Shown: piece by piece, positions 1-64,000 of the stretch | Numbering within the stretch: the first letter of the stretch is position 1 | How the letters are laid out: every line of letters starts with the position of its first letter | Assembly: GCA_034520945.1 (NCBI GenBank) | Contig: JAXHNB010000001.1 | Span: 1 to 64,000, forward strand | Source: Trueperaceae bacterium | GTDB lineage: Bacteria > Deinococcota > Deinococci > Deinococcales > Trueperaceae | Direction of reading: 5' to 3' | Length of the DNA: 64,000 nucleotides | The notes under the pieces: generated by a model | The model's input: only the letters and a program-made list of their open reading frames with translations | Database searches by the model: none | What the model was told of the DNA's origin: nothing | Program-made: the position numbers and the translations under genes

Positions 1-163
1 AAGCCACGAGCCCGATCAGCCGCGGCGGCAACGCCTGCCAGTCGAGAACGCCATCGCCGACAACTCGGTGCAGGAGCGCCAGAGGCGGCCCTTGGCCGTG
101 CACGGCCCCACCGTTGGCGACGCCGTCGGCGGTCGTGACGTGGTGGGCGCGTTGGGAGCTCAC
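1..163 (-). CDS. alpha/beta hydrolase, N-terminal part (runs off window)
   Basis: GTG at 163 after AAGGAGG; translates VSSQRAHHVTTADGVANGGAVHGQGPPLALLH, a typical AB-hydrolase start. Confidence 0.55.
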   Translation of the reverse strand, partial: MSSQRAHHVTTADGVANGGAVHGQGPPLALLHRVVGDGVLDWQALPPRLIGLVA

Positions 164-253
164 CTGTTGCCTCCTTCCGTCTCGACCGGCCGCCCGATCA
201 CGGTTCCCTTCCTCTCCTCGCATCTCCGTCCTCGGCCGTCGCATGATGGGGTC

Positions 254-1465
254 ATGCCGCTGCTCCCTCGGACGCAAACCGCCCTGCTGCGCCTGCTCGA
301 CGCGCTGCTCGACCAGGAGCGTGCCCGCACGCTCATCGCGCCGACCGAGTCCTCCACCGGCTTCTGGTTCGGTGGCGGCAACGTCGCCGAGGACGCGGAC
401 GGTGCCCTCTGGCTGGTGGGCCGCTACCGCGACGCGGGCGACGCCCGCACCGGCGTGGGCGGCGGCATCCGCGGCCGCGAGCTGGCCCTCTTCCGCTCGC
501 ACGACGCGGCGCGACCTTCACGAAGGTGCGCGGGTGGAGCAAGACCGAGCTAGCGACCTGCGACGAGGTGCTATCGATCGAGGGGAGTTCGCTTCGGAGG
601 CGCGCCGACGGCGGCTGGGAACTGTTCGTCTCGAGCGAGAAGAGGCGCGCGTATCCGAGCGCCTACGCCGAGTTCCAGAAGCCGGGGACCGGCGTGTGGA
701 CGATCGACAGGATGACCGGGCCGTCGCCCGACCGGTTGAATGCAGGCACCCTCGCGCCGGTGGTCGTCGGGATCGACCCCGGCCACTTGCACGTCAAGGA
801 CCCGGTCACGGTGGACCTGGCGGACGGCGGCACGGCCCGTACCGATCTCCAACCACCCGCTCACCTGGGCGTCCAGCAATACCGCGCTGGCGCGGCGCGC
901 CGCGGGCGGCGAGGGGTTCGTGGTCACGCACCCGGAGCTGGTACCGCGCGGTCCGTGCTGGACGTGGGCGTGACGCGCCTGACCGACCGGCTGCGGGTGC
1001 CACGCGTCGGCCGCTTCGCGGATGGACCGGAACTGTCGCTGCTGCGCTGACGACGGCGCCGAGGCGATGGCGCCCCTCCAGAGCGACTCGGGGCGTCCGC
1101 GCGGCTTCTCTTGCGAGGAGCTGGGCGGCGCGATGTGGGCGCCGGGCGACGACCTGGCCGCGGCCGAGCGCCTGACGCCGCTGGCGCCACGCTTCCTCTC
1201 GCCCCACGGCACGCGCTCGGCCCGCTACGTCCGCACGCGGACGACCCGCGAAGGGATCTTCGCCATCTGGCAGCAAGCGAAGCACGACGGCTCGCAACCC
1301 CTGGTGACGACATTCCTCGCGAACGACGAGGCGGCACCGACTGCTCGCCTGACGCCGCACGCCGGGACCGATCGAGGCCCGGGACCTGCCGAAGCGGGGC
1401 TGGAAGCCGACCGCACGGGCCGGCCCGTCGCGGGAGCGAGCCCAGACCGACCGAACGGCGCCTAG
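254..1465 (+). CDS. putative beta-propeller glycoside hydrolase-like protein, frameshifted over several ORFs
   Basis: ORFs 68..553, 526..1050 and 1022..1465 join: GFWFGGGN, LVGRYRDAGD, SIEGSSL, HVKDPV, RYV; upstream of a sugar ABC transporter; 3' end uncertain. Confidence 0.5.
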
Positions 1466-1692
1466 GGCGCGGTTCGTACGCTTGCCGGCACTCACGGCGT
1501 GCGCCACGTTCGCAGTGATCGGCCGTCTCGAAGGACCACGGCGCGGGCCGTTCGTCCGCCACGTTCGACAGGACCGTCGTCGGCGTGGCGCCGGCACCGC
1601 AGGCCGGTGCGCCGAGGTCCGGTCACGAGGAGGTGAAGCGCAGCTACGTCCAGCTCGAGACCCGCAACCCCGACCCACGGAAAGGGAGCCCC

Positions 1693-3012
1693 ATGCCAAG
1701 GATCTCTTCGCACCGCCCTCTTCGTCGTCGCGTTCGGTGCCTTCGCGCTGGCGCAAGCGCCCGTCGTCGTCTTCATCGGCTCGCGCCAGAACCAGGAGCT
1801 CCTGGAGGAGCTCGTCGCCCCGTTCGAGGAGGACAGCGGCATCGACGTGCAGTTCGAGGAAGGTGGCAACACCGCCGAGGTGCAGCGCCAGTACCTGAAC
1901 ACCGTGCTGCAGTCGCAGAGCGACGATATCGACATCTTCCTGATCGACGTCACCGAGCCGTCGCGCTACGCCGCTGCCGGCTGGGCCGAGCCGCTGAACC
2001 AGTACTTCGACTCCGAGCAGGCCATGATGGACTACCTGGACGCGTTCCTGCCCGGTCCGGTCGAGGCGAACCTGATCGACGGCACGCTGTACGCGCTGCC
2101 CAGCTACACCGACGCGCAGTTCCTGTACGACCGCACCGACCTGCTCGAGAAGTACGGCTTCGATCCGCCCGAAACCTGGGACGAGATGGTCTCCAGGCGA
2201 TCACCATCCTGCAGGGCGAGAACGACCCCAGCCTGCAAGGGTTCAACTATCAGGGCGCGGCCATCGAGGGCACCAACTGCACCTTCCTCGAGCCGCTGTG
2301 GACCGCCGGCGGCGACTGGCAGGACGAGGACGGCAACGTCACCGTCGACACCTACGAGGGCCGTCGGGCGCTCGACTTCCTGCTGTCCACCATGAACATC
2401 GGCGTGACCAAGGACAACATCGCCGAGACCGCGACGGACGACAGCCGCACCGAGTTTCAGGCCGGCGACGTGGTGTTCATGCTGAACTGGGGCTACGCCT
2501 GGGCGCGGGCGCAGGGCGATGAGGACTCCCAGGTCGTCGGAGACGTCGGCGTTGCGCCGCTGCCGGCGTTCGCCGGGCATGAGTCCGCTACCTGCATCGG
2601 CGGCTGGCAGTGGACGATCAACGCCTTCAGCTCCAACAAGGAGGCCGCCTTCGAGACGATGCGCTTCCTGACGAGCGAGGACGTCCAGCGCGTGCTGGCC
2701 GCCGACGACAGCCGCATTCCGGCCCGCACCAGCCTGTACTCCGACCCGCTCGTGCTCGAGTCGGTGCCGCACTACGGGCAGTTCTACGACGTGATCGTCA
2801 ACGCCCGCCCGCGGCCGGTGACCCCGTACTACGCCGAGGTGTCCGAGCTGGTCCGCACCACCGTGAACGCCGTGCTGGCCCGCTCCATCAGCATCGACCA
2901 GGCCCTGCGTGACATGCAGACCGGCCTGGAGGACATCGTCGCTCAGCAAGCCGCCCTCGCGGGGGTCCGGAGCGGACCCCCGCCGATCTTGCGCCCGAGG
3001 GTATTCCCGTGA
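1693..3012 (+). CDS. carbohydrate ABC transporter substrate-binding protein (frameshifted)
   Basis: ATG 1693 after AAAGGGAG; DIFLIDV, LYDRTDLLEKYG, FQAGDVVFMLNWGY, IGGWQWTIN, ARPRP; frame changes near 1715 and 2190. Confidence 0.85.
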   Translation: MPRISSHRPLRRRVRCLRAGASARRRLHRLAPEPGAPGGARRPVRGGQRHRRAVRGRWQHRRGAAPVPEHRAAVAERRYRHLPDRRHRAVALRRCRLGRAAEPVLRLRAGHDGLPGRVPARSGRGEPDRRHAVRAAQLHRRAVPVRPHRPAREVRLRSARNLGRDGLQAITILQGENDPSLQGFNYQGAAIEGTNCTFLEPLWTAGGDWQDEDGNVTVDTYEGRRALDFLLSTMNIGVTKDNIAETATDDSRTEFQAGDVVFMLNWGYAWARAQGDEDSQVVGDVGVAPLPAFAGHESATCIGGWQWTINAFSSNKEAAFETMRFLTSEDVQRVLAADDSRIPARTSLYSDPLVLESVPHYGQFYDVIVNARPRPVTPYYAEVSELVRTTVNAVLARSISIDQALRDMQTGLEDIVAQQAALAGVRSGPPPILRPRVFP

Positions 3013-4180
3013 CCGAACACCGCCCGGCGGTGTCCTACCGCAAGCCCGGCTTCTGGCGCCGCCTGCGCCAAGGCAACCTCAGCGACCGCCAACTGGGATA
3101 CGTGCTGCTGTCGCCCGCGTTGGCCACGTTGGCGCTCGTCATGCTCTACCCGGTCCTGACCGTGCTGTGGCAGTCGATCCACGGCGAGCACCTGCTACGG
3201 CCCTGGGTCGGCTCGCCCTTGGTCGGCGCCGAGCACTTCGAGAAGATGCTGTGTGGGCCGGGAGATGAGCTGGGCGCCGTTCACCTGTGGCCGTGGCGGG
3301 CGCTGGGGCTGGCGCTGCTGATCCCGACCTGGTGGGCGGTGGCGCGCAAGCGCACCGGCGTCTGGGCCGGGATGGCGATCAGCGCCGCGCTGCTCGCCGT
3401 CTTTGCGCTGGCGATGGGGTTCCACCCGGGTGCGGACGGACGCTGGGCGACGCGCGCTTCTGGAACAGCTTCTCGATCACCCTGCTGATCATCGTCGTCT
3501 CGGTCGTCGGCTCGTTCGTGGTGGGGACTGCCGCTCGCGCTCGTCGCCAACGTTCGATCGCCGCTGCGCTGGATGGGCCGCGTCGCGCTGCTGCTGCCGT
3601 GGGCGATGCCACGCGTGTTCACCGGCCTGACCTTCGCCTGGCTGTTCCAGAGCGACTACGGGGTCGTGAACGACGTGTTCGCTCGACTGGGGCTCAACGC
3701 CCTGTTCAGCCGCCGCGCTGCCCGAGTCGTGGACCGGCCAGCGCGGTGTGATGTGGCTGTCGCGCGACGTGCCCGCCATCGTGGCGGTCAACCTGACCAT
3801 CATCTGGAAGACCTCGTCGTTCGTGGCGCTGATCCTGCTGGCCGGCCTGCAGTCGATCGACAAGAACCTGTACGAGGCGGCCACCGTGGACGGCGCCAAC
3901 GCCTGGCAACGCTTCTGGCGCATCACCCTGCCGCTGCTTCGGCCGGCGATCGCCGTCGCGCTGATCTTCCGCACCCTCACCGCCATCCAGACCTTCGACA
4001 TCCCCTACGCCATGACGAACGGCTGGTCCCGGCCGCACGCTCGAGACGCTCGGCCTGTACATCTACAACACCGTCAGCGCGTCCAACATCGGCTACGCCG
4101 CGGCGCTGTCGGTGGTCCTGTTCGTGATGAGTTTCGGGATCACGCTCTTCTACATGCGCTGGATCTTCACGAACGACTGA
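3009..4180 (+). CDS. carbohydrate ABC permease (frameshifted)
   Basis: LLSPALATLAL, LLPWAMP, LAGLQSIDKNLYEAATVDGA (EAA loop), ITLPLLRP across several frames. Confidence 0.85.
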
Positions 4181-4208
4181 CCGCCGCACCCGGCTGCAGA
4201 CGGTCCTG

Positions 4209-5091
4209 GTGACGTTCGCCCTGGTGGTGCTGATCGTGGGCGGGATGTTCCCCGCCGTCTGGTTGTTCCTCACCTCGCTCAAGACCGACGGCGAGCTGGT
4301 GCGCCAGCCGATCACCTACCTGCCGGACGCGCCCACGCTGGCCGCCTACGTCTCGGTATTCCAGGAGAACCCGTTCGCGAGATTCCTGCTGAACTCGTTC
4401 GTGGTCGCGATCAGCACCACCCTCGTGTGCGTCCTGTTCGCCGGCCTGGCCGGGTACGCCCTGGCACGCCTGAGCGTGCCCGGGCGACGCCTCGTCATGT
4501 CCGGAATCGTGATGACCTCGATGTTCCCGGCGCTGGTGCTGCTGGTACCGCTGTACCGACTGTTCGTCGGGATCGAGATCCCGGGCCTGTCCGGCCTGGT
4601 CGGGCTACCTCGAGGCGATGGGGCTGACCTTCCTCCCGGAGACGACCAAGACGCCCAACTTGCTGAACACCTACTTGGCGCTGATCATCCCCTACGTCGC
4701 CATCTCGCTGCCGATCGCCACGCTGATCCTGACCAGCTTCTTCCAGCTGATCCCCGAAGACCTCGAGTCGGCCGCGATGGTCGACGGCGCCTCGCGCACC
4801 GGCGCGCTGTTCCGCATCGTCGCGCCACTCTCGGCGCCCGGCGTCGTGACGGCCGGCATCATCGTGTTCGTCAACTCATGGAACGAGTTCCTGCTCGCGT
4901 TCACGTTCAATACCAGCCTGCAGATGCGCACCGTGCCGGTCGGCATCGTGTTGTACCAGGGCGAGTTCGCGTTCGACTGGTCGATCATCAGCGCCGCACT
5001 GACGCTAGGGATCGTGCCGCTGGTGCTGCTGATCCTGTTCTTCCAGCAGCGCATCATCAGCGGCCTGACGGCGGGCGGCGTGAAGGGCTGA
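4209..5091 (+). CDS. carbohydrate ABC permease (frameshift near 4615)
   Basis: LTSLKT, AGYALARL, IPEDLESAAMVDGA, NSWNEFL, GLTAGGVKG. Confidence 0.85.
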
Positions 5092-5220
5092 GGAAGCTGG
5101 GAGCGATGCACGAGCGGGCCGGCACGATCGAGGCGTCCTTCTCGAGCAAGCGGGTCGCAAGCCTGAACCCCGACGAGCCGGTGACCGACGCGTTCGTTCG
5201 CAGCGACGCGAGCCCCATGA

Positions 5221-6065
5221 ATGGACACCGCCTCTGATGGCTTCGATTCGCGGATCTCGTCCCGTTGCCCGGAACACCCGTCGTCGCTAGGCTGGCGTTC
5301 GCCGTGGACGGACCGCATGGAGACGCCATGGCCGCTACACGCGACGTACGTCCGCTCAGCGACCTTGCGGACGAGATCGGCAAGGCCGTCACCCGCGAAG
5401 GAGAATCCCGACGGTCGCCAGAGCTACGGTCGCAGCATGACGGTCGATCCCGGGCGCCGCGCCAGCGTGCGCCCCCGATCGCCCCGGCATCACCGTCGCG
5501 ACCCTCGATCTGGACGCCGTGGCCGATCAGGTCGCGCCTCCCGAGCCCGAACCATCGCGTCCCTGACGCGTACCTGCTGGAAACGCGCACGAAGTAGCGA
5601 CCCGCGCGAGTCGGCACGGGCCTTCGCATGCTCGGTCCACGCAGCATGCCGAGCTCGGACGGAACCATCACCCCCGAGCTCATCCGGCGCATGCGCGAGC
5701 ACGCCCACCGCCGCGCCGCCGAGCCGGAAAGCTACGAGGCGGACCGGTTCGGCTCGCCCGACGTGCGCCGCGACTTCGCTCCGATGGGCCGCGAGATCGC
5801 GGACGCTCTCGGCCCATCGCCCGACGAGGTGTGCGCCGGGGTGGGCATCGGCGGCGCCTTGATGGGCACGCTGGACGGGCTGGCGGAGGCGGACATGCGA
5901 CCCGACGCGATCGCCTCGCGGAGATTCGCGCCATCGATCAAACGGACGCCTTCGCGATGAGCCGCCGCCTGGCACGGGACGAAGGAATCCTGGCCGGCAT
6001 TTCCACCGGCCTGAACGCTGACCGCCGCCGTCGAGCTCGCCGGGGAGCTCGGCCCCGGTCGCACT
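5221..6065 (+). pseudogene. degraded cysteine synthase-family (PLP) gene
   Basis: Fragments GTPVVARL, CAGVGIGGALMG, AFAMSRRLARDEGILAGISTGLN in different frames, with apparent deletions. Confidence 0.65.
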
Positions 6066-6307
6066 CTTCTGGCCAAATCACATGGTCGGTCCGCTTCTTG
6101 GCCTCGCGTCTGCGCGCCAACATCGCAGAATGCATCGAAGGCGGCCTCGTAGCGAAGTGCGACCTCGAGGACATCCGGGCCGCCGCATCGGCACGCAACG
6201 ACGCCCGCCTCGCAGCGCTGGCGTTGCGCTCCATGATGATCGAGCTTGCACCGCCCGCCTTCAGGGCGTCGGTGGTACCGGCACGGTCGGTGGCCGCACT
6301 ACACAGT

Positions 6308-7392
6308 TCACGACTCAGTGCTTCGGCTCTGCAGAAGGGCGCTCATGTATCCCATCGCGTACGACATGCCAGCGTGCCACGGGGCGTCGCAGCTCATCTG
6401 CGGCGTGTGGTCGGGGATGACGACCCCTTCGTACCCGGCACGATGCAGGACTTCGATCACGCGCGGCATGTCGAGGTCGCCTTCGTCGAGGAATACCTCG
6501 CGGTAGTGGGCGCCTTGCCGCGGACGTTACGGAAGTGGACGTAGCCGAGGTCGCCTCGCCGCGCGTGGCGCTCGATCACGGCGTACATGTCGCCCTCGCT
6601 AGGCATCTCGCTCAGCGTACCGAGGCAGAACTCGAGCGCGTTGGAATCGCTTGGATGGAGGTCGAGGAGGCGTTGGAAGTCCTCCGGCCGTCGCACCAGG
6701 CGGGGCTGGCGCCGAAGGCGTGGCACCGGCGGATCATCGGGGTGCGCAGCGAGGCGCACCCCCGCCGCCTCGGCCACAGGAAGAAGTTCCTCGAGGAACC
6801 GTTCTACGCGTCGCCAGAGCTGCTCCTCGCTGATCCTCGGGCCGTCGGCCTTCGGGGCATCCGGATCCACGACCATGTTCCAAACCATGCCGCGCGGCAA
6901 CGGCGTTTCGTCGATTCCGTCCATCCCGACCCGACTCGGCGTCGCCGCGCGCAAAGGGACCGCGGATGCGCCCCGCGACTCCAGCCAGGCTAAAGTTGTA
7001 GCCGAGCATGGGGATCCCGGCAGCGCCGAGGTTCACAACGATCTGCTTGACCCGTTGGATCTGTTCTTCGCGCTTTGGGCCGTCTAGGAGGATATCGTAC
7101 CAGTCGGCTGGATCCAGGTTCTCAATCGCCTCGAGGGTCAGACCGTGGCGCGCTAGGTCGTCGCGTAGCGTGCTGAGGGCCTCAACGGTCCACAAGCCTT
7201 CCGTTGTCCCGGCGACGCCCCACCCCGCGACGTGCCGACCGGCTGGTCGTCCGTCGCCTTCGCGCCACCTTGGTGGGTGTAATCCACGAGATGCACCACG
7301 GCGTGCGTCGCGCCGCATTGGCGCGCGAAGCGGTAGCTCTGCGCGTCGAGCATGTGCCGGTAGAACCCGAAGCCGAGCTTGATGTCGCTCAC
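6308..7392 (-). CDS. uxuA: mannonate dehydratase (frameshifted)
   Basis: GLTLEAIEN, GYNFSLAGV, LAAHPDDPP, LEFCLGT, VHFRNVRG, IPDHTP. Confidence 0.85.
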
Positions 7393-7405
7393 GCACTAGC
7401 TCCGT

Positions 7406-8166
7406 TCAGAAACCTATCGCAGCGCCGCCGTCAACGCGCAGCACGGTGCCGTTGACGAAGCTCGGCAGCCTGGAGACGCCAAGAACACGGACGCCCAGCC
7501 GACCTCTTCTGGATCGCCGCGGCGCCTAGGGGTGTGCGTTCAAGGACCTTCGCGAGGCGCTCGAGGATCACTGTCCAGCGCCGTTCTGCCCATCTCGGTC
7601 ACGATGAAACCAGGCGCCACGCCATCGACGCGCACGCCTGAGCGGCCCCACTCGACGGCCAGTTGGTGAACGAGGCCCTGCAGCGCCGACTTGGACGCGG
7701 TGCATGCGGCCACCTGCTCGAGCCCGAAGAAGGCGGCCATAGACGTGATCATCTGGATGTCGCCCCATTTCCGCTGAACCATGCGCTGCGCACATGCGCG
7801 GGACATTGCGACCGCGCCTTTGAGATTGGTGGCGAGAACTTCGTCAAACTGCGCATCCGTGACCTCCAGGGAGGGAAGCTTCTGGTTGATTCCAGCGTTG
7901 TTCACCACAGTGCCGATCGGCCCGACGTCCCGTTCCAGCTCGGCGACGAAGTCCGGGATCGAGTCCAGGTCCGACACGTCGTGCACACGGGCCACGGCTG
8001 CTCCCCCGACGCGCTTCACCGTCTCGCGCAGCGGCGCCTCGCGGCGACCGGTCACGACCACGTGAGCGCCCCGCGACACGAAGCAAGAAGCGATCGCGCG
8101 GCCGATGCCGCTGCCGCCTCCAGTGATCAGTACGAAGTGGTGGTCGAACGCGAAGGGGTCGTTCAC
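7406..8166 (-). CDS. SDR oxidoreductase, gluconate 5-dehydrogenase-like (C-terminal frameshifts)
   Basis: TGGGSGIG, VNNAGI, VAPGFI, out-of-frame tail FVNGTVLRVDGGAAIGF; the catalytic YxxxK position reads CTASK. Confidence 0.8.
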
Positions 8167-9205
8167 GAGCTTCGGTCCTTACCCCCAGGCAACGCGACCT
8201 GGACCTTGAGGTTCTCCTCCCCTCGACGGCGGCCTTGAACGCCACCTCGGTCTCAGCGAAGGGGAACGTGGCCGTCACGATGGGCGTCACGTCGATGGAT
8301 CCGTCCGCCACGAGGTCCAGGGCGCGTGCGAAGTCGGTGGTGAACCGGAACGACCCGCGCACCTGCAACTCCTTGCTCATGATTCGGTTCGCAGGCAACT
8401 CGACCCGGTCGGGAAGCGTGCCAATCTGCACGATCGTGCCACCCTTACGCACAAGGTCGATCGCCTGGGACAAGCAGGCGCCGCGCCCGACGCCTCGAAC
8501 ACGACGTCGAAGCCATCGCTGGCGACTTCGAGGAGGCCGGTGTCGCTCGGGTCGTAGGCTGCATGCGAGGCAAGCGCCTCCGCTTGTGCGCGACGAGCGG
8601 AGCTCGGGTCGCTGACTCGCTACGAAGGTAGCGCCGACTCGGCGGCCAATCATTGCCACCAACTGGCCGATGGCCGCCCCCCGCTACGAGAACTCGACGG
8701 CCAACTAGGAGCCCGGCCCGCTCCACGGCGTGCAGAGCAACGGAGGTCGGCTCAAGGAGCGCGGCCTCTGCGTCGCCGACGTGGTCAGGGATCCGGTAAC
8801 AGTTTGCGCGCCGCATGACGATGCGCTCGCGGAAGCCGCCATCCACGTGGGGCGTAACGCCGGCTGAGCCGAGGAAGGTGACATTTCGGCACAGATTGAT
8901 GCGACCCTCGCGACAGGCAGGGCAATGACCGCACGTTTGAGCAGGGTCCACAGCGACGCGCGTGCCGGGCGCGAGGTCTGGACGTCTCGCCCCACCTCAA
9001 CGACCTCGCCCATCAGTTCGTGACCGAGAACGAACGGGGTTTGCGGGCGAAAGTCGCCACAGTAGCCGTGAACGTAGTATTCCATGTCTGACCCGCATAC
9101 GCCGACGCGGAGCACGTCGACGAGGACGTCGCCGGCCCCTACGGTCGGGGCCTCCACGTCCCTGAGGCGCAGGTCACGAGCTCCGTGCAAGTAGTAGGCT
9201 TTCAT
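8163..9205 (-). CDS. Zn-dependent dehydrogenase, L-idonate 5-dehydrogenase-like (frameshifted)
   Basis: GVCGSD, LGHE, CGHCPACREGRINLC, LEPTSVALHA, KELQVRGSFRF. Confidence 0.8.
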
Positions 9206-9209
9206 CGAA

Positions 9210-10043
9210 TCAACCCTTCACGCCGCCGGCAGTGATGCCCTGAACAATGTAGCGCTGGAAGAGGACTACGAAGATGAGCGCGGGGATGGTGGTGAGGATT
9301 CCCGCGGCCGAGATCAGGTTCCAGCGCACGAATACATCCCCGACGAAGTCAGAAATCCCGACGGAGATGGTCTTGGATGCCGCACTCTGAGAGAAGGTGA
9401 GGGCGAAAAGGTACTCGTTCCACGTGAAGAGGAAGCTGACGATCGCCGCAGCGCCCAAGCCAGGCGCGGCGATCGGCATGGTGATGCGCCAAAGCGCCTG
9501 CAGGCGGGTCGCGCCGTCGATGAGCGCGGCGTCCTCGAGACTCCACGGAAGGTCCTTCATAAACCCCCAAGCGATCCAAATGAAGAACGGAAGGTTCAGC
9601 ATGAAGTTCACCAGCACCAGCGAGACGAGCGAGTCGATCGCTCCGAGCGCGCTAACCAACATGAAGAACGGCACGATCAGCGCGATTGGAGGAAGCAAGC
9701 GGATCGAGATGGTCGCCACCATGAGCGGTCGCCTGAAGGGGAAGCGGTAGCGCGCCATGGCGTAGGCGGCTGGAACGCCGAAGATCGCGCACAGCGTGAC
9801 AACCACGAGCGAAATGATCAACGTGTTCAGGAGGTAGCGGCTGTAAGCCTGGTTGAAGAGGACGTCGCGATATGCCTGCAGCGTGAAGTTCTCTGGCAGG
9901 TAGGTGATCGGCGACCGCGTCAACTCGACGACTGGCTTGAAGGAGGTGATGAACGTAAACAGGAACGGCACGAACACGAATACCAAGTAAACGCCCAGAA
10001 CGACCCAGGCGGCGATCTTCGCGCCGTCGACGCGCCGGCCCAT
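9210..10043 (-). CDS. carbohydrate ABC permease
   Basis: Intact ORF; LEDAALIDGA, FTWNEYLFA, GITAGGVKG. Confidence 0.92.
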   Translation of the reverse strand: MGRRVDGAKIAAWVVLGVYLVFVFVPFLFTFITSFKPVVELTRSPITYLPENFTLQAYRDVLFNQAYSRYLLNTLIISLVVVTLCAIFGVPAAYAMARYRFPFRRPLMVATISIRLLPPIALIVPFFMLVSALGAIDSLVSLVLVNFMLNLPFFIWIAWGFMKDLPWSLEDAALIDGATRLQALWRITMPIAAPGLGAAAIVSFLFTWNEYLFALTFSQSAASKTISVGISDFVGDVFVRWNLISAAGILTTIPALIFVVLFQRYIVQGITAGGVKG

Positions 10044-10918
10044 CAGAGCTCCACCCGAAGCAATCGCAGGTAGGCGACGACGAGCAGAATGCTTACGGCC
10101 AACATGAAGACCGAGGCGGCAGCCGCGACGCCGAAGTTGAAGCCCTTGAAAGCAGCGTCATAGATGAACTGGACCAGCAGCTCGGTCGCGTTGCCGGGGC
10201 CTCCGCCGGTCAGGACGGAGACGATGTCAAAGGTGCGGAACGCGAACATCGTCTGCAGCGCAAGCACGATCGAGATGGGTAGCGGAGGTTCGGGAGCGTG
10301 ATGTAACGCAATCGCTGGAAAGCGCTAGCCCCGTCGATGGAAGCGCTTTCGTAAAACTCCACTGGGATGGACTGCAGGCCAGCGTAGAGGATCAGCGCCA
10401 CGAAGGGGATACGAATCCAAGCGTCCGTGAATATCAGTACGCTCATCGCGGTCGGACCTTTCGTAAGCCAGCCGACGGGCTCAAGGCCGATCCGCTGGAG
10501 GACATCGTTCACGAGTCCGTACTCCGTATCGAGCGTCCACCGCCACATCATCGCGGCAGTGACGGGCGGAATGGCCCACGGCAGCAGGCTAATGCCCCGC
10601 ACCACGGTCACGAAACGGTCGATCTTCGCCAGGGACAGCGCGACCGCAAAGCCCACGAAAAAGAAGAGCGTCACCGAGCCGAAGGTGTAGATAACCGAGC
10701 GACCGAAGTCGCGCCAAAAGAGAGTGCTACGAAACACGCGCGCGTAGTTGTCCACTCCGACGAATTCCGGTTCAAAGGAGACGTCGAGGGAGACGAGGCT
10801 GGTACGTATGAGATTGCCGAATGGATAGCCTGACGATTCCGAGCAACAGTAGGACGCTAGGTAGGACGAGCAGGAGCGCGAACTTCTGCGGAGGAAGCCG
10901 GTTGAGCCAGTTAAGCAT
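10043..10918 (-). CDS. carbohydrate ABC permease (frameshifted)
   Basis: MLNWLNRL start; LLPWAIPP, AGLQSIPVEFYESASIDGA, FDIVSVLTGGGPG. Confidence 0.85.
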
Positions 10919-11005
10919 AAATGAACCTCACCGCATCCGTCGGTTCGAGCGGGAGGGCGTAGCGCCACCCACGGTGAGCAGCGCCACGCGCGATGGGTCG
11001 GTGGC

Positions 11006-12329
11006 TCAGTTGCTAGACATGATTTCGTCGATCGCGCTTTGGGCGTCGGCGAGTGCTTGCTCAACGGTCTTCGCTTGGGCAAGCGCGCTCTGGATCTGCC
11101 CGCCAAACACGTCGATCACCTCGGCCATCTGGGTGTAGTTCTCGCGGAGCGAGGCGTCGACGAGGTCGCTGTGCGCCTGAAGGTAGCCGGGTTCCAGCTC
11201 GGTCTCGGCGGCGGCCATGTCGTACACGTCGCGCACGAGCGTGTCGTTGCCCTCGAGAAGGAGCTCGTTGGCATGTGCCTGCTGGCTGCGCATGTAGTCG
11301 AGGAACAGCTTGGCGGCACCAATGTTCTCACTGTAGGCGTTGATAGCGAGAATCTGGAAGTCGCCCGGGGCCTTGCCGTCGGTCGCTTCGTCCCAGGAGG
11401 GTGGGGTCGTGAACGCGACGTCGTCGACGACGTTCGACTGTTCTGGGTTCGTCGCGCGGGCGAAGTGGTAGTCCCACTGCCCCATCATCGCGACCTGCCC
11501 GCCGACGAACAGGTCTCCGACCTCGGATTCCTTGAGCTGCGGCGCCGACGGCGGTACGACCTCGTACTCGTAGATCAGGTCGTGCAGGAACTGGAGTGCC
11601 GTTCGGGCCTCCTCGGTGTCGACACGCGGTTCACCATCATGCACGAGCCTGCCGTCCATCATGTAAAGGATCGATAGGAAGCTCTCGTACGCGGTGAAGT
11701 TGTCGCCCGCACCGAATGCAAAACCATAGACGTCGTCCGTGGTGAGGGCCTGAGCCGCCTCCACGAGCTCGTCCTTGGTTGTGGGTGGCGTCAAGCCAGC
11801 CTCCTCCAGAAGGCTCGGGCGATAGTAGAAGCCCCACTGCTGGCCGAGCTGCGGGACAGCGTAGTAGGAGCCGTTCACCTCGATATCGTCCCGCACCCAT
11901 GCGGGGTAGTGCGACCACATCTCCTCGGACCAGAGGTCGTCTACGTTTACGAGCCGACCGCCAGCGGCGAGGCGCACGTAGTTGCGCTCAGCCTGGAACA
12001 TGTCGGGCGATGCCGACCGGCTCAGTACGGTCGTGGCGATCTTCTGCGCCATGTCGTCGAATGCGACCACGATGTGGTCGACACTCACGCCAGTCAAGTT
12101 CTTGGTAGACGTCGCCGTTGCGGAGAGTGGCGGGGTCGAAGTCCATCGCTCCGTAGTTGAAGTGCGAGATCTCCTCGGTGTCGCCAACGAGTTCTTGCCA
12201 ACCGTCGGGCAACTGGTAGTTCGGATTGAACAAGCGGTCTTCAGCATCGGTGGTGAAGTCGACTTGCGCGGCCGCCAGGCTGGGAATGATGAGCGCGAGG
12301 GTCAGGACGAATAGCAATCTGTTCCGCAT
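11006..12329 (-). CDS. carbohydrate ABC substrate-binding protein (frameshift near 12100)
   Basis: Signal MRNRLLFVLTLALIIPSLAAAQ; GSYYAVP, FYYRPSLLEEAG, FVGGQVAM. Confidence 0.85.
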
Positions 12330-12484
12330 GGTGAACCCTTCCTACGGTCGAGGTCGGGGCCTTCCGAACTGCGTTACGAGCCCCAGTACAAAAACGATCA
12401 GCCAGAGAGCACGTACCTTGCTCGATTGCCACCTCCTTTCCATCGCCACATACGGCTATCGACGCTCGTTATTCACCTATCGGA

Positions 12485-12515
12485 TTGTATGATGATCGTA
12501 GTGCATGCTATACAA
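12485..12515. promoter_or_regulatory. candidate GntR/FadR operator in divergent promoter region
   Basis: Inverted half-sites TTGTAT-N19-ATACAA in an AT-richer spacer between the SBP gene and rraA-gntR. Confidence 0.35.
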
Positions 12516-12572
12516 GGTGTCGAGCGATCGGGCTAGTGCGCAGCGTTAGGTCAGAAAGGACGGTGCAGCGAG

Positions 12573-13232
12573 ATGGAATGGCACACCGACGCGGAGCTCT
12601 TCGAGTTGATCGAGGGCGAGCTGTTCACCGCCGTCATCGGGGATACGCTTGACGCGAACGGGTATCGACACCAGTTTCTGCCGCCGCGAATTCGCGGCCT
12701 GAAGAACTATGGGGTGGTCGCTGGCCGCGCTATGCCTGCGCTGGAGGCTGACGTCTTCGACGACCGCGAGCCGTTCGGCAAGATGCTCGACGCGCTCGAC
12801 AGCCTCGAATCCGGGGGATCTACATCGCGGCCGGCGGAACGCCTCGCTACGCGCTCTTCGGTGGTCTCGATGTCGATCGCTGCCCGAGCCCGCGGTGCCC
12901 GGGCTGCGATCCTCTGCGGCTTTCACCGCGACTCGCGGGAACTGCTCGAGAACAGCTTCCCCGTCTTCTCGTACGGCGCGTACGCGCAGGACCAACAGGT
13001 GCGTGGCCGCGTGATCGACTACCGAGTCCCGATCGAGATCGAAGGTGTGGCCGTCGCACCCGGCGACATCATCGTGGCCGATCTCGACGGTGTGGTCGTC
13101 TTACCAGCGGATGCGGAGACACGTATCGTCTACGACGCACTCCGGAAAGTGCGCACGGAGTCCGAGGTTCGCCGAGAGCTCGAGCGCGGCATGCTTGCTA
13201 AGGACGCGTTCGACGAATTCGGCGTACTCTGA
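12573..13232 (+). CDS. RraA/HMG aldolase family protein
   Basis: TAVIGDTLD, GFHRD, VAPGDIIVADLDGVVVLP; short internal segment appears shifted by compensating indels. Confidence 0.85.
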   Translation: MEWHTDAELFELIEGELFTAVIGDTLDANGYRHQFLPPRIRGLKNYGVVAGRAMPALEADVFDDREPFGKMLDALDSLESGGSTSRPAERLATRSSVVSMSIAARARGARAAILCGFHRDSRELLENSFPVFSYGAYAQDQQVRGRVIDYRVPIEIEGVAVAPGDIIVADLDGVVVLPADAETRIVYDALRKVRTESEVRRELERGMLAKDAFDEFGVL

Positions 13233-13278
13233 CGCCGGGGCGGTCACGGTAATTCCGGCCGTCCAACGATTGCGAAGG

Positions 13279-14017
13279 ATGGATCACGACGGCACCATAA
13301 ACCGATCCAGCTATCGAGCGCGACGCACGAGCCTCAGCGGGCAGGTCGTGAAACTCCTTCAGCGCTACATCATCGATCACGGCCTCAAGATCGGGGAGCC
13401 ACTCCCACCCGAACTCGAACTGGCGGAGCTCTTCGGGGTGAGCCGCACCGTGATCCGTGAGGGCATGAAGGCCCTGGAGGCTCTGGGCATCGTCGATGCG
13501 CAAAGCGGGCGGCGGCCCCGAGTTCAGCGGCCGTCCAGCGAACGTCCTGACGGCCTACTTCAGCAATGTCGTCCTCTTCGACAAGAACGCCGTAGCGGAG
13601 CTCCTCGAAGTTCGCGAAGCCCTCGAAACCTACGCCGTGCGCTTCGCCGCCCGCGACCGAAGCGATACCGACCTAGAGCGACTCATCACGATCCAGGTCC
13701 AAATGGCGGAGCACATCTTCGACGACAAGGCCGCATTCATCGATGAGGACGTCGAGTTCCACCGCTTGCTGGTTCAGATGAGCGGGAACACCATGCTCAC
13801 CTTTCTGGTGCAGGGCCTCCGCGACGCCACGAAGGAATCCATTGCCCGCGGCCTCGAGGCGCGACGGTCGAGAACCGAGCTCGAAAGCATCAACCAGGCA
13901 CACCACGCGATCCTTGAAGCGATTCGGGACCGAAACGAAGTCGCCGCAGTGAACGCCATGCATTCCGCACTTCCAGGACGCCATCGTGAACCTGTTGACC
14001 ATTCGGTAGCCCTCTAA
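13279..14017 (+). CDS. GntR/FadR family regulator (frameshift near 13500)
   Basis: LPPELELAELFGVSRTVIREGMKAL HTH; FCD motifs LEVREALE, DVEFH, HHAILEAI. Confidence 0.88.
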
Positions 14018-14181
14018 CAGCCCGGTGAATTCTTCGCTTCTGTGTGCGGTGGTGGGTGGGTGGAGGAGGGCGAGTTGGGAGGTGCTGGCCGCACCAGTTT
14101 CGGAGGCGGGTAGGGAGTTGAGCGAGGCCGTGCAGGGGGCCGCGGGCGTGCGTTTCGGTTCAATGGGCGTCTTCGTGGTGG

Positions 14182-14510
14182 TGGAGCTTCCCCCTTCTGA
14201 CGTGGACCATGTGACTGCTTCCTGATAGGTTTCGGGACGGAAGGGACGGGTCCGAATGGCCAAGCGGTACAGCAGCGAGTACGAACAGGAGGTCGTACGC
14301 CTCTGACCGAAAGAGCGGCAAGGGCTTCCGGAAACTGGCGGAGGAACTCGAACGTCAGCGCGCGGACTCGATCCGGGAAGTGGATCCGGGACGCCGAAGT
14401 CCAGGAGAGACCCGTAAGCGGCCGAGGTAAGCGGCGAGATTGGCCGTTGCAGCCCGCGAGAACCGCGTGCTGCGTCGAGGGAGCGGGAGACCTTGCGAAA
14501 GGCGGCCCGA
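14182..14510 (+). mobile_element. IS3-family remnant (putative IRL plus degraded orfA)
   Basis: TGGAGCTTCCCCCTTCTGACGTGGACCA IR-like end; ATG 14256 MAKRYSSEYEQEVVRL, then KLAEEL, RENRVLR, ETLRKAA in shifting frames; no orfB. Confidence 0.7.
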
Positions 14511-14679
14511 ACTCACCCTCGAAGGCTTCAGGGAGGGTGGCAACGGACCCGTTCGTGCGTCTTCCCGTGGCCAGCCCAACACAATACGACTACCAGGCGT
14601 CTGGCCTTCGCGCGACGACGCGCGGGAGCCGCGCCGGCGGCCGTCTATGATCACGTCCTGGACGATGTTTCTCGAAGAA

Positions 14680-14755
14680 TGGTGGGCCCTCCGGGACTCG
14701 AACCCGGGACCAAACGATTATGAGTCGCGTGCTCTAACCACTGAGCTAAGGGCCC
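14680..14755 (-). tRNA. tRNA-Ile2 (CAT anticodon)
   Basis: GGGCCCTTAGCTCAGTGGTTAGAGCACGCGACTCATAATCGTTTGGTCCCGGGTTCGAGTCCCGGAGGGCCCACCA; CAT anticodon, GGGCCC acceptor stem, encoded CCA. Ile2 versus Met is inferred from the stem. Confidence 0.92.
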
Positions 14756-15112
14756 GTCCGGCCCCGAGCGTACCGCGTCGCCCGATCCCCGCGCCCACAT
14801 GCCCAGTAGTCCCGCACGTCCCCGCGCCACCCCCTCGCGCACGCCGCGTCCGCTACCATGCGGGCATGCATGGACGTGATGGACGCGTCGCCGGCACGGT
14901 GCGCGGACGCGGGCCCACCCTCGGGCGCGCCAAGGCGTGGACCCGAAGCCACGCGCCCAGAATTGTGTACACCCGAGCACAGGGCACAAACGCCCGCGTG
15001 TGGGCGCACATGCAGCGTGACAAGCGGGTTTCGCCTCGGCGAAATACAACACTAGGCACACTTGCATTTCCTCCCGCTTATGGAACATTATTAGGGTCGG
15101 GAGGTATTCCAC

Positions 15113-15925
15113 ATGAATCCATCGAACCGTCTCGTTTCCTACCCGTCCGTACGTCCCTCCAGCGCCAGGGGGCTCCTGGCCCGCATCGCCGCCGTCACGC
15201 TGTTCGTGGCCTTCGCCGCGGCGGCGTGGGCCCAGGCCGTCGATCCCGTGGTGCAGGTCCGCTACGACGCCGAACTCGGTCACGTCCTGACGGACGCGGA
15301 CGGCATGACGCTGTACGTGTTCACCAACGACGAGATGGGCGTCAGCAACTGCACGGGCGGCTGCGCCGAGAACTGGCCACCGTTGACCGTCGAGGGCGAG
15401 AACGTGCCCGTCGCGCCGCTGGCGGTGCCCGGAGAGTTCGGCACCACCGAGCGCGAGGACGGCAGCATGCAGGTGACCTACAACGGCTGGCCGCTGTACG
15501 GCTTCGTCCGCGACGAGGCGCCCGGCGACACCGCCGGCCAGGGCGCGGGCGACAACTGGTGGGTCGCCGACCCGAACCCGGTGGTGCGCGTGCAGGAGCA
15601 CCCCGAGCACGGCGAGATTCTGGTCGGCCCGACCGGCATGACCCTCTACATGTTCGGCAACGACGAGGAGAACGCCTCGAACTGCACCGGTGGGTGCGCC
15701 ACCAACTGGCCGCCGCTGGTCGGCGGGTTCAACGAGGCCGCCGGCTACGAGCCGATGAGCGGCGAAGGGGCCGACGGCGAACTGGGCCTGATCGAGCGCG
15801 AGGACGCCCAAGGCATGCAGCTCACCTACGACGGCAAGCCGCTGTACTACTGGGTCAACGACAGCGTGCCCGGCGACGCGACGGGTCACGAGGTCGGCGA
15901 CGTCTGGTACGTGGTCGAACCCTGA
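15113..15925 (+). CDS. secreted repeat protein (COG4315/Lipoprotein_15-like)
   Basis: Signal peptide; two repeats of GMTLYxF..SNCTGGCA.NWPP..Q.TY.G.PLY..PGD..G....W. Confidence 0.88.
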   Translation: MNPSNRLVSYPSVRPSSARGLLARIAAVTLFVAFAAAAWAQAVDPVVQVRYDAELGHVLTDADGMTLYVFTNDEMGVSNCTGGCAENWPPLTVEGENVPVAPLAVPGEFGTTEREDGSMQVTYNGWPLYGFVRDEAPGDTAGQGAGDNWWVADPNPVVRVQEHPEHGEILVGPTGMTLYMFGNDEENASNCTGGCATNWPPLVGGFNEAAGYEPMSGEGADGELGLIEREDAQGMQLTYDGKPLYYWVNDSVPGDATGHEVGDVWYVVEP

Positions 15926-15959
15926 GCACGGCGACAGCAGCACGTACGCACCACACCAG

Positions 15960-15987
15960 CCCGGGGCGGGGGTTCGCCGCCCCGGGT
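15960..15987 (+). terminator. GC hairpin after COG4315 gene
   Basis: CCCGGGGCGG...CCGCCCCGGG. Confidence 0.4.
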
Positions 15988-15992
15988 TCGTC

Positions 15993-16667
15993 ATGACGTT
16001 CGAGGATCGCCACCAGGCCGGCCGCCACCTGGCCGAAGAGGTCGCGTCGCGCCTGGAGGAACGGGGCGACGCCGCCGTCGTGCTGGCCCTCCCCCGCGGC
16101 GGCGTGCCGGTGGCCGCGCCGGTCGCCCAGGCGTTGGGCTCTCCCCTCGACGTGATGCTGGTCCGCAAGCTCGGCGCGCCCGGCCGCAAGGAGTTGGCCT
16201 TGGGCGCTGTCGCCAGCGGCGGGGCGCGCGTCCTGAACACCGACCTGGTGCAGCGGCTCGGCATCCGCGACGCGCAGCTCGAGGAGCTCACCGAAACGGA
16301 GACCCGCGAGCTGAACCGTCGCGAGCGCGCCTACCGCGGAGATCGCGCCTTCCCCGACCTCACGGGACGCACCGCCATCCTGGTCGACGACGGCGTCGCC
16401 ACCGGCGCCACCATCCGGGCCGCGCTCCGCGCCGTACGGGCGTTGGGCGCCGGCCGCGCGGTGGTGGCCATCCCCCTGGCGCCGCGCGACACCGTCGAGT
16501 CACTCCGGCGCGAGGCGGACGAGGTGATCTGCCTGGCCTCGCCCGAACCGTTCCTGGCCGTCGGTCAGGGGTACCGCGACTTCCCCCAGGTGAGCGACGA
16601 CGAGGTGATCGCCACGCTGAACGCGCAGCCGACCGTGCCGCCTGGCGGCGACCCGCAGCAGGACTGA
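15993..16667 (+). CDS. phosphoribosyltransferase family protein
   Basis: FEDRHQAG, LALPRGGVPVA, ILVDDGVATGAT. Confidence 0.9.
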   Translation: MTFEDRHQAGRHLAEEVASRLEERGDAAVVLALPRGGVPVAAPVAQALGSPLDVMLVRKLGAPGRKELALGAVASGGARVLNTDLVQRLGIRDAQLEELTETETRELNRRERAYRGDRAFPDLTGRTAILVDDGVATGATIRAALRAVRALGAGRAVVAIPLAPRDTVESLRREADEVICLASPEPFLAVGQGYRDFPQVSDDEVIATLNAQPTVPPGGDPQQD

Positions 16668-16688
16668 ACCGCCGCGGCGTGCGTCACG

Positions 16689-17078
16689 TCATGCGTCGCG
16701 GCGCACGAACCCCGCCATCCACATCCACCACACGAACCAGCCCTTGGCGGGCCGGTACACCAGCAGCACGGCCGCGACGGCCGCGCCCGCCAGCACGAAG
16801 GCGAAGCCCTCGAAGAGGCCGTAGCGCGGCAGCAACGCCAGCGAGAGCGCCAACAGGACAATGATCGCGGCTGCGTAGGCCATCACCATCGCGCCGAGCC
16901 CGCTGCCCGAATCCCGCTCGAAGCGCACCCCGCACACCTCGCAGGTCGCCTTGACGGCGTAGAGGGAACGAAACATCGAAGCGCGCCCGCAGGCTGGACA
17001 GCGACCCAGAAGCGTCGCCTCGCACATGGCCCGCAGGGGGCTTCGCTTCAAAGCTCGGTGAGGGAACGGCGACTGCAT
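16689..17078 (-). CDS. DUF983-like membrane protein
   Basis: GRCPACG...CEVCG followed by two TM helices; start uncertain (17027 or 17078). Confidence 0.7.
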   Translation of the reverse strand: MQSPFPHRALKRSPLRAMCEATLLGRCPACGRASMFRSLYAVKATCEVCGVRFERDSGSGLGAMVMAYAAAIIVLLALSLALLPRYGLFEGFAFVLAGAAVAAVLLVYRPAKGWFVWWMWMAGFVRRDA

Positions 17079-17304
17079 ACGACGACCCCATTCGTAGCAC
17101 GTCCCACCGCGCGCCGTGCCTGGACGGACGGCCCTGACGTCGCTTCGCACCCTCGAGCGGACGTCGCCCGCATGCTGCGTGCACGCCCGCGCCTCGCGCC
17201 GAGGGCGTACGCTGAGGGAAACGGCGCCCCGTGCTCCTGCCTTGGGGCCGCGCGCCGTGGAGCCATCCTTCCCACTCTGGCTCCCGTTCCCGAAGGAGGC
17301 GGCC

Positions 17305-18489
17305 ATGCGCGATGCCGACACCCACGACGCCGACGCCCTTCCCGTTCGCCGTGAACTCGAGGATCTGATCCATGAGCTGCAGGCGGCGCAGCGTCCCCTG
17401 CTCAGCCTGTACCTGGACGTGCACGCCGGCAGCGACCCGAACGCGCCCGCGCAGCGGGCCGACGCCGCGCTGCGCGAACTGCCGCTGGACCGCGCGGTGC
17501 GGGAGCGCCTGGAGCGGCACGTGCTGTCGCTCGTGCGCCAGACGGGCGAAGGCACGCTGGTGGCGTTCGCGGCGGAGGACCCGGACGACCTCGCGGTCCA
17601 CCGCTTGCTGCGCGTGCCGCCGCCCCTGCCCGGCGGGGCCCGCGACGCTGTCGCCCACTGGGGCGACCCGTGGCTGACGCCGCTGGAACTGCTGCTGGCC
17701 AACGAACCGCCGGTGATTGCCGCGTTCGTGGACGAGCGCCGTGCCCGGTTGTTCGTGCAGGACCTGGGCGAGGCGACCGAAGCGTCGTCGTACGTGCGGG
17801 CGTTGGACACCGAAGCGTGGCGGCGCTTCGCGGAACATTCCACCGGCACGCCCGGGCAACCCGCCCGCGGCGGCTCCGGCATGGACGCCTACGAGGCGCG
17901 CGAGGACGCCTGGACCGCCCGCTTCGTGCGGGATCTGGCCGGCCAGGTGGCGGGCGCCGTCGCGGCGCGTGAGGGGGCTCGCCTGGTGTTGCTGGGCGAG
18001 TCCCGCCGCATCGCCCAGCTCGAGGAGGAGCTGCCCACCCACCTGCGGGACGCCGTGCTGACCCGCGCGCCGGCGCCGGCCGACCCGGACCTGCAGGCGT
18101 CGCAGTGGCGCGACCCGTTGACGGAGGTGGTGCGGAGCGCCCTGCACGAGGAGGACGAGGCGTACCTGAACCGGCTGGCCCGGGACGGGCTGACCGGCAC
18201 CGGCGTGGTGCTGGACGCCTTGCAGCGCGGCACCCTGGAGTTGGTGGTGGTGCCGGCCGACCACGACGTGGAGGTGGTGCGCTGCCTGGGCTCGGGCTGG
18301 ATGGCGGAGGACGAGGCCGCGGTGCGGCAGGTGTGTCCCAGCGATCCGATCGAACGCGTGCCCCTCAAGGAGCGGTTGCTCGCAGCCGTGCGGACGGGGC
18401 GCGCTCGGCTTCGCATCCTGAGAGGGCCGGACGCCAAGCGCCTGCAGGACCGCATCGGCCCCATCGCGGGCCTGCCCCGCGGCGGGTGA
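17305..18489 (+). CDS. bacterial aeRF1-like (baeRF/VLRF1-type) protein
   Basis: ATG after AAGGAGG; LSLYLDV, FVDERRARLF, RLVLLG, C-terminal L7Ae-like region ending GPIAGLPR. Confidence 0.75.
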   Translation: MRDADTHDADALPVRRELEDLIHELQAAQRPLLSLYLDVHAGSDPNAPAQRADAALRELPLDRAVRERLERHVLSLVRQTGEGTLVAFAAEDPDDLAVHRLLRVPPPLPGGARDAVAHWGDPWLTPLELLLANEPPVIAAFVDERRARLFVQDLGEATEASSYVRALDTEAWRRFAEHSTGTPGQPARGGSGMDAYEAREDAWTARFVRDLAGQVAGAVAAREGARLVLLGESRRIAQLEEELPTHLRDAVLTRAPAPADPDLQASQWRDPLTEVVRSALHEEDEAYLNRLARDGLTGTGVVLDALQRGTLELVVVPADHDVEVVRCLGSGWMAEDEAAVRQVCPSDPIERVPLKERLLAAVRTGRARLRILRGPDAKRLQDRIGPIAGLPRGG

Positions 18490-18496
18490 CCCCCCT

Positions 18497-18536
18497 GCCT
18501 GCAGGCGTTCCGCTGCGCGGCGGAACGCCTGCAGGC
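18497..18536. terminator. perfect 17-bp inverted repeat
   Basis: GCCTGCAGGCGTTCCGC-tgcgcg-GCGGAACGCCTGCAGGC just after the stop codon. Confidence 0.6.
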
Positions 18537-18704
18537 GGACACGCCCTGCCCCCGTCTCGGGTGTAGACTCGTCCGGCGAGGTCGTGGCGAGGACCGCCCC
18601 GCGTCGCGTCTCTGGGGGCGCGAACCGGTCCCGCCGCGACGGCGCGAATGCACGCGACGGCGCTCGTCCCGTGCGTGCCGTCGCACGCGTTCCGAGGAGG
18701 GAAC

Positions 18705-19184
18705 ATGGCCAAGAGGGACCCGATCTACCTGACACCGAAAGGGCTCGACAAGATCCACGAGGAGCTTCGTTACCTCAAGGAGGAGAAGCGACAGGAGATC
18801 AGCGAGTACATGGGGGCCGCCATCGCCGACGGCGACCTTCGTGAGAGCGCCGCCTACGACGAGGCGCGCATGCTGCAGAGCGAAAACGAAGCTCGCATCG
18901 CCGATCTGGAGGAACTGTTGAACCGAGCCGTGGTGGTGGACGCAGACGAGAGCGAGAACGCCGCAGCGGGCCTGGGCGCCAGCCTGGCCTTGGAGGAAGA
19001 GGACGGCGACGAGGTCGAGTTCCACCTGGTCGGCACGCACGAAGCCGACGTCCTCGAGGGCAAGATCAGCGACGAGTCACCGCTGGGGCAGAGCCTGATG
19101 GGGCGCCGCGCCGGCGATCGCGTGCAGGTCGCGTTGGGCAACCGCAACGTCACCTACCACGTCAAAGAGGTCCGCTTCGACTGA
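18705..19184 (+). CDS. greA: transcription elongation factor GreA
   Basis: YLTPKG, GDLRESAAYDEAR, ISDESPLGQSLMG. Confidence 0.95.
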   Translation: MAKRDPIYLTPKGLDKIHEELRYLKEEKRQEISEYMGAAIADGDLRESAAYDEARMLQSENEARIADLEELLNRAVVVDADESENAAAGLGASLALEEEDGDEVEFHLVGTHEADVLEGKISDESPLGQSLMGRRAGDRVQVALGNRNVTYHVKEVRFD

Positions 19185-19239
19185 GCCTCTCCGCAGAGGC
19201 GTCACGCTTCTCACTGCAGCGCGTGGGTAGCGTGACGGC

Positions 19240-19821
19240 ATGATTCGTTGGGCGCTCGCGTTGCTGGGCGTCGTCCTGGCCGCGCTGACCTTCCTCGCGC
19301 TGCAGCCCCGGGCCGAACCCCCCACCGTTCGCGAAGAGATCACGTTGCAGGACGCCCAGGTGCGGTTGTTTCCTTCCGGCGATCCGGACGCGACCTGGCG
19401 CTTCGACGCCACCCGCGTCGCGTACCACCCCACCGAGCGCGAGACCACCCTTCACGACATCGTGGACGGCCAACGGCGCGTGGGCGACGAGGTCGACTTC
19501 ACCCTCCGCGCTGAGCGGCTGGTGATCGGCCCCAATGATGACCTGCGGACGAACCGCATGGACGTCCGCCTGATCGAGGACGAGTTGAACGTCGAGATGG
19601 AGGGACGCGAGGAGCGCCAGGTGCTGGTGGACCAGCAGGCCGGCGTGTTCGAGGTGCCCCGGATCTACCTGTACGGCGAGGACTTCGGCGAGAGCCGCTA
19701 CGAGAACATGCGCGTCAGCTTCGACTTCACCGACTTCGAAGCCGGCGGGCCCGGCACGGTCGGCTACAGCGAGCTGCAGATCGAGGAGCGCGATGCCGCG
19801 CCCGGAAGGAGCGACCTTTGA
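19240..19821 (+). CDS. LptC-like membrane-anchored periplasmic protein
   Basis: Single N-terminal TM then beta-rich domain; directly upstream of LptA-like genes. Confidence 0.55.
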   Translation: MIRWALALLGVVLAALTFLALQPRAEPPTVREEITLQDAQVRLFPSGDPDATWRFDATRVAYHPTERETTLHDIVDGQRRVGDEVDFTLRAERLVIGPNDDLRTNRMDVRLIEDELNVEMEGREERQVLVDQQAGVFEVPRIYLYGEDFGESRYENMRVSFDFTDFEAGGPGTVGYSELQIEERDAAPGRSDL

Positions 19822-20822
19822 TGCCACCCCTCACCCCTTCCCCGCCCCGCTGGACCCGCGCGCTGCTGGCGTGCGTGCTGGTCGCCGGCGTGCCGTACCT
19901 TGCCCTGGCACAGGACGGCGACGACCCGCCCGATCCGGCAGAGGACACGAACCGCATCATCACCATCGACGCCAGCGGCGGCACGCAGCACGGCAACCTG
20001 CGCTACGGCCCCATCACCTACGAGCACCCCGACCCGTTGGGGGTTCACGCCACCGTGTCCGACCTCACCATCCGCGCGCCCCGCGCCGTCCTGGCCGGCC
20101 CGGAGGACACGCTGCTGTCGCAGGCCAAGGGCCAGCGCACCGCCACCTTCGAGGGCGAGGTGGTCGCCACGCGCCGCCGCCTCGAGGCCACCGGACCGGA
20201 CTTGACCTACGACGAACGCAGCGGCCTGGGCACCATGACCGGCGGCGTCGCGATCGAAATCCAGCCCGCCGAGGATGAGGACGACGTGACGTACATCGAC
20301 GCCGGCTCGGTGGCGTTCGACGTCGACACCGACCGCAGCGTCAGCCGCGAACAGGTCGTCCTCACCGTGGGCCCGCAGCGGGCCGAAGCGGACGAGCTGA
20401 CCTACGCCGAGACGCGCGACCTGGGCCAGCTGGTGTGCGAGGACCTGTGCACCGTCGTCCGCGAGAACGAAGACGGCGAGCCCATGCGCATCACCGCACG
20501 CGAGATCCGCGTCCTCACCGCCAGTGATCGTTTGTGGGCCCGCGGGGACGTGACGGTGATCGACGGCGCCATCACCTCCCGCGGCGACGAGGTGTTCTAC
20601 GACGACGAAGAGCAGATCGCCGAAGTGATCGGCTCGCCCGCCACGGCGGTGGACGAGGAGGGCGGGGTGTCGCTGGAGTCGGACCGCATCCTGCAGGACG
20701 TGCAGTTCGACTTCGTCGAGGCGATCGACGCCAGTCAGGCCAGCGACGTGGAACGCGCCGACTTCCTGTTCGAGGAGGAGCAGGACGAGGAGCTAGACGA
20801 GGAGGCCGCGCGGGCGCCGTGA
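19821..20822 (+). CDS. LptA/OstA-family protein
   Basis: Signal peptide; repeated jellyroll-type motifs (ATFEGEVVA, ADELTY, ARGDVTV, GDEVFYDD). Confidence 0.7.
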   Translation: MPPLTPSPPRWTRALLACVLVAGVPYLALAQDGDDPPDPAEDTNRIITIDASGGTQHGNLRYGPITYEHPDPLGVHATVSDLTIRAPRAVLAGPEDTLLSQAKGQRTATFEGEVVATRRRLEATGPDLTYDERSGLGTMTGGVAIEIQPAEDEDDVTYIDAGSVAFDVDTDRSVSREQVVLTVGPQRAEADELTYAETRDLGQLVCEDLCTVVRENEDGEPMRITAREIRVLTASDRLWARGDVTVIDGAITSRGDEVFYDDEEQIAEVIGSPATAVDEEGGVSLESDRILQDVQFDFVEAIDASQASDVERADFLFEEEQDEELDEEAARAP

Positions 20823-21856
20823 ACACGGGGCCGGGTCGGGGCACCCTTGCCGGCCGGCTTCGTGCCGGCCTGGTTTTGGCCGGCCTCACGGCCGTCACGA
20901 CGCTGGCGTCCGCCTGGCTGGCCGGCCGCGGCCCCCTGCCGCAGGCGCCCGCGGCCGGTCTGGCCTACGCGCAGAGTTCGACGCGCCTGTCGTTGGACCG
21001 CGGCGACGCCCTCATCGAGATCGTGAACGAGGGCCGCGCCGCCGACGGGGCGCGCTCGATCCTCGACCTGGCCGGGTGCGTGCCGGGCGAAGCGGTGCGC
21101 AGCAGCTACTTCTACGCCCCCGAGGGCGGCGCTACCACGCGGATCGCGCAACGCGACGGCGGCACGCCGGCGGTGGTGACCGCCCCGCTGGTGACGGTGC
21201 TACGGCCCGAACGCACCGAGGAGAGCGACGACGACAGCGGCGGCGGCGAACAGGACGGCGAAGGAGACGGCGAGCAAGGCGGCGACGAGGAGACCATCGA
21301 GGCGATGGACGCCACCGCAGGCTTCGGGCGGCCGCCCTGCCTGCAGGATGTGGAGCAGGCCGAAGACCCGGGCGTGCAGTTGGTCCAGGGGCGCACCACC
21401 GTGGTGGGCGGGCACTTCAGATTGGACCGCGGCAGTCGCGTCGCCACCATGGAGGGCCCCGTCGCCCTCACGCGCGCCCCCGAAGGGGACGGCGCCCCCG
21501 TCGAAGCGACGGCCGACGCGCTGCGCTTCGACCTGGACGACGAGCGCGCCACCCTGACCGGCACCGTGCGGGTCGAGGCGGGTTCGCGGGTCAGCGAGGC
21601 GGACGAGCTGGAACTGGACGAGGCGGCGGGCCTGGCGACCTTGCGCGGCTCGCCCGCCATCAGCCGCGACGGCAGCGACGAGGTGCGGGGCGCGCGCCTG
21701 CTCTACGACCTGGAGACGAACGACGTGGTGGTCGAGGGCAGCGTCGAGGCTTCGTTCGAGTTGGAGGACGGCGCAGCCGACGGACCGGACGCGTCCGGCA
21801 ACGACGGGTCGGACGCGCTGAACGGCGATGACGACGGCGGCGACGGCGCCCCCTGA
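20819..21856 (+). CDS. LptA/OstA-family protein
   Basis: GTG overlapping previous stop; ADALRFDLD, ATLTGTVRV, ATLRGSPA, GARLLYDLETNDVVV. Confidence 0.7.
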   Translation: MNTGPGRGTLAGRLRAGLVLAGLTAVTTLASAWLAGRGPLPQAPAAGLAYAQSSTRLSLDRGDALIEIVNEGRAADGARSILDLAGCVPGEAVRSSYFYAPEGGATTRIAQRDGGTPAVVTAPLVTVLRPERTEESDDDSGGGEQDGEGDGEQGGDEETIEAMDATAGFGRPPCLQDVEQAEDPGVQLVQGRTTVVGGHFRLDRGSRVATMEGPVALTRAPEGDGAPVEATADALRFDLDDERATLTGTVRVEAGSRVSEADELELDEAAGLATLRGSPAISRDGSDEVRGARLLYDLETNDVVVEGSVEASFELEDGAADGPDASGNDGSDALNGDDDGGDGAP

Positions 21857-22806
21857 CGTCCCGCCCCTGCGTCCGCGGCGTCCAGCGCCGCCAGCAACGC
21901 GTCCCGGTCTTGAGCGAGGCCCTTGTACGCCAGCACCTCGGGGCGCATCGAGCGGATCGAGGCCGCCAGTCGCGCCGCCCGTCCCGGCTCGGCCGCGAGG
22001 ACCGCGCGCAGCGGCGCCTGCAGGATCCGGATGGTGAACAGGGCGAAGCCGCGCGCGGGGAACGGCAGGGTGCCCTGCCGCTCGACCCGGAACCACCAGC
22101 GGGACAGGACGTCCCCTTCCTCCGGCGCCTTTGCGGGGCCGGGCCGGCCGACCTCGTCGGGGTGGCGACTGGCCGCGCCGCCTTGCACCAGGTTCCACAC
22201 GAACCGCTGGTAGCGTCCCTTGCTGCAGATCGCCTTCATCACCGCGGCGCTGGCGTCGCGCAAGCGGGCGCCGTCCGCGACGGGTCCGTGCAGCTCCAGC
22301 AGCGACGCGCCGGCGCGCGTCTCCGGCGCCCAGTGGCTGGGAAACGAAACGTGCAGCAGGGCGGCGCGGCCGGCCGCCCCGTCGCACCGCATCCACACCA
22401 GGTCTTCCGGCAGCGACAGCGCCAACGCGTCGCCCAGCCGGGTCGCCGCGGGCGCGTCCGCCAGGAGGCGGGCGGCGTCGGCGCCCAGGGCCGAAAAGCG
22501 CCACCCCGCCACGGTGACGCCCACCGGGGCATGTGCATCCCGGGGCGCGTCCACGCGCTGCACCCGGTCCGGACGCGTCTCGGCGACGGCCGCGGCGGTG
22601 GCGTGAAGGTCCGCCGCCAGCGTGGCGTCCGGCACCTTCGGATCGCGCGCCCGTACCTGGCCGGGCACGCGCCGAAGCCGCCCCAGCTTTGCCCGCGTCC
22701 GGTGCGCCGCGCCCTGGTCACGGGGAAACGGAGGATCCTCCGTGCGCCGCATGTCCGCGCGCACCCTATAGGTCGCCTCCACCGGGAAGGGGACGGCGGG
22801 TGGCAC
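21703..22806 (-). CDS. heme-dependent oxidative N-demethylase alpha-like protein (DUF3445)
   Basis: LPEDLVWM, VSFPSHWAP, LHGPVAD, YQRFVW, FRVERQ, LFTIR. Confidence 0.8.
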   Translation of the reverse strand: MPPAVPFPVEATYRVRADMRRTEDPPFPRDQGAAHRTRAKLGRLRRVPGQVRARDPKVPDATLAADLHATAAAVAETRPDRVQRVDAPRDAHAPVGVTVAGWRFSALGADAARLLADAPAATRLGDALALSLPEDLVWMRCDGAAGRAALLHVSFPSHWAPETRAGASLLELHGPVADGARLRDASAAVMKAICSKGRYQRFVWNLVQGGAASRHPDEVGRPGPAKAPEEGDVLSRWWFRVERQGTLPFPARGFALFTIRILQAPLRAVLAAEPGRAARLAASIRSMRPEVLAYKGLAQDRDALLAALDAADAGAGRQGAPSPPSSSPFSASDPSLPDASGPSAAPSSNSNEASTLPSTTTSFVSRS

Positions 22807-22810
22807 GAAC

Positions 22811-23203
22811 TCAGGCCTTGGGGAGGTGCAGGATCAGCAGGCCGAGGTGCAGTTGGGCGTGCGCATGTTCGCGGTCCACGTCGGCGGGCAGCGTCACGTT
22901 GCGCTGGAACGGCCCGCGGGCACGTTCGCTGAACACCACCTCGGCCTGGTCGCCGGCCGGGTCGCGATGCCCGGCGATGACCAGTTCGCGTCCCTGCAGG
23001 CCGATCTCGAGGTCCTCCTGACCTACGCCGGGCACCTCCACCACGACCCGGTACGCGTCGCCGAGGTCGCGCAACTCGGCCTTGGGCGTGAGCCCGTCGT
23101 TGGGCACGCGCCGCTCCAGCAGGTCGTCGATGCGGTCCCGCACCGCGAGGAGTTCCTTGATGTCACCGGCCGTCCCGAACTGGTCCAGTTCCATACCGAT
23201 CAT
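22811..23203 (-). CDS. Hsp20/alpha-crystallin small heat-shock protein
   Basis: VEVPGV, ERARGPFQRNVTLP, GLLILHLPK; likely start 23194. Confidence 0.9.
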   Translation of the reverse strand: MIGMELDQFGTAGDIKELLAVRDRIDDLLERRVPNDGLTPKAELRDLGDAYRVVVEVPGVGQEDLEIGLQGRELVIAGHRDPAGDQAEVVFSERARGPFQRNVTLPADVDREHAHAQLHLGLLILHLPKA

Positions 23204-23243
23204 GCTAGCACCGGCGCCGGACCCCCTCTGCTAGCGTGCGTAC

Positions 23244-24182
23244 GTGCACCACGCCTCCGCCACGCCGCCCGCCTCGGGGGACGACCGCCTGCCGCTGGCG
23301 TTCCTGCTGGGCGCGCCCACCGCCAGCGGCAAGAGCGAGGTGGCGCTGCGGCTGGCCGAGGCGCACGGACTGGAGATCGTCAGCGCGGACGCGATGCAGG
23401 TGTACCGCGGCCTGAACATGGGTACCGCCAAGCCGAGCTTCGAAGCGCGGGCGCGGGTGCCGCACCACCTGCTCGACGTGGTCGAGCCGACCGAGCCGTT
23501 CAGCGTGGCGGCGTGGGTGCGCCGCGCGGAGGAGGCCATATTGGACGCGGCGGCGCGGGGGCGCGGCGCGTTGGTGGTAGGCGGGACCGGCTTCTACCTG
23601 CAGGCATTGGCGGAGGGGCTGCCCACCACCCCGCCGGCCGACCCGGAGCGGCAGGCGCCGCTGTGGGCGCGCCTGGAGGCGGAGGGGCCGGACGCGCTCG
23701 CCCAAGAACTGCGCGCCGCCTCGCCGCCCGACGCGGCCCGCGCCGCCGGCAACCCGCGCCGGCTGGTTCGCGCGCTGGAGGTGCTTCGCGCCACCGGCCG
23801 TCCGCCCGCCGCGTTCGCGCGGACGCCGCCGCGCGTGCGGGTGTCGCGCGTCTGGCTGGTGCCCCCCTTGGCGGCGCTGGATCCCCGAATCGAGGCGCGG
23901 ACGCGCGCCATGCTGGCCGGCGGCCTGATCGAGGAGGCCGCCGCGCTGGATTCCGCCTCGCTGGCGACCGCCTCGCAGGCGATCGGCTACGCCGACGCGG
24001 CGGCGGTGGCACGGGGCGAGATCGACCGGGAGGCGGCGCAGGCGCGGATCGTGCGGGCCACCCGCCGCTACGCGCGCCGCCAACGGACCTGGTTTCGCCG
24101 ACGTCCCTGCGAGCGGCGCCACGCCGCGCTGGCGCCGGATGTCGAAGGGGAGCTGCACGCCTGGATCGAGGGCGGCCGCTAG
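23244..24182 (+). CDS. miaA: tRNA dimethylallyltransferase
   Basis: APTASGKS, SADAMQVYRG..GTAKP, VGGTGFY, TRRYARRQRTWF. Confidence 0.96.
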   Translation: MHHASATPPASGDDRLPLAFLLGAPTASGKSEVALRLAEAHGLEIVSADAMQVYRGLNMGTAKPSFEARARVPHHLLDVVEPTEPFSVAAWVRRAEEAILDAAARGRGALVVGGTGFYLQALAEGLPTTPPADPERQAPLWARLEAEGPDALAQELRAASPPDAARAAGNPRRLVRALEVLRATGRPPAAFARTPPRVRVSRVWLVPPLAALDPRIEARTRAMLAGGLIEEAAALDSASLATASQAIGYADAAAVARGEIDREAAQARIVRATRRYARRQRTWFRRRPCERRHAALAPDVEGELHAWIEGGR

Positions 24183-24237
24183 GGCAAGGGTCGTGGGCGA
24201 CGGCGCTGTCCCAGCCGCGCGGAGGCTATCGTGACGC

Positions 24238-24768
24238 ATGCCCGGCCGACGCAAGGATCTCCTGTTGGACCTGATGCACGTCGCCGCCGACGGTGAGGAC
24301 GGCGTGTGGCACGCCTCCCTGCTCGCGGCCCTGGAGGGGGTGGACGCGGCCCGCGCCCGCTGGCGGCCCGCGCCGGACCGCCCCTCCATCTGGGAGCTGG
24401 TCCGCCACGTCACGCACTGGAAGCGGGGCCTGATGCGCGCCTGGGACGAAGGGGAGCTGGACACGGAGGCGTGGTCGGCCCAGGACTGGAACGGGCCGGC
24501 CGAGGAGGGCGGCGAAGAGGCCTGGCGCGAGAGCGTGGACGAACTCGCGCGCGTCACGCGGGGTTTGGCGACCCGGTTGGCCGCCGCGGACGAACGCCTG
24601 CTGGACACGGAGGTCGGCGGGTTCGGGGGCGGCGTCGCGCGGCACGCCATGCAGGCCGCCACGCACGACGCCTATCATGCCGGTCAGGTGCGCCTGCTCC
24701 TACGGCTGCAGGCCGGCACCCACGACGCGCGCACCCTCCCAACGACCGGTCCCGGCGAGGACGGGTAG
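24238..24768 (+). CDS. DinB family protein
   Basis: SIWELVRHVTHW, HDAYHAGQV. Confidence 0.88.
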   Translation: MPGRRKDLLLDLMHVAADGEDGVWHASLLAALEGVDAARARWRPAPDRPSIWELVRHVTHWKRGLMRAWDEGELDTEAWSAQDWNGPAEEGGEEAWRESVDELARVTRGLATRLAAADERLLDTEVGGFGGGVARHAMQAATHDAYHAGQVRLLLRLQAGTHDARTLPTTGPGEDG

Positions 24769-24858
24769 CGCGGCGAGGGTCGGCGGAGCCGGCGTCGATT
24801 CGGGTTTACCCCTCGGCCGCCGGCGCGGACGCGCGTTCGGGGGGCGTTCAGGGCGGGG

Positions 24859-26064
24859 TCAGGCCTCGGCGGGTCCGCCGTCGTCGCCACCGGACGCCCC
24901 CCGGGCGGAGGCGGTGGAGCCGCCGTCCACGCCGTGCTCGGCCGAGCGCCCGCGGCCGTGCTTGCGGCGGCCGAACACGTTCTTGAGGCGGTCCATCAAC
25001 GTGTGTGCCTCCTCGATCTCCTCGCCGGCCTCGTCGGCGTAGGCCTCCATCAGCTCCTTGGCGCGGCCCGAGAGCTTCTCGGGGATCACGACCTGGACGG
25101 AGACCACTTCGTCGCCGCTGCCCCCTTGGCGCAGCCGGGGCATGCCCTTGCCGCGGAGGCGGAACTCGTCGCCCGGCTGCGTGCCCGGCGGAATCTCGAG
25201 CACCTCCGGGCCGTCCAGGGTCGGCACCTCGAAGCTGCTGCCCAGCGCCGCCTGGGCGGGCCCGACCTCCAGCACGTAGTGGAGGTCGTCCTCCTCGCGC
25301 ACGAACTGGGGGTGCTCCGCCAACTCGAGGTAGACGTACAGGTCGCCGTCGCGCCCGCCGTCCACGCCGGCGTTGCCCTGGCGGGGCACCCGCAGGCGGT
25401 AGCCCGCGTCGATGCCGCGCGGCAGGGACACGTCCACCGTCGAGGTGGTCAGGTGGCGGCCCCGGCCCGAGCAGGCGGTGCACGGTTCGTTCACGACCTC
25501 GCCCGCCCCCTGGCAGCGCGGGCAGGTCCGCGCGGTCATGACGGTTCCGAACAGCGACTGCGCCTGCGCGCGCACCTGACCGGCGCCGCCGCAGGTGGGG
25601 CAGCGGCCCTTGCCGTCCGTGCCCGGCTCGGCGCGTTGCCCCTCGCAGTGCTCGCAGCGCGCCATCCGCTCGACCTCGACCTGGATGGTGGCCCCCTCCC
25701 GGGCCTGGTCCAGCGTGATCTCGACGCGGGCCTCGAGATCCTCGCCGGGCTGTCCCTGCGACCGCGGCCGCCGGGCGCCGCCCGCGAAGCCGCCACCGAA
25801 GACGGAGGCGAAGATGTCGAAGATGTCGCCGCTGTACTGCGCGCCGGGATCGGCGCTGCCAAAATTGTCGTAGCGTTGCCGCTTCTCCGGGTCCGACAGC
25901 ACGGCGTAGGCCTCGTTCAGGCTCTTGAAGGTCTCCTCCGCCTCGCTGTCGCCGGGATTGCGGTCCGGGTGGTATTTCAGGGCCTGCTTGCGGTACGCAG
26001 CCTTGATGGTGCGCTCGTCCGCGTCGCGGTCCACGCCTAGGAGCTCGTAGTAGTCGGTCGGCAT
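24859..26064 (-). CDS. dnaJ: chaperone DnaJ
   Basis: [13 protein letters not shown] region, four CxxCxG repeats. Confidence 0.96.
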
Positions 26065-26279
26065 CGGTCGCGCAGTATAGCGGACCGCGCCGGACGGCCG
26101 CGTTTCATGCACGCAACTCCTTCGTGCGGCGCGCGCGGCCGGTGCGCCCCCGATGTGCGGCATACTGGGCCCATGCTCCAGCACGAAGAACCTCCCGGGC
26201 CCCAGCCCGCCGCCTTGGGCACGGCCCACGGGCGCGCGGGCGCACGCACGAGTTGGCGCCACAGGGACGGGGTTCGCGC

Positions 26280-27773
26280 ATGATCGCGATCCTTGTCGTC
26301 CTGGTGTTGATCGTCCTGAACGGGGTGCTGGCGATGAGCGAGCTGGCGCTCGCCTCCTCGCGCCGCAGCATCCTGAAGGAACGCGCCGAGGAGGGACACG
26401 CCGCCGCATCGCGCGCGCTGGCGTTGTACGACGACCCCAACCGATTCCTGGGCACCATCCAGATCGGCATCAGCCTGGTCGGCGTGCTGTCGGGGGCGTA
26501 CGGCGCGCAGGCGCTGGCCGGACCGCTCGGGGGCCGCTTGGCCGCGTGGGGCGTGCCCGAGACCGCAGCCGTTCCGCTGGCGTTCGCGCTGGTGGTGGCG
26601 GTGATCACGTTTCTGGCATTGGTGATCGGCGAGATGGCGCCCAAGCGCATCGCCTTGGCCGCCCCCGAACGGGTGGCGACCCTGGTGGCAGGCCCGATGG
26701 GGGTGGCGTCGCGGCTGGCTGCGCCGCTGGTGTCGCTGCTGTCGTGGTCGACCGATCTGGTGCTGCGCCCCTTCGGCGTCAGCGGCCGCCAGCATACCGG
26801 CGCCTCGCCCGAGGAGATCAGCGGTCTGCTGGAGCAGGGGCGGCGGGTCGGCCGCATCGGGCAGGCCGAGGCCGAGATGATCGAGAACGTGTTCGACCTC
26901 GAGGACCGACGGGTGCGCTCCATGCTCACGCCGCGCCGGGAGGTCCACTGGATCGACGTGGACGCGCCGTGGGCGCAGCAGCGCCAGGCGCTCTTGGACG
27001 CCAACCACAGCCGCCTGCCCGTGGCGCGGGGCGAACTCGACGAACTCGTCGGCGTGGTGCGCGTGCACGCGCTTCTCGACCAGTGCCTGCTGGGCGAGGA
27101 CCTGGCGCTGGAGCGGCTCGCCGAGCCGGCGCTAGCCGTGCCGGAGAGCCTCAGCGCCCTGCTGCTGCTGGAGCGCTTCCGGGAGCGAGGCACGCGCTTC
27201 GCGGTGGTGCTGGACGAGTACGGCGGCGTGGAGGGGGTCGTCACCGCCGGTGACGTGCTGGCCGCCCTGCTGGGCGAACTGGCGGACGGCACGCACGCCA
27301 ACGATCCCAGCGTGGTCCGCCTCGGGGACGACGCGTACGACCTGGACGGCAAGTTGTACGTCGAGGAACTCAAGGACCTCCTCGAGCTGCAGACCCTTCC
27401 GCGGGAGGAGGAGCGCGACTACCGCACGCTCGGGGGGCTGATCACCACGCTGATGGGGCGCATCCCGCAGGTCGGCGACGCGGTGAACGTCGCGGTGTGG
27501 CGCTTCGAGGTGACGCACGTCGACGGTCCGCGCGTGGACCGCGTGCACGTCGAGCCCGCCGACACGGACGAAGCGGGCACGCCCGAGGCCGAGGAGGCGC
27601 CCGACGCCGGCGTGCTGATCGGCCGACCCGGCGACGACGCCGAGCCCGAGCCGCAGGCCGGTGGCGCGCGGGACGGCCAGGCGGAGCGCGACGACAGGCG
27701 GGAGAACGAGGCGGAGCGCGACGGCGGGCACCGCGACGGGGCGGGCGCCGACGACCCTCGCCGCGACGCCTGA
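26280..27773 (+). CDS. hemolysin/CNNM (DUF21-CBS-CorC) family protein
   Basis: [41 protein letters not shown]. Confidence 0.92.
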
Positions 27774-27804
27774 GCGGCCGGCGAACGGCCCGCGGCGTAC
27801 GCGC

Positions 27805-28227
27805 TCATCCGCCCCGCAGGGCCTCCAAGCGTGCGGTCGCCTCGTCCGGGTCGATCTCGCCGGCCTCGAGCGAAGCCAGCACCTCGTCGACCGCCTTGCT
27901 GTCCGCCGCGCCCCCGCGCTCCGCGGTTTCGCCGGGGGTGGCGCCCGGCGCCTCGTACCCCAGGGCGCGCAGCATGCGCTCGAAGCGCGCGCGCACGGTG
28001 GGGTAGGACACGCCCAGGATGCGCTCCGCCTCCTTGAGGTTGCCGCGGACGCGCACGAAGATGCGCAGGAATTCGAGCGGTTCCGGTGGCAGCAACGCGA
28101 ACTCGTTCGGCTGGAAGCGGCCCTCGAGCACCACGCCGCTCACGGGGCTCTCCAGGCGCGTCACCTCCAGCGGCTCGCCGCTGACGGGGCAGTGGGTGGG
28201 CATCGGATAGCGCGGGGTTCGCGGCAT
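27805..28227 (-). CDS. DUF2089 family protein (ribbon + HTH + SHOCT-like tail)
   Basis: CPVSG..LEVTRL, RGNLKEAERILGVSYPTVRAR, VLASLEAGEIDPDEA. Confidence 0.85.
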   Translation of the reverse strand: MPRTPRYPMPTHCPVSGEPLEVTRLESPVSGVVLEGRFQPNEFALLPPEPLEFLRIFVRVRGNLKEAERILGVSYPTVRARFERMLRALGYEAPGATPGETAERGGAADSKAVDEVLASLEAGEIDPDEATARLEALRGG

Positions 28228-28243
28228 GTCGCTCGGGTCCTCC

Positions 28244-28642
28244 CTACAAACGGACGTCGCGGACGACGATCCGGACGTGCTTGGCGTCGATGTCGATCAG
28301 CGGCGCGTCGCCGGGCAGCGCGAGCAGGTCGCGGTGCGCCTCCGAGAACGCCGCGTCGACCGCCGCCCACCAATCGGGCTGCGCGGCCGTGTCGGTCCGG
28401 CCGGAGGCGTGGCCAGCGGCGATGCCCAGCCGGCCCGCGAACCGCCGCGTCACGACGGGGGCGAGCAGGCTCAGAAGCGGCGCCAAGCGGAGCGCGCAGC
28501 GGAGCGGCTCCTCCACGGCCCAACTGGGGACCGCCCAGGCGAAGCGCACCCGGCCGGCCTGGACGCGAACACTCAGGAAGCGGGGGCGGATCTCGTGCAG
28601 GTAGGCCCGCACGCCGGCGGCGTCCAAGGGGCGAACGACCAT
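28244..28642 (-). CDS. hypothetical protein
   Basis: Abuts both neighbours in the operon; ends with a PLIDID motif also seen in the upstream gene. Confidence 0.65.
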   Translation of the reverse strand: MVVRPLDAAGVRAYLHEIRPRFLSVRVQAGRVRFAWAVPSWAVEEPLRCALRLAPLLSLLAPVVTRRFAGRLGIAAGHASGRTDTAAQPDWWAAVDAAFSEAHRDLLALPGDAPLIDIDAKHVRIVVRDVRL

Positions 28643-28643
28643 C

Positions 28644-29147
28644 TCACACCACCTCGACGCGGATCCGGGCGGTCCTGCCGCCCCCGTCGTCCTTGGCGTC
28701 GATGTCGACCAACGGTCCGTCCGGAACCTCATCGCCGAGGCCGGCGAGGAGCTCGGCCAGGTCGATGCCTTGCGCGTCGAGCTCGCTGCGGGCCTCCTTC
28801 GGCACGAAGCGGGCGGCGAAGCGGGCCAGCTTCAGCGGCACGTTGACATGCACGTGCGCCTTGTCCTCGTCCCCCTCGCGCGCGTCGATGGTGATCCGGA
28901 TCAGCTGCGCGGGCGGGCGCGGCGAGGGGCTGCCCGCCGACGCGGCCGCGGGCGTGCCCCCCGCGGCCGCCGCGTCGCCGCGTGGGCGCGCCGCCCCCTC
29001 GGAGGGTGCGCCCGGCGCGCCCGGGGTGGCCGTGCCTTGGCCACGGGAGGGGCCGACCGCGTCCAGCAGAACCGCCGCCTGATCTGCGGTGATCCGACCC
29101 GACTCCAGCAACGCCAGAATGCGGGCGCGATCCGCGTCGGGCATCAA
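28644..29147 (-). CDS. SHOCT-like domain protein (YvlB/LiaX-like N-terminus)
   Basis: DRARILALLESGRITADQAAVLLDAV; VNVPLKL; GPLVDID. Confidence 0.75.
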   Translation of the reverse strand: MMPDADRARILALLESGRITADQAAVLLDAVGPSRGQGTATPGAPGAPSEGAARPRGDAAAAGGTPAAASAGSPSPRPPAQLIRITIDAREGDEDKAHVHVNVPLKLARFAARFVPKEARSELDAQGIDLAELLAGLGDEVPDGPLVDIDAKDDGGGRTARIRVEVV

Positions 29148-30073
29148 GCGCCCACCTTCACGCCGAAGTCGCCCGTCGTCAGCGTCACGAGGAGGTGGGC
29201 GCGGCCTTCACCCATGACGCCGTCGACACGCTCGGCCACGCCGCTCCGGTGCGCCTCGAACGGGGCGGGGGCCGAAGCGTCGCCGACGGTGACGCGCCCC
29301 TCGATGCGCACGTCGGCGTGCGCGGGCAGGTGCACCTTGGCGTCGCCGGCGGTGACGCGCAGCCGGTGCTCGCCCGGGGCGGGCTCGAGCCCCACGTCGA
29401 CGTCCCCGGCCTGAACGGCGAAGTCGATCGCGCGCAGGCCCCGCGCATCCAGGTCGCCCGCCAACAGCCGTCCCCGCAGGGCGGGCACGCCCTCCAGGCG
29501 AACCTCGCCGGCCTTCGCGTCGAGGTGGAGGCCCGTGTCGGCCGGAAGCCGCAGCTCCAGGCGGACGCGCCGCACGCCCTCCACCAACCGCTCGATCCAA
29601 CTCCCCTCCGAGCGTGCGCGCTGATCGATCCGCCATCCGTCCGCCGCCGCGGTGAGGTCGACCTCTCCCCCATCGCACTCCACCGCCGGCTCCCGCAGCT
29701 CTGGATCGACCCGCACGCGCAGGCTTCCCGCGAACATCCCCACCCGCGCCCAGCGGGTCACGACCGCGTCCGCCGCGCCTTGCGGGCTGGGGGTCGTGCC
29801 CGGCCCCGCGGCCGTGCCGGGCGTGCCGGCGGACGCGCCGGGCGTGACGTGCGGTGCCGCGCCCGTGGACGACGCCGGCGCATGGGCCGGATCGGACGGT
29901 CCCGACGCCATCTCCGCCGAAGCGCGGGGCTCATCCCGCCGGCCGTCCTGGGGCCCCTCCGGTCCTTCCGCGGCCGCGCCGAGCTCGTCCAACGCCGCCA
30001 GCAAGCGCGCGGCCTGCGCGTCGGAGATGCGCCCTTCGTCCCGTAGCGTGCGGATGCGTTCGGCGTCGTCCAT
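29144..30073 (-). CDS. SHOCT-like plus DUF4097-like beta-repeat protein
   Basis: RIRTLRDEGRISDAQAARLL; repeats AGEVRL, AGDLDA, AGDVDV, AGDAKV, VGDASA, TGDFGV. Confidence 0.72.
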   Translation of the reverse strand: MDDAERIRTLRDEGRISDAQAARLLAALDELGAAAEGPEGPQDGRRDEPRASAEMASGPSDPAHAPASSTGAAPHVTPGASAGTPGTAAGPGTTPSPQGAADAVVTRWARVGMFAGSLRVRVDPELREPAVECDGGEVDLTAAADGWRIDQRARSEGSWIERLVEGVRRVRLELRLPADTGLHLDAKAGEVRLEGVPALRGRLLAGDLDARGLRAIDFAVQAGDVDVGLEPAPGEHRLRVTAGDAKVHLPAHADVRIEGRVTVGDASAPAPFEAHRSGVAERVDGVMGEGRAHLLVTLTTGDFGVKVGA

Positions 30074-30115
30074 CGATGGCCTCCTCAGGCGCGGGCGCTC
30101 CGCCCGGCCGTATTC

Positions 30116-30144
30116 ATGCTAGGCCACCCCGCAACGATTGTCAA
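30116..30144 (-). promoter_or_regulatory. sigma70-type promoter of the SHOCT/DUF2089 operon
   Basis: TTGACA-17 bp-TAGCAT on minus strand with AT-rich upstream tract. Confidence 0.7.
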
Positions 30145-30176
30145 TGCGTCCTTTCTATTTCGTAATGTCGCCCTTT

Positions 30177-30983
30177 TCAGTCTGCGCGAATAAGCCAGTA
30201 GTGGTCCTGGTGGAACCGCGTCGCCCGGTACCCCCGCGCCTGATACGCCATCATCGCCTCGCGGACGCGGAGGCGCCATGCGTAGGCGCGCTCGGGCTGT
30301 TCGTACAGCAGGGGCGTGAACGCCTCGGGCACCGCGATGCGCACCGCCGGTCCCGCCAGCGAAGCGTCCACGTCGCCGGGTCCGCCCTCCACGTCCGCGG
30401 ACAGAGCGGCCGGCGGCTCGGGGCCCTCGGGCGGTTCCGGCGCGGCGCCGGCGGCCAGTCGCAGCACCCGCGGCGCCTCGAGCTCCCAGCGGGCGACGAT
30501 CCGATCGGTGGCCAACGACCCGAACATCACCCCACCCAGCGTGCCGTAGAAGTCCGGGTGGTACGCGACCCCCTCCGCGCCCAGCTGTTCGAGGTTCATG
30601 CGCCCATTGGCGGCCTGCAGCGGATCGAAGGTCCACGTCGTCCAGCGCAGTCCCTGCTCCAAGCCCCATCGCCGCTGGAACCATTTCAGGGCCCGGCCCA
30701 CGCCCAGGCGACGGTATTCCGGAAGGACCGCCAGCAGGTGGGAATGGAGGCCGGTCTCCTCCGAGGGGTCGTGCCGCGCCAGGAAGCCGATCACGAAGCC
30801 CACCAACCGGCCCTCGTCGAACGCGCCCGCCACCAGTCCACCGCCGTGCTGCAATGCCCGGAGGTGGGAGGCCGGCACGATCTCACGGTCGTCCACCTGC
30901 CACACGAGCTTGGCCACGGCCTCGCACCCGTGTAGTTCCTCGATCCCGTGAAGCGCGCGAATCTCGGGGTTGGCGCTCGCCAC
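30177..30983 (-). CDS. GNAT family N-acyltransferase
   Basis: GTG after GGAGG; LHSHLLAVLPEYRRLGVG, WTFDPLQAANGRMN, TDRIVARW. Confidence 0.85.
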   Translation of the reverse strand: MASANPEIRALHGIEELHGCEAVAKLVWQVDDREIVPASHLRALQHGGGLVAGAFDEGRLVGFVIGFLARHDPSEETGLHSHLLAVLPEYRRLGVGRALKWFQRRWGLEQGLRWTTWTFDPLQAANGRMNLEQLGAEGVAYHPDFYGTLGGVMFGSLATDRIVARWELEAPRVLRLAAGAAPEPPEGPEPPAALSADVEGGPGDVDASLAGPAVRIAVPEAFTPLLYEQPERAYAWRLRVREAMMAYQARGYRATRFHQDHYWLIRAD

Positions 30984-31240
30984 GAAGAACCTCCCTTCGC
31001 GACCGGGCCTCGCAACCGGGTCGCCGCCCCGCCGGCGGCGCCCGTCCGGGCCCGCAGCCGCGGTCTGCGGCACTCTACCCGGCGCCGCACGCGGCGGGGA
31101 AGCGTCGCTCGCCACGCCCACGAATCCCCTGCGCGGAACCGCGCGCCACACATACCTTGGCGACACGGACACCGCGCCACGCGCCAACGTCGCCGTCCGC
31201 CCGGACGACCTGCATGCCGCGCGCGTCGCGGTGCGCGCCG

Positions 31241-31738
31241 CTACTCGTAGGCGTTGTCGTCGTGGCCGTCGCGCTGCGCGTTGGCTGCCCGCGGCGAGCG
31301 ACCGCGCAACTGCACGCGGGGCTCCTCGACCTCCCAGCCGGTGGCCTCCTCGATCGCCTCCTTTAGGAAACGGCCGAGCGGCACGCCCCGGACGGTTGGC
31401 GCCGGCACGTCCAGCACCTCGCCGGTCTCGCGGCAGATCAGGTGGTAGTGGGGCGACACGTTGCTGTCGTACAACTTCTCGCCCTCCACGCCTTGGAACT
31501 CTCGCAACACGCCGGCCGCGCTCAACACGTTGAGGTTCAGGTACACGGTCGACAGGCTGACGTTCTTGCCCTTGTTTTCCAGCGCGAAGTACAGGTCCTC
31601 GGCGCTGACGTGCCGGTCACGTTCGGAGAAGTATTCGAGGATCGCCGCGCGGGGCCGGCTGAAGCGGAGCCCATGCTCCCGCAGCAGCTCTCGCACGCTG
31701 CGACGCTCGCTTCGTTCTTGGTCGTCGTTCCTCGGCAT
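31241..31738 (-). CDS. Fur family transcriptional regulator
   Basis: GLRFSRPR, HVSAEDLY, STVYLNL, YDSNVSPHYHLIC. Confidence 0.9.
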   Translation of the reverse strand: MPRNDDQERSERRSVRELLREHGLRFSRPRAAILEYFSERDRHVSAEDLYFALENKGKNVSLSTVYLNLNVLSAAGVLREFQGVEGEKLYDSNVSPHYHLICRETGEVLDVPAPTVRGVPLGRFLKEAIEEATGWEVEEPRVQLRGRSPRAANAQRDGHDDNAYE

Positions 31739-31892
31739 GCAGGCTCTCCTCGGCTGCTCGGGCAACGGGCGCGCGCCATCCGGCGCATCGCCCCTACGCG
31801 TGGGAAGCCTAGCACGCCTCCACGGAATCGGACCGTTTCCGAGAAACAAGAGGGGCGGGGTGGGCGCCACCCCCGACACGGCGCCCGCGCCC

Positions 31893-32870
31893 TCAGAGCA
31901 GGTGTTGGACCGCGGCGCGCTCCTCCACGAGCTCCTGCTCGCTCGCCTGCATGCGCGCCGCGACCTCGTCGCTACGCGCCAGGCCGTCGACCACCGTGAT
32001 GCGACCGTCGGTGCACGTCACCGGGAAGGAGTAGATCAGCCCCTCCGCGACCCCGTAGGCACCAGAGCTCGGAATCGCCATGCTCACCCAGTCGCCCTCG
32101 GGCGTGCCGTGCACCCAATCGCGCACGTGGTCGACCGCCGCGGACGCGGCCGACGCCGCGCTCGAGGCACCCCGCGCCTCGATGATCGCGGCGCCCCGCT
32201 TTTGCACCGTCGGGATGAAGGTCTCCTCCACCCACTCGGACTCGACCAGGTCCAACGCCGGGCGCCCGCCGACCGTGGCGTGGGACACGTCCGGCACCTG
32301 CGTGCTCGAGTGGTTCCCCCATACCGTCATGCGACGCACGTCCGCGACCTTCGCCCCCGTCCGGACCGCCAGTTGACTGATGGCGCGGTTATGGTCCAGT
32401 CGCGTCATGGCCGTGAATGCCACGCTGGGAAGGTCGGGCGCATTGCGCATCGCGATCAGCGCATTGGTATTGGCCGGGTTGCCGACCACCAACACCCGCA
32501 CGTTCCGGCGGGCCACCTCGTTCAGCGCCTTGCCCTGTTCGGTGAAGATCGTGCCGTTGGCTTCCAGCAGATCCTTGCGCTCCATCCCCGGCCCCCGCGG
32601 GCGACTGCCGACCAGCAGCGCGACCTCCGCGTCGCGGAACGCCTCGCGCGGATCGCTGCTCGTCTCCACCCCGTGCAGCAGCGGATACGCGCCGTCGTGA
32701 AGCTCCATCGCGACCCCTTCGAGCGCCTTCATGGCAGGGGGGATTTCGAGCATCTGCAGGATCACCGGCCGGTCCTTGCCCAGCATTTCCCCCGCGGCGA
32801 TGCGAAACACCAGCGCGTAGCCGATCTGCCCGGCCGCACCGGTGACGGCGACCCTCGTCGGTTCCTTCAT
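31893..32870 (-). CDS. mdh: malate dehydrogenase
   Basis: [43 protein letters not shown]. Confidence 0.97.
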
Positions 32871-33004
32871 GGCTTCCTCCTCGCGGGACGCCGCGGCCGC
32901 CCGCGTGCCGCGCAGGCGCGCACGTCCCTGGTGGGCCGATCTTACCACCCCCGGGCGCGCGCCGGCTCCGCGCCCCGCGCCGTCCACCCGTCGCCTCACT
33001 TCGC

Positions 33005-33020
33005 CGTTTCACGTGAAACG
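33005..33020. promoter_or_regulatory. parS site
   Basis: Palindrome CGTTTCACGTGAAACG just downstream of parB. Confidence 0.88.
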
Positions 33021-33041
33021 CGCGGCGGCCGGGACCGGCCG

Positions 33042-33857
33042 CTACGCCTGATACCCCAGCATCTCGAGCAGCCGTTCCAGCTCCTCGCGCGACCGAAAAT
33101 GCAGCTCGATCCGCCCCTTGCGCCCACCGCGTATGCGGACCGGCGTCCCGGCATGCCGCGCCAGGTCGTCCTCCAGCTCACGGTAGCGCCCGTCGCTGGC
33201 ACTGCGCCCCTGCGGCGCCTTGGGCCGCTGCAGCGCCTCGGCCTGCCGCACCGACAACCCCCGCTCCACGATCCGTGCCAGCGCCCAGGCGCGATCCTCC
33301 TCGGGCTGCGCCAGGATCGCGCGGGCGTGGCCGGCCCGGATCTCGCCCCGGTCCAGCGCCGCCTGCGCCTCCTCCGGTAGGCTCAGCAGCCGCAGCGCAT
33401 TGGCGACCGCGCTGCGGCTCTTCCCCACCGCCCGGGCCACCTCCTCCTGCTCCATGCCAAAGCCCCGAAGACGCTCGAACGCGCGCGCCTCCTCCAACGC
33501 GGTCAGATCTTCGCGCTGCAGGTTCTCCACGATCGCGAGCTCCAACGTCTCCCGATCGTTCAACTCGTGCACCACCGCCGGTACCGAACTCAACCCCGCC
33601 TTCTGGGCGGCACGGAACCGACGTTCACCCGCCACGATCTCGAACCCGCCCTCAACGGGTCGGACCAACAGCGGTTGCAGCACCCCCTTGTCCGCCATGG
33701 AGGCCGCCAGCTCCGCCACCTTCGCCTCGTCCAAACGCGACCGCGGCTGGAACCGCGACGGCAACAACGATGACAGCGCCACCATCCGTGGGCCCTTCTC
33801 CGACTTCGGCAACAGCGCGTCCAGGCCCCGTCCAAGCCCCCTAGCCTTCGCTGACAC
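33042..33857 (-). CDS. parB: chromosome partitioning protein ParB
   Basis: [40 protein letters not shown]. Confidence 0.96.
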
Positions 33858-34599
33858 GGCTCATCACCTCCCGGCCGAGCGCTGAATAGGCACTGGCCCC
33901 TTGCGACTGCGCAGCATAGGCGAAGATCGGCTGACCATAGGACGGCGCCTCGGCCAAGCGGACATTGCGCGGGATCACCGTGTCGAACACCTCGTCTCCG
34001 AAATGGTTGCGCACGCTCTCCTCCACCTGGCGCGACAGATTGGTCCGGCCGTCGTACATCGTCAACAGGATGCCGAGGATGCGCAGCGCCGGGTTCAGCG
34101 ACTCCCCGACCCGCTCCACGGTCTCCATCATCCCCACGATGCCCTCCAAGGCGTAGTACTCGGTTTGGATCGGCACGATTAGCAGGTCCGCAGCGACCAA
34201 GGAGTTCAGCGTCAACGCCCCGATCGATGGCGGTGCGTCCACGACGATGAACTCGTAGTTGGGCCGCACCCCGATCAACGCGCGTCGCAGCAGCGACAGG
34301 TCCTCCGTCGAGGTGTCGAGCTCGACCGCGGCGCCGGCCAGGTCCCCCGAGGCGGGCAGCACCCAGAGGTTCTCGGTCGAGGTCTCCACGATCGCCTGTC
34401 GTGCGGAGGCCTCGCCCACCAGCACGTCGTAGATGGTCGATTCCGGCCGCGCGATCCCCACGCCCGAGGTCGCGTTGGCCTGCGGGTCCAGGTCCACCAG
34501 CAACACCCGCCGGCCCTCCGCGAGCGCCGCCGCCAGGTTGACGGCCGTGGTCGTCTTTCCGACCCCGCCCTTCTGATTGATCACTCCGAGGATGGGCAC
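33841..34599 (-). CDS. parA: ParA/Soj ATPase
   Basis: [32 protein letters not shown]. Confidence 0.96.
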
Positions 34600-35198
34600 G
34601 GCCGACCTCCCAGCGCGCGAACGGCTAGGAGCGTACCATGGCCCGGACGCGGCAGCGCGGCCAGCACCTCCGGGGTCGCCCCGAGGCGGTCCTCGAGCGC
34701 GTCCACCTCCGCGCGCCAGCCCGCACCCTTCCGCGCCACCAACACCACCGCCTCGCCATGCCGGTGTCGCGTGGCCGCGTAGATCTCCGTCAATGGCCCG
34801 ACCGCCTGCGCCGTCACCACGTCGAGGGCCGGGCCCTCCAATCGTCGCGCATCGCCCAAGCGCACCTCGGCACACGTGGGGCCGACCGCGGCCACGGCCA
34901 TGGACAGGAACGCTGTGCGCTTGCGCCGACGCTCGATCAGTTCGACGGGCAGCTCCGGAAGCGCCGCGGCGAGCACCACCCCCGGCAACCCCACGCCCGA
35001 GCCGAGGTCGGCAAGCCGCGCCGGGGCGGGGGAGAGGTCGGCCACCAAATCCGCATAGGCCCACGCCTCGGCCAGGTGGTCCGACAACCTTTCCAGCGCC
35101 GCCCCCGAGACGAGGTCGAGCGTCCCGTGATACCGCCGGATCAGGGCGGCGTAGCGCGCCAGCGCCGCGTCGACCTCAGCCGGCGAGCGCTGTTTCAC
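34581..35198 (-). CDS. rsmG: 16S rRNA m7G527 methyltransferase
   Basis: [21 protein letters not shown]; located between mnmG and parA; start approximate. Confidence 0.85.
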
Positions 35199-36999
35199 GT
35201 GAAACGCCGCCGCGCCGCTTGACGTGCACCAGCAGCGCCGTCACGTCGCTGTCGCGCACGCCCCGCATCCGCTGCGCCGCCCCCAACGTGGCCGGCTGCT
35301 GGTTTTGCAGCGCTTCGCGCCCTTCGTTGGACAGGCTCGGCACCTCCTGGAACGACACGCCCTGCAGGCTCAGCCGCTCGTACTCCCCCCGCGCCTCGAG
35401 CTGCTTCCGACTCCGCTCGATGTAGGAGGCGTAGCCCACCAGGATCTCGACGCGCCGGATCTCTTCGCCGCTCAGCGGCACGTCGGCCGCCCCCACCCGG
35501 GCCGCCACGGAGGCGTAGTCGGCGCCGGGCCGCCGCAGCAGCTTGCTTCCGCTGTCGGCCCCGTCCCGCACCCACTCCAAGCGCGCCACTTCGGCCTCGA
35601 CCCGCTCACGCGATTCCGTCACCGCGGCCTCCGTCGCGGCGTCGACCATGCCCCAGGCGTGCCCCAGGCCGGTCAGCCGGTCCGCGGCGTTGTCCTGCCG
35701 ATGCAACAAACGATACTCGTTCCTACTGGTAAGCATACGGTACGGTTCATCGATTCCCCACCGAACCAGGTCGTCCAACAGTACGCCCACGTAGCCTTGG
35801 TCGCGCCGCACCGTCACCCGTCCTTGGCCCCCGGCGTGCCGCGCCGCGTTCACGCCCGCCACCAAACCTTGGGCGGCCGCCTCCTCGTAGCCGCTGGTGC
35901 CGTTGATCTGTCCGGCGCTGAACAGCCCCGGCAGCCGCTTGGACATCATCGACACGTCCAACTGCGTCGGGTCGAACGCGTCGTACTCGACCGCATAGGC
36001 GTACCGCTGGATCGCCGCTCGCTCGAAGCCCGGCAGCGTCCGGATCATGTCGTCTTGCAGGATCGGCGGCATCGACGAGGAGAACCCTTGCAGGTACACC
36101 TCGCTGGTCTGCAGCCCGTCCGGCTCCACGAACAGCAGGTGACGGTCCTTGTCGGCGAACTTGACCACCTTGTCCTCGATCGAGGGGCAGTAGCGCGGGC
36201 CCTGCGTGTCGATCGCGCCGCCGTACATCGCCGACGCCTCCAGGTTCTCCTGGATCAGCCGGTGCGTCGCCGGCGTCGTGTGCGTCAACCAGGTGGGGCT
36301 CTCCGCCGCACGCGGGCCCGGCGTCCCGGTGAACGAACCCGGCGGGTCGTCGGCCGCGACTTCGTCCAGCACCGAGAAGTCCACCGAATCGGCCCGCACC
36401 CGGGGCGGGGTGCCCGTCTTGAACCGGAGCAGGTCGTGGCCGGTCGCGCGAAGGCTGCGCGAGAGGTGCCGCGCCGGCGCCTCGCCCTGCCGGCCGGCCT
36501 CCCGGCTCTTCTTGCCGTACCAGACCACGCCGGACAAAAACGTGCCGGTGCACAGCACCACGGAGGGTGCGTCCAACACGCGCCCGTCGGTGAGCCTCAC
36601 GCCGCAGGCGCGCCCACGGGACACCGCGAGCTCGGCGACCTCGCCCCGCACCAACTCGATGCCGACCGTGCCCTCGATCCGATCTCGGGCGGCGGCCGCG
36701 TAGGCGTCGCGTTCGTTCTGCACGCGGAGCGATTGCACCGCGGGTCCCTTGCTCGCATTCAGCGTGCGCGCGTGGATCGCGGTCGCGTCCGCCAGCGACC
36801 CCATCACGCCGCCGAGGGCTTGCAGCTCGAACACCAGTTGGGACTTCCCGGGGCCGCCCACCGCCGGGTTGCACGGCATCAGGCCGATCTTGTCGGGGTG
36901 GGGGAGAGCCAACGCCACGCGCGACCCCAGCTTCGCCGCGGCCGATGCCGCCTCGATGCCGGCGTGGCCGCCGCCGACCACCACTACGTCGAAGGTCAT
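35176..36999 (-). CDS. mnmG: tRNA modification enzyme MnmG (GidA)
   Basis: [47 protein letters not shown]. Confidence 0.97.
35191..35206. promoter_or_regulatory. parS site
   Basis: TGTTTCACGTGAAACG at the mnmG/rsmG junction. Confidence 0.88.
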
Positions 37000-37170
37000 G
37001 CGGGTTCCCCCTCTCCAAGGTTCCGCGTCTTGGACGGCCCCGCCCGGGCGTACCCATCGGGGCCGATCGCGCATCCGCGCAGTATAGCGCGCCCCTTGGA
37101 GCTCGCCCGCAAGCCATCTGGCCATCTGATATGGTGCTCGCCAGGCCGCCGGGCGGAGGACCCCACATCC

Positions 37171-38511
37171 ATGACACGAGACGCTGCCATCTGGGACGAC
37201 ATTCTCGACTACGTCCAGCGGGAAATTCCCGACGTGGAGTTTCGGACGTGGTTCCAGCAGGTCCGCCCGCTGGGGATCGAGAACGGCTCGTACATGATCG
37301 GCGTCCCCCACTCCTTCGCACGGGACTGGCTCAAGTCGCACTACGCCCCGGTGTTGGAGACGGCGCTGCGCGATCTTGGCGCCCCCTCGCCGCACGTCGG
37401 ATTCCAGGTCGTGCCGTTTCAGCAGAGCGAGCAACAGGACCTCTTCTCGCTTCAGGAGGAACCCGAGCCGACCGACCCGCCCCCCGCCCGCACCAAGGTG
37501 GCGCTGAATCCGAAGTACGTGTTCACCAACTTCGTGGTCGGCCCGAACAACAACCTCGCGCACGCCGCGGCGTTGGCGATCGCGGAGTCACCGGGGCGCG
37601 CCTACAACCCGCTGTTCGTCTACGGCGACGCCGGCCTGGGCAAGACGCACCTGATGCATGCCGTCGGGCACGCCGTGGTCGGCCGCTATCCGCGACTGCA
37701 GGTCGAGTACGTCACCACCGAAGCGTTCACCAACGACCTGATCACCGCGATCCGCGAGGACCGGATGACGTCGTTCCGGAACCGCTACCGCTCGATCGAC
37801 CTGCTGCTGATCGACGACGTGCAGTTCATCGCCGGCAAGGAGCGCACCCAGGAGGAGTTCTTCCACACCTTCAACGCGCTGTACGAATCCGGCAAGCAGA
37901 TCCTGGTCACTTCGGACCGGCCCCCCAAGGACATCCCCACGCTCGAGAACCGCCTCCGCAGCCGGTTCGAGTGGGGCCTGATCACCGACATCCAGGCCCC
38001 GGCCCTGGAGACGCGCATCGCGATCCTGACGATGAACGCCGAGTACCGGGGCGTGAAGGTGCCGGACGAGGTGATCGACTACATCGCGCGTCACGCCACC
38101 AGCAACATCCGCGAACTCGAAGGGGCGCTGGTCCGCGTGATCGTGTTCGCCAGCATGAACAACGTGGACATGTCCCGCCAGGTGGCGGCGCAGGCGCTGT
38201 CGGACGTGTTCACGCCCAGCGACGTCGTGCCCACCATGGCGGACGTGCTGCGGGTCACGGCCAAGCACTTCGGCTTGGAGCCGGCCGATGTCCGCTCGAA
38301 GGGCCGGCGGCAACAGATCGTCGTGCCCCGGCAGATCACCATGTACCTGATCCGCGATCTGACCTCGCACTCGTTTCCCGAGATCGGCCAGTTCTTCGGG
38401 GGCCGCGACCACTCGACGGTTCTGTATGCGGTCCAGAAGGCGCAGGATCGGCTCGAGAACGACCCCGAACTGGCCAAGTCGGTCGCCGAGATCCGCGCCC
38501 AACTGTCCTGA
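37171..38511 (+). CDS. dnaA: chromosomal replication initiator DnaA
   Basis: [42 protein letters not shown]. Confidence 0.98.
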
Positions 38512-38599
38512 GCGCGCTCCGCCTGCAACGTGGGCGGCCCGAACCGAAGTCGGCCCGTCCCTCGGGCGTCGCCGACCCGCGCACCGCGATCGCCGCACC

Positions 38600-39030
38600 C
38601 CCGTATCCACCCCTTGTCCACAGTTTCGCGCCGGTTATCCACAACCCGGCGCGCGCTGCGTGCGTCTCCGTCGCGCCGGATCCAGCCGCCCCGTCCCAGC
38701 CGGCGTACCGGCGACACGCCCAGCGGAACGCCCCGCCGAAACACGGCACATATCGCGTGTGTGACGTCGTGATTCAGCTCCTGGGCCCATCGTGTGGACA
38801 AGGGTGTGAACGGCCTGTGGGCATCGTGTGGAGGAGGGTGTGCAGAAGCGGGGGGCCTGGATCGCTGTGGAAAGATGTGGACGAATCCGCCGGTTATCCA
38901 CAGGCCGCCGTCGTTCCTCCACAGCGCTGTTCACAGCGACGCGGCCGTCCGATACGCGGTTCTTTGCGGTTGTCCACTCGGTCCACAACCCCTACGACTA
39001 GGTCTATGCCCATATTTCGTTCTAAGAAAA
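38600..39030. other. replication origin oriC
   Basis: Perfect TTATCCACA at 38635 and 38894, many near-matches (38614, 38793, 38866, 38876, 38915, 38970, 38979), then CTA-type trios and an AT-rich patch. Confidence 0.9.
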
Positions 39031-39168
39031 CCTCGCCACCCCCGTTGATGCCTCCCGATGCTAGGCCAAGCCTCATCGATGAGGCGCCCCCAGGCGCACG
39101 AATGCCCACAGGACGCATATACGGTATGCTACGTTCACATTGACGCCTGAATTCTCCAGGAGAGACGC

Positions 39169-40257
39169 ATGAAGGTCCAGATCCCCACCAAGTCTCTAGC
39201 CGAGACCTTGCAGCGGGTCGAACGAATCGTGCCGACGCGCAGCAGCAATCCCGGCCTGACCCTCATTCGACTGGAACTCCTGGACGACGCGCTGCGCTTC
39301 AGCGGCAGCAACCTCGACCTCGACATCGAAGCCACCGTCGCCGCGGACGTCCGCGGCGACGGCACCTTCGCGCTGCCCGCGCAGGTGTTCTCGCAGGTCG
39401 TCAGGGCCCTTCCGGGCGACACGGTCGATCTCGAGGCGGAAGACAACGAGTTGGGCGTGTCGTCGGCCGCCTTCGCGACCAAACTCCAACTCGTCGATCC
39501 GGAAAGCGCGCCCAGGGTGACGTTTCCGGACAGCTACAGCGGGTCGCTGCCCGGCGACGCCCTGGCCGAAGCGCTCGGCAGCGTTCGGTACGCCGCCGCC
39601 GTCGCGGAGTACCAGGCGATCTTCCGGGGCGTGAAGCTGGAACTGAGCGACGCGGGGAGCCGCGCCGTGGCGACCGACGGCTTCCGCCTCGCCTACCGTG
39701 ACATGGAGCACGTCAGCGGCCTCAGTGCTGAGATGGTGGTGCCGGCCCGCAGCGTCGACGAGATGATCCGCATCGTCGGGGACGGCCCCGCCGAGCTCGA
39801 GCCCGGCGATGGACAGGTCTCGGTGCGGTGCGGCGCCTACCGCGTGAACGTGAAGCTGATGGAGGGGACCTTCCCCGACTACCGGCGCGTGATTCCCAGC
39901 AGTTTCCCGGTGACCGTGACCATGAACGCCGCGGCCTTCGCGGAAGCCGTCGAGCGCGTGGCGGTCATGGCCGACAAGACGGCCAACAACCGCGTGGACC
40001 TGTTCATTCGCGAGGGCGTGCTGCAGATCACCGCCGAGGGCGCGTACGGGCGCTCGCAAGAGGCCCTCGAGGTGCGTCAGGAAGGCACCGACTCGCAGAT
40101 GGCGCTGGCGTACAACGCCAAGTACCTCACCGACGCGTTGCATCCCATCCAGGGCGAGCTTCGTGTGCAGTTCTCCGGCCCCACCAGCCCCAGCGTGCTG
40201 GTCGACCCGGACGAGCCGTCCTACCTCGCGATGGTGGTGCCCCTCCGCACCGGCTGA
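39169..40257 (+). CDS. dnaN: DNA polymerase III beta clamp
   Basis: VATDGFRLA, GTFPDYRRVIP, NAKYLTDAL, MVVPLR. Confidence 0.96.
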   Translation: MKVQIPTKSLAETLQRVERIVPTRSSNPGLTLIRLELLDDALRFSGSNLDLDIEATVAADVRGDGTFALPAQVFSQVVRALPGDTVDLEAEDNELGVSSAAFATKLQLVDPESAPRVTFPDSYSGSLPGDALAEALGSVRYAAAVAEYQAIFRGVKLELSDAGSRAVATDGFRLAYRDMEHVSGLSAEMVVPARSVDEMIRIVGDGPAELEPGDGQVSVRCGAYRVNVKLMEGTFPDYRRVIPSSFPVTVTMNAAAFAEAVERVAVMADKTANNRVDLFIREGVLQITAEGAYGRSQEALEVRQEGTDSQMALAYNAKYLTDALHPIQGELRVQFSGPTSPSVLVDPDEPSYLAMVVPLRTG

Positions 40258-40359
40258 AGGCGGGAGGTACGGCGTGCGCTCGGTGTCGCTGTCGCGCGGC
40301 CGGCGCCCCCGGCGGCCCTGCGCTCGTCGGTGCGGCCGCACGGCCCGATGCGAGGGTAG

Positions 40360-43191
<2,832 letters not shown>

Positions 43192-43208
43192 GTCCGCAGG
43201 TCCCACGA

Positions 43209-43244
43209 GCCGCCCCTCCCGCGCCCAGGCGCGGGAGGGGCGGC
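43209..43244. terminator. hairpin between convergent pyk and merR
   Basis: GCCGCCCCTCCCGCGCC...GGCGCGGGAGGGGCGGC. Confidence 0.6.
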
Positions 43245-43261
43245 GCCCCTAGCCTGCGCCC

Positions 43262-43714
43262 CTAGCCATGAACCGTGCCCAGAGCGGACGCGTCCGCATC
43301 GTCCGCCACGTCGGGCGGACAGCCGCAGCCGGGTCCGCACGGCCCGGACGGCGGGTGGCCCATCAGCCGCCCGTAGGCGTCCTCGAGGTGCGCTCCGAGC
43401 GTGCGTAGCTCCTCGATGCGGTGGCGGACCTCCTCGAGCTTGCTGGCGAGGAGGCGCTGAAGCTCCTCGCGCGTCATCGAGCACGCGCCTTCGCTCCAGC
43501 ACCCGAGCAGCTCGGCGGTGTCGTCGAGGGACAGGCCGAGCCGCTTGGCGCGCCGTACGAAGTGCAGCGCCTCGATCGCGTCGTCGTCGTACAGCCGGTA
43601 CCCGGACGCGCTCCGGCGCGGCGCCGGGAGCAGGTCGATTCGCTCGTAGTAGCGAATGGTGGGCGCCGTGAAGCCGGTGGCCCGTGCCAGTGCCGAGATG
43701 GTCATCCCGTCCAT
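43262..43714 (-). CDS. MerR family metal-responsive regulator
   Basis: TIRYYERIDLL, SGYRLY, AKRLGLSL, GAC and CGPGCGC cysteines. Confidence 0.9.
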   Translation of the reverse strand: MDGMTISALARATGFTAPTIRYYERIDLLPAPRRSASGYRLYDDDAIEALHFVRRAKRLGLSLDDTAELLGCWSEGACSMTREELQRLLASKLEEVRHRIEELRTLGAHLEDAYGRLMGHPPSGPCGPGCGCPPDVADDADASALGTVHG

Positions 43715-43720
43715 GCCCTC

Positions 43721-43752
43721 AGCCTAAACCCCGAAGTCGACTTCAAGGTGAA
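43721..43752 (-). promoter_or_regulatory. MerR-type promoter/operator
   Basis: TTCACC-20 bp-TAGGCT enclosing dyad ACCTTGAAGTCGACTTCGGGGT; ATG 6 nt after the -10. Confidence 0.7.
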
Positions 43753-43918
43753 GGGGCAGAACCACGGCGCCGCCCGGCACCGACTCGCCGGTGAGGGTGG
43801 ACCGGTCGAGGTCGAGGTGCCGCTCACGGCGTGCGCGTGCCGCCGTGAGCGTGGTGGGAATCCACGTCCGCGATCATATCTCGGAATTGTTCCGAAAATG
43901 GTGCGGGGGTCGAAACGT

Positions 43919-43950
43919 GCGGGGCGGGACCGATCGTGGTCCCGCCCCGC
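43919..43950 (-). terminator. hairpin after rplI
   Basis: GCGGGGCGGGACC-6-GGTCCCGCCCCGC. Confidence 0.6.
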
Positions 43951-43971
43951 GCGTCATTCGCATGTCGGGCG

Positions 43972-44418
43972 TCAGCCCTCGGCGACCACCACGACGTCCA
44001 GGTCGATGGTGACCTCGGGGTGCGGTTTGTAGGGAAGGGTGTAGCGGCCGAGCGTCTTGATCGGCTCGGACAGCTCGATCTTGCGGCGGTCCACCTCGAC
44101 GTCGTACGCCTTCTTGAGGGCGTCCGCGACGTCGCGGTTGGTGACCGAGCCGTAGATGCGCTCTTCGCCCGCCTTGACGCGGATCTCGACGGCGGCGTCG
44201 GCGAGGAGCTCCTTGAGCCGTTCGGCGTCGTTCTTGCGTTCCGACAACTGCCGTGCCCGCTGTTCCAGGCGCGCCTGAAGCTCCTTCTGGTTGCCCTTCG
44301 TGGCGGGCAGCGCCAGCCCCTGCGGGACCAGCCAGTTGCGGGCGTAGCCCGGCTTGACCCCCACCACGTCGCCGGCCTCGCCGAGGGTGCCGACGGGTTC
44401 CAGCAGGATGACGTTCAC
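43972..44418 (-). CDS. rplI: 50S ribosomal protein L9
   Basis: VILLEPVGTLG, VKPGYARNWLVP, IYGSVT. Confidence 0.96.
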   Translation of the reverse strand: MNVILLEPVGTLGEAGDVVGVKPGYARNWLVPQGLALPATKGNQKELQARLEQRARQLSERKNDAERLKELLADAAVEIRVKAGEERIYGSVTNRDVADALKKAYDVEVDRRKIELSEPIKTLGRYTLPYKPHPEVTIDLDVVVVAEG

Positions 44419-44687
44419 TTGCGCACCAGCTTCTCGGTGATGGGGACCAGGGCCAGCATGCGGGCCCGCTTGATCGTCGTCGCCAGCCGGCGTTGGTGCT
44501 TGGCGCACACGCCCGTGCGGCGGCGCGGCAGGATCTTGGCGGTATCGCTGATGAAGCGGCGCACCATGCGTTGATCGTGGTAGGCCGTGATCTCCATCTC
44601 GCCCGTGCAGAACGGGCATACCTTGGGCCGGCGGCCCCGCCGGCCACCTGGGCGGCGGCGTTTGGCGTCTTTCGCGTCTCGTGCCAT
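44415..44687 (-). CDS. rpsR: 30S ribosomal protein S18 (Zn-binding form)
   Basis: KVCPFC, KILPRRRTGVCAKHQR, IKRAR. Confidence 0.96.
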   Translation of the reverse strand: MARDAKDAKRRRPGGRRGRRPKVCPFCTGEMEITAYHDQRMVRRFISDTAKILPRRRTGVCAKHQRRLATTIKRARMLALVPITEKLVRK

Positions 44688-45535
44688 CAGAAGGGTAGAT
44701 CCTCCTCGGGTGGGAATTCGTCGTCGATGTCCAATCGGCGTTCCTGCCCTGCCTGGGCGCCGCGGGCGTCCTCGCGGGATTGCGAGGCCGGTCCGCCGCG
44801 GGTCCCGGTTCCACCACCACCGGGACCGCGGGTCAGGAACTCCACGCGCGACCCTTCGATGCGCGTCGTGAAGCGCCGATTTCCGTCACGGTCGGTCCAA
44901 GAGTCGTTCACCAGGCGGCCGGACACGAGGACCGGGTCGCCCTTGCTCAACTCGGCGCAGCCCTCCGCCAACTCGCGCCAGACGTTGATGTCGACGAAGT
45001 GGGTCCGTTCCTGGTCCTGGCCGCTCTTGTCGCGAAACCGATCGTTCACCGCCATGCCGAAGCGCGCCACCGCCGCCCCTGAGGGCGTGTAGCGGAGCTC
45101 GGCGTCGCGGGTGAGGTTGCCGATCAGCGTCACCTGGTTCAACGCGCCGCGGAGGCGCTGTTGGCCCTTGGCGTCGCCGACCGTCGTCTCGCCGCTGCGG
45201 GGGCCGAACGTCATGGCCTCCACGCGCGTGGCGACCACGTCCAGTGCGCTGCGCCGTTGCCCGTCCTGGCTCTCCCAGGTGCGGTAGTCGACGCGCCCTT
45301 CGAGGAACACGGGGTCTCCTGCGTGCAGTTGGTCGGCCAGCATCTCGGCCTGGCCGCCGAACACCGTCGCGCGGTGGTACCAGGCCAGCTCGCGCTCCTT
45401 GCCGTCGTCGCCGACGACGTGATCGTTGCCGGCCAGGTTCAGCTCCAGGATGGCGAGGCCCCCGGGCGTGTAGCGCATCTCGGGGTCCTGCACCAGGGTG
45501 CCGACCATCAACACGTGATTCAGTCCTCGTGCCAT
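44687..45535 (-). CDS. ssb: single-stranded DNA-binding protein, two OB folds
   Basis: MARGLNHV..MRYTPGG and ALNQVTLIGNLTRDAELRYTPSG; tail EEDLPF. Confidence 0.97.
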   Translation of the reverse strand: MARGLNHVLMVGTLVQDPEMRYTPGGLAILELNLAGNDHVVGDDGKERELAWYHRATVFGGQAEMLADQLHAGDPVFLEGRVDYRTWESQDGQRRSALDVVATRVEAMTFGPRSGETTVGDAKGQQRLRGALNQVTLIGNLTRDAELRYTPSGAAVARFGMAVNDRFRDKSGQDQERTHFVDINVWRELAEGCAELSKGDPVLVSGRLVNDSWTDRDGNRRFTTRIEGSRVEFLTRGPGGGGTGTRGGPASQSREDARGAQAGQERRLDIDDEFPPEEDLPF

Positions 45536-45602
45536 GCGTTCCTCTGTCTCTGTGGGCGCGCCGCGTGGCGCGGCGACAATGTGGCTCCCTGCGGCGGGCG
45601 CC

Positions 45603-45947
45603 TCAGTCGGCCGCCGGGGCCGCCGCGGGCTGGGCCTTGCGGGTGTGCCACTCGGGGCGGTCCTTGACGACCAGCACGCGCATCACGTTGTCGCGCTGGC
45701 GCAAGGAGGCCTCGATCTGCTTGGGCGTGTCGTTCGGGAGCGACAGCCGGTAGATCAGGTAGTACCCCTCGTTCAGCTTGCGGATCGGGTAGGCCAGGCG
45801 TTGGCTGCCCCACTCGTCGAGCTTGACGAGCGTGCCTCCGGCGCGCTGAATCTGCGCGTCGACGGCGTCCTTCTCCGTCTGCACCTGGGCGTCGGACAGG
45901 CCCGGGTCGAGGATCAGATTCAGGTCGTACTCTGCGGTCTTGGTCAT
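45603..45947 (-). CDS. rpsF: 30S ribosomal protein S6
   Basis: YDLNLILDP, WGSQRLAYPIRK, EGYY; GGAGG RBS. Confidence 0.96.
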   Translation of the reverse strand: MTKTAEYDLNLILDPGLSDAQVQTEKDAVDAQIQRAGGTLVKLDEWGSQRLAYPIRKLNEGYYLIYRLSLPNDTPKQIEASLRQRDNVMRVLVVKDRPEWHTRKAQPAAAPAAD

Positions 45948-46141
45948 GCGTTCACCTCCTCTCCGCTTGGAATCGCCGCGGGGGCCCTGGGCCGTCCCGT
46001 TCGAAGGGGGCACGGCGCGACGCGAACCGGCGTGCGGTCCGCCCTCAGGGACGCATTCCCTGCCGCGGGGGCCGCCGAGCGGCGGCAACTGACGATTGTA
46101 GCACGATTCGTCCGTCCAGCACGGTGACGCGGCGGGGCGCG

Positions 46142-47566
46142 TCACCCGCGCGGCGCGGCGTCCGCGTCCACGACCTCGTCGCCCGTCCAGGCGCGCGCCA
46201 CGGCCCGGGCGTCCCGCACGCAGGCGTTCACGCCGGCGCCGCCGTACGCGGCGCCCACGAGCGCCAGCGGACCCAGCGCGGCGGCCCGCGCCCGCCAGCG
46301 AGACACCCGGGCGGGGTGCCCCACGAGCGGTTGGGGGATGGCCCGAGGCCAGGTGAGGGTGCGCACGTGGGTGGGCGGGGCGTTCACCCCGAGCGTGACG
46401 CGCAGGTCGCGCCGCGCCACGGCCAGCGCCTCGTCCGCGCCCATGCGGACCAACGCCGGGTCGCGGCGCCCGCCGGCCAGGACACGCAACAGGGCGGTTC
46501 CCTCCGGCGCCTGCCCGGGGAATAGGGTGGAGGCGAACAGCACGCCCAGGCTGCGGGCGCCCCGGCCGGCGGGGATCAGGTAGCCGAAGCCGCCCAGGGG
46601 ATGCGGCACGTCGACGCGCCGGTAGCCGAGCGCGATCACGCGCATGGGCGCGTAGGGAAGGGCGGCCAGTTCGTCGGCCAGCTCGGCGTCGTGGGGCCCC
46701 AGCAGCTCCGCCGCCGCGTGGGTCGGCACCGCCAGCGCGACGCGGCGGGCCCGCACCTCCTCGGCGCCTGCGCAGCGGAGCCGCCAGCCGTCACGCTCGC
46801 GCGTCAGGGCGTGCACGGGCGTGCCGGTCCGCAGCGCATCGCCCGCGGCGGCGGCCAGGGCGTCGGTGAAGGCCTGCATGCCGTCGGCCCCGAAGCCGTG
46901 GAGGCGTGGGCGTGGCGGCGCGTCGGCGGTCGATGCGTCAGCGTGCGGTGCCGCGGCCTGGGCCCGTTTCGTGCGGGCCCGGACGGCACGCAGCAGGCTG
47001 CCGTGCCTCCGCTCCATGGCACGCAGCTCGGGAAACGCCGCGTCCAGCGAGACCTCGCGCGGGTCGCCGCCCAGGACGCCCAGCACCAATGCTTCGCCCA
47101 GCGCGTCGGCGGCCGGACGCCCGAACCTGCGCGCGAGGAAGGCGTCGACGCTCTCCTCTTCGGTGCCCACGGGCGCCCACGGCTCGGCCAGCGCGATCGC
47201 CTTGCCAAGGGGGCCGAGCAGTTCGCTACGCAGCGCCTCCCGCGGCGACGTGGGCAGCGGGCGCAGCCCGCCGTCCCGGTAGATCCAACGCGTGCGGGCG
47301 GCTGGATCGGCGGGCCGTGGGTCCGCCCCCAGCGCCCGGGCGAGGGGGACGGCGCCGTCTGCGTCGTCCAGCACGCCGCTGGGCCCCCAGTCGGCGAGGT
47401 ACCCCTCGGCGCGGCTGCTCCGCGCTGCGCCGCCGGGGGCCTCGTCGGCCTCCAGCACGGCGATCCGCCACGACGGCCGGGCGCGCCGCAGCAGGGCGGC
47501 CAGCGCCAACCCGCTCACGCCGGCGCCTACCACGGCGGCGTCGAACGTCGGCTCGGGGTGCGTCAC
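46142..47566 (-). CDS. hemY: HemY-type protoporphyrinogen oxidase
   Basis: VVGAGVSGL, LEADEAPGG, GFGYLIP, WPRAIPQ, GAGVNACV. Confidence 0.9.
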   Translation of the reverse strand: MTHPEPTFDAAVVGAGVSGLALAALLRRARPSWRIAVLEADEAPGGAARSSRAEGYLADWGPSGVLDDADGAVPLARALGADPRPADPAARTRWIYRDGGLRPLPTSPREALRSELLGPLGKAIALAEPWAPVGTEEESVDAFLARRFGRPAADALGEALVLGVLGGDPREVSLDAAFPELRAMERRHGSLLRAVRARTKRAQAAAPHADASTADAPPRPRLHGFGADGMQAFTDALAAAAGDALRTGTPVHALTRERDGWRLRCAGAEEVRARRVALAVPTHAAAELLGPHDAELADELAALPYAPMRVIALGYRRVDVPHPLGGFGYLIPAGRGARSLGVLFASTLFPGQAPEGTALLRVLAGGRRDPALVRMGADEALAVARRDLRVTLGVNAPPTHVRTLTWPRAIPQPLVGHPARVSRWRARAAALGPLALVGAAYGGAGVNACVRDARAVARAWTGDEVVDADAAPRG

Positions 47567-47625
47567 GGCGTGCACGATACCGCGGCCGTCGCGGCGTGCC
47601 GCCGGCGCGCGGGGTGGCCCGCCGT

Positions 47626-48618
47626 TCAGGGGCGGCGGTACACGAAGGTGGACCGGATCACGTACGGCCAGGTGGGGCGGGGGTCTTCGCCGGTGAACAG
47701 GCGGTCCAGGACCAGGCAGCGCACCTGGTGCCAGCCGGGGCTCAGGGGTGGGGTGCGGGCCGGGATCAGGGCGGCCGTGCCGCGCGGGACCTTGCCGTAC
47801 CACAACAGGCGCCCCTCGAAGGCGGGGAACTGCCGGTCGTTTAACAGGCAGGTGAGGGCGTACGGCCCGTCGTGGCGCGCGGACTCGCCGTACCACAGGC
47901 CGAAGCGCCAGACCTCCTCGCCGGCCGGCAGCACGTGGATCGATGCCGGGGCCCGCGGCGTGCCGCGGTCGTAGAGGTAGGCGTCGGGCAGGGGGGCCTC
48001 GGCGCGGGTCGCCTCGGTGGACGCCAGGCCGGGCGGTGGTGGCCGTGCTTCGCCGAAGGCCACGCGACGCATGTCGGCCTGGTCGTACGCGTACGTGACG
48101 GCGTCGGCGGGGGAGAGGGGCTGGTCGGGGCCGGCTTCGCGGATCGCCTCGGGCACGGCGGGCGAGGGGTGAGGGGTCAGGTGCACGTCGAGCGCTGTGC
48201 CGGCGGGATGCGGGAGGTGAACGCTCCACGCCGCCGTTTCCCCACACGCAACGGTGCGGACCGGATCAGGCCCGTGGCGCTGCACGCCGTCGGCGAAGGC
48301 CAGCATGGCGACGTCCACGGGCTGTGGGACCGAGATCAGGCGGAAGGTCGCACGAAGCGAGGTTGCGTCCGCGTCACGCTTCGTGTCGCTGCCCACCGAG
48401 TAGCGGATCCGGTCGGGCTGCGGGTCGGCGCAGGGATCGCGTTGGGCGTCGGCAGGATGGCCCGCCGCGAGCAGCGCGGCGGATAAGAGCAGGGTACGTC
48501 CGACCTTCCTTGCGCGGCGCACCCGCCCCGCCCCCATGTCGGGGGGCGGGGCGCCAGGGCGCGTGAGGGCAAGCCGGAACAAGGGCGGAGATGCGGGCGT
48601 ACCGGGGGGTCGGCTCAT
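47626..48618 (-). CDS. hypothetical secreted protein
   Basis: Basic stretch then LLLSAALLAAGHPADA; beta-rich, four Cys; ATGA overlap with upstream gene (alternative start 48537). Confidence 0.7.
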   Translation of the reverse strand: MSRPPGTPASPPLFRLALTRPGAPPPDMGAGRVRRARKVGRTLLLSAALLAAGHPADAQRDPCADPQPDRIRYSVGSDTKRDADATSLRATFRLISVPQPVDVAMLAFADGVQRHGPDPVRTVACGETAAWSVHLPHPAGTALDVHLTPHPSPAVPEAIREAGPDQPLSPADAVTYAYDQADMRRVAFGEARPPPPGLASTEATRAEAPLPDAYLYDRGTPRAPASIHVLPAGEEVWRFGLWYGESARHDGPYALTCLLNDRQFPAFEGRLLWYGKVPRGTAALIPARTPPLSPGWHQVRCLVLDRLFTGEDPRPTWPYVIRSTFVYRRP

Positions 48619-49163
48619 CGGTCGTATGTTTCGTCGTACTCGGGAAAGTCCCCCGCGTTCTCGATCCCCTTGTGCCAGCCGTCCGCCCGCAAGGAGTACT
48701 CTTCGTACTCCTGGCAGGGGGCGCTGTACGACACCGAGGCCGAGATCGCCGAGATCGGGCCGTAGCTGTCCTCGAACGTCTGATTGCGCAGCACGCCGTT
48801 GGCGTACAGCTTGACGTCGGCCGCCAGATAGTAGGCAGAGCGGTTGGCGACGGTGGAGGCGTAGGCGTCGGCGCTCCAGGTGAAGAAATCGCTGTCGGGG
48901 TAGAAGCAGTCCATGGCGAACACGTTCAGGTCGGTGGCGGAGTCGTCGAGGTGGAACGGCTCGTCGTCGTCGTACCCTTCGTCGTACCCGTCATCGTCGT
49001 CCCCGCCCCAGCCGGCGACGGTACGTGCCAGCGCGTCGGACGGGGCCGGAACGGGCCCCTCGGCTGCGGCGAGGCCCGCCAGCAGCAGCGTGAGCGTGAG
49101 CAACGTGGCCGTCCACGCCAGGCGTGCGCCCGGCGCCACGTCTCGGTGGGGATGGGCGTTCAT
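48615..49163 (-). CDS. hypothetical secreted acidic, Tyr-rich protein
   Basis: Signal TLLTLTLLLAGLAAA; WGGDDDDGYDEGYDDDE; ATGA overlaps at both ends; GGGAGG RBS. Confidence 0.75.
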   Translation of the reverse strand: MNAHPHRDVAPGARLAWTATLLTLTLLLAGLAAAEGPVPAPSDALARTVAGWGGDDDDGYDEGYDDDEPFHLDDSATDLNVFAMDCFYPDSDFFTWSADAYASTVANRSAYYLAADVKLYANGVLRNQTFEDSYGPISAISASVSYSAPCQEYEEYSLRADGWHKGIENAGDFPEYDETYDR

Positions 49164-49684
49164 CGCGGGCCTCCCTTCAGGCCGAGCTGCCGGGCCAACG
49201 CCGGGTCGGCGCCGGGGTGAGAGACGAGGCGGCGCAGCTCGGCACGGCCGACACCGCGTCCCTGCGTCCGGGCCCAGGCGGCGCGCACCTGCCCCATGGT
49301 CACGCCGGCCGCGTCGAGGTGACGGCGCAGCGCCTCGGGACCGGCGTGGAGCAGCACGTCGCGCGTGGCGGGCGGAACCTGGTTCAGCACCGCGTCGTCC
49401 AGGCGCAGCAGGTTCAGGTCGCGGCCGTGCGACAACGTTCGCGGCAGGCCGGGCGGGAGGCGCTTGCCCCCCAGCAGGAAGGTGCCGTCCTCCGCGACGG
49501 TGATCTCACCGAGTTCGGCGAGGTCCAGGGTGCGCATCACCTCGGCGCGCGTCCAGGTGGGGTGCGGCCGGTCGGCCGTCTCCACTTCGGGGGCGTCGGG
49601 CGTGCCGCAGGCGGCCAGCATCACCGCGAGCGCGGCGAGGGCGACGGCGACGCGTGTACGCGTGGCGGGGGGTGTGCGTGTCAT
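49160..49684 (-). CDS. hypothetical lipoprotein
   Basis: VALAALAVMLAA-C lipobox; GGAGGG RBS. Confidence 0.75.
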   Translation of the reverse strand: MTRTPPATRTRVAVALAALAVMLAACGTPDAPEVETADRPHPTWTRAEVMRTLDLAELGEITVAEDGTFLLGGKRLPPGLPRTLSHGRDLNLLRLDDAVLNQVPPATRDVLLHAGPEALRRHLDAAGVTMGQVRAAWARTQGRGVGRAELRRLVSHPGADPALARQLGLKGGPR

Positions 49685-49712
49685 AGGGGTCCCTCCGTGA
49701 ACGACTCGGGGC

Positions 49713-51137
49713 TCAGGGTCGGCGTCTGCGTGGCGTCAGCGGCCTCACCCCCCTTCGGCGCGTCGCCCCGGCCGCCAGGGCCAGGGCGGGAAGGTCGAGG
49801 GTGCCGCCGAAACGGGCGTAGGGCGTGCGGGCGCGTGCCCAGGCGAGGTCGTGCACCAGGACGGCCGGGTCCCGCCCCGAGGTGTGGGCCACGGTGCGGC
49901 CGCGTGCGTCCAGCACGGTCGTGGGCCCGGTCGCGGTGACGAACAGCACGGGCGTGCCGTTCTCGGCGGCGCGGAGGCGCGCCACCGCGAGCTGCAGGTG
50001 CGGCATGGCGCTTCGCCCCGCGAAGGCGGCGTCCGACACGGCGACGAGCGCGTCCGCGTCGCGGGTGGCGGCGCGGATCTCGGCGGCGTACACCAGGTCG
50101 AAGCACACCGCCAGGGACAGCCGTCGTGGGCCGAACGTCACCTGCGCGGCCTCCGTGCCCGCTTCGAAGCGATCCTCGTGCCAAGGCACGGGATGACGCT
50201 TGACGTAGCGCACGGCGGCGTCGTCGGCCAGGTCGACCACGGCGTTGCGGAGCCCGGCATCGTCGCGAACCGCTGCCCCGACCAACACGGCGAACGGGGC
50301 CGTACCGAAGACGGGCGCCACGCGCGGGCCGGCGACGCCGGTGGGGGAGAGCGTCCCCTCCGGCCCAATGATCAGCCTGGCGCCCTGGCGCACGGCCCGC
50401 CGCAGCTGCCCGTCCAGGCGCGCCCGTAGGGCACGGCCCGCCTCCGGCCACCGCGCCGCCCAGGCGCGATCGGCCCGGCGGACGCCGGTCTGCAGCAGGG
50501 CGACGCGGGTGGTCGCGTCCCCCGGGGACGCGCGCAGCGTGCGCGGCGGCACGGCGAGGTGGGTCGCCAGCAGCAGCGCGGTCAGGCAGCCGAGCCACAT
50601 CGCGGGGCGCCGCAGGGTGGCCGCCCGTGGGCGCCGCGTCGCCAGCGGGAGGTCCGCCACCGCGAGCGCGGCCAGCCATGCCGCCACGCTGGTCGTGCTG
50701 ACGCCGGCGAGGGCGGCGGTCGGTCCCAGCGGCGTGGCGGCCACCAGGTAGCCGACCCGGACGAGCGGCAGGCCGCCGAGGTGGCCCCAGGCGGCTTCGA
50801 CGCTCAGCCAGGCCGCGGCGAAGCCCAGCGACGCCGCCTGCATGGAGGCGCCGCCGCGTAGGGCGCGGGCGTGGACCGCGCCGGCGAGGGCGAAGGGCGC
50901 GGCGACGGGCAGGGCCGCCAGCGGCGCCCACGGCCACACCTGCACGGCGCCGCCCGCCGTTACCGCCAGCGCGGATGCGACCGGCAGGGCGGACGCCGCG
51001 CAGGCCCCGAGGTAGCTGCGGGCGCGACGGGCGGCGTGCAGGGCCAACGCCAGCGCGGGCACCACCAGGATCGCGAGGGCCTCGTGGGCGGTTCCGAGCG
51101 CCATCGTTGCGGTGGAGGCCGCCAGAAGCAGACGCAT
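49713..51137 (-). CDS. apolipoprotein N-acyltransferase (Lnt)-like protein
   Basis: Multi-TM N-terminus; nitrilase triad IIGPEG, YVKRHPVP, AVCFD; LRAAENG. Confidence 0.8.
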   Translation of the reverse strand: MRLLLAASTATMALGTAHEALAILVVPALALALHAARRARSYLGACAASALPVASALAVTAGGAVQVWPWAPLAALPVAAPFALAGAVHARALRGGASMQAASLGFAAAWLSVEAAWGHLGGLPLVRVGYLVAATPLGPTAALAGVSTTSVAAWLAALAVADLPLATRRPRAATLRRPAMWLGCLTALLLATHLAVPPRTLRASPGDATTRVALLQTGVRRADRAWAARWPEAGRALRARLDGQLRRAVRQGARLIIGPEGTLSPTGVAGPRVAPVFGTAPFAVLVGAAVRDDAGLRNAVVDLADDAAVRYVKRHPVPWHEDRFEAGTEAAQVTFGPRRLSLAVCFDLVYAAEIRAATRDADALVAVSDAAFAGRSAMPHLQLAVARLRAAENGTPVLFVTATGPTTVLDARGRTVAHTSGRDPAVLVHDLAWARARTPYARFGGTLDLPALALAAGATRRRGVRPLTPRRRRP

Positions 51138-51730
51138 CAGCCCGCCTCCGGCACGAAGACGAGGCCGGTCCATGCGGCGCGGAAGTCGTCCAGGGCGAGG
51201 CCGCGCAGGCCGCGCGCCGGGTCGGCCAGCAGCACGGCGCGGTCACTCAGGCGCCGCACCACCACCAGGTGGCCGGGCGCGGCAGGGGTGGGCGGCGCCA
51301 ACTCGGCGGCGAAGGGGCGGGGCAGGGCCGGCAGGTCGGTCAGGCGGGCGTGCAGCCAGCGGCCTTGGATCCCCACCTCGGCCGCCAGCGCCGCGACGTC
51401 GTCGAGGCGGAGGCCGGCGGGTCCCAGGCGGTCGCCGGCGCGGACGGCCAGATCCCCTTGGTCGAGGGACCGCCCGCGCGACGCGGCCAGCATGGCGACG
51501 ACGGCCAGGCCACAGTCGGTGGGCCGCCGTTGCAGCACCACGCCCTGGGTGCCGAGCGATAGGCTGCCGTCCGGCCGCTGGAGCGACGGAGGCAGCGGGC
51601 GCGCCAGCGGCGCCCAGGCCAGCACCCATGGCAGCAGGAACGCCAGCAGCCGGGCGGGGCGCGCCCGGCCGTGCGGTGCGCGGCGGGCAGGCCGGGGCGT
51701 GGGCTGGGGGGCGGGGCGCGGGAACGGCAT
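51137..51730 (-). CDS. stand-alone C39-family cysteine peptidase
   Basis: VLQRRPTDCGLA, GHLVVV, LLADPARG, FRAAWTG; N-terminal hydrophobic signal. Confidence 0.85.
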   Translation of the reverse strand: MPFPRPAPQPTPRPARRAPHGRARPARLLAFLLPWVLAWAPLARPLPPSLQRPDGSLSLGTQGVVLQRRPTDCGLAVVAMLAASRGRSLDQGDLAVRAGDRLGPAGLRLDDVAALAAEVGIQGRWLHARLTDLPALPRPFAAELAPPTPAAPGHLVVVRRLSDRAVLLADPARGLRGLALDDFRAAWTGLVFVPEAG

Positions 51731-51926
51731 GCCGCCACGGTAGGGGGGCCGCCGCCACGGTGCGCGGGGTGGTGGGCAGCCTGCCTAGCGCAGGGGTGCA
51801 CGCGGCCGTGTCGCCTTGGCGTCACGGACGGGCGGCGCCGTGGCCCGGCCTACGGCGCCGCCGCGCGACCCGGCCGAGCCCCCGGTTCGCGCTGGGCGAG
51901 GCGGTGCGCGGCTGGACCGGCCGGCC

Positions 51927-53051
51927 TCAGTCCGTCGCGTAGCCACCCTTCTTCAAAGACGGGCTGACGTTGGTGCGCTTGTACGGTGCCACCGGCTTCA
52001 GGACGTTGCGGCACTGCGGGTTGACGCAGCCGGGGCAGCGCAGGCCGTACTGGGTGCTGCACGCTTCGCCGCGCTTGAGGTGCTCGGCGACGATCTCGCT
52101 CAGCGCGTCCTGGAAGCGCGGCATGCCGTTGAGGGCCGGGGCGCGCACGTAGTTGTCGATGCCGACCTTCTCGGCCAGCTCGCCGTACTCGATGTCCAGT
52201 TCGTGCAGCGTCTCGATGTGGTCGCTGGTGAAGGCGATCGGGACGACCAGGACGTTCTTGCGCCTCTTGGCGCCCAGCTGCTCGATGACCGACTCGGTCG
52301 ACGGGCCCAGCCACGGCACGGGACCCACCTCGGACTGGTAGGCGATCAGGTACTCGTAGGCGTAGCCCAGCCGCTGCATCACCTCGTGCGTGGTGGCGCC
52401 GACCTCGGCCGGGTAGGGATCGCCCCGGTTGACGACGCTCATCGGCAGCGAGTGGGCGCTGAACACGATCGCCACGTCCTCGCGATCCTCGTCCGAGAAC
52501 TCGGCCAGGCCCTGGCGCACCGTTTCGGTCATGGCGTCCACGAAGGTGGCGTGCGTCGGCCAGCGGTCGATCACGCTCCATGTGAACGCGTCCTGCAGCC
52601 CCACGCGGCGGGCGGCCCGCCACAACTCGTTCAGCGACGAGCCGGTGGTCGCGCAACTGAACTGCGGGTACTGCGTGAACGCCACCGCCCGGGTGATGCC
52701 GTCGTCGTGCATCGCCTTCAGGGCATCCTCGCTGAGCGGGTCGATGTAGCGGAACGCCACGTAGTGGCGGTGCGGGGCCGTCTGGGGCGAGAGGGTGTCC
52801 AGGCGCTCGCACATGCCGCGGCCTTGGAGCTCGGTCCAGTCCAGGATGGGGCTGCCGCCGCCGATGTCCTGGTAGTTGCTCTGCACGCTCTTGGTGCGCC
52901 TGTTGGCGATGAACGGCCCCAGCCAACGCTGCGCCGGCAGCTGAATGATCTCCCGGTCGGCGAACAGCCGGAGCAGGAACGGGTTGACCTCGTCCAGGCG
53001 CTTCGGCCCACCGAGGTTCATCATCACGATTCCGGTACCACCTTGGCTCAT
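51927..53051 (-). CDS. hemH: ferrochelatase
   Basis: MNLGGP, GGGSPI, FSAHSLP, QSEVGPVPWLGP, AFTSDHIETL, C-terminal CPGCVNPQC. Confidence 0.97.
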   Translation of the reverse strand: MSQGGTGIVMMNLGGPKRLDEVNPFLLRLFADREIIQLPAQRWLGPFIANRRTKSVQSNYQDIGGGSPILDWTELQGRGMCERLDTLSPQTAPHRHYVAFRYIDPLSEDALKAMHDDGITRAVAFTQYPQFSCATTGSSLNELWRAARRVGLQDAFTWSVIDRWPTHATFVDAMTETVRQGLAEFSDEDREDVAIVFSAHSLPMSVVNRGDPYPAEVGATTHEVMQRLGYAYEYLIAYQSEVGPVPWLGPSTESVIEQLGAKRRKNVLVVPIAFTSDHIETLHELDIEYGELAEKVGIDNYVRAPALNGMPRFQDALSEIVAEHLKRGEACSTQYGLRCPGCVNPQCRNVLKPVAPYKRTNVSPSLKKGGYATD

Positions 53052-53109
53052 GCTGGCATCCTCTCCGAACCCGTGCATCGTCGCGTCACGGGGGTGCGAT
53101 GTGCGCTGA

Positions 53110-54186
53110 TCACGCGCCTTCGGGCGTCCGCGGGCGCTCGCTCGCGGCGAGCTCGCGCTCGATCTCGTCTCGCGCCGCCTCCGGCGTCAGGGCGGCCCAG
53201 TCGCGCGGTTGGTAGAACCGCAGCGCCCGGGCCTCCTCCGTCCCCGCCGCCGGCCTCGCGTCGAAGCGCCAGGACGCCTCGGGCGGCATGCTCATCAATA
53301 TCGCCTCGACGTTGCCGCGCGTCTGCAAGCCGAACAGCGTTCCCCGGTCGTACACCAGGTTGAACTCGACGTAGCGCCCGCGGCGCAGGCGTTGCCAGTC
53401 CTTCTCCCGCGCCCCCCACGGCGCCGAGGCGCGGCGGCGGACCAGCGGCAGGTACGCCTCCAGGACGGTGGCGAGGCCGTCCTCGACGAACGCCAGGTCG
53501 GCGGCGAAGTCGCCCGCGCCGGGGGGCGAGAGCTCGTCGAAGAAGATGCCGCCCACCCCCCGCATCTCGCCCCGATGCCGGATCGTGAAGTAGTCGTCGC
53601 AGGTTCGCTTCATCACGGCGTGATCGGCCTGCGGGTGCCGGTCGCACTGCGCCTTCAGCGCCTGGTGGAACTGCACCACGTCCGCTTCGCGGGGGTGGCT
53701 GGGGGTCGCGTCCGCCCCGCCGCCGAACCACCACACGCCGCTGTCCTCGCCCCGCCCCACCTCGAAGTAGCGGTAGTTGGCGTGAAACGCGCACACGTGG
53801 GGGTTCGTCGGGTGCAACACCATGCTGAGCCCCGTCGCGAAGAACGGCCGCCCCTCCGTGCCGGGATGCTGCGCCGCCAGGCTGGGCGGAACCTCGGCGC
53901 CGTGCACGGCCGACATGTTCACGCCGCCCCGCTCGAACGCCGCGCCGCCCTCGATCACGCGGGCGCGACCGCCCCCACCACCGGGCCGATCCCAGGCGTA
54001 CGGCCGGAAGGTGCCGCCGTCCTCCGCCTCCAGCGCGGAGACGATGCGCTCCTGCCACGTCCGCATGGTGCGCGCCACGCGTTCGCGACGCGTGCCGGGC
54101 GCGCCGGCCAGGCGGGCGACGTCGGCCAACGCCTCGGCGTCGGCCTCCCGGGTCCACGGCGCGTCGCCGGCGCCCCCGCCCCTCAC
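53110..54186 (-). CDS. hemF: oxygen-dependent coproporphyrinogen III oxidase
   Basis: FERGGVNMS, HANYRYF, WFGGGAD, RGVGGIFFD, RRGRYVEFNLVYDRGT. Confidence 0.96.
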   Translation of the reverse strand: MRGGGAGDAPWTREADAEALADVARLAGAPGTRRERVARTMRTWQERIVSALEAEDGGTFRPYAWDRPGGGGGRARVIEGGAAFERGGVNMSAVHGAEVPPSLAAQHPGTEGRPFFATGLSMVLHPTNPHVCAFHANYRYFEVGRGEDSGVWWFGGGADATPSHPREADVVQFHQALKAQCDRHPQADHAVMKRTCDDYFTIRHRGEMRGVGGIFFDELSPPGAGDFAADLAFVEDGLATVLEAYLPLVRRRASAPWGAREKDWQRLRRGRYVEFNLVYDRGTLFGLQTRGNVEAILMSMPPEASWRFDARPAAGTEEARALRFYQPRDWAALTPEAARDEIERELAASERPRTPEGA

Positions 54187-55223
54187 GCCGGCGCCTCCGC
54201 GGTCGCGGCGTGACGGTCGAAGCTTCGCACCGTATCGACGAGGACCTCGACGCGGGCGGGATCCACCATCGGCAGCATGCCGTGGCCCAGGTTGAACACG
54301 TGCGCACCGCCCAGGCCCGCACGCAGCACGCGCACGGCCTCATTGCGAACCGCCTCCGCGGGCCCCAACAGCGCGGCGGGGTCGAGGTTTCCCTGCAGGG
54401 CCGGCACGCGGCCGCCCACCGCGGCGCGCACCTGGTCCAGCGGGGTGCGCCAATCGACGCTCAGCGCCTCCAGCGGCAGGGTGGCGAAGGCGTCGTAGAG
54501 GTGCGCCGCCCCCACCGCGATGTAGATCCGCGGCACGCCCGTGTCGGCCAGGGCCTCCAGCACGCGGGCCGCGTAGGGCCGGCCGAAGGCGGCGTAGGTG
54601 CGGGCGTCGTGCAGGCCGGCCCAGGAGTCGAACAGCTGCACCGCCTGCGCCCCCGCCTCGATCTGGGCGCGCAGGTAGGCGATCGTCGTGTCGGTCAGCT
54701 TGTCCAGCAGCCGGTGCGCCAGCGCGGGCCGGGCCCGCAGCAGGCCGCGAAGCTGGGGGTACTCCTTGCTGCCGCCGCCCTCCACCAGGTAGGTGGCCAG
54801 CGTCAGCGGCGCGCCGCCGAACCCGATGAGCGGCACCTGCAGCTCGCCGCGCAGCAGGCGGATCGCTTCGGGCACGAACGGCGCGATCTCGCCCGCGTCC
54901 GGCACGCGGAGCGCGTCCACGTCGGCGTCTTGGCGGACCGGCCGGCGGATGATGGGGCCGGGCTGGAAGTCCACGTCGACGCCCATCGCCGGGAGCGGCG
55001 TCATGATGTCCTGGAACAGGATCGCGGCGTCCAGGCCGTAGCGCCGCACCGGTTGCAACGTCACCTCCGCCGCCAGCTCGGGGGTGCGGGCCAGCTCCCA
55101 GAACGCGTGGCGCTCCTTGAGGGCGCGGTACTCCGGCAGGTGCCGTCCGGCCTGCCGCATCAGCCAGATCGGCGCGCGCTCGGTATCTTCGCCGCGCACC
55201 GCGCGCAGGAACAGGTCGTTCAC
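54183..55223 (-). CDS. hemE: uroporphyrinogen decarboxylase
   Basis: PIWLMRQAGR, QLFDSW, LQGNLDP, NLGHG. Confidence 0.96.
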   Translation of the reverse strand: MNDLFLRAVRGEDTERAPIWLMRQAGRHLPEYRALKERHAFWELARTPELAAEVTLQPVRRYGLDAAILFQDIMTPLPAMGVDVDFQPGPIIRRPVRQDADVDALRVPDAGEIAPFVPEAIRLLRGELQVPLIGFGGAPLTLATYLVEGGGSKEYPQLRGLLRARPALAHRLLDKLTDTTIAYLRAQIEAGAQAVQLFDSWAGLHDARTYAAFGRPYAARVLEALADTGVPRIYIAVGAAHLYDAFATLPLEALSVDWRTPLDQVRAAVGGRVPALQGNLDPAALLGPAEAVRNEAVRVLRAGLGGAHVFNLGHGMLPMVDPARVEVLVDTVRSFDRHAATAEAPA

Positions 55224-55930
55224 GATTCCTCCTCGGGCGTGAAGCGGTAACCCACGCCCCACACGGTGTGGAAGTGCACCGGGCGGGCCGGGTCTGGCTC
55301 CAACGTCTTGCGGAGCCGCATCACCACGTTGTCGACGGTGCGGCTGCTGGGGAAGGCGTCGCTGCCCCACACCTCGTCCAGGATATCGTCGCGGCTGACC
55401 ACCTCGCCGGGTCGCGAGGCCAGCAGCCGCAGGATGCCGATCTCGCGCTCGCCCAGCGTCTCCTGCCGCCCGTCCGCAAGCGTCGCCGTCCAGGCGCGCA
55501 GGTCGACCTCGTGGCCGGCGAAGCGGATCGCGCGCCGCCCCTCGCCCCAGCCGCGGCGCCGCAGCACCGCCTCCACCCGCAACAGGAACTCCGGCAGGTG
55601 GAACGGCTTCGCCAGGTAGTCGTCGCCCCCGGCGGCCAGGCCCTGCACGCGCTCCTCGGGGCGGCCCTTCGCGGAGAGGAACAGGACGGGCGTCTCGTCC
55701 CCCTCCTCGCGCCGGATCCGGCACACCTCGAGCCCGTCCACGTGCGGCAGCATCACGTCGAGCACCACCAGGTCGAAGCCCCCCTCGCGCCAGCGCGCCA
55801 ATCCCTCGCCGCCGTCGTGCGCCAGCACGATCTCGTGCCCCTCCTCGCGCAGGTTGTCGGCCAGGACCTCGGCCAGGCCGCGCTCGTCCTCGATCACCAG
55901 CACGCGGGGACGCCGGCCGGGCGCGCTCAC
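55220..55930 (-). CDS. OmpR-family response regulator
   Basis: VLVIEDE, LDVMLP, DDYLAKPF, TVWGVGYRF. Confidence 0.95.
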   Translation of the reverse strand: MSAPGRRPRVLVIEDERGLAEVLADNLREEGHEIVLAHDGGEGLARWREGGFDLVVLDVMLPHVDGLEVCRIRREEGDETPVLFLSAKGRPEERVQGLAAGGDDYLAKPFHLPEFLLRVEAVLRRRGWGEGRRAIRFAGHEVDLRAWTATLADGRQETLGEREIGILRLLASRPGEVVSRDDILDEVWGSDAFPSSRTVDNVVMRLRKTLEPDPARPVHFHTVWGVGYRFTPEEES

Positions 55931-57090
55931 CGTCCCTCCTCCGCCGCCGGGGTGGAGGGGGCGTCCCTCGCCTGGCCCGCGGCCTCGACGCGGCGCGGGA
56001 ACACCACCGTGAAGCGCGTGCCCCGGCCCGAGGGGGCGTCTTGGACGCGCATCCATCCGTTCATCGCCTCGACGGTGCTTCGTGCCAGGTGCAGGCCGAG
56101 GCCGGTCCCGATCGCGCGCCGCGTGGACTCGTCCCCGCTGCGGTAGAAACGCCCGAAGATCTTGTCACGTTCGGCCGCGGGCACGCCCACCCCCTCGTCG
56201 TCCACGTGCAGCATCACCACGTCGGGCCCCTCCTCCAGCCGGACCGTCACCGGCTTGTCCTCGCCGGGGCTGTACTTGACGGCGTTGTCCAACAGGTTGG
56301 AGAGCACCATCGCGAAGGCGTCCTCGTCCAGCGACACGGGAAGCCGCCCCTCGGGGGGTACCCGCCGCACCGTCGCCCCGCGCGCCTCCAGGCCGGGCCG
56401 CGCCTCCTCCACCAGGCGGCGTACGACCGCGCCGAGGTCGACGGGCCGAAGATCGGTGGCGAGGGGCGCCTGCTCCAGCCGCGCCGCCGCCAGCACCTGT
56501 TCGGAGGTCCGCTCGAGCCGGTCCAGTTCGCCCACCATGCGCGTCAGGTAGTCGCGGCGGCGCTCCGGCGACAGGTCCCGCACCTGCGCCGTCTCGACCA
56601 GCAGGCGCAGCGTGGCCAGCGGCGTTTTGAACTCGTGGGTGATCGCGGACAGGAAGTTCTGCTGACTGCGCTTCAGCGCCCGCTCCTCCCGGAGCGACCG
56701 CGCGATCAGCGCCAGCATCGCCAGCATCACCAGCACGAAGAAGGGGCCCTCCCACGCGAACATGCGCAGGTAGCCGCGCTGCTCGCGCAGGAACGCCTCC
56801 CGCCGCGCCGGGTCGACCCGGAACGTGCCGTCCTGAAACGTCAGGTGCGGCTGCTGCGACAGGACCGCGTCGCGAAGCGCGGGGTCGTGACCCGACGTGT
56901 CCCACGCGGCCTGCGCCACCGCGGCGTCGTTGCGCCACGCCGCCAACCGCGACTCCGAGACCCCCTCGATGTAACTCCGCTGGAACAGCAGCCACCACAC
57001 CACCTGCGCCAGCAGGAACACCACGATCACCGCGAAGGCGATCCGCGTGGTGGTGCGGGAGGAGAGGCGGGGCCAGCGGGGCGGGCGCAT
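55927..57090 (-). CDS. sensor histidine kinase
   Basis: Two TMs; THEFKTPL, NLLDNAVKYS, DEGVG, GTGLGL. Confidence 0.95.
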   Translation of the reverse strand: MRPPRWPRLSSRTTTRIAFAVIVVFLLAQVVWWLLFQRSYIEGVSESRLAAWRNDAAVAQAAWDTSGHDPALRDAVLSQQPHLTFQDGTFRVDPARREAFLREQRGYLRMFAWEGPFFVLVMLAMLALIARSLREERALKRSQQNFLSAITHEFKTPLATLRLLVETAQVRDLSPERRRDYLTRMVGELDRLERTSEQVLAAARLEQAPLATDLRPVDLGAVVRRLVEEARPGLEARGATVRRVPPEGRLPVSLDEDAFAMVLSNLLDNAVKYSPGEDKPVTVRLEEGPDVVMLHVDDEGVGVPAAERDKIFGRFYRSGDESTRRAIGTGLGLHLARSTVEAMNGWMRVQDAPSGRGTRFTVVFPRRVEAAGQARDAPSTPAAEEGR

Positions 57091-58143
57091 TCAGGGCTCC
57101 AGCCACCCCTGCTCCAGGGCCGGGACCGCGTAGTAGGTGGCGATCAGGTCGGCGCCGGCCCGCCGGATCGCCAGCAGCGTCTCGCGAACCGCGGCGGGCC
57201 GGTCCAGCACGCCCGCCTCGGCGGCAGCCTCGAGCATGGCGTACTCGCCGCTCACATGGTACGCCGCCACCGTACGCGTGGTGCAGGCGCGAACGCGCGC
57301 GATCACGTCCAGGTAGGCGTGCGCCGGCTTGACCATCAGCACGTCCGCCCCCTCCGCGTCGTCCAGCGAGGCCTCGAGCTCGGCCTCGCGCACGTTGCGG
57401 GCGTCCATCTGGTAGCTGCGGCGGTCCTCGGGGGGTTCCAGTTCGCCGTGGCCGCCCCCACCCGCCGGGGCGCTCCCCGCCGCCTCCCGGAACGGCCCGT
57501 AGAACGCCGAGGCGTACTTCACCGCGTACGACAGGATGCCGACCTGCGTGTGACCGTTCGTGTCCAGCGCCTGCCGCAAGGCGGCGACGCGGCCGTCCAT
57601 CATGTCGGAGGGGGCCACCAGGTCGGCGCCGGCGTCGGCGTGCACGACCGCCATCTCCGCCAGTCGCGGCAGGCTGGCGTCGTTGTCCACCACGGCGCCG
57701 CGCCGGCCGGGCGACAGGACGCCGCAATGCCCGTGATCGGTGTACCCGCACAGGCACACGTCGGTGATCAGCGCCAACTCGTGGCCGAAGGCGCGGCGGG
57801 CCTCGCGCAACGCGTGCGGGACGGGCCCCTCCGGGTCGCTGGCGTCGCTCCCGCGCGGGTCCTTGCGCGAGGCGGGCACCACCCCGAACAACAGTACGGC
57901 GCGGATGCCCAGTTCCAAGGCGCGCTCGAGCTGGGGAAGCAGCAGGTCGACGCTGAGGCGGGACACGCCCGGCAGGGATCCGACGTCTTCGGCGCGTTCC
58001 CGGCCGGGCACCACGAAGAACGGCGCGATCAGGTCGGCGGGACGGACGGCGGTCTCGGCGTTCAACTCCCGAAGCGCCGCGGTGCGGCGCATCCGGCGCG
58101 GGCGGCGAAGCGGCAGGGGCGGGGAAGAGGGATCACTGCTCAT
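57091..58143 (-). CDS. hemB: porphobilinogen synthase
   Basis: DVCLCGYTDHGHCG, SDMMDGR, YGPFREA, MVKPA, YHVSGEY. Confidence 0.97.
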   Translation of the reverse strand: MSSDPSSPPLPLRRPRRMRRTAALRELNAETAVRPADLIAPFFVVPGRERAEDVGSLPGVSRLSVDLLLPQLERALELGIRAVLLFGVVPASRKDPRGSDASDPEGPVPHALREARRAFGHELALITDVCLCGYTDHGHCGVLSPGRRGAVVDNDASLPRLAEMAVVHADAGADLVAPSDMMDGRVAALRQALDTNGHTQVGILSYAVKYASAFYGPFREAAGSAPAGGGGHGELEPPEDRRSYQMDARNVREAELEASLDDAEGADVLMVKPAHAYLDVIARVRACTTRTVAAYHVSGEYAMLEAAAEAGVLDRPAAVRETLLAIRRAGADLIATYYAVPALEQGWLEP

Positions 58144-58892
58144 GAGGTCCTTTCGTGCTCGCTCGCGGGCGCGGGCGGCGCGTCGCTGCGGGCGCCGCCC
58201 GCGCGGGCGAGCGCGTCGATCTCGTCCAGCAACCCGTCCACCTCGGGCCGGCCTGCCACGATCGGGGCGAACCCCGCCTCGCGGAGCGCGGCGGCGGTGG
58301 TCGGGCCGATCGCGAGCAGGTGGGCGGACGCGGCCACGCCGGCCGGCAGGGCGCGGACGGCCGAAGGGCTGGCCAGCACCACGACGTCGAACGACGCCGG
58401 GCCGTGCCAGCGGGCGGTCTCGGTCCGGTACACCACCTGCGTGCGCACCTCGAGGCCGGCGGCCCGAAGCGCGTCCGGCAGGGCTGCCCGCGCCCGGTTC
58501 CCACGCGGCAGCCCCACCGGCCCGCCGGCGCCGGGCAGGGCCAGGAACGCGCGCGCCAGGCCCGCACCGGTCGGCGGGTCGCCCCGCAGCGCCACGCGTC
58601 CACCGGCGCGCGCCAGCGCATCCGCGGTGCCGTCCCCGACCGCCCCCAGCGCCGGCGCTCCGGGTCCCTCGGACAGGGGAAGCCCCAACGCCGTCCATGC
58701 CTCCACCGCGGAGCGGCTGGGGAACAGCAGCCACGGGCATCCCCGCAACGCCTCCGCGCCCGCGCGCGTGGCGTCGTCCAGGCAGGGTCGGGTGCGGACC
58801 AGCGGCGTCCGCGCCACCTGGTGCCCCCGCTCGGCCAGCCGCTCCGCCAGCCCCTCCAAGCGACCCTCGCCCTGCGTAAGCGCGATTCTCAC
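58140..58892 (-). CDS. hemD: uroporphyrinogen-III synthase
   Basis: RIALTQ, FPSRSAV, VYRT, LASPSAV, AIGPTTA. Confidence 0.9.
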   Translation of the reverse strand: MRIALTQGEGRLEGLAERLAERGHQVARTPLVRTRPCLDDATRAGAEALRGCPWLLFPSRSAVEAWTALGLPLSEGPGAPALGAVGDGTADALARAGGRVALRGDPPTGAGLARAFLALPGAGGPVGLPRGNRARAALPDALRAAGLEVRTQVVYRTETARWHGPASFDVVVLASPSAVRALPAGVAASAHLLAIGPTTAAALREAGFAPIVAGRPEVDGLLDEIDALARAGGARSDAPPAPASEHERTS

Positions 58893-59815
58893 CCGCCGAC
58901 CTCCGCCGTGCCGGCCGGGTCGGGGCGGCCCAGCGCCGCGTACGCCAGCATGGCCGCCCCCTCGCCGGTCGGGTGCTCGACCGACGCCGCCGTCCCTTCG
59001 TACCAGGCGTGCAGAACGATGCGCCCGTCCGCCCGCGTGGCGTGCGCCCCCAACGCCAGTTGACACCCGCCCTGGATCATGGTCATCAGGCCTCGTTCGG
59101 CCGCGACGGCGGGGTAGCCCGCCACGTCGTGCAGGTCGGTCAGCAGGGACGCCAGGCCGTCCTCGCCGCGGCGGATCTCCAGCGCCAGCGCGCCCTGCGC
59201 GGGCGCGGGCACGAACACGTCCGGGTCCAGCGCCGCCACCTCGAGCCCCTCCACGTCGGCCTCCAACCGCGTCAGCCCCGCGGCCGCCAGCACGATGGCG
59301 TCGTACGCGCCGTCCCGGAGCTTGGCGAGGCGGGTGGGCACGTTGCCGCGCAGTTCCTGCAGCGCCAGGTCGGGCCGGTGCGCGGACAGGAGGCGGCGGC
59401 GGCGCACGGCGCTGGTCCCGACCCGCACCCCGTGGCGCAGCGGGACGACGGGCGCGGCGCCGTCGAACGCCCCCGGGCGCACGACCAGCACGTCGCGCGG
59501 GTCGGCGCGCGGCGGGACGGCCGCCACCTCCAGGCCGGGGGCGGGCATGCCGGGAAGGTCCTTGAACGAGTGCACCGCGACGTCGGCCTGGCCGGAGATG
59601 AGCGCGTCCTGCACGGCCTTGGTGAACACGCCGACGCCGCCGAGCTGGGCGAACGGGCGGGCGTCTCGGTCGCCCTGCGTGGCGACCTCGACCAACGTCA
59701 CGCGGGCGCCAAGCGCTTCGAGCCGGGCGCGCACGTAGTCGGCCTGCCACAGGGCGAGGCGGCTGGCGCGCGTGGCGATGCGGACGTGCCGGGGCCGATC
59801 CTGCGCTCGCGTCAT
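58889..59815 (-). CDS. hemC: hydroxymethylbilane synthase
   Basis: IATRASRLALWQ, AVHSFKDLP, RGNVPTRL, PAPAQGAL, GGCQ. Confidence 0.96.
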   Translation of the reverse strand: MTRAQDRPRHVRIATRASRLALWQADYVRARLEALGARVTLVEVATQGDRDARPFAQLGGVGVFTKAVQDALISGQADVAVHSFKDLPGMPAPGLEVAAVPPRADPRDVLVVRPGAFDGAAPVVPLRHGVRVGTSAVRRRRLLSAHRPDLALQELRGNVPTRLAKLRDGAYDAIVLAAAGLTRLEADVEGLEVAALDPDVFVPAPAQGALALEIRRGEDGLASLLTDLHDVAGYPAVAAERGLMTMIQGGCQLALGAHATRADGRIVLHAWYEGTAASVEHPTGEGAAMLAYAALGRPDPAGTAEVGG

Positions 59816-60981
59816 TCGCCCTGGCCCGGCTCGGACCGCACCAGCCCCGTCTCCGCCAGGAAGGTGCGGGCCACCTCCACGCCGTGCTCCCGGGCGATCG
59901 CGCGCAGGCCCTTGATCGGATCGTGCGCCAGCCGGTTGGCCAGCCGGTCCGCCTCGCCCTCCGGCACGACGCCCGCCAGCGTGGCGCGCGTCCGTTCGCG
60001 AAGCATCCGGATGGAGGGACCCAGCTGCTTCTCGTTCCATTCGTCCACGGCGGCGTCCAGCTCTTCCAGCACCAGCCGCTCGGCCTGCGCGAGGGCGTCC
60101 TGCAGCGAGGCGCGCCGCGCCGCGCCGGCCTCCTGGAGCCCGTCGACGTCGAGCAGTCGTACCCTCGCCGCCCGCGCCGCCGCCGGCTCGACGTTGCGCG
60201 GCACGCCCAGGTCCACCGCGATGCGGGGACGCAGGCGCGCCAGCGCCTCCCGCGCGACCAGATGCTTCACCGGCGTGGCGCACACCAGCGCGGCCACGCG
60301 GGGCGGGTCGGCCCACACCTCGTCCAACGACGCGGCCTCCACCCCCAGGCGCTCCGCCACCTCGCGCGCCCGTCCCTCGCTGCGGTTGGCGATCACGACG
60401 CGCGCGCCGATGTCCCGCAGGCCGCGAGCGGACAGCTCGCCGATCTCGCCGGCGCCGAGCACCAAGGCGGTGTCGCCGGGCGTCAGCGTCGCCTCCAGCT
60501 CCGGCCGGGCCAGGCTGAACAGGCTGGCGTTCACCGGGGCCAACGCGACCTCCCGCCGCACCCGTTTGGCCGCTCGCAGCGACCGCTCGAACGCGTACGA
60601 CAGCATCGCATCGGTACGGCCGGCGTCGCGGGCGGCCAGGTAGGCCCGCCGCACCTGCCGCATCACCTGGTCCTCGCCCGGGTTCAGGCTGTCCAGCCCG
60701 GCGGCGACCCGGGTGAGCTGCTCCAGGGCGCCGTCGCCCAGGTAGGCGTACGGCAGGCGCGCGGCGCCGCGCGGCGCCAAGCGCCGGCGCGCCTCGTCGA
60801 CCGAGACCCCGTCGCTCAGGTGCGTGACGAGCTCCCAGCGGTTGCAGGTGGCCAGCACCACGCCGCGCGGAAAGCCAAGCGCCGCCAGCGCGTCCGGGTC
60901 CGCCAGGCGCGCGTGCCAGTCGGCCAACGCGTCGGCACCGCCGCGACGGTGCGAAACGCCGATGAGGGCAAGTCGTTCCAC
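59812..60981 (-). CDS. hemA: glutamyl-tRNA reductase
   Basis: ATCNRWE, AGLDSLNPGEDQV, GAGEIG, DLGVPRNV. Confidence 0.95.
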   Translation of the reverse strand: MERLALIGVSHRRGGADALADWHARLADPDALAALGFPRGVVLATCNRWELVTHLSDGVSVDEARRRLAPRGAARLPYAYLGDGALEQLTRVAAGLDSLNPGEDQVMRQVRRAYLAARDAGRTDAMLSYAFERSLRAAKRVRREVALAPVNASLFSLARPELEATLTPGDTALVLGAGEIGELSARGLRDIGARVVIANRSEGRAREVAERLGVEAASLDEVWADPPRVAALVCATPVKHLVAREALARLRPRIAVDLGVPRNVEPAAARAARVRLLDVDGLQEAGAARRASLQDALAQAERLVLEELDAAVDEWNEKQLGPSIRMLRERTRATLAGVVPEGEADRLANRLAHDPIKGLRAIAREHGVEVARTFLAETGLVRSEPGQGE

Positions 60982-61053
60982 CGAGTCGCCATGCTACGCG
61001 CCGGACGGGGGCGAGAGTGTCACCGAATTGTCACGCGCGCGAGGCGAGGCGCG

Positions 61054-61979
61054 TCACTCGAACCAGGCGGCGGCCCGAGACGCGTTGGCGTCGAGCCAGC
61101 GGCGGGCGGCGTCGCGCGGGAAGGCGCTCTCGCCCTCCACCATCCACAGCATCATCTGCTGCATCTCCTCCGCGCTCCACGCGAACGCGTCCAGGGCGTC
61201 CGCGGCGGCCGGCATGTCGTCCGCCAGGCCCGGCCGGACCACGGTGTGGATCGCCTCGCGCCCGCCGTAGACCCCCTCGGGATCCTCCAGGAAGCGGAGC
61301 TGCCAGCGGGCGTGCACCCAGAGCGGCACCCAGCCGGTCACCACGATGTCGTCGCCCCGCCGGATGGCCTCGCGGAGGCGGTGGATCATGGCGGCCTCGC
61401 TGCCGGTCACGACGAGCTCCCAGTCCTGCAGCCCGTACGCCTCCATCGCCGCCTCGGTCTGGCGCATCACCCCGGCGCCCGGGTCGATGCCGATGATGCG
61501 GCCGCCGTAGCGTTCGGCCCGGCCTTCGAGGTCGGCGATGGACACGATGTCGGCCTCGTTGACGCCGCGCTGCCCGCCCCGGCCGACCTGTCGCGAGCCG
61601 GCCACGTCCGGCACCATCAGCCCGGTGCGCGTGCCCTCCAGGTTGGGGCCGAGGTCGACGAGGTCGTCCTCGTGCTCCGCCCAATAGGGGGCGTGGGTGC
61701 TGGGCAGCCAGGCGGAGAGGAAGGCGTCCGCCTCCCCCTCCGCCACGGCGCGCCAGGCGTCCCCGACGGGGTGCTCGCTGAGCTCGACGCGTACGTCCAG
61801 CTGGCGGGAGATCGCCTCGGCGACGACGTGGGCGCTGGCCACCGACGACGACCAGTCGACGTGCGCGATCCGGAGGGTGTCCTGCGCCAGGGCGCCGACC
61901 GGCAGGGCGAGCGCCAGGACGGCCAGGAGGCCTAGGGGGGCGGCGCGAAGGCGTGCAGCTGGGGTCACGTGGTTCCTCC

Positions 61980-61983
<4 letters not shown>
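61054..61983 (-). CDS. glycine betaine-binding protein (ProX/OpuAC-type)
   Basis: Signal; AWLPSTH, IIGIDPGAG, VVTGWVPLW, LEDPEGVYG. Confidence 0.88.
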
Positions 61984-63614
<1,631 letters not shown>

Positions 63615-63794
63615 AAGGCGTCCTTTCCAAGGCAGGGGCGTTCTCTCCGGACGGCGGCCCCCCGGAGGCCCGACGCCGCCCGGGTACGTGCACGGGGTCA
63701 CGGCGTACGCGTGAAGGGTACACGATTCTCATGCGGGCGTGCGTGGCGCTGGTTCGTACGGGTTCGGCCCGGGCCGTGGCCCCGCGGGCGCCGT

Positions 63795-64000
63795 TCAGCC
63801 GAACAGGCCACGCAGCACGAAGGCCAGATTGGCCGGCCGCTCGGCCAGCCGGCGCGTGAAGTAGCCGTACCAGTCGGCACCGAACGGCAGGTACACGCCC
63901 ACGCGTTCGCCCTCGGCCCGCAGCGAGGCCTGCAGGCGCGGCTTCACGCCGTACAACAGCTGGAAGGTGGTGCGCTCAGGTGGCACCGCGCGGGCGGCGC
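63795..64000 (-). CDS. proline dehydrogenase, C-terminal part
   Basis: FQLLYGV, VYLPFGADWYGYFTRRLAERPAN. Confidence 0.9.
   Translation of the reverse strand, partial: AARAVPPERTTFQLLYGVKPRLQASLRAEGERVGVYLPFGADWYGYFTRRLAERPANLAFVLRGLFG

Follow-up and report, generated by a model that had tools for sequence, protein, structure and literature searches.

A recurrent C39 peptidase–Lnt paralogue pair in Trueperaceae-type bacteria points to a "cut, then lipidate" route of envelope anchoring

Judged by sequence and gene order, the conserved unit studied here is a pair of genes in Trueperaceae-type bacteria, one for a C39 peptidase and one for an Lnt-like acyltransferase (LntL), followed by a variable client gene. 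The pair points to an undescribed "cut, then lipidate" envelope-anchoring route. In such a module, C39 would expose a new N-terminus on an exported client and LntL would acylate it, a reading that we hold tentatively and at slightly less than an even chance. The copy described here lies in the window, by which we mean the whole 64,000-nucleotide stretch analyzed from contig JAXHNB010000001.1 of a Trueperaceae bacterium, and its likely client, according to leader sequence and complex modeling, is a 182-residue protein (p182). A full-text literature search retrieved no paper describing C39 together with Lnt, in agreement with an earlier note on this DNA whose author knew of no description of the combination. 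Both halves of the module nevertheless have experimental precedents, namely FapD for the C39 peptidase and AatD for the Lnt paralogue.

The earlier note had described five same-strand genes with overlapping junctions, placed between hemH and hemY, and all of these elements were recovered. The genes, all on the minus strand, encode the C39 peptidase (51137-51730, 197 aa), LntL (open reading frame 49713-51173, giving 474 aa from the ATG at 51137), a lipoprotein (49160-49684, 174 aa), p182 (48615-49163, 182 aa) and a 330-aa protein (47626-48618, or 303 aa from the ATG at 48537). A codon-usage caller trained on 687 long open reading frames from the same genome classified all five as coding, with scores of 73.7, 149.3, 62.4, 96.6 and 90.3, respectively. 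The C39 stop codon overlaps the LntL start in a TGATG at 51139-51135, and ATGA overlaps occur at 49163-49160 and 48618-48615, the last being valid only if 48618 is the true start of the 330-aa gene; the caller favors the ATG at 48537, immediately 5′ of the signal peptide. On the minus strand, the hexamer TACCGT (51737..51742) lies six bases (GGCGGC) 5′ of the peptidase ATG, the whole spanning 51742-51728, and is a candidate −10 element of a putative leaderless transcript. A sigma-70 promoter scan of both strands of 47400-52000 found none, and no terminator was found on the minus strand inside the operon. The flanking genes matched the hemH (TIGR00109, 347.7 bits) and hemY (TIGR00562, 214.6 bits) families. 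A functional tie to heme synthesis was considered and rejected because other genera carry different genes upstream of the module, which sits there behind a P-type ATPase or proline dehydrogenase; the position within the heme cluster is inherited synteny beside rpsF-ssb-rpsR-rplI.

The C39 peptidase matches PF03412 over residues 64-194 with 52.1 bits (E 7.6e-14; curated cut-off 22), and its best sequence match in the PDB is the peptidase domain of PCAT1 (4ry2, 7n87). Its catalytic residues Q67, C73 (51512-51514), H154 and D170 align with those of PCAT1. At 197 aa with one hydrophobic segment, the protein contains no ABC domain and shows no PCAT-type fusion to ABC transmembrane or ATPase domains; the 45 library proteins found at E 1e-30 or better measure 134-259 aa. 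An Arg-rich N-terminus precedes the hydrophobic segment at residues 26-43, and a hydrophobic 18-mer with K/R before it is present in 19/19 C39 family open reading frames. The intact Q/C/H/D set, the absence of an ABC domain and the signal-like N-terminus had all been read from this protein in the earlier note, and each was reproduced. The peptidase is predicted to be membrane-anchored and to face outward. Both enzymes are expected to act outside the cytoplasm, as the earlier note proposed.

LntL, on present sequence evidence, is a divergent paralogue of Lnt and not the housekeeping enzyme. It consists of a polytopic membrane part and a CN-hydrolase part (PF00795, 53.6 bits) and aligns to E. 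coli Lnt around C387, and its score against the TIGR00546 equivalog is 106.7 bits, below the cut-off of 132.9. The E-K-C residues noticed earlier are E260, K313 and C345 (50103-50105), to which a second Glu, E321, can be added; the four are invariant in 14/14 aligned sequences (alignment A2). LntL does not contain about 20-24 residues that canonical Lnt has between the second Glu and the Cys, the spacing between these two being 24 in LntL versus 44 in Lnt and 39 in AatD. Because LntL falls below the equivalog cut-off and has no such Glu-Cys loop, its substrate may differ from that of Lnt. A separate canonical lnt, the presence of which the earlier note had raised as a question, is encoded elsewhere in the genome (277.7 bits versus the cut-off of 132.9), as are lspA and an lgt-like gene. 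In a tree of 31 sequences sampled from 12 genomes, a branch with 100/100 support splits the 11 canonical Lnts from the other 20 rows, which include all 17 C39-linked proteins. The branch leading to the window's LntL is long (1.88).

We analyzed how often the two genes occur together. Across the phylum's 364 genomes, 67 strong C39 matches (130 bits or more) were identified in 62 genomes, and at least 61 of the 67 are followed immediately, in the same orientation, by an Lnt-family match, at gaps of 2-227 nt (median 41). Of the other six, two are paired, as seen in separate locus reads, one is at a contig end and three were not assigned. Gene neighborhoods thus identify C39 and the Lnt-like gene as a dedicated recurrent pair, and this genome carries the pair twice. 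No C39 gene was found within 4 kb of Lnt genes from other phyla (0/18). A single-protein scan for related loci yielded 19, of which just one came from Trueperaceae. Of 14,206 library matches, the 150 best were assessed for C39-Lnt fusions by their length and the position of the match alone, and none was evident; a word-indexed protein search with LntL returned 4 proteins only and is thus little informative. Two observations count against the cut-then-lipidate reading: one complete genome (G305) encodes an LntL-clade gene without a C39 match, and no same-strand gene follows LntL in 6 of the 21 loci examined, with 3 more ending at a contig edge. Homologues of C39, LntL and p182 appear to share contigs of 3431 and 4234 bp, as inferred from equal longest-contig sizes. 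The idea that all five genes form a conserved set failed: in 40 related genomes, nothing matched the 182-aa or the 330-aa protein, and the lipoprotein has weak, partial matches only.

Given this adjacency, it is very improbable that LntL is a spare housekeeping Lnt for lipobox lipoproteins, such as the 174-aa protein, with the peptidase as an unrelated neighbor. LntL does keep the catalytic residues and membrane domain of Lnt, and a classical lipoprotein gene follows it in the window, as such a role would predict; yet the LntL clade stands apart from canonical Lnt, a canonical lnt copy is found in each of the 12 tree genomes, and no copy of the lipoprotein gene was seen next to the pair at 19 loci fetched from relatives. 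The lipoprotein itself (49160..49684, minus strand) carries a lipobox, LAAC, at residues 23-26. It has no Pfam family and, in NCBIfam, only a weak match of the signal-peptide type (17.5 bits, below the cut-off), and it is probably processed by the ordinary Lgt/Lsp/Lnt pathway. The 330-aa protein (47626..48618, minus strand) has a signal peptide; searches assigned it no Pfam or NCBIfam family and found no similarity to the neighbor families F28/F48, and its best ESM Atlas score (0.79) was uninformative.

Among the co-encoded proteins, p182 (48615..49163, minus strand) carries a leader suited to the peptidase. Its Sec signal peptide (residues 1-34) and a propeptide precede the acidic/Gly-rich linker WGGDDDDGYDEGYDDDE, after which comes a beta-rich domain whose two cysteines C86 and C150 are invariant, and the same layout is found in 11 homologues with 50-83% identity. 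The propeptide (49011..49061, minus strand) comprises the 17 residues 35-51, EGPVPAPSDALARTVAG, and ends in VAG. Within the family the leader reads (D/E)L…VAG with an invariant G51, after which C39 is predicted to cut. In the F2 family, the clients of relatives, the motif (S/T)(E/D)Lxx(V/I)x(G/A)G is present behind signal peptides in 8/8. The leader is the only stretch in which p182 and F2 can be aligned (VPAPSDALARTVAG versus RPLGSSELTAVHGG; hhalign probability 87%, E 3.9e-6), the two families being otherwise unrelated. In both families position −1 is Gly and position −2 is a small residue, and all their members place the motif behind a Sec-type signal peptide and not at the extreme N-terminus. 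A motif search of 3125 called genes gave 10 matches, of which p182 was the best. The residue after the predicted cut varies (W/T/F/S among p182 family members, T/G/V/C among F2 clients), and this counts against the acylation analogy.

Modeling of p182 with C39 placed the leader across the active site with an ipSAE of 0.61, versus 0.00 for the best of 3 controls; in calibration, the ipSAE mark was reached by 116/157 solved complexes and by 2/215 mismatched pairs. Runs agreed in at least 76% of contacts, with partner pLDDT of at least 54. Residues 36-42 and 44-53 of p182 contact C39 residues 67, 70-74, 152-155 and 171-172, so that the modeled interface covers Q67, C73 and H154. The complex score may stem from the model having learned the solved leader complexes of PCAT1 or LahT. 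The AlphaFold2 model of p182 alone is mostly beta and of low confidence (mean pLDDT 54.9). Foldseek matches of this low-confidence model to Af_0446, PDE6D and C2 domains, and the structural resemblance to DUF6147 proteins found in the ESM Atlas (TM 0.71), are leads only. From leader and complex model we infer that C39 cleaves its client and regard p182 as the likely client of the C39/LntL module. The earlier note had gone further and proposed a cleave-and-acylate system for all the co-encoded proteins; the proposal is supported in part, for p182, which has a fitting leader, but not for the lipoprotein or the 330-aa protein, in neither of which a double-glycine-type leader motif was found.

The proteolytic step has a competitor in which C39 serves mainly as a leader-binding adaptor, passing the client to LntL, which would acylate a side chain or an N-terminus made by signal peptidase with no C39 cut. 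We consider this quite improbable. Three of three type-2 pairs, comprising this genome's second pair and two from relatives, have a C39-like domain without the Cys and His and are yet beside LntL, and acylation there cannot therefore depend on C39 cleavage. Non-catalytic C39-like chaperone domains are, moreover, known in type 1 secretion ABC transporters, as mentioned in PMC5557850. Against an adaptor role here, 15/15 type-1 proteins, the window's copy included, keep Q, C, H and D, which argues that proteolysis has been selected, and the leader ends in small residues after which C39 enzymes cut.

The clients of relatives suggest another alternative. Aerolysin-family proteins are commonly activated by removal of a propeptide. 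In maturation and release of a bacteriocin or pore-former type by the protease only, C39 would strip an inhibitory N-terminal propeptide from a secreted effector, which would be the aerolysin-fold protein in relatives and p182 here, a TolC-like protein would export the product, and LntL would have a separate job, such as lipid remodeling or producer protection; we think this unlikely. The F2 mature domain was modeled with pLDDT 80-96 over residues 85-221, and its top VIA-align matches are five aerolysin-family entries, all pore formers, with Z from 9.2 to 8.2 (LSL 1w3a, Z 9.2, rmsd 3.0 over 129 residues; 6lh8, Z 8.8; 5zu4, Z 8.6), while Foldseek TM-scores were 0.2-0.36 only. Double-glycine leaders are typical of bacteriocins, and weakly TolC-like genes are present in many related loci (F38 matches OEP with 22.9 bits against a cut-off of 22; F29 and F47 are linked to F38 by BLAST). 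A profile of these TolC-like neighbors, however, matched nothing in the PDB below E 0.9, no ABC exporter or adaptor gene was found in the related loci, and the clients have Sec signal peptides. The window has no TolC-like gene, no aerolysin fold is predicted for p182, and it would be left unexplained why the peptidase is coupled almost obligatorily to an Lnt paralogue with an intact catalytic set. Pfam and NCBIfam searches returned no family for the neighbor families F2, F28, F48, F29, F18 and F43. A possible homology between F2 or F28/F48 and the three proteins encoded downstream in the window was also tried and rejected: family HMMs, run on 29,345 six-frame open reading frames of this genome, detected nothing, the single match having E 0.031, and hhalign of single proteins gave probabilities below 2%.

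Returning to the cut-then-lipidate reading, Sec would export the client, here p182, with a propeptide of about 17 residues behind its signal peptide that resembles a bacteriocin double-glycine leader. C39, anchored at the outer face of the cytoplasmic membrane, would bind this leader and cut after Gly, at …TVAG|W in p182 and, in relatives' clients, at …VxGG|(x)C. LntL could then move a fatty acyl group from a membrane phospholipid onto the new alpha-amino group, as AatD does for CexE/Aap, and the client would be lipid-anchored through its flexible acidic/Gly-rich tether. The basis for N-acylation by LntL is the AatD/CexE analogy (PMC7943197). In most relatives the client would be a small aerolysin-fold protein; in this lineage, p182 may have taken its place, and both enzymes diverged fast.

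A broader form of this reading treats the leader as the signal itself. That LntL, lid-less, acylates any exposed N-terminus, requiring neither lipobox nor cysteine nor glycine, is conceivable but rather doubtful. Similarly, the clients might be exchangeable, with aerolysin-fold proteins in most Trueperaceae, p182 here and fibre-like proteins alongside the dead peptidase, an idea we would sooner doubt than accept; if the clients are exchangeable, the leader would therefore be a portable "lipidate me" tag. Bacterial protein lipidation is taught as a single pathway, in which Lgt, Lsp and Lnt act on a lipobox cysteine. If true, the leader-tag reading would be a third way in which bacteria make lipoproteins. 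The proposed C39-LntL pairing would define a substrate motif for periplasmic C39 peptidases and would suggest a short transplantable tag for lipid-anchoring envelope proteins. The putative aerolysin-fold clients of relatives also raise the question of whether such a route serves bacteria to tether their own pore-forming modules or to activate them.

Non-catalytic C39-like domains in type 1 secretion ABC transporters are of the HlyB type. The type-2 domains resemble these in having no Cys or His, which is consistent with substrate binding, but they are stand-alone, membrane-anchored and LntL-paired, and the window's own copy is catalytically intact. With PCAT1 (4ry2, 7n87), the window's C39 shares the fold family, the catalytic residues and an ELxxVxGG-type substrate leader, whereas it has no ABC fusion and is predicted to face the periplasm instead of the cytoplasm, and its leader lies behind a Sec signal and not at the extreme N-terminus. 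LntL and canonical Lnt (TIGR00546; 5n6h, 5xhq) both have polytopic membrane and periplasmic CN-hydrolase domains, and the equivalents of E267/K335/E343/C387 are invariant; the predicted LntL acceptor, by contrast, would have no diacylglyceryl-cysteine, and LntL is not the sole copy.

Closer precedents are FapD and the Aat system. In the Pseudomonas Fap amyloid system, the C39 peptidase FapD is active and periplasmic (Rouse et al. 2017, PMC5557850). It resembles the window's protein in being a stand-alone, exported C39 with a catalytic Cys and acts, as is predicted here, on Sec-exported proteins of its own operon. The window's C39 nevertheless scores 18.5 against the cut-off of 330 for NCBIfam C39_FapD (NF058616), there are no fap genes among the window neighbors, and FapD has no acyltransferase partner. 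A canonical-looking leader is present here, whereas the FapD substrate is left unsettled in PMC5557850.

AatD, an Lnt homologue in which these four residues are likewise present, modifies CexE by N-acylation of its N-terminal Gly (Icke et al. 2021, PMC7943197), and that paper is our source for the roles of the Lnt and AatD catalytic residues. In its account, signal peptidase I generates the acceptor N-terminus of the Aat system, which has to be Gly, whereas here C39 is predicted to generate it and its first residue varies. The AatP/AatC ABC transporter, the AatB adaptor and the TolC-like AatA are absent from the window; a TolC-like gene is part of the Aat cluster and, in the present module, was seen only in relatives, weakly. 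A tblastn search of LntL against plasmids returned 38 Lnt-family records, 34 of them annotated lnt, and did not retrieve aatD. The Glu-Cys spacing is 39 in AatD versus 24 in LntL. The Aat system of EAEC and ETEC E. coli likewise has an Lnt paralogue with Glu-Lys-Glu-Cys besides the housekeeping Lnt, and a small, Sec-exported client without a lipobox, in which a Gly/Ser-rich stretch follows the mature N-terminus. Work on AatD in 2021 showed that Lnt paralogues can acylate other N-termini (PMC7943197), and a C39-LntL pairing of the kind proposed here would widen this principle beyond enteric pathogens.

The block consists of five minus-strand genes flanked by hemH (51927-53078) and hemY (46142-47575): a C39 peptidase of 197 aa (51137-51730), the Lnt-like protein LntL of 474 aa (49713-51137), a 174-aa lipoprotein (49160-49684), the putative client p182 of 182 aa (48615-49163), and a 330-aa protein (47626-48618, with an alternative start at 48537 possible). 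Because the block has a G+C content of 72-79% and long ORFs in all frames, we used a codon-usage caller for which 687 long ORFs from this genome served as the training set. The caller picked exactly these five genes, scoring 73.7, 149.3, 62.4, 96.6, and 90.3 in order from the C39 gene to the 330-aa gene, and rejected the plus-strand ORFs overlapping them. The junction overlaps described in the earlier note were found in the sequence (TGATG at 51139-51135; ATGA at 49163-49160 and 48618-48615), as was its candidate promoter, TACCGT followed by six bases and ATG (51742-51728). A sigma-70 scan of both strands across 47400-52000 revealed no promoter, and within the block no terminator was found on the minus strand. 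Exactly at the p182/330-aa junction (48608-48624), the plus strand has a terminator-like hairpin and T-rich tail; it received two overlapping calls against 0.5 expected and is probably due to chance.

The surrounding region showed further features of its own. Ahead of its likely start at 47575, the hemY frame remains open for ~670 nt and overlaps the 330-aa gene (46142-48247, minus strand); we rejected a hemY/330-aa fusion and regard the open frame as artefactual, a result of the very high G+C. Between hemE and hemB, inside the heme-synthesis row, sit genes for a response regulator and a histidine kinase (55220-57090, minus strand), a placement kept in several related genera (neighbour families F10 and F12). 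Located between rpsF and rpsR, ssb (44687-45535, minus strand) encodes ~275-282 aa, about twice the usual length; this would fit an SSB with two OB folds, as in the Deinococcus-Thermus group.

The 197-aa protein was assigned to the C39 peptidases by PF03412, whose cut-off of 22 bits it clears at 52.1, with the PCAT1 peptidase domain (4ry2, 7n87) as its best PDB sequence match. It retains the catalytic set Q67, C73, H154, and D170, carries no ABC domain, and begins with an Arg-rich N-terminus followed by one hydrophobic segment. Since such a K/R-flanked segment lies 13-86 residues ahead of the catalytic Gln in all 19 family ORFs examined, the C39 domain is predicted to face outward. The family proper is small, as only 45 of 1.84 billion representative proteins matched its profile at E 1e-30, all of them 134-259 aa long.

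We then considered LntL, which matched CN_hydrolase (53.6 bits) and the Lnt equivalog TIGR00546. The latter match spans both the membrane and the catalytic parts, but its 106.7 bits fall short of the 132.9 cut-off. E260, K313, E321, and C345 were invariant in a 14-sequence alignment and are equivalent to E267, K335, E343, and C387 of E. coli Lnt, whose roles are described in passages of PMC7943197. Compared with the canonical Lnt of the genome, all LntL sequences are missing about 20-24 residues after the second Glu. The Glu-to-Cys spacing is 24 residues; E. coli Lnt has 44 and the Lnt homologue AatD 39 (PMC7943197, in part). The preserved tetrad would also suit a spare housekeeping Lnt. A separate canonical lnt (277.7 bits) is, however, present on contig 2, and the same genome encodes lspA (103.7 bits, over the cut-off) and an lgt-like gene (105.5 bits, just under the cut-off of 118.9), so LntL is an extra copy. 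A maximum-likelihood tree of 31 rows set 11 canonical Lnts apart from all C39-linked copies on a 100/100 branch. LntL of the window clustered with C39-linked copies from four genomes of the same genus (98/94), a placement to be read with caution given its very long branch (1.88). We thus consider a housekeeping role for LntL very unlikely.

Next, we asked how far this arrangement extends. The earlier note had treated the five genes as one dedicated system; in the genomes of relatives, the C39-LntL pair proved to be conserved and the set of five did not. The window C39 found a match in 18 of 41 genomes, its own included, distributed as 14/24 in family f1, 3/4 in f5, and 0/12 in the three remaining families; a Lnt-like gene adjoined C39 in all 11 loci returned. 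A profile built from 18 C39 family members and searched against 364 genomes of the phylum yielded 67 places at ≥130 bits in 62 genomes; all belong to f1 or f5, and no other match exceeded 74 bits. Using an LntL profile and coordinate comparison, we found a same-strand Lnt-family match directly downstream of C39 in at least 61 of the 67 places, with gaps of 2-227 nt (median 41 across these 61). Among the six others, two had LntL upon locus inspection, one lay at a contig end, and three fell outside the matches listed. Two LntL genes without C39 among the matches listed were both at contig ends, and one complete genome (G305) held an LntL-clade gene and no C39 match. As a rough control, none of 18 Lnt loci from other phyla had a C39 within 4 kb; the single Trueperaceae locus had one. 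For the rest of the block, p182 and the 330-aa protein had no match in 40 related genomes, and the 174-aa lipoprotein gave only weak partial matches there. For C39, LntL, and p182 alike, the longest contigs bearing homologues measure 3431 and 4234 bp, which suggests that the three genes may stay linked in two or more additional relatives.

We clustered the neighborhoods of 21 loci, comprising 19 fetched from relatives, the window, and a second pair in the same genome. LntL was directly followed by a small secreted protein of the client family F2 in eight loci, and by the lipoprotein and p182 in the window only; three loci carried a dead-peptidase variant, six had no same-strand gene after LntL, and three were cut by a contig end. 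Usually, F2 precedes a ~300-aa secreted protein that matches no known family, with a weakly TolC-like protein next in line. One of these TolC-like proteins matched OEP at 22.9 bits, the rest being tied to it by BLAST; a profile of this set found nothing in the PDB. The module lies upstream of rpsF-ssb-rpsR-rplI in seven loci. In some genera it stands behind hemH, in others behind a P-type ATPase or proline dehydrogenase. Because the upstream neighbors differ among genera, the heme-cluster location looks like inherited synteny. Three loci of the low-G+C sister family f5 (L021, L022, and L026; 42-49% G+C) have no client gene after the pair; preceding it are a TolC-like gene (22.9 bits to OEP) and an OmpH/Skp-like gene (40.7 bits) that carries a lipobox-like VAGC. 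Another f5 locus (L045, G040 contig 72) holds an LntL-clade gene with only a C39-like ORF fragment upstream (45.8 bits, profile positions 83-158) and may represent a decaying pair.

All eight F2 proteins (L036:10347-11012, L025:10015-10608, L027:6517-7332, and five further related loci) possess a Sec-type signal peptide and, behind it, a stretch of ~15-20 residues whose end, (S/T)(E/D)Lxx(V/I)x(G/A)G, is the classical consensus for double-glycine leaders. After the leader come (x)CxxxC, a Gly/Ser/Asp-rich linker, and a beta-rich domain of ~135 residues; the invariant CxxxC stands directly behind the predicted cleavage site. F2 has no Pfam or NCBIfam match. Its structural model was confident at residues 85-221 (pLDDT 80-96), and the best structural matches were all aerolysin-family pore-forming modules: LSL (1w3a; Z 9.2, rmsd 3.0 Å, 129 residues aligned), a Bombina aerolysin-like protein (6lh8; Z 8.8, 4.2 Å, 123 residues), and lamprey LIP (5zu4; Z 8.6, 3.7 Å, 132 residues). 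The modelled mature domain is therefore likely to adopt an aerolysin fold, an assignment left unsettled by Foldseek TM-scores of only 0.2-0.36.

p182 shows no homology to F2. Its 11 homologues from metagenome assemblies (50-83% identity) all share a signal peptide, P.P..(D/E)L…(R/T)VAG, an acidic/Gly-rich linker, and a domain with two invariant cysteines, with G51 invariant throughout. In a profile-profile comparison of the two families, the propeptide was the sole aligned stretch: VPAPSDALARTVAG of p182 aligned with RPLGSSELTAVHGG of F2 (probability 87%, E 3.9e-6), placing G51 on the second Gly of the F2 leader. When the 3125 genes called in the genome were scanned loosely for the motif, 10 matched; p182 alone had, besides the motif, both a signal peptide and a tail rich in Gly/Ser/Asp (fraction 0.72). 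The p182 model was poor (mean pLDDT 54.9), and its structural matches serve as leads only.

We also modelled C39 residues 55-197 (alignment of 18) together with p182 residues 33-78 (alignment of 12). Three runs gave ipSAE values of 0.61, 0.59, and 0.61, and the highest-scoring of three controls gave 0.00. Of 157 solved complexes, 116 attained this mark, as did 2 of 215 mismatched pairs. At least 76% of contacts were shared between runs, with partner pLDDT of at least 54. In the modelled interface, p182 residues 36-42 and 44-53 meet C39 residues 67, 70-74, 152-155, and 171-172, the region of the catalytic Gln, Cys, and His. Leader complexes of PCAT-type peptidases have already been solved, so the pass may stem from likeness to them. 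The modelling shows that the p182 propeptide resembles a C39 leader; it does not show cutting.

The reading that fits most of these facts is one in which the client would be exported via Sec, its propeptide captured by the outward-facing C39 enzyme and cut after Gly, and the new N-terminus N-acylated by LntL. The acylation step is proposed by analogy with AatD and from the lipoprotein-like client layout, with a flexible linker right after the predicted new N-terminus. Against cutting followed by acylation stand the variable residue after the predicted cut, the loop missing from LntL, and the six loci with no adjacent client. The aerolysin-like F2 models would suit another reading, in which a pore former is exported and activated by proteolysis alone, LntL having another job; given how regularly LntL accompanies C39, we hold this to be possible, if doubtful.

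The dead-peptidase variant bears on the cleavage step. In all three cases (the second pair and two relatives), the C39-like protein has Cys replaced by Gly, Thr, or Ala and His by Arg, and thus acylation there cannot depend on C39 cleavage. This suggests that the core role of the C39-like domain is leader or substrate binding. That C39 acts throughout as an adaptor without cleavage would accommodate the variant; with the catalytic set complete in the window enzyme, we regard it as unlikely. The second pair lies outside the window on contig 2 (about 85524-88500; L008 1-3038), downstream of a 338-aa secreted protein of no known family with a tail-fibre-like N-terminal motif, F.DGD.L.A.DLN.LF. 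Two same-genus genomes (L030 and L031) show the same arrangement plus a Big_5 Ig-like protein.

The earlier note knew of no description of this combination, and our search of openly accessible full texts (main articles) likewise found no paper linking a C39 peptidase with a Lnt-type acyltransferase; co-mentions of C39, Lnt, and N-acyltransferase were incidental, judging by titles and abstracts. Both kinds of component are already known; no description was found of their obligate pairing, of a leader located after a signal peptide, or of clients that can be exchanged. For the peptidase half, FapD offers a precedent: it is an active C39 enzyme of the periplasm, with a substrate yet to be clarified (PMC5557850, in part). 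The proposed acylation by LntL has one in AatD, which, according to passages of PMC7943197, is necessary and sufficient for acylating the N-terminal Gly of CexE/Aap.

Follow-up and report, generated by a model that had tools for sequence, protein, structure and literature searches.

A ferrochelatase of Myxococcus xanthus, studied by Shepherd, Dailey and Dailey in 2006, reportedly holds a [2Fe-2S] cluster on four cysteines located in an internal insertion. Bacterial [2Fe-2S] ferrochelatases with C-terminal ligands are described from Caulobacter crescentus and Mycobacterium tuberculosis (Weerth, Medlock and Dailey 2021, PMC8529089, in the portions drawn on here). In the same portions, the survey of that paper counts 5 species of Deinococcus-Thermus and 8 of Chloroflexi with 0 motifs in either group, and the name 'Truepera' is absent from its text and from three of its supplementary files. 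The role of the cluster in ferrochelatase is still termed undefined (PMC8529089, part of the discussion; PMC13564367, in part), and the mitochondrial enzyme is termed 'eukaryotic in origin' in part of one source (PMC5115734) and assumed to be alphaproteobacterial in part of another (PMC8529089).

Here we analysed a window, the whole stretch of 64,000 nucleotides, from a Trueperaceae bacterium. The ferrochelatase encoded in it resembles the human and animal mitochondrial enzyme FECH (2qd3, 1hrk) in its four putative cysteine ligands, its active-site His and Glu, its C-terminal extension and its predicted homodimer, but it has no targeting sequence, branches outside the eukaryotes and is encoded in a putative bacterial hemE-hemF-hemH operon; after the last cysteine it reads CRNVLKPVAPYKRT..., which is conserved in Trueperaceae, as against CRET... 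in the human chain. Judged by their description, the C. crescentus and M. tuberculosis enzymes share with it three tail ligands, one internal ligand and a prokaryotic host. The M. xanthus type is likewise a bacterial protoporphyrin ferrochelatase (PpfC) with a cluster (here predicted), but the present protein has no internal insertion compared with human FECH, and its ligands are of the C-terminal kind.

Identity and start of the ferrochelatase gene

Pfam PF00762 matched the open frame over profile positions 2-317 of 317 (E 5.7e-109, 364.4 bits, cut-off 27), and NCBIfam TIGR00109 (hemH) matched it with 347.8 bits against a cut-off of 124.6. Among PDB sequences searched with phmmer, human FECH (2qd3_A) aligned over residues 15-359 with a single gap of 1 residue (E 4.2e-131, 440.6 bits), whereas Bacillus subtilis CpfC reached 137 bits. 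Enzymes of the B. subtilis type could be aligned only over residues about 64-334, and as they end there, they have no C-terminal tail, in agreement with what the earlier note says of B. subtilis. A look-up in the ESM Atlas returned generic bacterial ferrochelatase clusters and nothing else.

The frame at 51927..53078 (-) is open for 383 aa, and the 374-aa form begins at its Met10; the numbers used for His209, Glu289 and Cys142/348/351/356 are those of the 383-aa frame and are 9 lower in the 374-aa form. All sequence strings that the earlier note had quoted were found in this frame, namely QYPQFSCATTGSSLN (from residue 136), WSVIDRWPTH, FSAHSLPMSVVNRGDPYP (from residue 206), LSPQTAPH and CSTQYGLRCPGCVNPQC, which contains CPGCVNPQC starting at residue 348. 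We prefer the start at Met10, as had been proposed, because a Shine-Dalgarno-like site precedes it (Table 1), because none was seen on inspection of the sequence before the alternative upstream ATG at 53078, and because the 374-aa database form and the orthologues share this start. The expected absence of a transit peptide agrees with a conserved core that starts 5 residues past Met10 and with orthologues that start likewise; neither the alignment with human FECH nor reading of the start region revealed an N-terminal mitochondrial targeting sequence in the 374-aa form. Codon usage was host-like, as anticipated, with a GC3 of 0.944 for hemH and 0.88-0.97 for the neighbouring genes.

Table 1. 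Features of the haem gene region, in window coordinates (residues numbered in the 383-aa frame unless stated)
Feature	Position	Strand	Basis or remark
ppfC/hemH, protoporphyrin ferrochelatase, 374 aa	51927..53051 (stop codon included)	-	ORF, PF00762, TIGR00109, human FECH match
Shine-Dalgarno-like GGAGAGG, 8 nt before ATG at 53051	53060..53066	-	read from sequence
Cys142 codon (Cys133 in 374-aa form), putative internal cluster ligand	52653..52655	-	aligned to Cys of human QYPQYSC
His209 codon	52452..52454	-	aligned to catalytic His of human FSAHSLP
Glu289 codon	52212..52214	-	aligned to Glu of human DHIETL
C-terminal extension past core, residues 335-383 (49 residues)	51927..52076	-	Pfam match and CpfC structures end at 334
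Cys348-x2-Cys351-x4-Cys356, three putative C-terminal cluster ligands	52011..52037	-	aligned to human CPLCVNPVC
hemF, oxygen-dependent coproporphyrinogen III oxidase, directly upstream of hemH	53110..54186	-	exact start uncertain; PF01218 E 1.4e-110
hemE, uroporphyrinogen decarboxylase	54183..55250	-	exact start uncertain; PF01208 E 4.6e-116, TIGR01464 372.3 bits
hemY/pgoX, protoporphyrinogen oxidase, 4.4 kb downstream of hemH	46142..47500	-	start approximate; PF01593

Putative [2Fe-2S] ligands and predicted dimer

The four cysteines correspond one for one to the ligand positions of human FECH, with equal spacing except for one residue. On the human side, we take C196, C403, C406 and C411 to be the aligned ligands and H263 and E343 the aligned catalytic residues; these numbers fit the chain offsets in the PDB alignment. 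In an alignment of 43 bacterial and eukaryotic relatives that are 40-94% identical, the three tail cysteines and E280 (374-aa numbering) are invariant, and the internal cysteine and H200 (374-aa numbering) are at least 90% conserved. All 29 loci of relatives encode the C-x2-C-x4-C tail, as do 79 of a further 80, the one exception (L117) running into masked bases. Since the tail is kept in these loci and in the alignment, the four-cysteine pattern is not a product of chance. The match with human FECH, the two family profiles and the conservation of the ligands uphold the earlier reading of a eukaryotic (mitochondrial)-type ferrochelatase with the animal [2Fe-2S] ligand pattern. A [2Fe-2S] cluster is thus probably held by Cys142 of the core together with Cys348, Cys351 and Cys356 of the extension, judging from sequence correspondence. 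Human FECH needs its cluster for activity.

That the four cysteines are conserved but carry no [2Fe-2S] cluster here, binding zinc or forming disulfides instead, or that a cluster is purely structural or dispensable, appears distinctly improbable: bacterial cluster-bearing ferrochelatases can keep their activity after cluster loss (PMC8529089 and PMC13564367, each in part), but the four positions match the human ligands and are near-invariant across bacteria and eukaryotes at 40-94% identity, and all characterised ferrochelatases with the C-terminal motif that are listed in the portions of PMC8529089 drawn on here carry the cluster.

Modelling predicts a homodimer in which the C-terminal extension takes part in the interface, an arrangement also found in human FECH. 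The homodimer score was 0.84 (0.85, 0.84 and 0.84 in individual runs), compared with 0.00 for the best control, with a partner pLDDT of at least 92 and at least 97% of the contacts common to the runs; the modelled interface includes residues 332-342 and 358-364 (374-aa numbering), which lie within the extension. The mark was reached by 20 of 30 solved same-chain pairs and by 1 of 23 proteins whose solved structures are single chains, a calibration that is only rough because the modelling used an alignment of our own making together with a riding ligand. The model speaks for the homodimer that had been suggested earlier, and, since the dimer of human FECH is already solved, it may echo that structure.

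Haem genes and the terminal pathway

The hemF product scored 364.5 bits with NF003727 (cut-off 297) and matched CPOX among PDB sequences. With its stop, hemE overlaps the start listed for hemF by 4 bases, and its open frame extends to 55724. For hemY, with five unrelated ORFs lying between it and hemH, TIGR00562 gave 196.8 bits against a cut-off of 97.85; its best solved relative was 2ivd (E 1.6e-69), and the B. subtilis-type entry 3i6d followed at 1.1e-27. Entry 2ivd is, we presume, a Myxococcus xanthus protein. This source is supported by the part of PMC4231631 drawn on here. The genome, which is 97.4% complete, contains a single PF00762 match and one HemF, and ChdC was not found in it; the organism should therefore use the protoporphyrin pathway. 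The pathway partners fit a PpfC: HemF and a HemY of the PgoX type are present, and ChdC was not found.

HemY-family oxidases can be CgoX or PgoX, and ChdC occurs in 155 of 201 Deinococcota genomes, so that a CpfC working in the coproporphyrin-dependent pathway, as in other Deinococcota, has to be weighed. We regard it as very improbable, given that ChdC was found neither in this genome nor in any of 40 genomes of the family, that HemF is present and adjoins hemH, that hemY is far nearer to the PgoX entry 2ivd than to 3i6d, and that human PpfC matches the protein with 440 bits but B. subtilis CpfC with 137. An active-site 'lip' loop is present in PpfC and not in CpfC (PMC13564367, in part); residues 15-63 align with human FECH and matches to CpfC structures begin at 62-65, the lip loop itself being unmapped.

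The hemH product would accordingly, on the PpfC reading, be the single terminal haem enzyme of the cell, loading protoporphyrin IX with ferrous iron at a site presumably built around His209 and Glu289. The gene may be transcribed together with hemE and hemF, and hemE-hemF-hemH with the PgoX-type hemY could make up a complete oxygen-dependent protoporphyrin branch, which would replace the coproporphyrin branch (CpfC and ChdC) of other Deinococcota.

Distribution in Trueperaceae and other Deinococcota

An orthologue with 67-82% identity was found in 35 of 40 sampled Trueperaceae genomes; one of the others had a fragment of only 34 residues, and 4 had no match. The best named matches came from Truepera radiovictrix and Trueperaceae MAGs. 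In the other four sampled Deinococcota families (f2-f5), matches were merely 26-36% identical. This other ferrochelatase (Deinococcus, Thermus; presumably CpfC) belongs to the same Pfam family and also adjoins hemE, but in the five loci read it is shorter and lacks the tail; it lies far off in the tree, and occurs with ChdC and without HemF. Across the 201 Deinococcota genomes, HemF was found in 31/40 Trueperaceae, 0/92 f2, 0/57 f3, 0/9 f4 and 2/2 f5, and ChdC in 0/40 Trueperaceae, 91/92 f2, 57/57 f3, 7/9 f4 and 0/2 f5. HemF had no match in 9/40 and ferrochelatase none in 4/40 Trueperaceae genomes, so either part of the family lacks the module or some of its assemblies have gaps. Of 67 loci of the Trueperaceae type, taken with flanks of up to 4 kb, 42 had hemF on the same strand, 38 hemE together with hemF, and 17 hemY.

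Because orthologues are family-wide (35/40), a one-off horizontal transfer into this genome does not hold. The animal-type ferrochelatase is an old trait of Trueperaceae; it was not brought in recently from a eukaryote. Eukaryotic contamination or a chimeric assembly could be suspected from a similarity to human FECH that is unusually high for a bacterial protein, but its probability is negligible: the identical 374-aa protein is on record on a contig of 417,592 bases, the gene lies in a putative bacterial operon with a GC3 of 0.94, and orthologues are present in 35/40 genomes of the family, single-contig genomes among them, and on contigs of ~3.26 Mb named Truepera radiovictrix.

Phylogenetic position

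We calculated two maximum-likelihood trees under LG+C20 PMSF (supports given as ultrafast bootstrap/SH-aLRT). The first comprised 63 of the 83 rows of the preceding site-heterogeneous-model set and omitted ten rows that were short or had long branches (P0218, P0156, Intoshia P0177, Thelohanellus P0168, P0231, P0163, P0159, P0155, P0149 and P0147) as well as five outgroup, three Chloroflexota, one Trueperaceae and one oomycete row; for the second, seven further rows were removed and eight named rows added. Looking up the clusters of 30 of the 50%-identity representatives yielded names for 11 of them.

Both trees recovered a eukaryote-type clade (100/97 and 100/98) in which Trueperaceae stand with the mitochondrial FECH of eukaryotes and with a small number of further bacterial lines, namely some Chloroflexota and MAGs labelled Myxococcales and Gemmatimonadaceae. 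The Trueperaceae group had a support of 99/98. All named eukaryotes (animals, fungi, Fonticula, a jakobid, a rhizarian and oomycetes) formed one clade (99/94 and 99/97) with Trueperaceae outside and no named bacterium inside. The enzymes of E. coli, the cyanobacterial and plastid-type enzymes and three alphaproteobacterial enzymes fell on the outgroup side; the latter are 29-30% identical to the 374-aa protein, are plasmid- or chromid-borne with a very long branch, and may not represent their class. Grouping with the ordinary HemH of Deinococcus and Thermus, a check named in the earlier note, was not seen, these being separate in the trees. An AU test rejected a clade uniting Trueperaceae with opisthokonts (p 0.009), and another rejected one uniting Trueperaceae with Chloroflexota and the eukaryote group that contains the oomycetes (p 0.008), both groups having been named after the trees had been seen. 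The proposed closeness to the opisthokont clade is thus contradicted by the monophyly of eukaryotes to the exclusion of Trueperaceae and by the first of these tests.

Inside the clade, Chloroflexota joined Trueperaceae in the first tree (96/84), and the second left a polytomy. The protein P0134, which has no presequence, branched below the rest of the clade (98/94 and 100/93). The Trueperaceae group also took in proteins from MAGs labelled Gemmatimonadaceae and Deltaproteobacteria and one from a soil metagenome; these foreign labels imply transfer or mis-binning, and inheritance has not been purely vertical. P0151, one of two long-branch proteins that stood beside the eukaryotes in the first tree, had no match above 46% identity in a search. 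When metagenomes were scanned with P0123, that protein itself was not recovered; the nearest loci were 61-62% identical, with a low GC (0.32-0.43), few ORFs and ferrochelatase frames extended at the N terminus. Since these loci look eukaryotic, they support, and do not prove, a eukaryotic nature of the P0123 group.

Origin of the animal-type enzyme

The Trueperaceae enzyme is possibly relevant to the origin of FECH. Quite conceivably, though we say so tentatively, Trueperaceae and scattered bacterial lines (some Chloroflexota, and MAGs labelled Myxococcota and Gemmatimonadota) are the surviving kin of the precursor of mitochondrial FECH, in which case both the dimer-forming tail and the [2Fe-2S] site of the animal type (Cys-x205/206-Cys-x2-Cys-x4-Cys) would have been complete in bacteria before the gene passed to eukaryotes, and the donor would not have been an alphaproteobacterium of the sampled type. 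If this is true, the last step of eukaryotic haem synthesis would be no simple mitochondrial inheritance, contrary to the discussion in PMC8529089, as far as the part drawn on here goes.

The opposite direction, in which bacteria obtained the gene from a stem or early eukaryote by ancient transfer and then spread it among themselves, with the mitochondrial resemblance being derived, is in our estimate unlikely. The type is patchy in bacteria and dominant in Trueperaceae only: of 251 Chloroflexota genomes sampled, 2 carried it, the centre genome, which had been picked for that reason, being one of the two, and it also occurred in single MAGs labelled Myxococcales and Gemmatimonadaceae. A FastTree run with 142 rows had also placed bacteria among eukaryotic sequences, a nesting that the site-heterogeneous model and the AU tests failed to uphold, and the polytomy of the second PMSF tree leaves room for a monophyletic bacterial sister group, compatible with either direction. 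However, eukaryotes are monophyletic under the better model, the AU tests reject both nested placements (groups named after seeing the trees), the presequence-free P0134 is the lowest branch of the clade, and neither a remnant presequence nor foreign codon usage can be seen.

Discussion

From what was observed here, namely the sequence match, the conservation of key residues, the neighbouring genes, the distribution and the place in the trees, we consider it likely that this organism has a single PpfC of the mitochondrial type, which would carry a four-cysteine cluster, act as a dimer, be expressed from a haem operon, and have been inherited within Trueperaceae on a branch outside the eukaryotes; in this explanation the substrate, the occupancy of the cluster site, the dimer, joint transcription of the genes and the direction in which the pathways were exchanged are inferred. 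With a presequence-free and nearly gap-free match to human FECH in a family that includes the cultivable genus Truepera, the enzyme would offer a convenient model for cluster spectroscopy, mutagenesis and structure determination, and named bacterial lineages are now available for testing the origin of the mitochondrial ferrochelatase and its cluster site. Within one phylum, the terminal haem pathway switches between Trueperaceae, with HemF and PpfC and no ChdC, and their Deinococcus and Thermus relatives, with ChdC and no HemF, and this switch bears on annotation and on ideas of how the two routes replace each other.

A ferrochelatase with the ligand pattern of the mitochondrial enzyme

The ferrochelatase gene of the window, hemH, occupies a 383-aa open frame on the minus strand (53078 to 51927), in which every sequence string quoted in the earlier note was found. 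The second ATG of the frame, at 53051 (Met10), gives a 374-aa protein; GGAGAGG lies 8 nt 5' of this ATG, with nothing similar before the first ATG (53078), the database record of the protein is the 374-aa form, and the orthologues begin at the same position. Met10 is therefore the preferred start, and the earlier note's start coordinate is kept over 53078 (residue numbers here count from the 383-aa frame). The GC3 of hemH is 0.944, as in neighbouring genes; its overall GC is lower (0.677), which is due to the first and second codon positions.

Comparison with solved structures shows that the closest sequence is that of the human mitochondrial ferrochelatase, FECH (2qd3_A, E 4.2e-131, residues 15-359, one single-residue gap), followed by yeast-type entries (3e-100 for 1l8x and 1.9e-98 for 7l78), with Bacillus-type coproporphyrin ferrochelatases (CpfC) ranking far lower (~5e-39, residues ~64-334 only). 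Cys142, Cys348, Cys351 and Cys356 align to the cysteines of QYPQYSC and CPLCVNPVC in human FECH, His209 to the His of FSAHSLP, and Glu289 to the Glu of DHIETL; we take the human positions to be C196, C403, C406, C411, H263 and E343, which is consistent with the chain offsets in the alignment. All 29 family loci carry the C-x2-C-x4-C tail, as do 79 of 80 further loci, the 80th being masked; in an alignment of 43 relatives from bacteria and eukaryotes, the tail cysteines are all three invariant and the internal cysteine is at least 90% conserved. The human alignment and the conservation of the tail thus confirm the proposed eukaryote-type ferrochelatase with a [2Fe-2S] ligand pattern, and from this ligand pattern we infer that the protein would carry such a cluster. 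The role of the cluster is described as unknown even in studied ferrochelatases, in the portions of two papers cited here (PMC8529089, PMC13564367).

The enzyme is probably a homodimer, judging by structure models: the homodimer model scored 0.84 (0.85, 0.84 and 0.84 in three runs), the best of three controls scoring 0.00; the partner pLDDT did not fall below 92, and the runs had at least 97% of contacts in common. In the calibration of the modelling tool, 20 of 30 solved same-chain pairs reached this mark, as did 1 of 23 proteins solved as single chains; the use of our own alignment and of a riding ligand makes these counts only approximate here. The modelled interface takes in tail residues 332-342 and 358-364 (numbered on the 374-aa form); as the human dimer is already solved, the pass may show likeness only.

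Haem gene cluster and pathway switch within Deinococcota

Features of the window
Feature	Position	Strand	Evidence or remark
hemH, ferrochelatase	51927..53051	-	Pfam PF00762, E 5.7e-109; NCBIfam TIGR00109, 347.8 bits (cut-off 124.6)
hemF, oxygen-dependent coproporphyrinogen oxidase	directly upstream of hemH	same as hemH	PF01218, NF003727
hemE	upstream with hemF	same as hemH	PF01208, TIGR01464
HemY-family oxidase	46142-47500		TIGR00562; 4.4 kb downstream of hemH
Five ORFs between hemH and hemY	47626-51730	-	
Protein with peptidase C39 domain	51137-51730	-	Pfam
Lnt-like CN-hydrolase	49713-51173	-	Pfam
Response-regulator-like and histidine-kinase-like ORFs	55220-57090	-	just upstream of hemE; judged by eye from translations
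Region of lower GC	7800-14000		GC 0.62-0.64 (window 0.71)
Zinc alcohol dehydrogenase, N-terminal domain	8705-9205		separate ORF
Zinc alcohol dehydrogenase, C-terminal domain	7844-8662		separate ORF

The listed frames of hemE and hemF overlap by 4 bases. The HemY protein matched a solved protoporphyrinogen oxidase (PgoX) entry, 2ivd, with E 1.6e-69, vs. 1.1e-27 for the B. subtilis-type entry 3i6d. The window enzyme would most likely catalyse the final haem step, insertion of Fe(II) into protoporphyrin IX, at the end of an oxygen-dependent route running through HemE, HemF, PgoX and the protoporphyrin ferrochelatase (PpfC). The genome (3.47 Mb, 10 contigs, 97.4% complete) holds one ferrochelatase match and one HemF, and a search of this whole assembly for coprohaem decarboxylase (ChdC) found none.

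The closest named relatives are Truepera radiovictrix (81-82% identity) and Trueperaceae MAGs. In 201 Deinococcota genomes from five families (f1, Trueperaceae, and f2-f5), a 67-82% identical hemH orthologue was identified in 35 of 40 f1 genomes, the rest comprising one with a 34-residue fragment only and four without any. Matches in the other families are only 26-36% identical; the protein does not group with ordinary Deinococcus/Thermus HemH, the kinship named in the earlier note as refuting its reading. HemF was found in 31/40 (f1), 0/92 (f2), 0/57 (f3), 0/9 (f4) and 2/2 (f5) genomes, and ChdC in 0/40, 91/92, 57/57, 7/9 and 0/2, respectively. This split indicates the protoporphyrin branch in Trueperaceae as a family and the coproporphyrin branch in its relatives. 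The window protein has a match in only 22 of 92 f2 genomes, though ChdC is present in 91; the f2 ferrochelatase has probably diverged too far to pass the first-look filter when this protein is the query, and is not truly absent. Genus g8 of Trueperaceae has a ferrochelatase in 4/7 genomes (one a fragment only), HemF in 0/7 and ChdC in 0/7; its members may rely on an oxidase that is oxygen-independent, or parts of the pathway may be missing from them through loss.

Among 67 Trueperaceae-type loci (flanks of up to 4 kb, some cut by contig ends), hemF lies on the same strand as hemH in 42, hemE together with hemF in 38, and hemY in 17. Five loci from Deinococcus, Thermus and their relatives also have hemE directly 5' of the ferrochelatase gene, an arrangement which suggests that the ferrochelatase may have been replaced within a pre-existing hem cluster.

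In several relatives hemY directly follows hemH; in others a C39-domain gene does, sometimes with an Lnt-like gene. The Pfam search gave no match for the other three ORFs between hemH and hemY in the window. The regulator beside hemE-hemF-hemH is conserved in 39 of the 67 loci and could regulate the haem cluster. Elsewhere in the window, the region of lower GC contains a sugar-type ABC transporter (a solute-binding protein and two permeases), an RraA-like aldolase, a GntR regulator and the split zinc alcohol dehydrogenase, possibly a frameshifted gene.

Relatives and phylogenetic placement

Beyond the family, the best matches in a full HMMER scan (1.84 billion representatives) are 41-58% identical, many with N-terminal extensions. 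Those that could be named are all eukaryotic: one crayfish, one myxozoan, one orthonectid, several fungi, Fonticula, the jakobid Andalucia and the rhizarian Guttulinopsis, with oomycetes in addition. The type is also carried by 12 Chloroflexota-labelled genome loci (Roseilinea, Brachytrichaceae, Bellilinea, Thermoflexales, Anaerolineae and others; 56-65% identity in the seven aligned) and by Myxococcales-labelled (58%) and Gemmatimonadaceae-labelled (66%) MAG proteins. It is rare in Chloroflexota: 2 of 251 sampled genomes have it, one being the centre genome picked for having it, and the remainder show matches of at most 37% identity or none, a count resting partly on four non-carriers flagged unpublished (G350, G243, G432, G378). 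Identity is 29-30% for the sampled alphaproteobacterial enzymes, 28% for E. coli and 39% for one cyanobacterium.

In a first LG+C20 (PMSF) tree of 63 rows (ultrafast bootstrap/SH-aLRT), we recovered the eukaryote-type clade (100/97), the Trueperaceae group (99/98), a joint Chloroflexota and Trueperaceae group (96/84), and all named eukaryotes as one clade (99/94). P0134, an unnamed presequence-free protein, forms the base of the eukaryote-type clade, and a Myxococcales MAG with two long unnamed proteins stands nearest to the eukaryotes, with weak support. Added to a second tree of 64 rows, three enzymes from Alphaproteobacteria and one each from E. coli and a cyanobacterium fell in the outgroup (100/98). 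This tree again recovered a single eukaryotic clade (99/97), with a polytomy in place of any resolved order between it, Trueperaceae, two groups of Chloroflexota, the Myxococcales MAG and the pair of long rows. The nesting of bacteria among eukaryotes in a FastTree run is not upheld by these LG+C20 trees. AU tests rejected a clade of Trueperaceae with opisthokonts (p 0.009, log-likelihood difference 36) and one of Trueperaceae with Chloroflexota and an oomycete-containing group (p 0.008, difference 21.6), p-values weakened by the groups having been named after the trees were seen. The closeness to the opisthokont clade suggested in the earlier note is thus not upheld; the trees are compatible with either direction of transfer between bacteria and eukaryotes.

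The unnamed rows placed within the eukaryotic clade probably come from eukaryotes; for one such row, the closest loci show GC 0.32-0.43, sparsely spaced ORFs, and N-terminal extensions on their ferrochelatase frames. In both careful trees the Trueperaceae group takes in Deltaproteobacteria- and Gemmatimonadaceae-labelled MAG proteins and one soil-metagenome protein, and a Roseobacter sp.-labelled MAG ferrochelatase pairs tightly with a Chloroflexota one (100/99); these oddly placed MAG and metagenome proteins (L053, L056, P0386, P0339) reflect either transfer or mis-binned contigs. Two metagenome loci, L135 and L154, are bacterial contigs (GC 0.69-0.73, dense coding) with a eukaryote-type ferrochelatase; judged by eye, the adjacent ORFs resemble a gene for glutamyl-tRNA reductase and a response regulator of LuxR type, unlike the Trueperaceae operon context. 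For one unnamed query, related by its remaining named matches to oomycetes, the list is headed by two animal-filed records (P0279, P0287): one from Cordylochernes scorpioides, 'FECH, partial' (649 aa), and one from Acipenser sinensis, marked UNVERIFIED_CONTAM. They probably reflect fused gene models or contamination of animal assemblies.

Relation to published work

In the portions cited, C-terminal [2Fe-2S] sites are already established for prokaryotic PpfC (PMC8529089, PMC13564367), and a 2021 survey reports the motif in 0/5 Deinococcus-Thermus and 0/8 Chloroflexi species (PMC8529089). 'Truepera' is absent from the text and three supplementary files of that survey, and our literature search, with subscription papers outside its scope, returned no paper combining 'ferrochelatase' and 'Truepera'. 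Nor did it find bacterial kin of the mitochondrial enzyme described, Dailey 2002 and 2006 and Oborník and Green 2005 lying outside its scope. The mitochondrial enzyme is labelled 'eukaryotic in origin' in a passage of eukaryote-centred work (PMC5115734), and the survey, in the part cited, assumes an alphaproteobacterial source (PMC8529089). Eukaryotic PgoX are placed, in the section cited, as descendants of deltaproteobacterial-type PgoX (PMC10740692), an ancestry that the Myxococcus-like window HemY would parallel.

The feature is real and had been correctly recognised as a ferrochelatase with C-terminal cluster ligands; it is a bacterial PpfC of a kind already known. Its added interest is moderate and lies in a pathway switch at the family level within Deinococcota, and in the fact that the protein is one of the few bacterial forms grouping in one clade with mitochondrial FECH.
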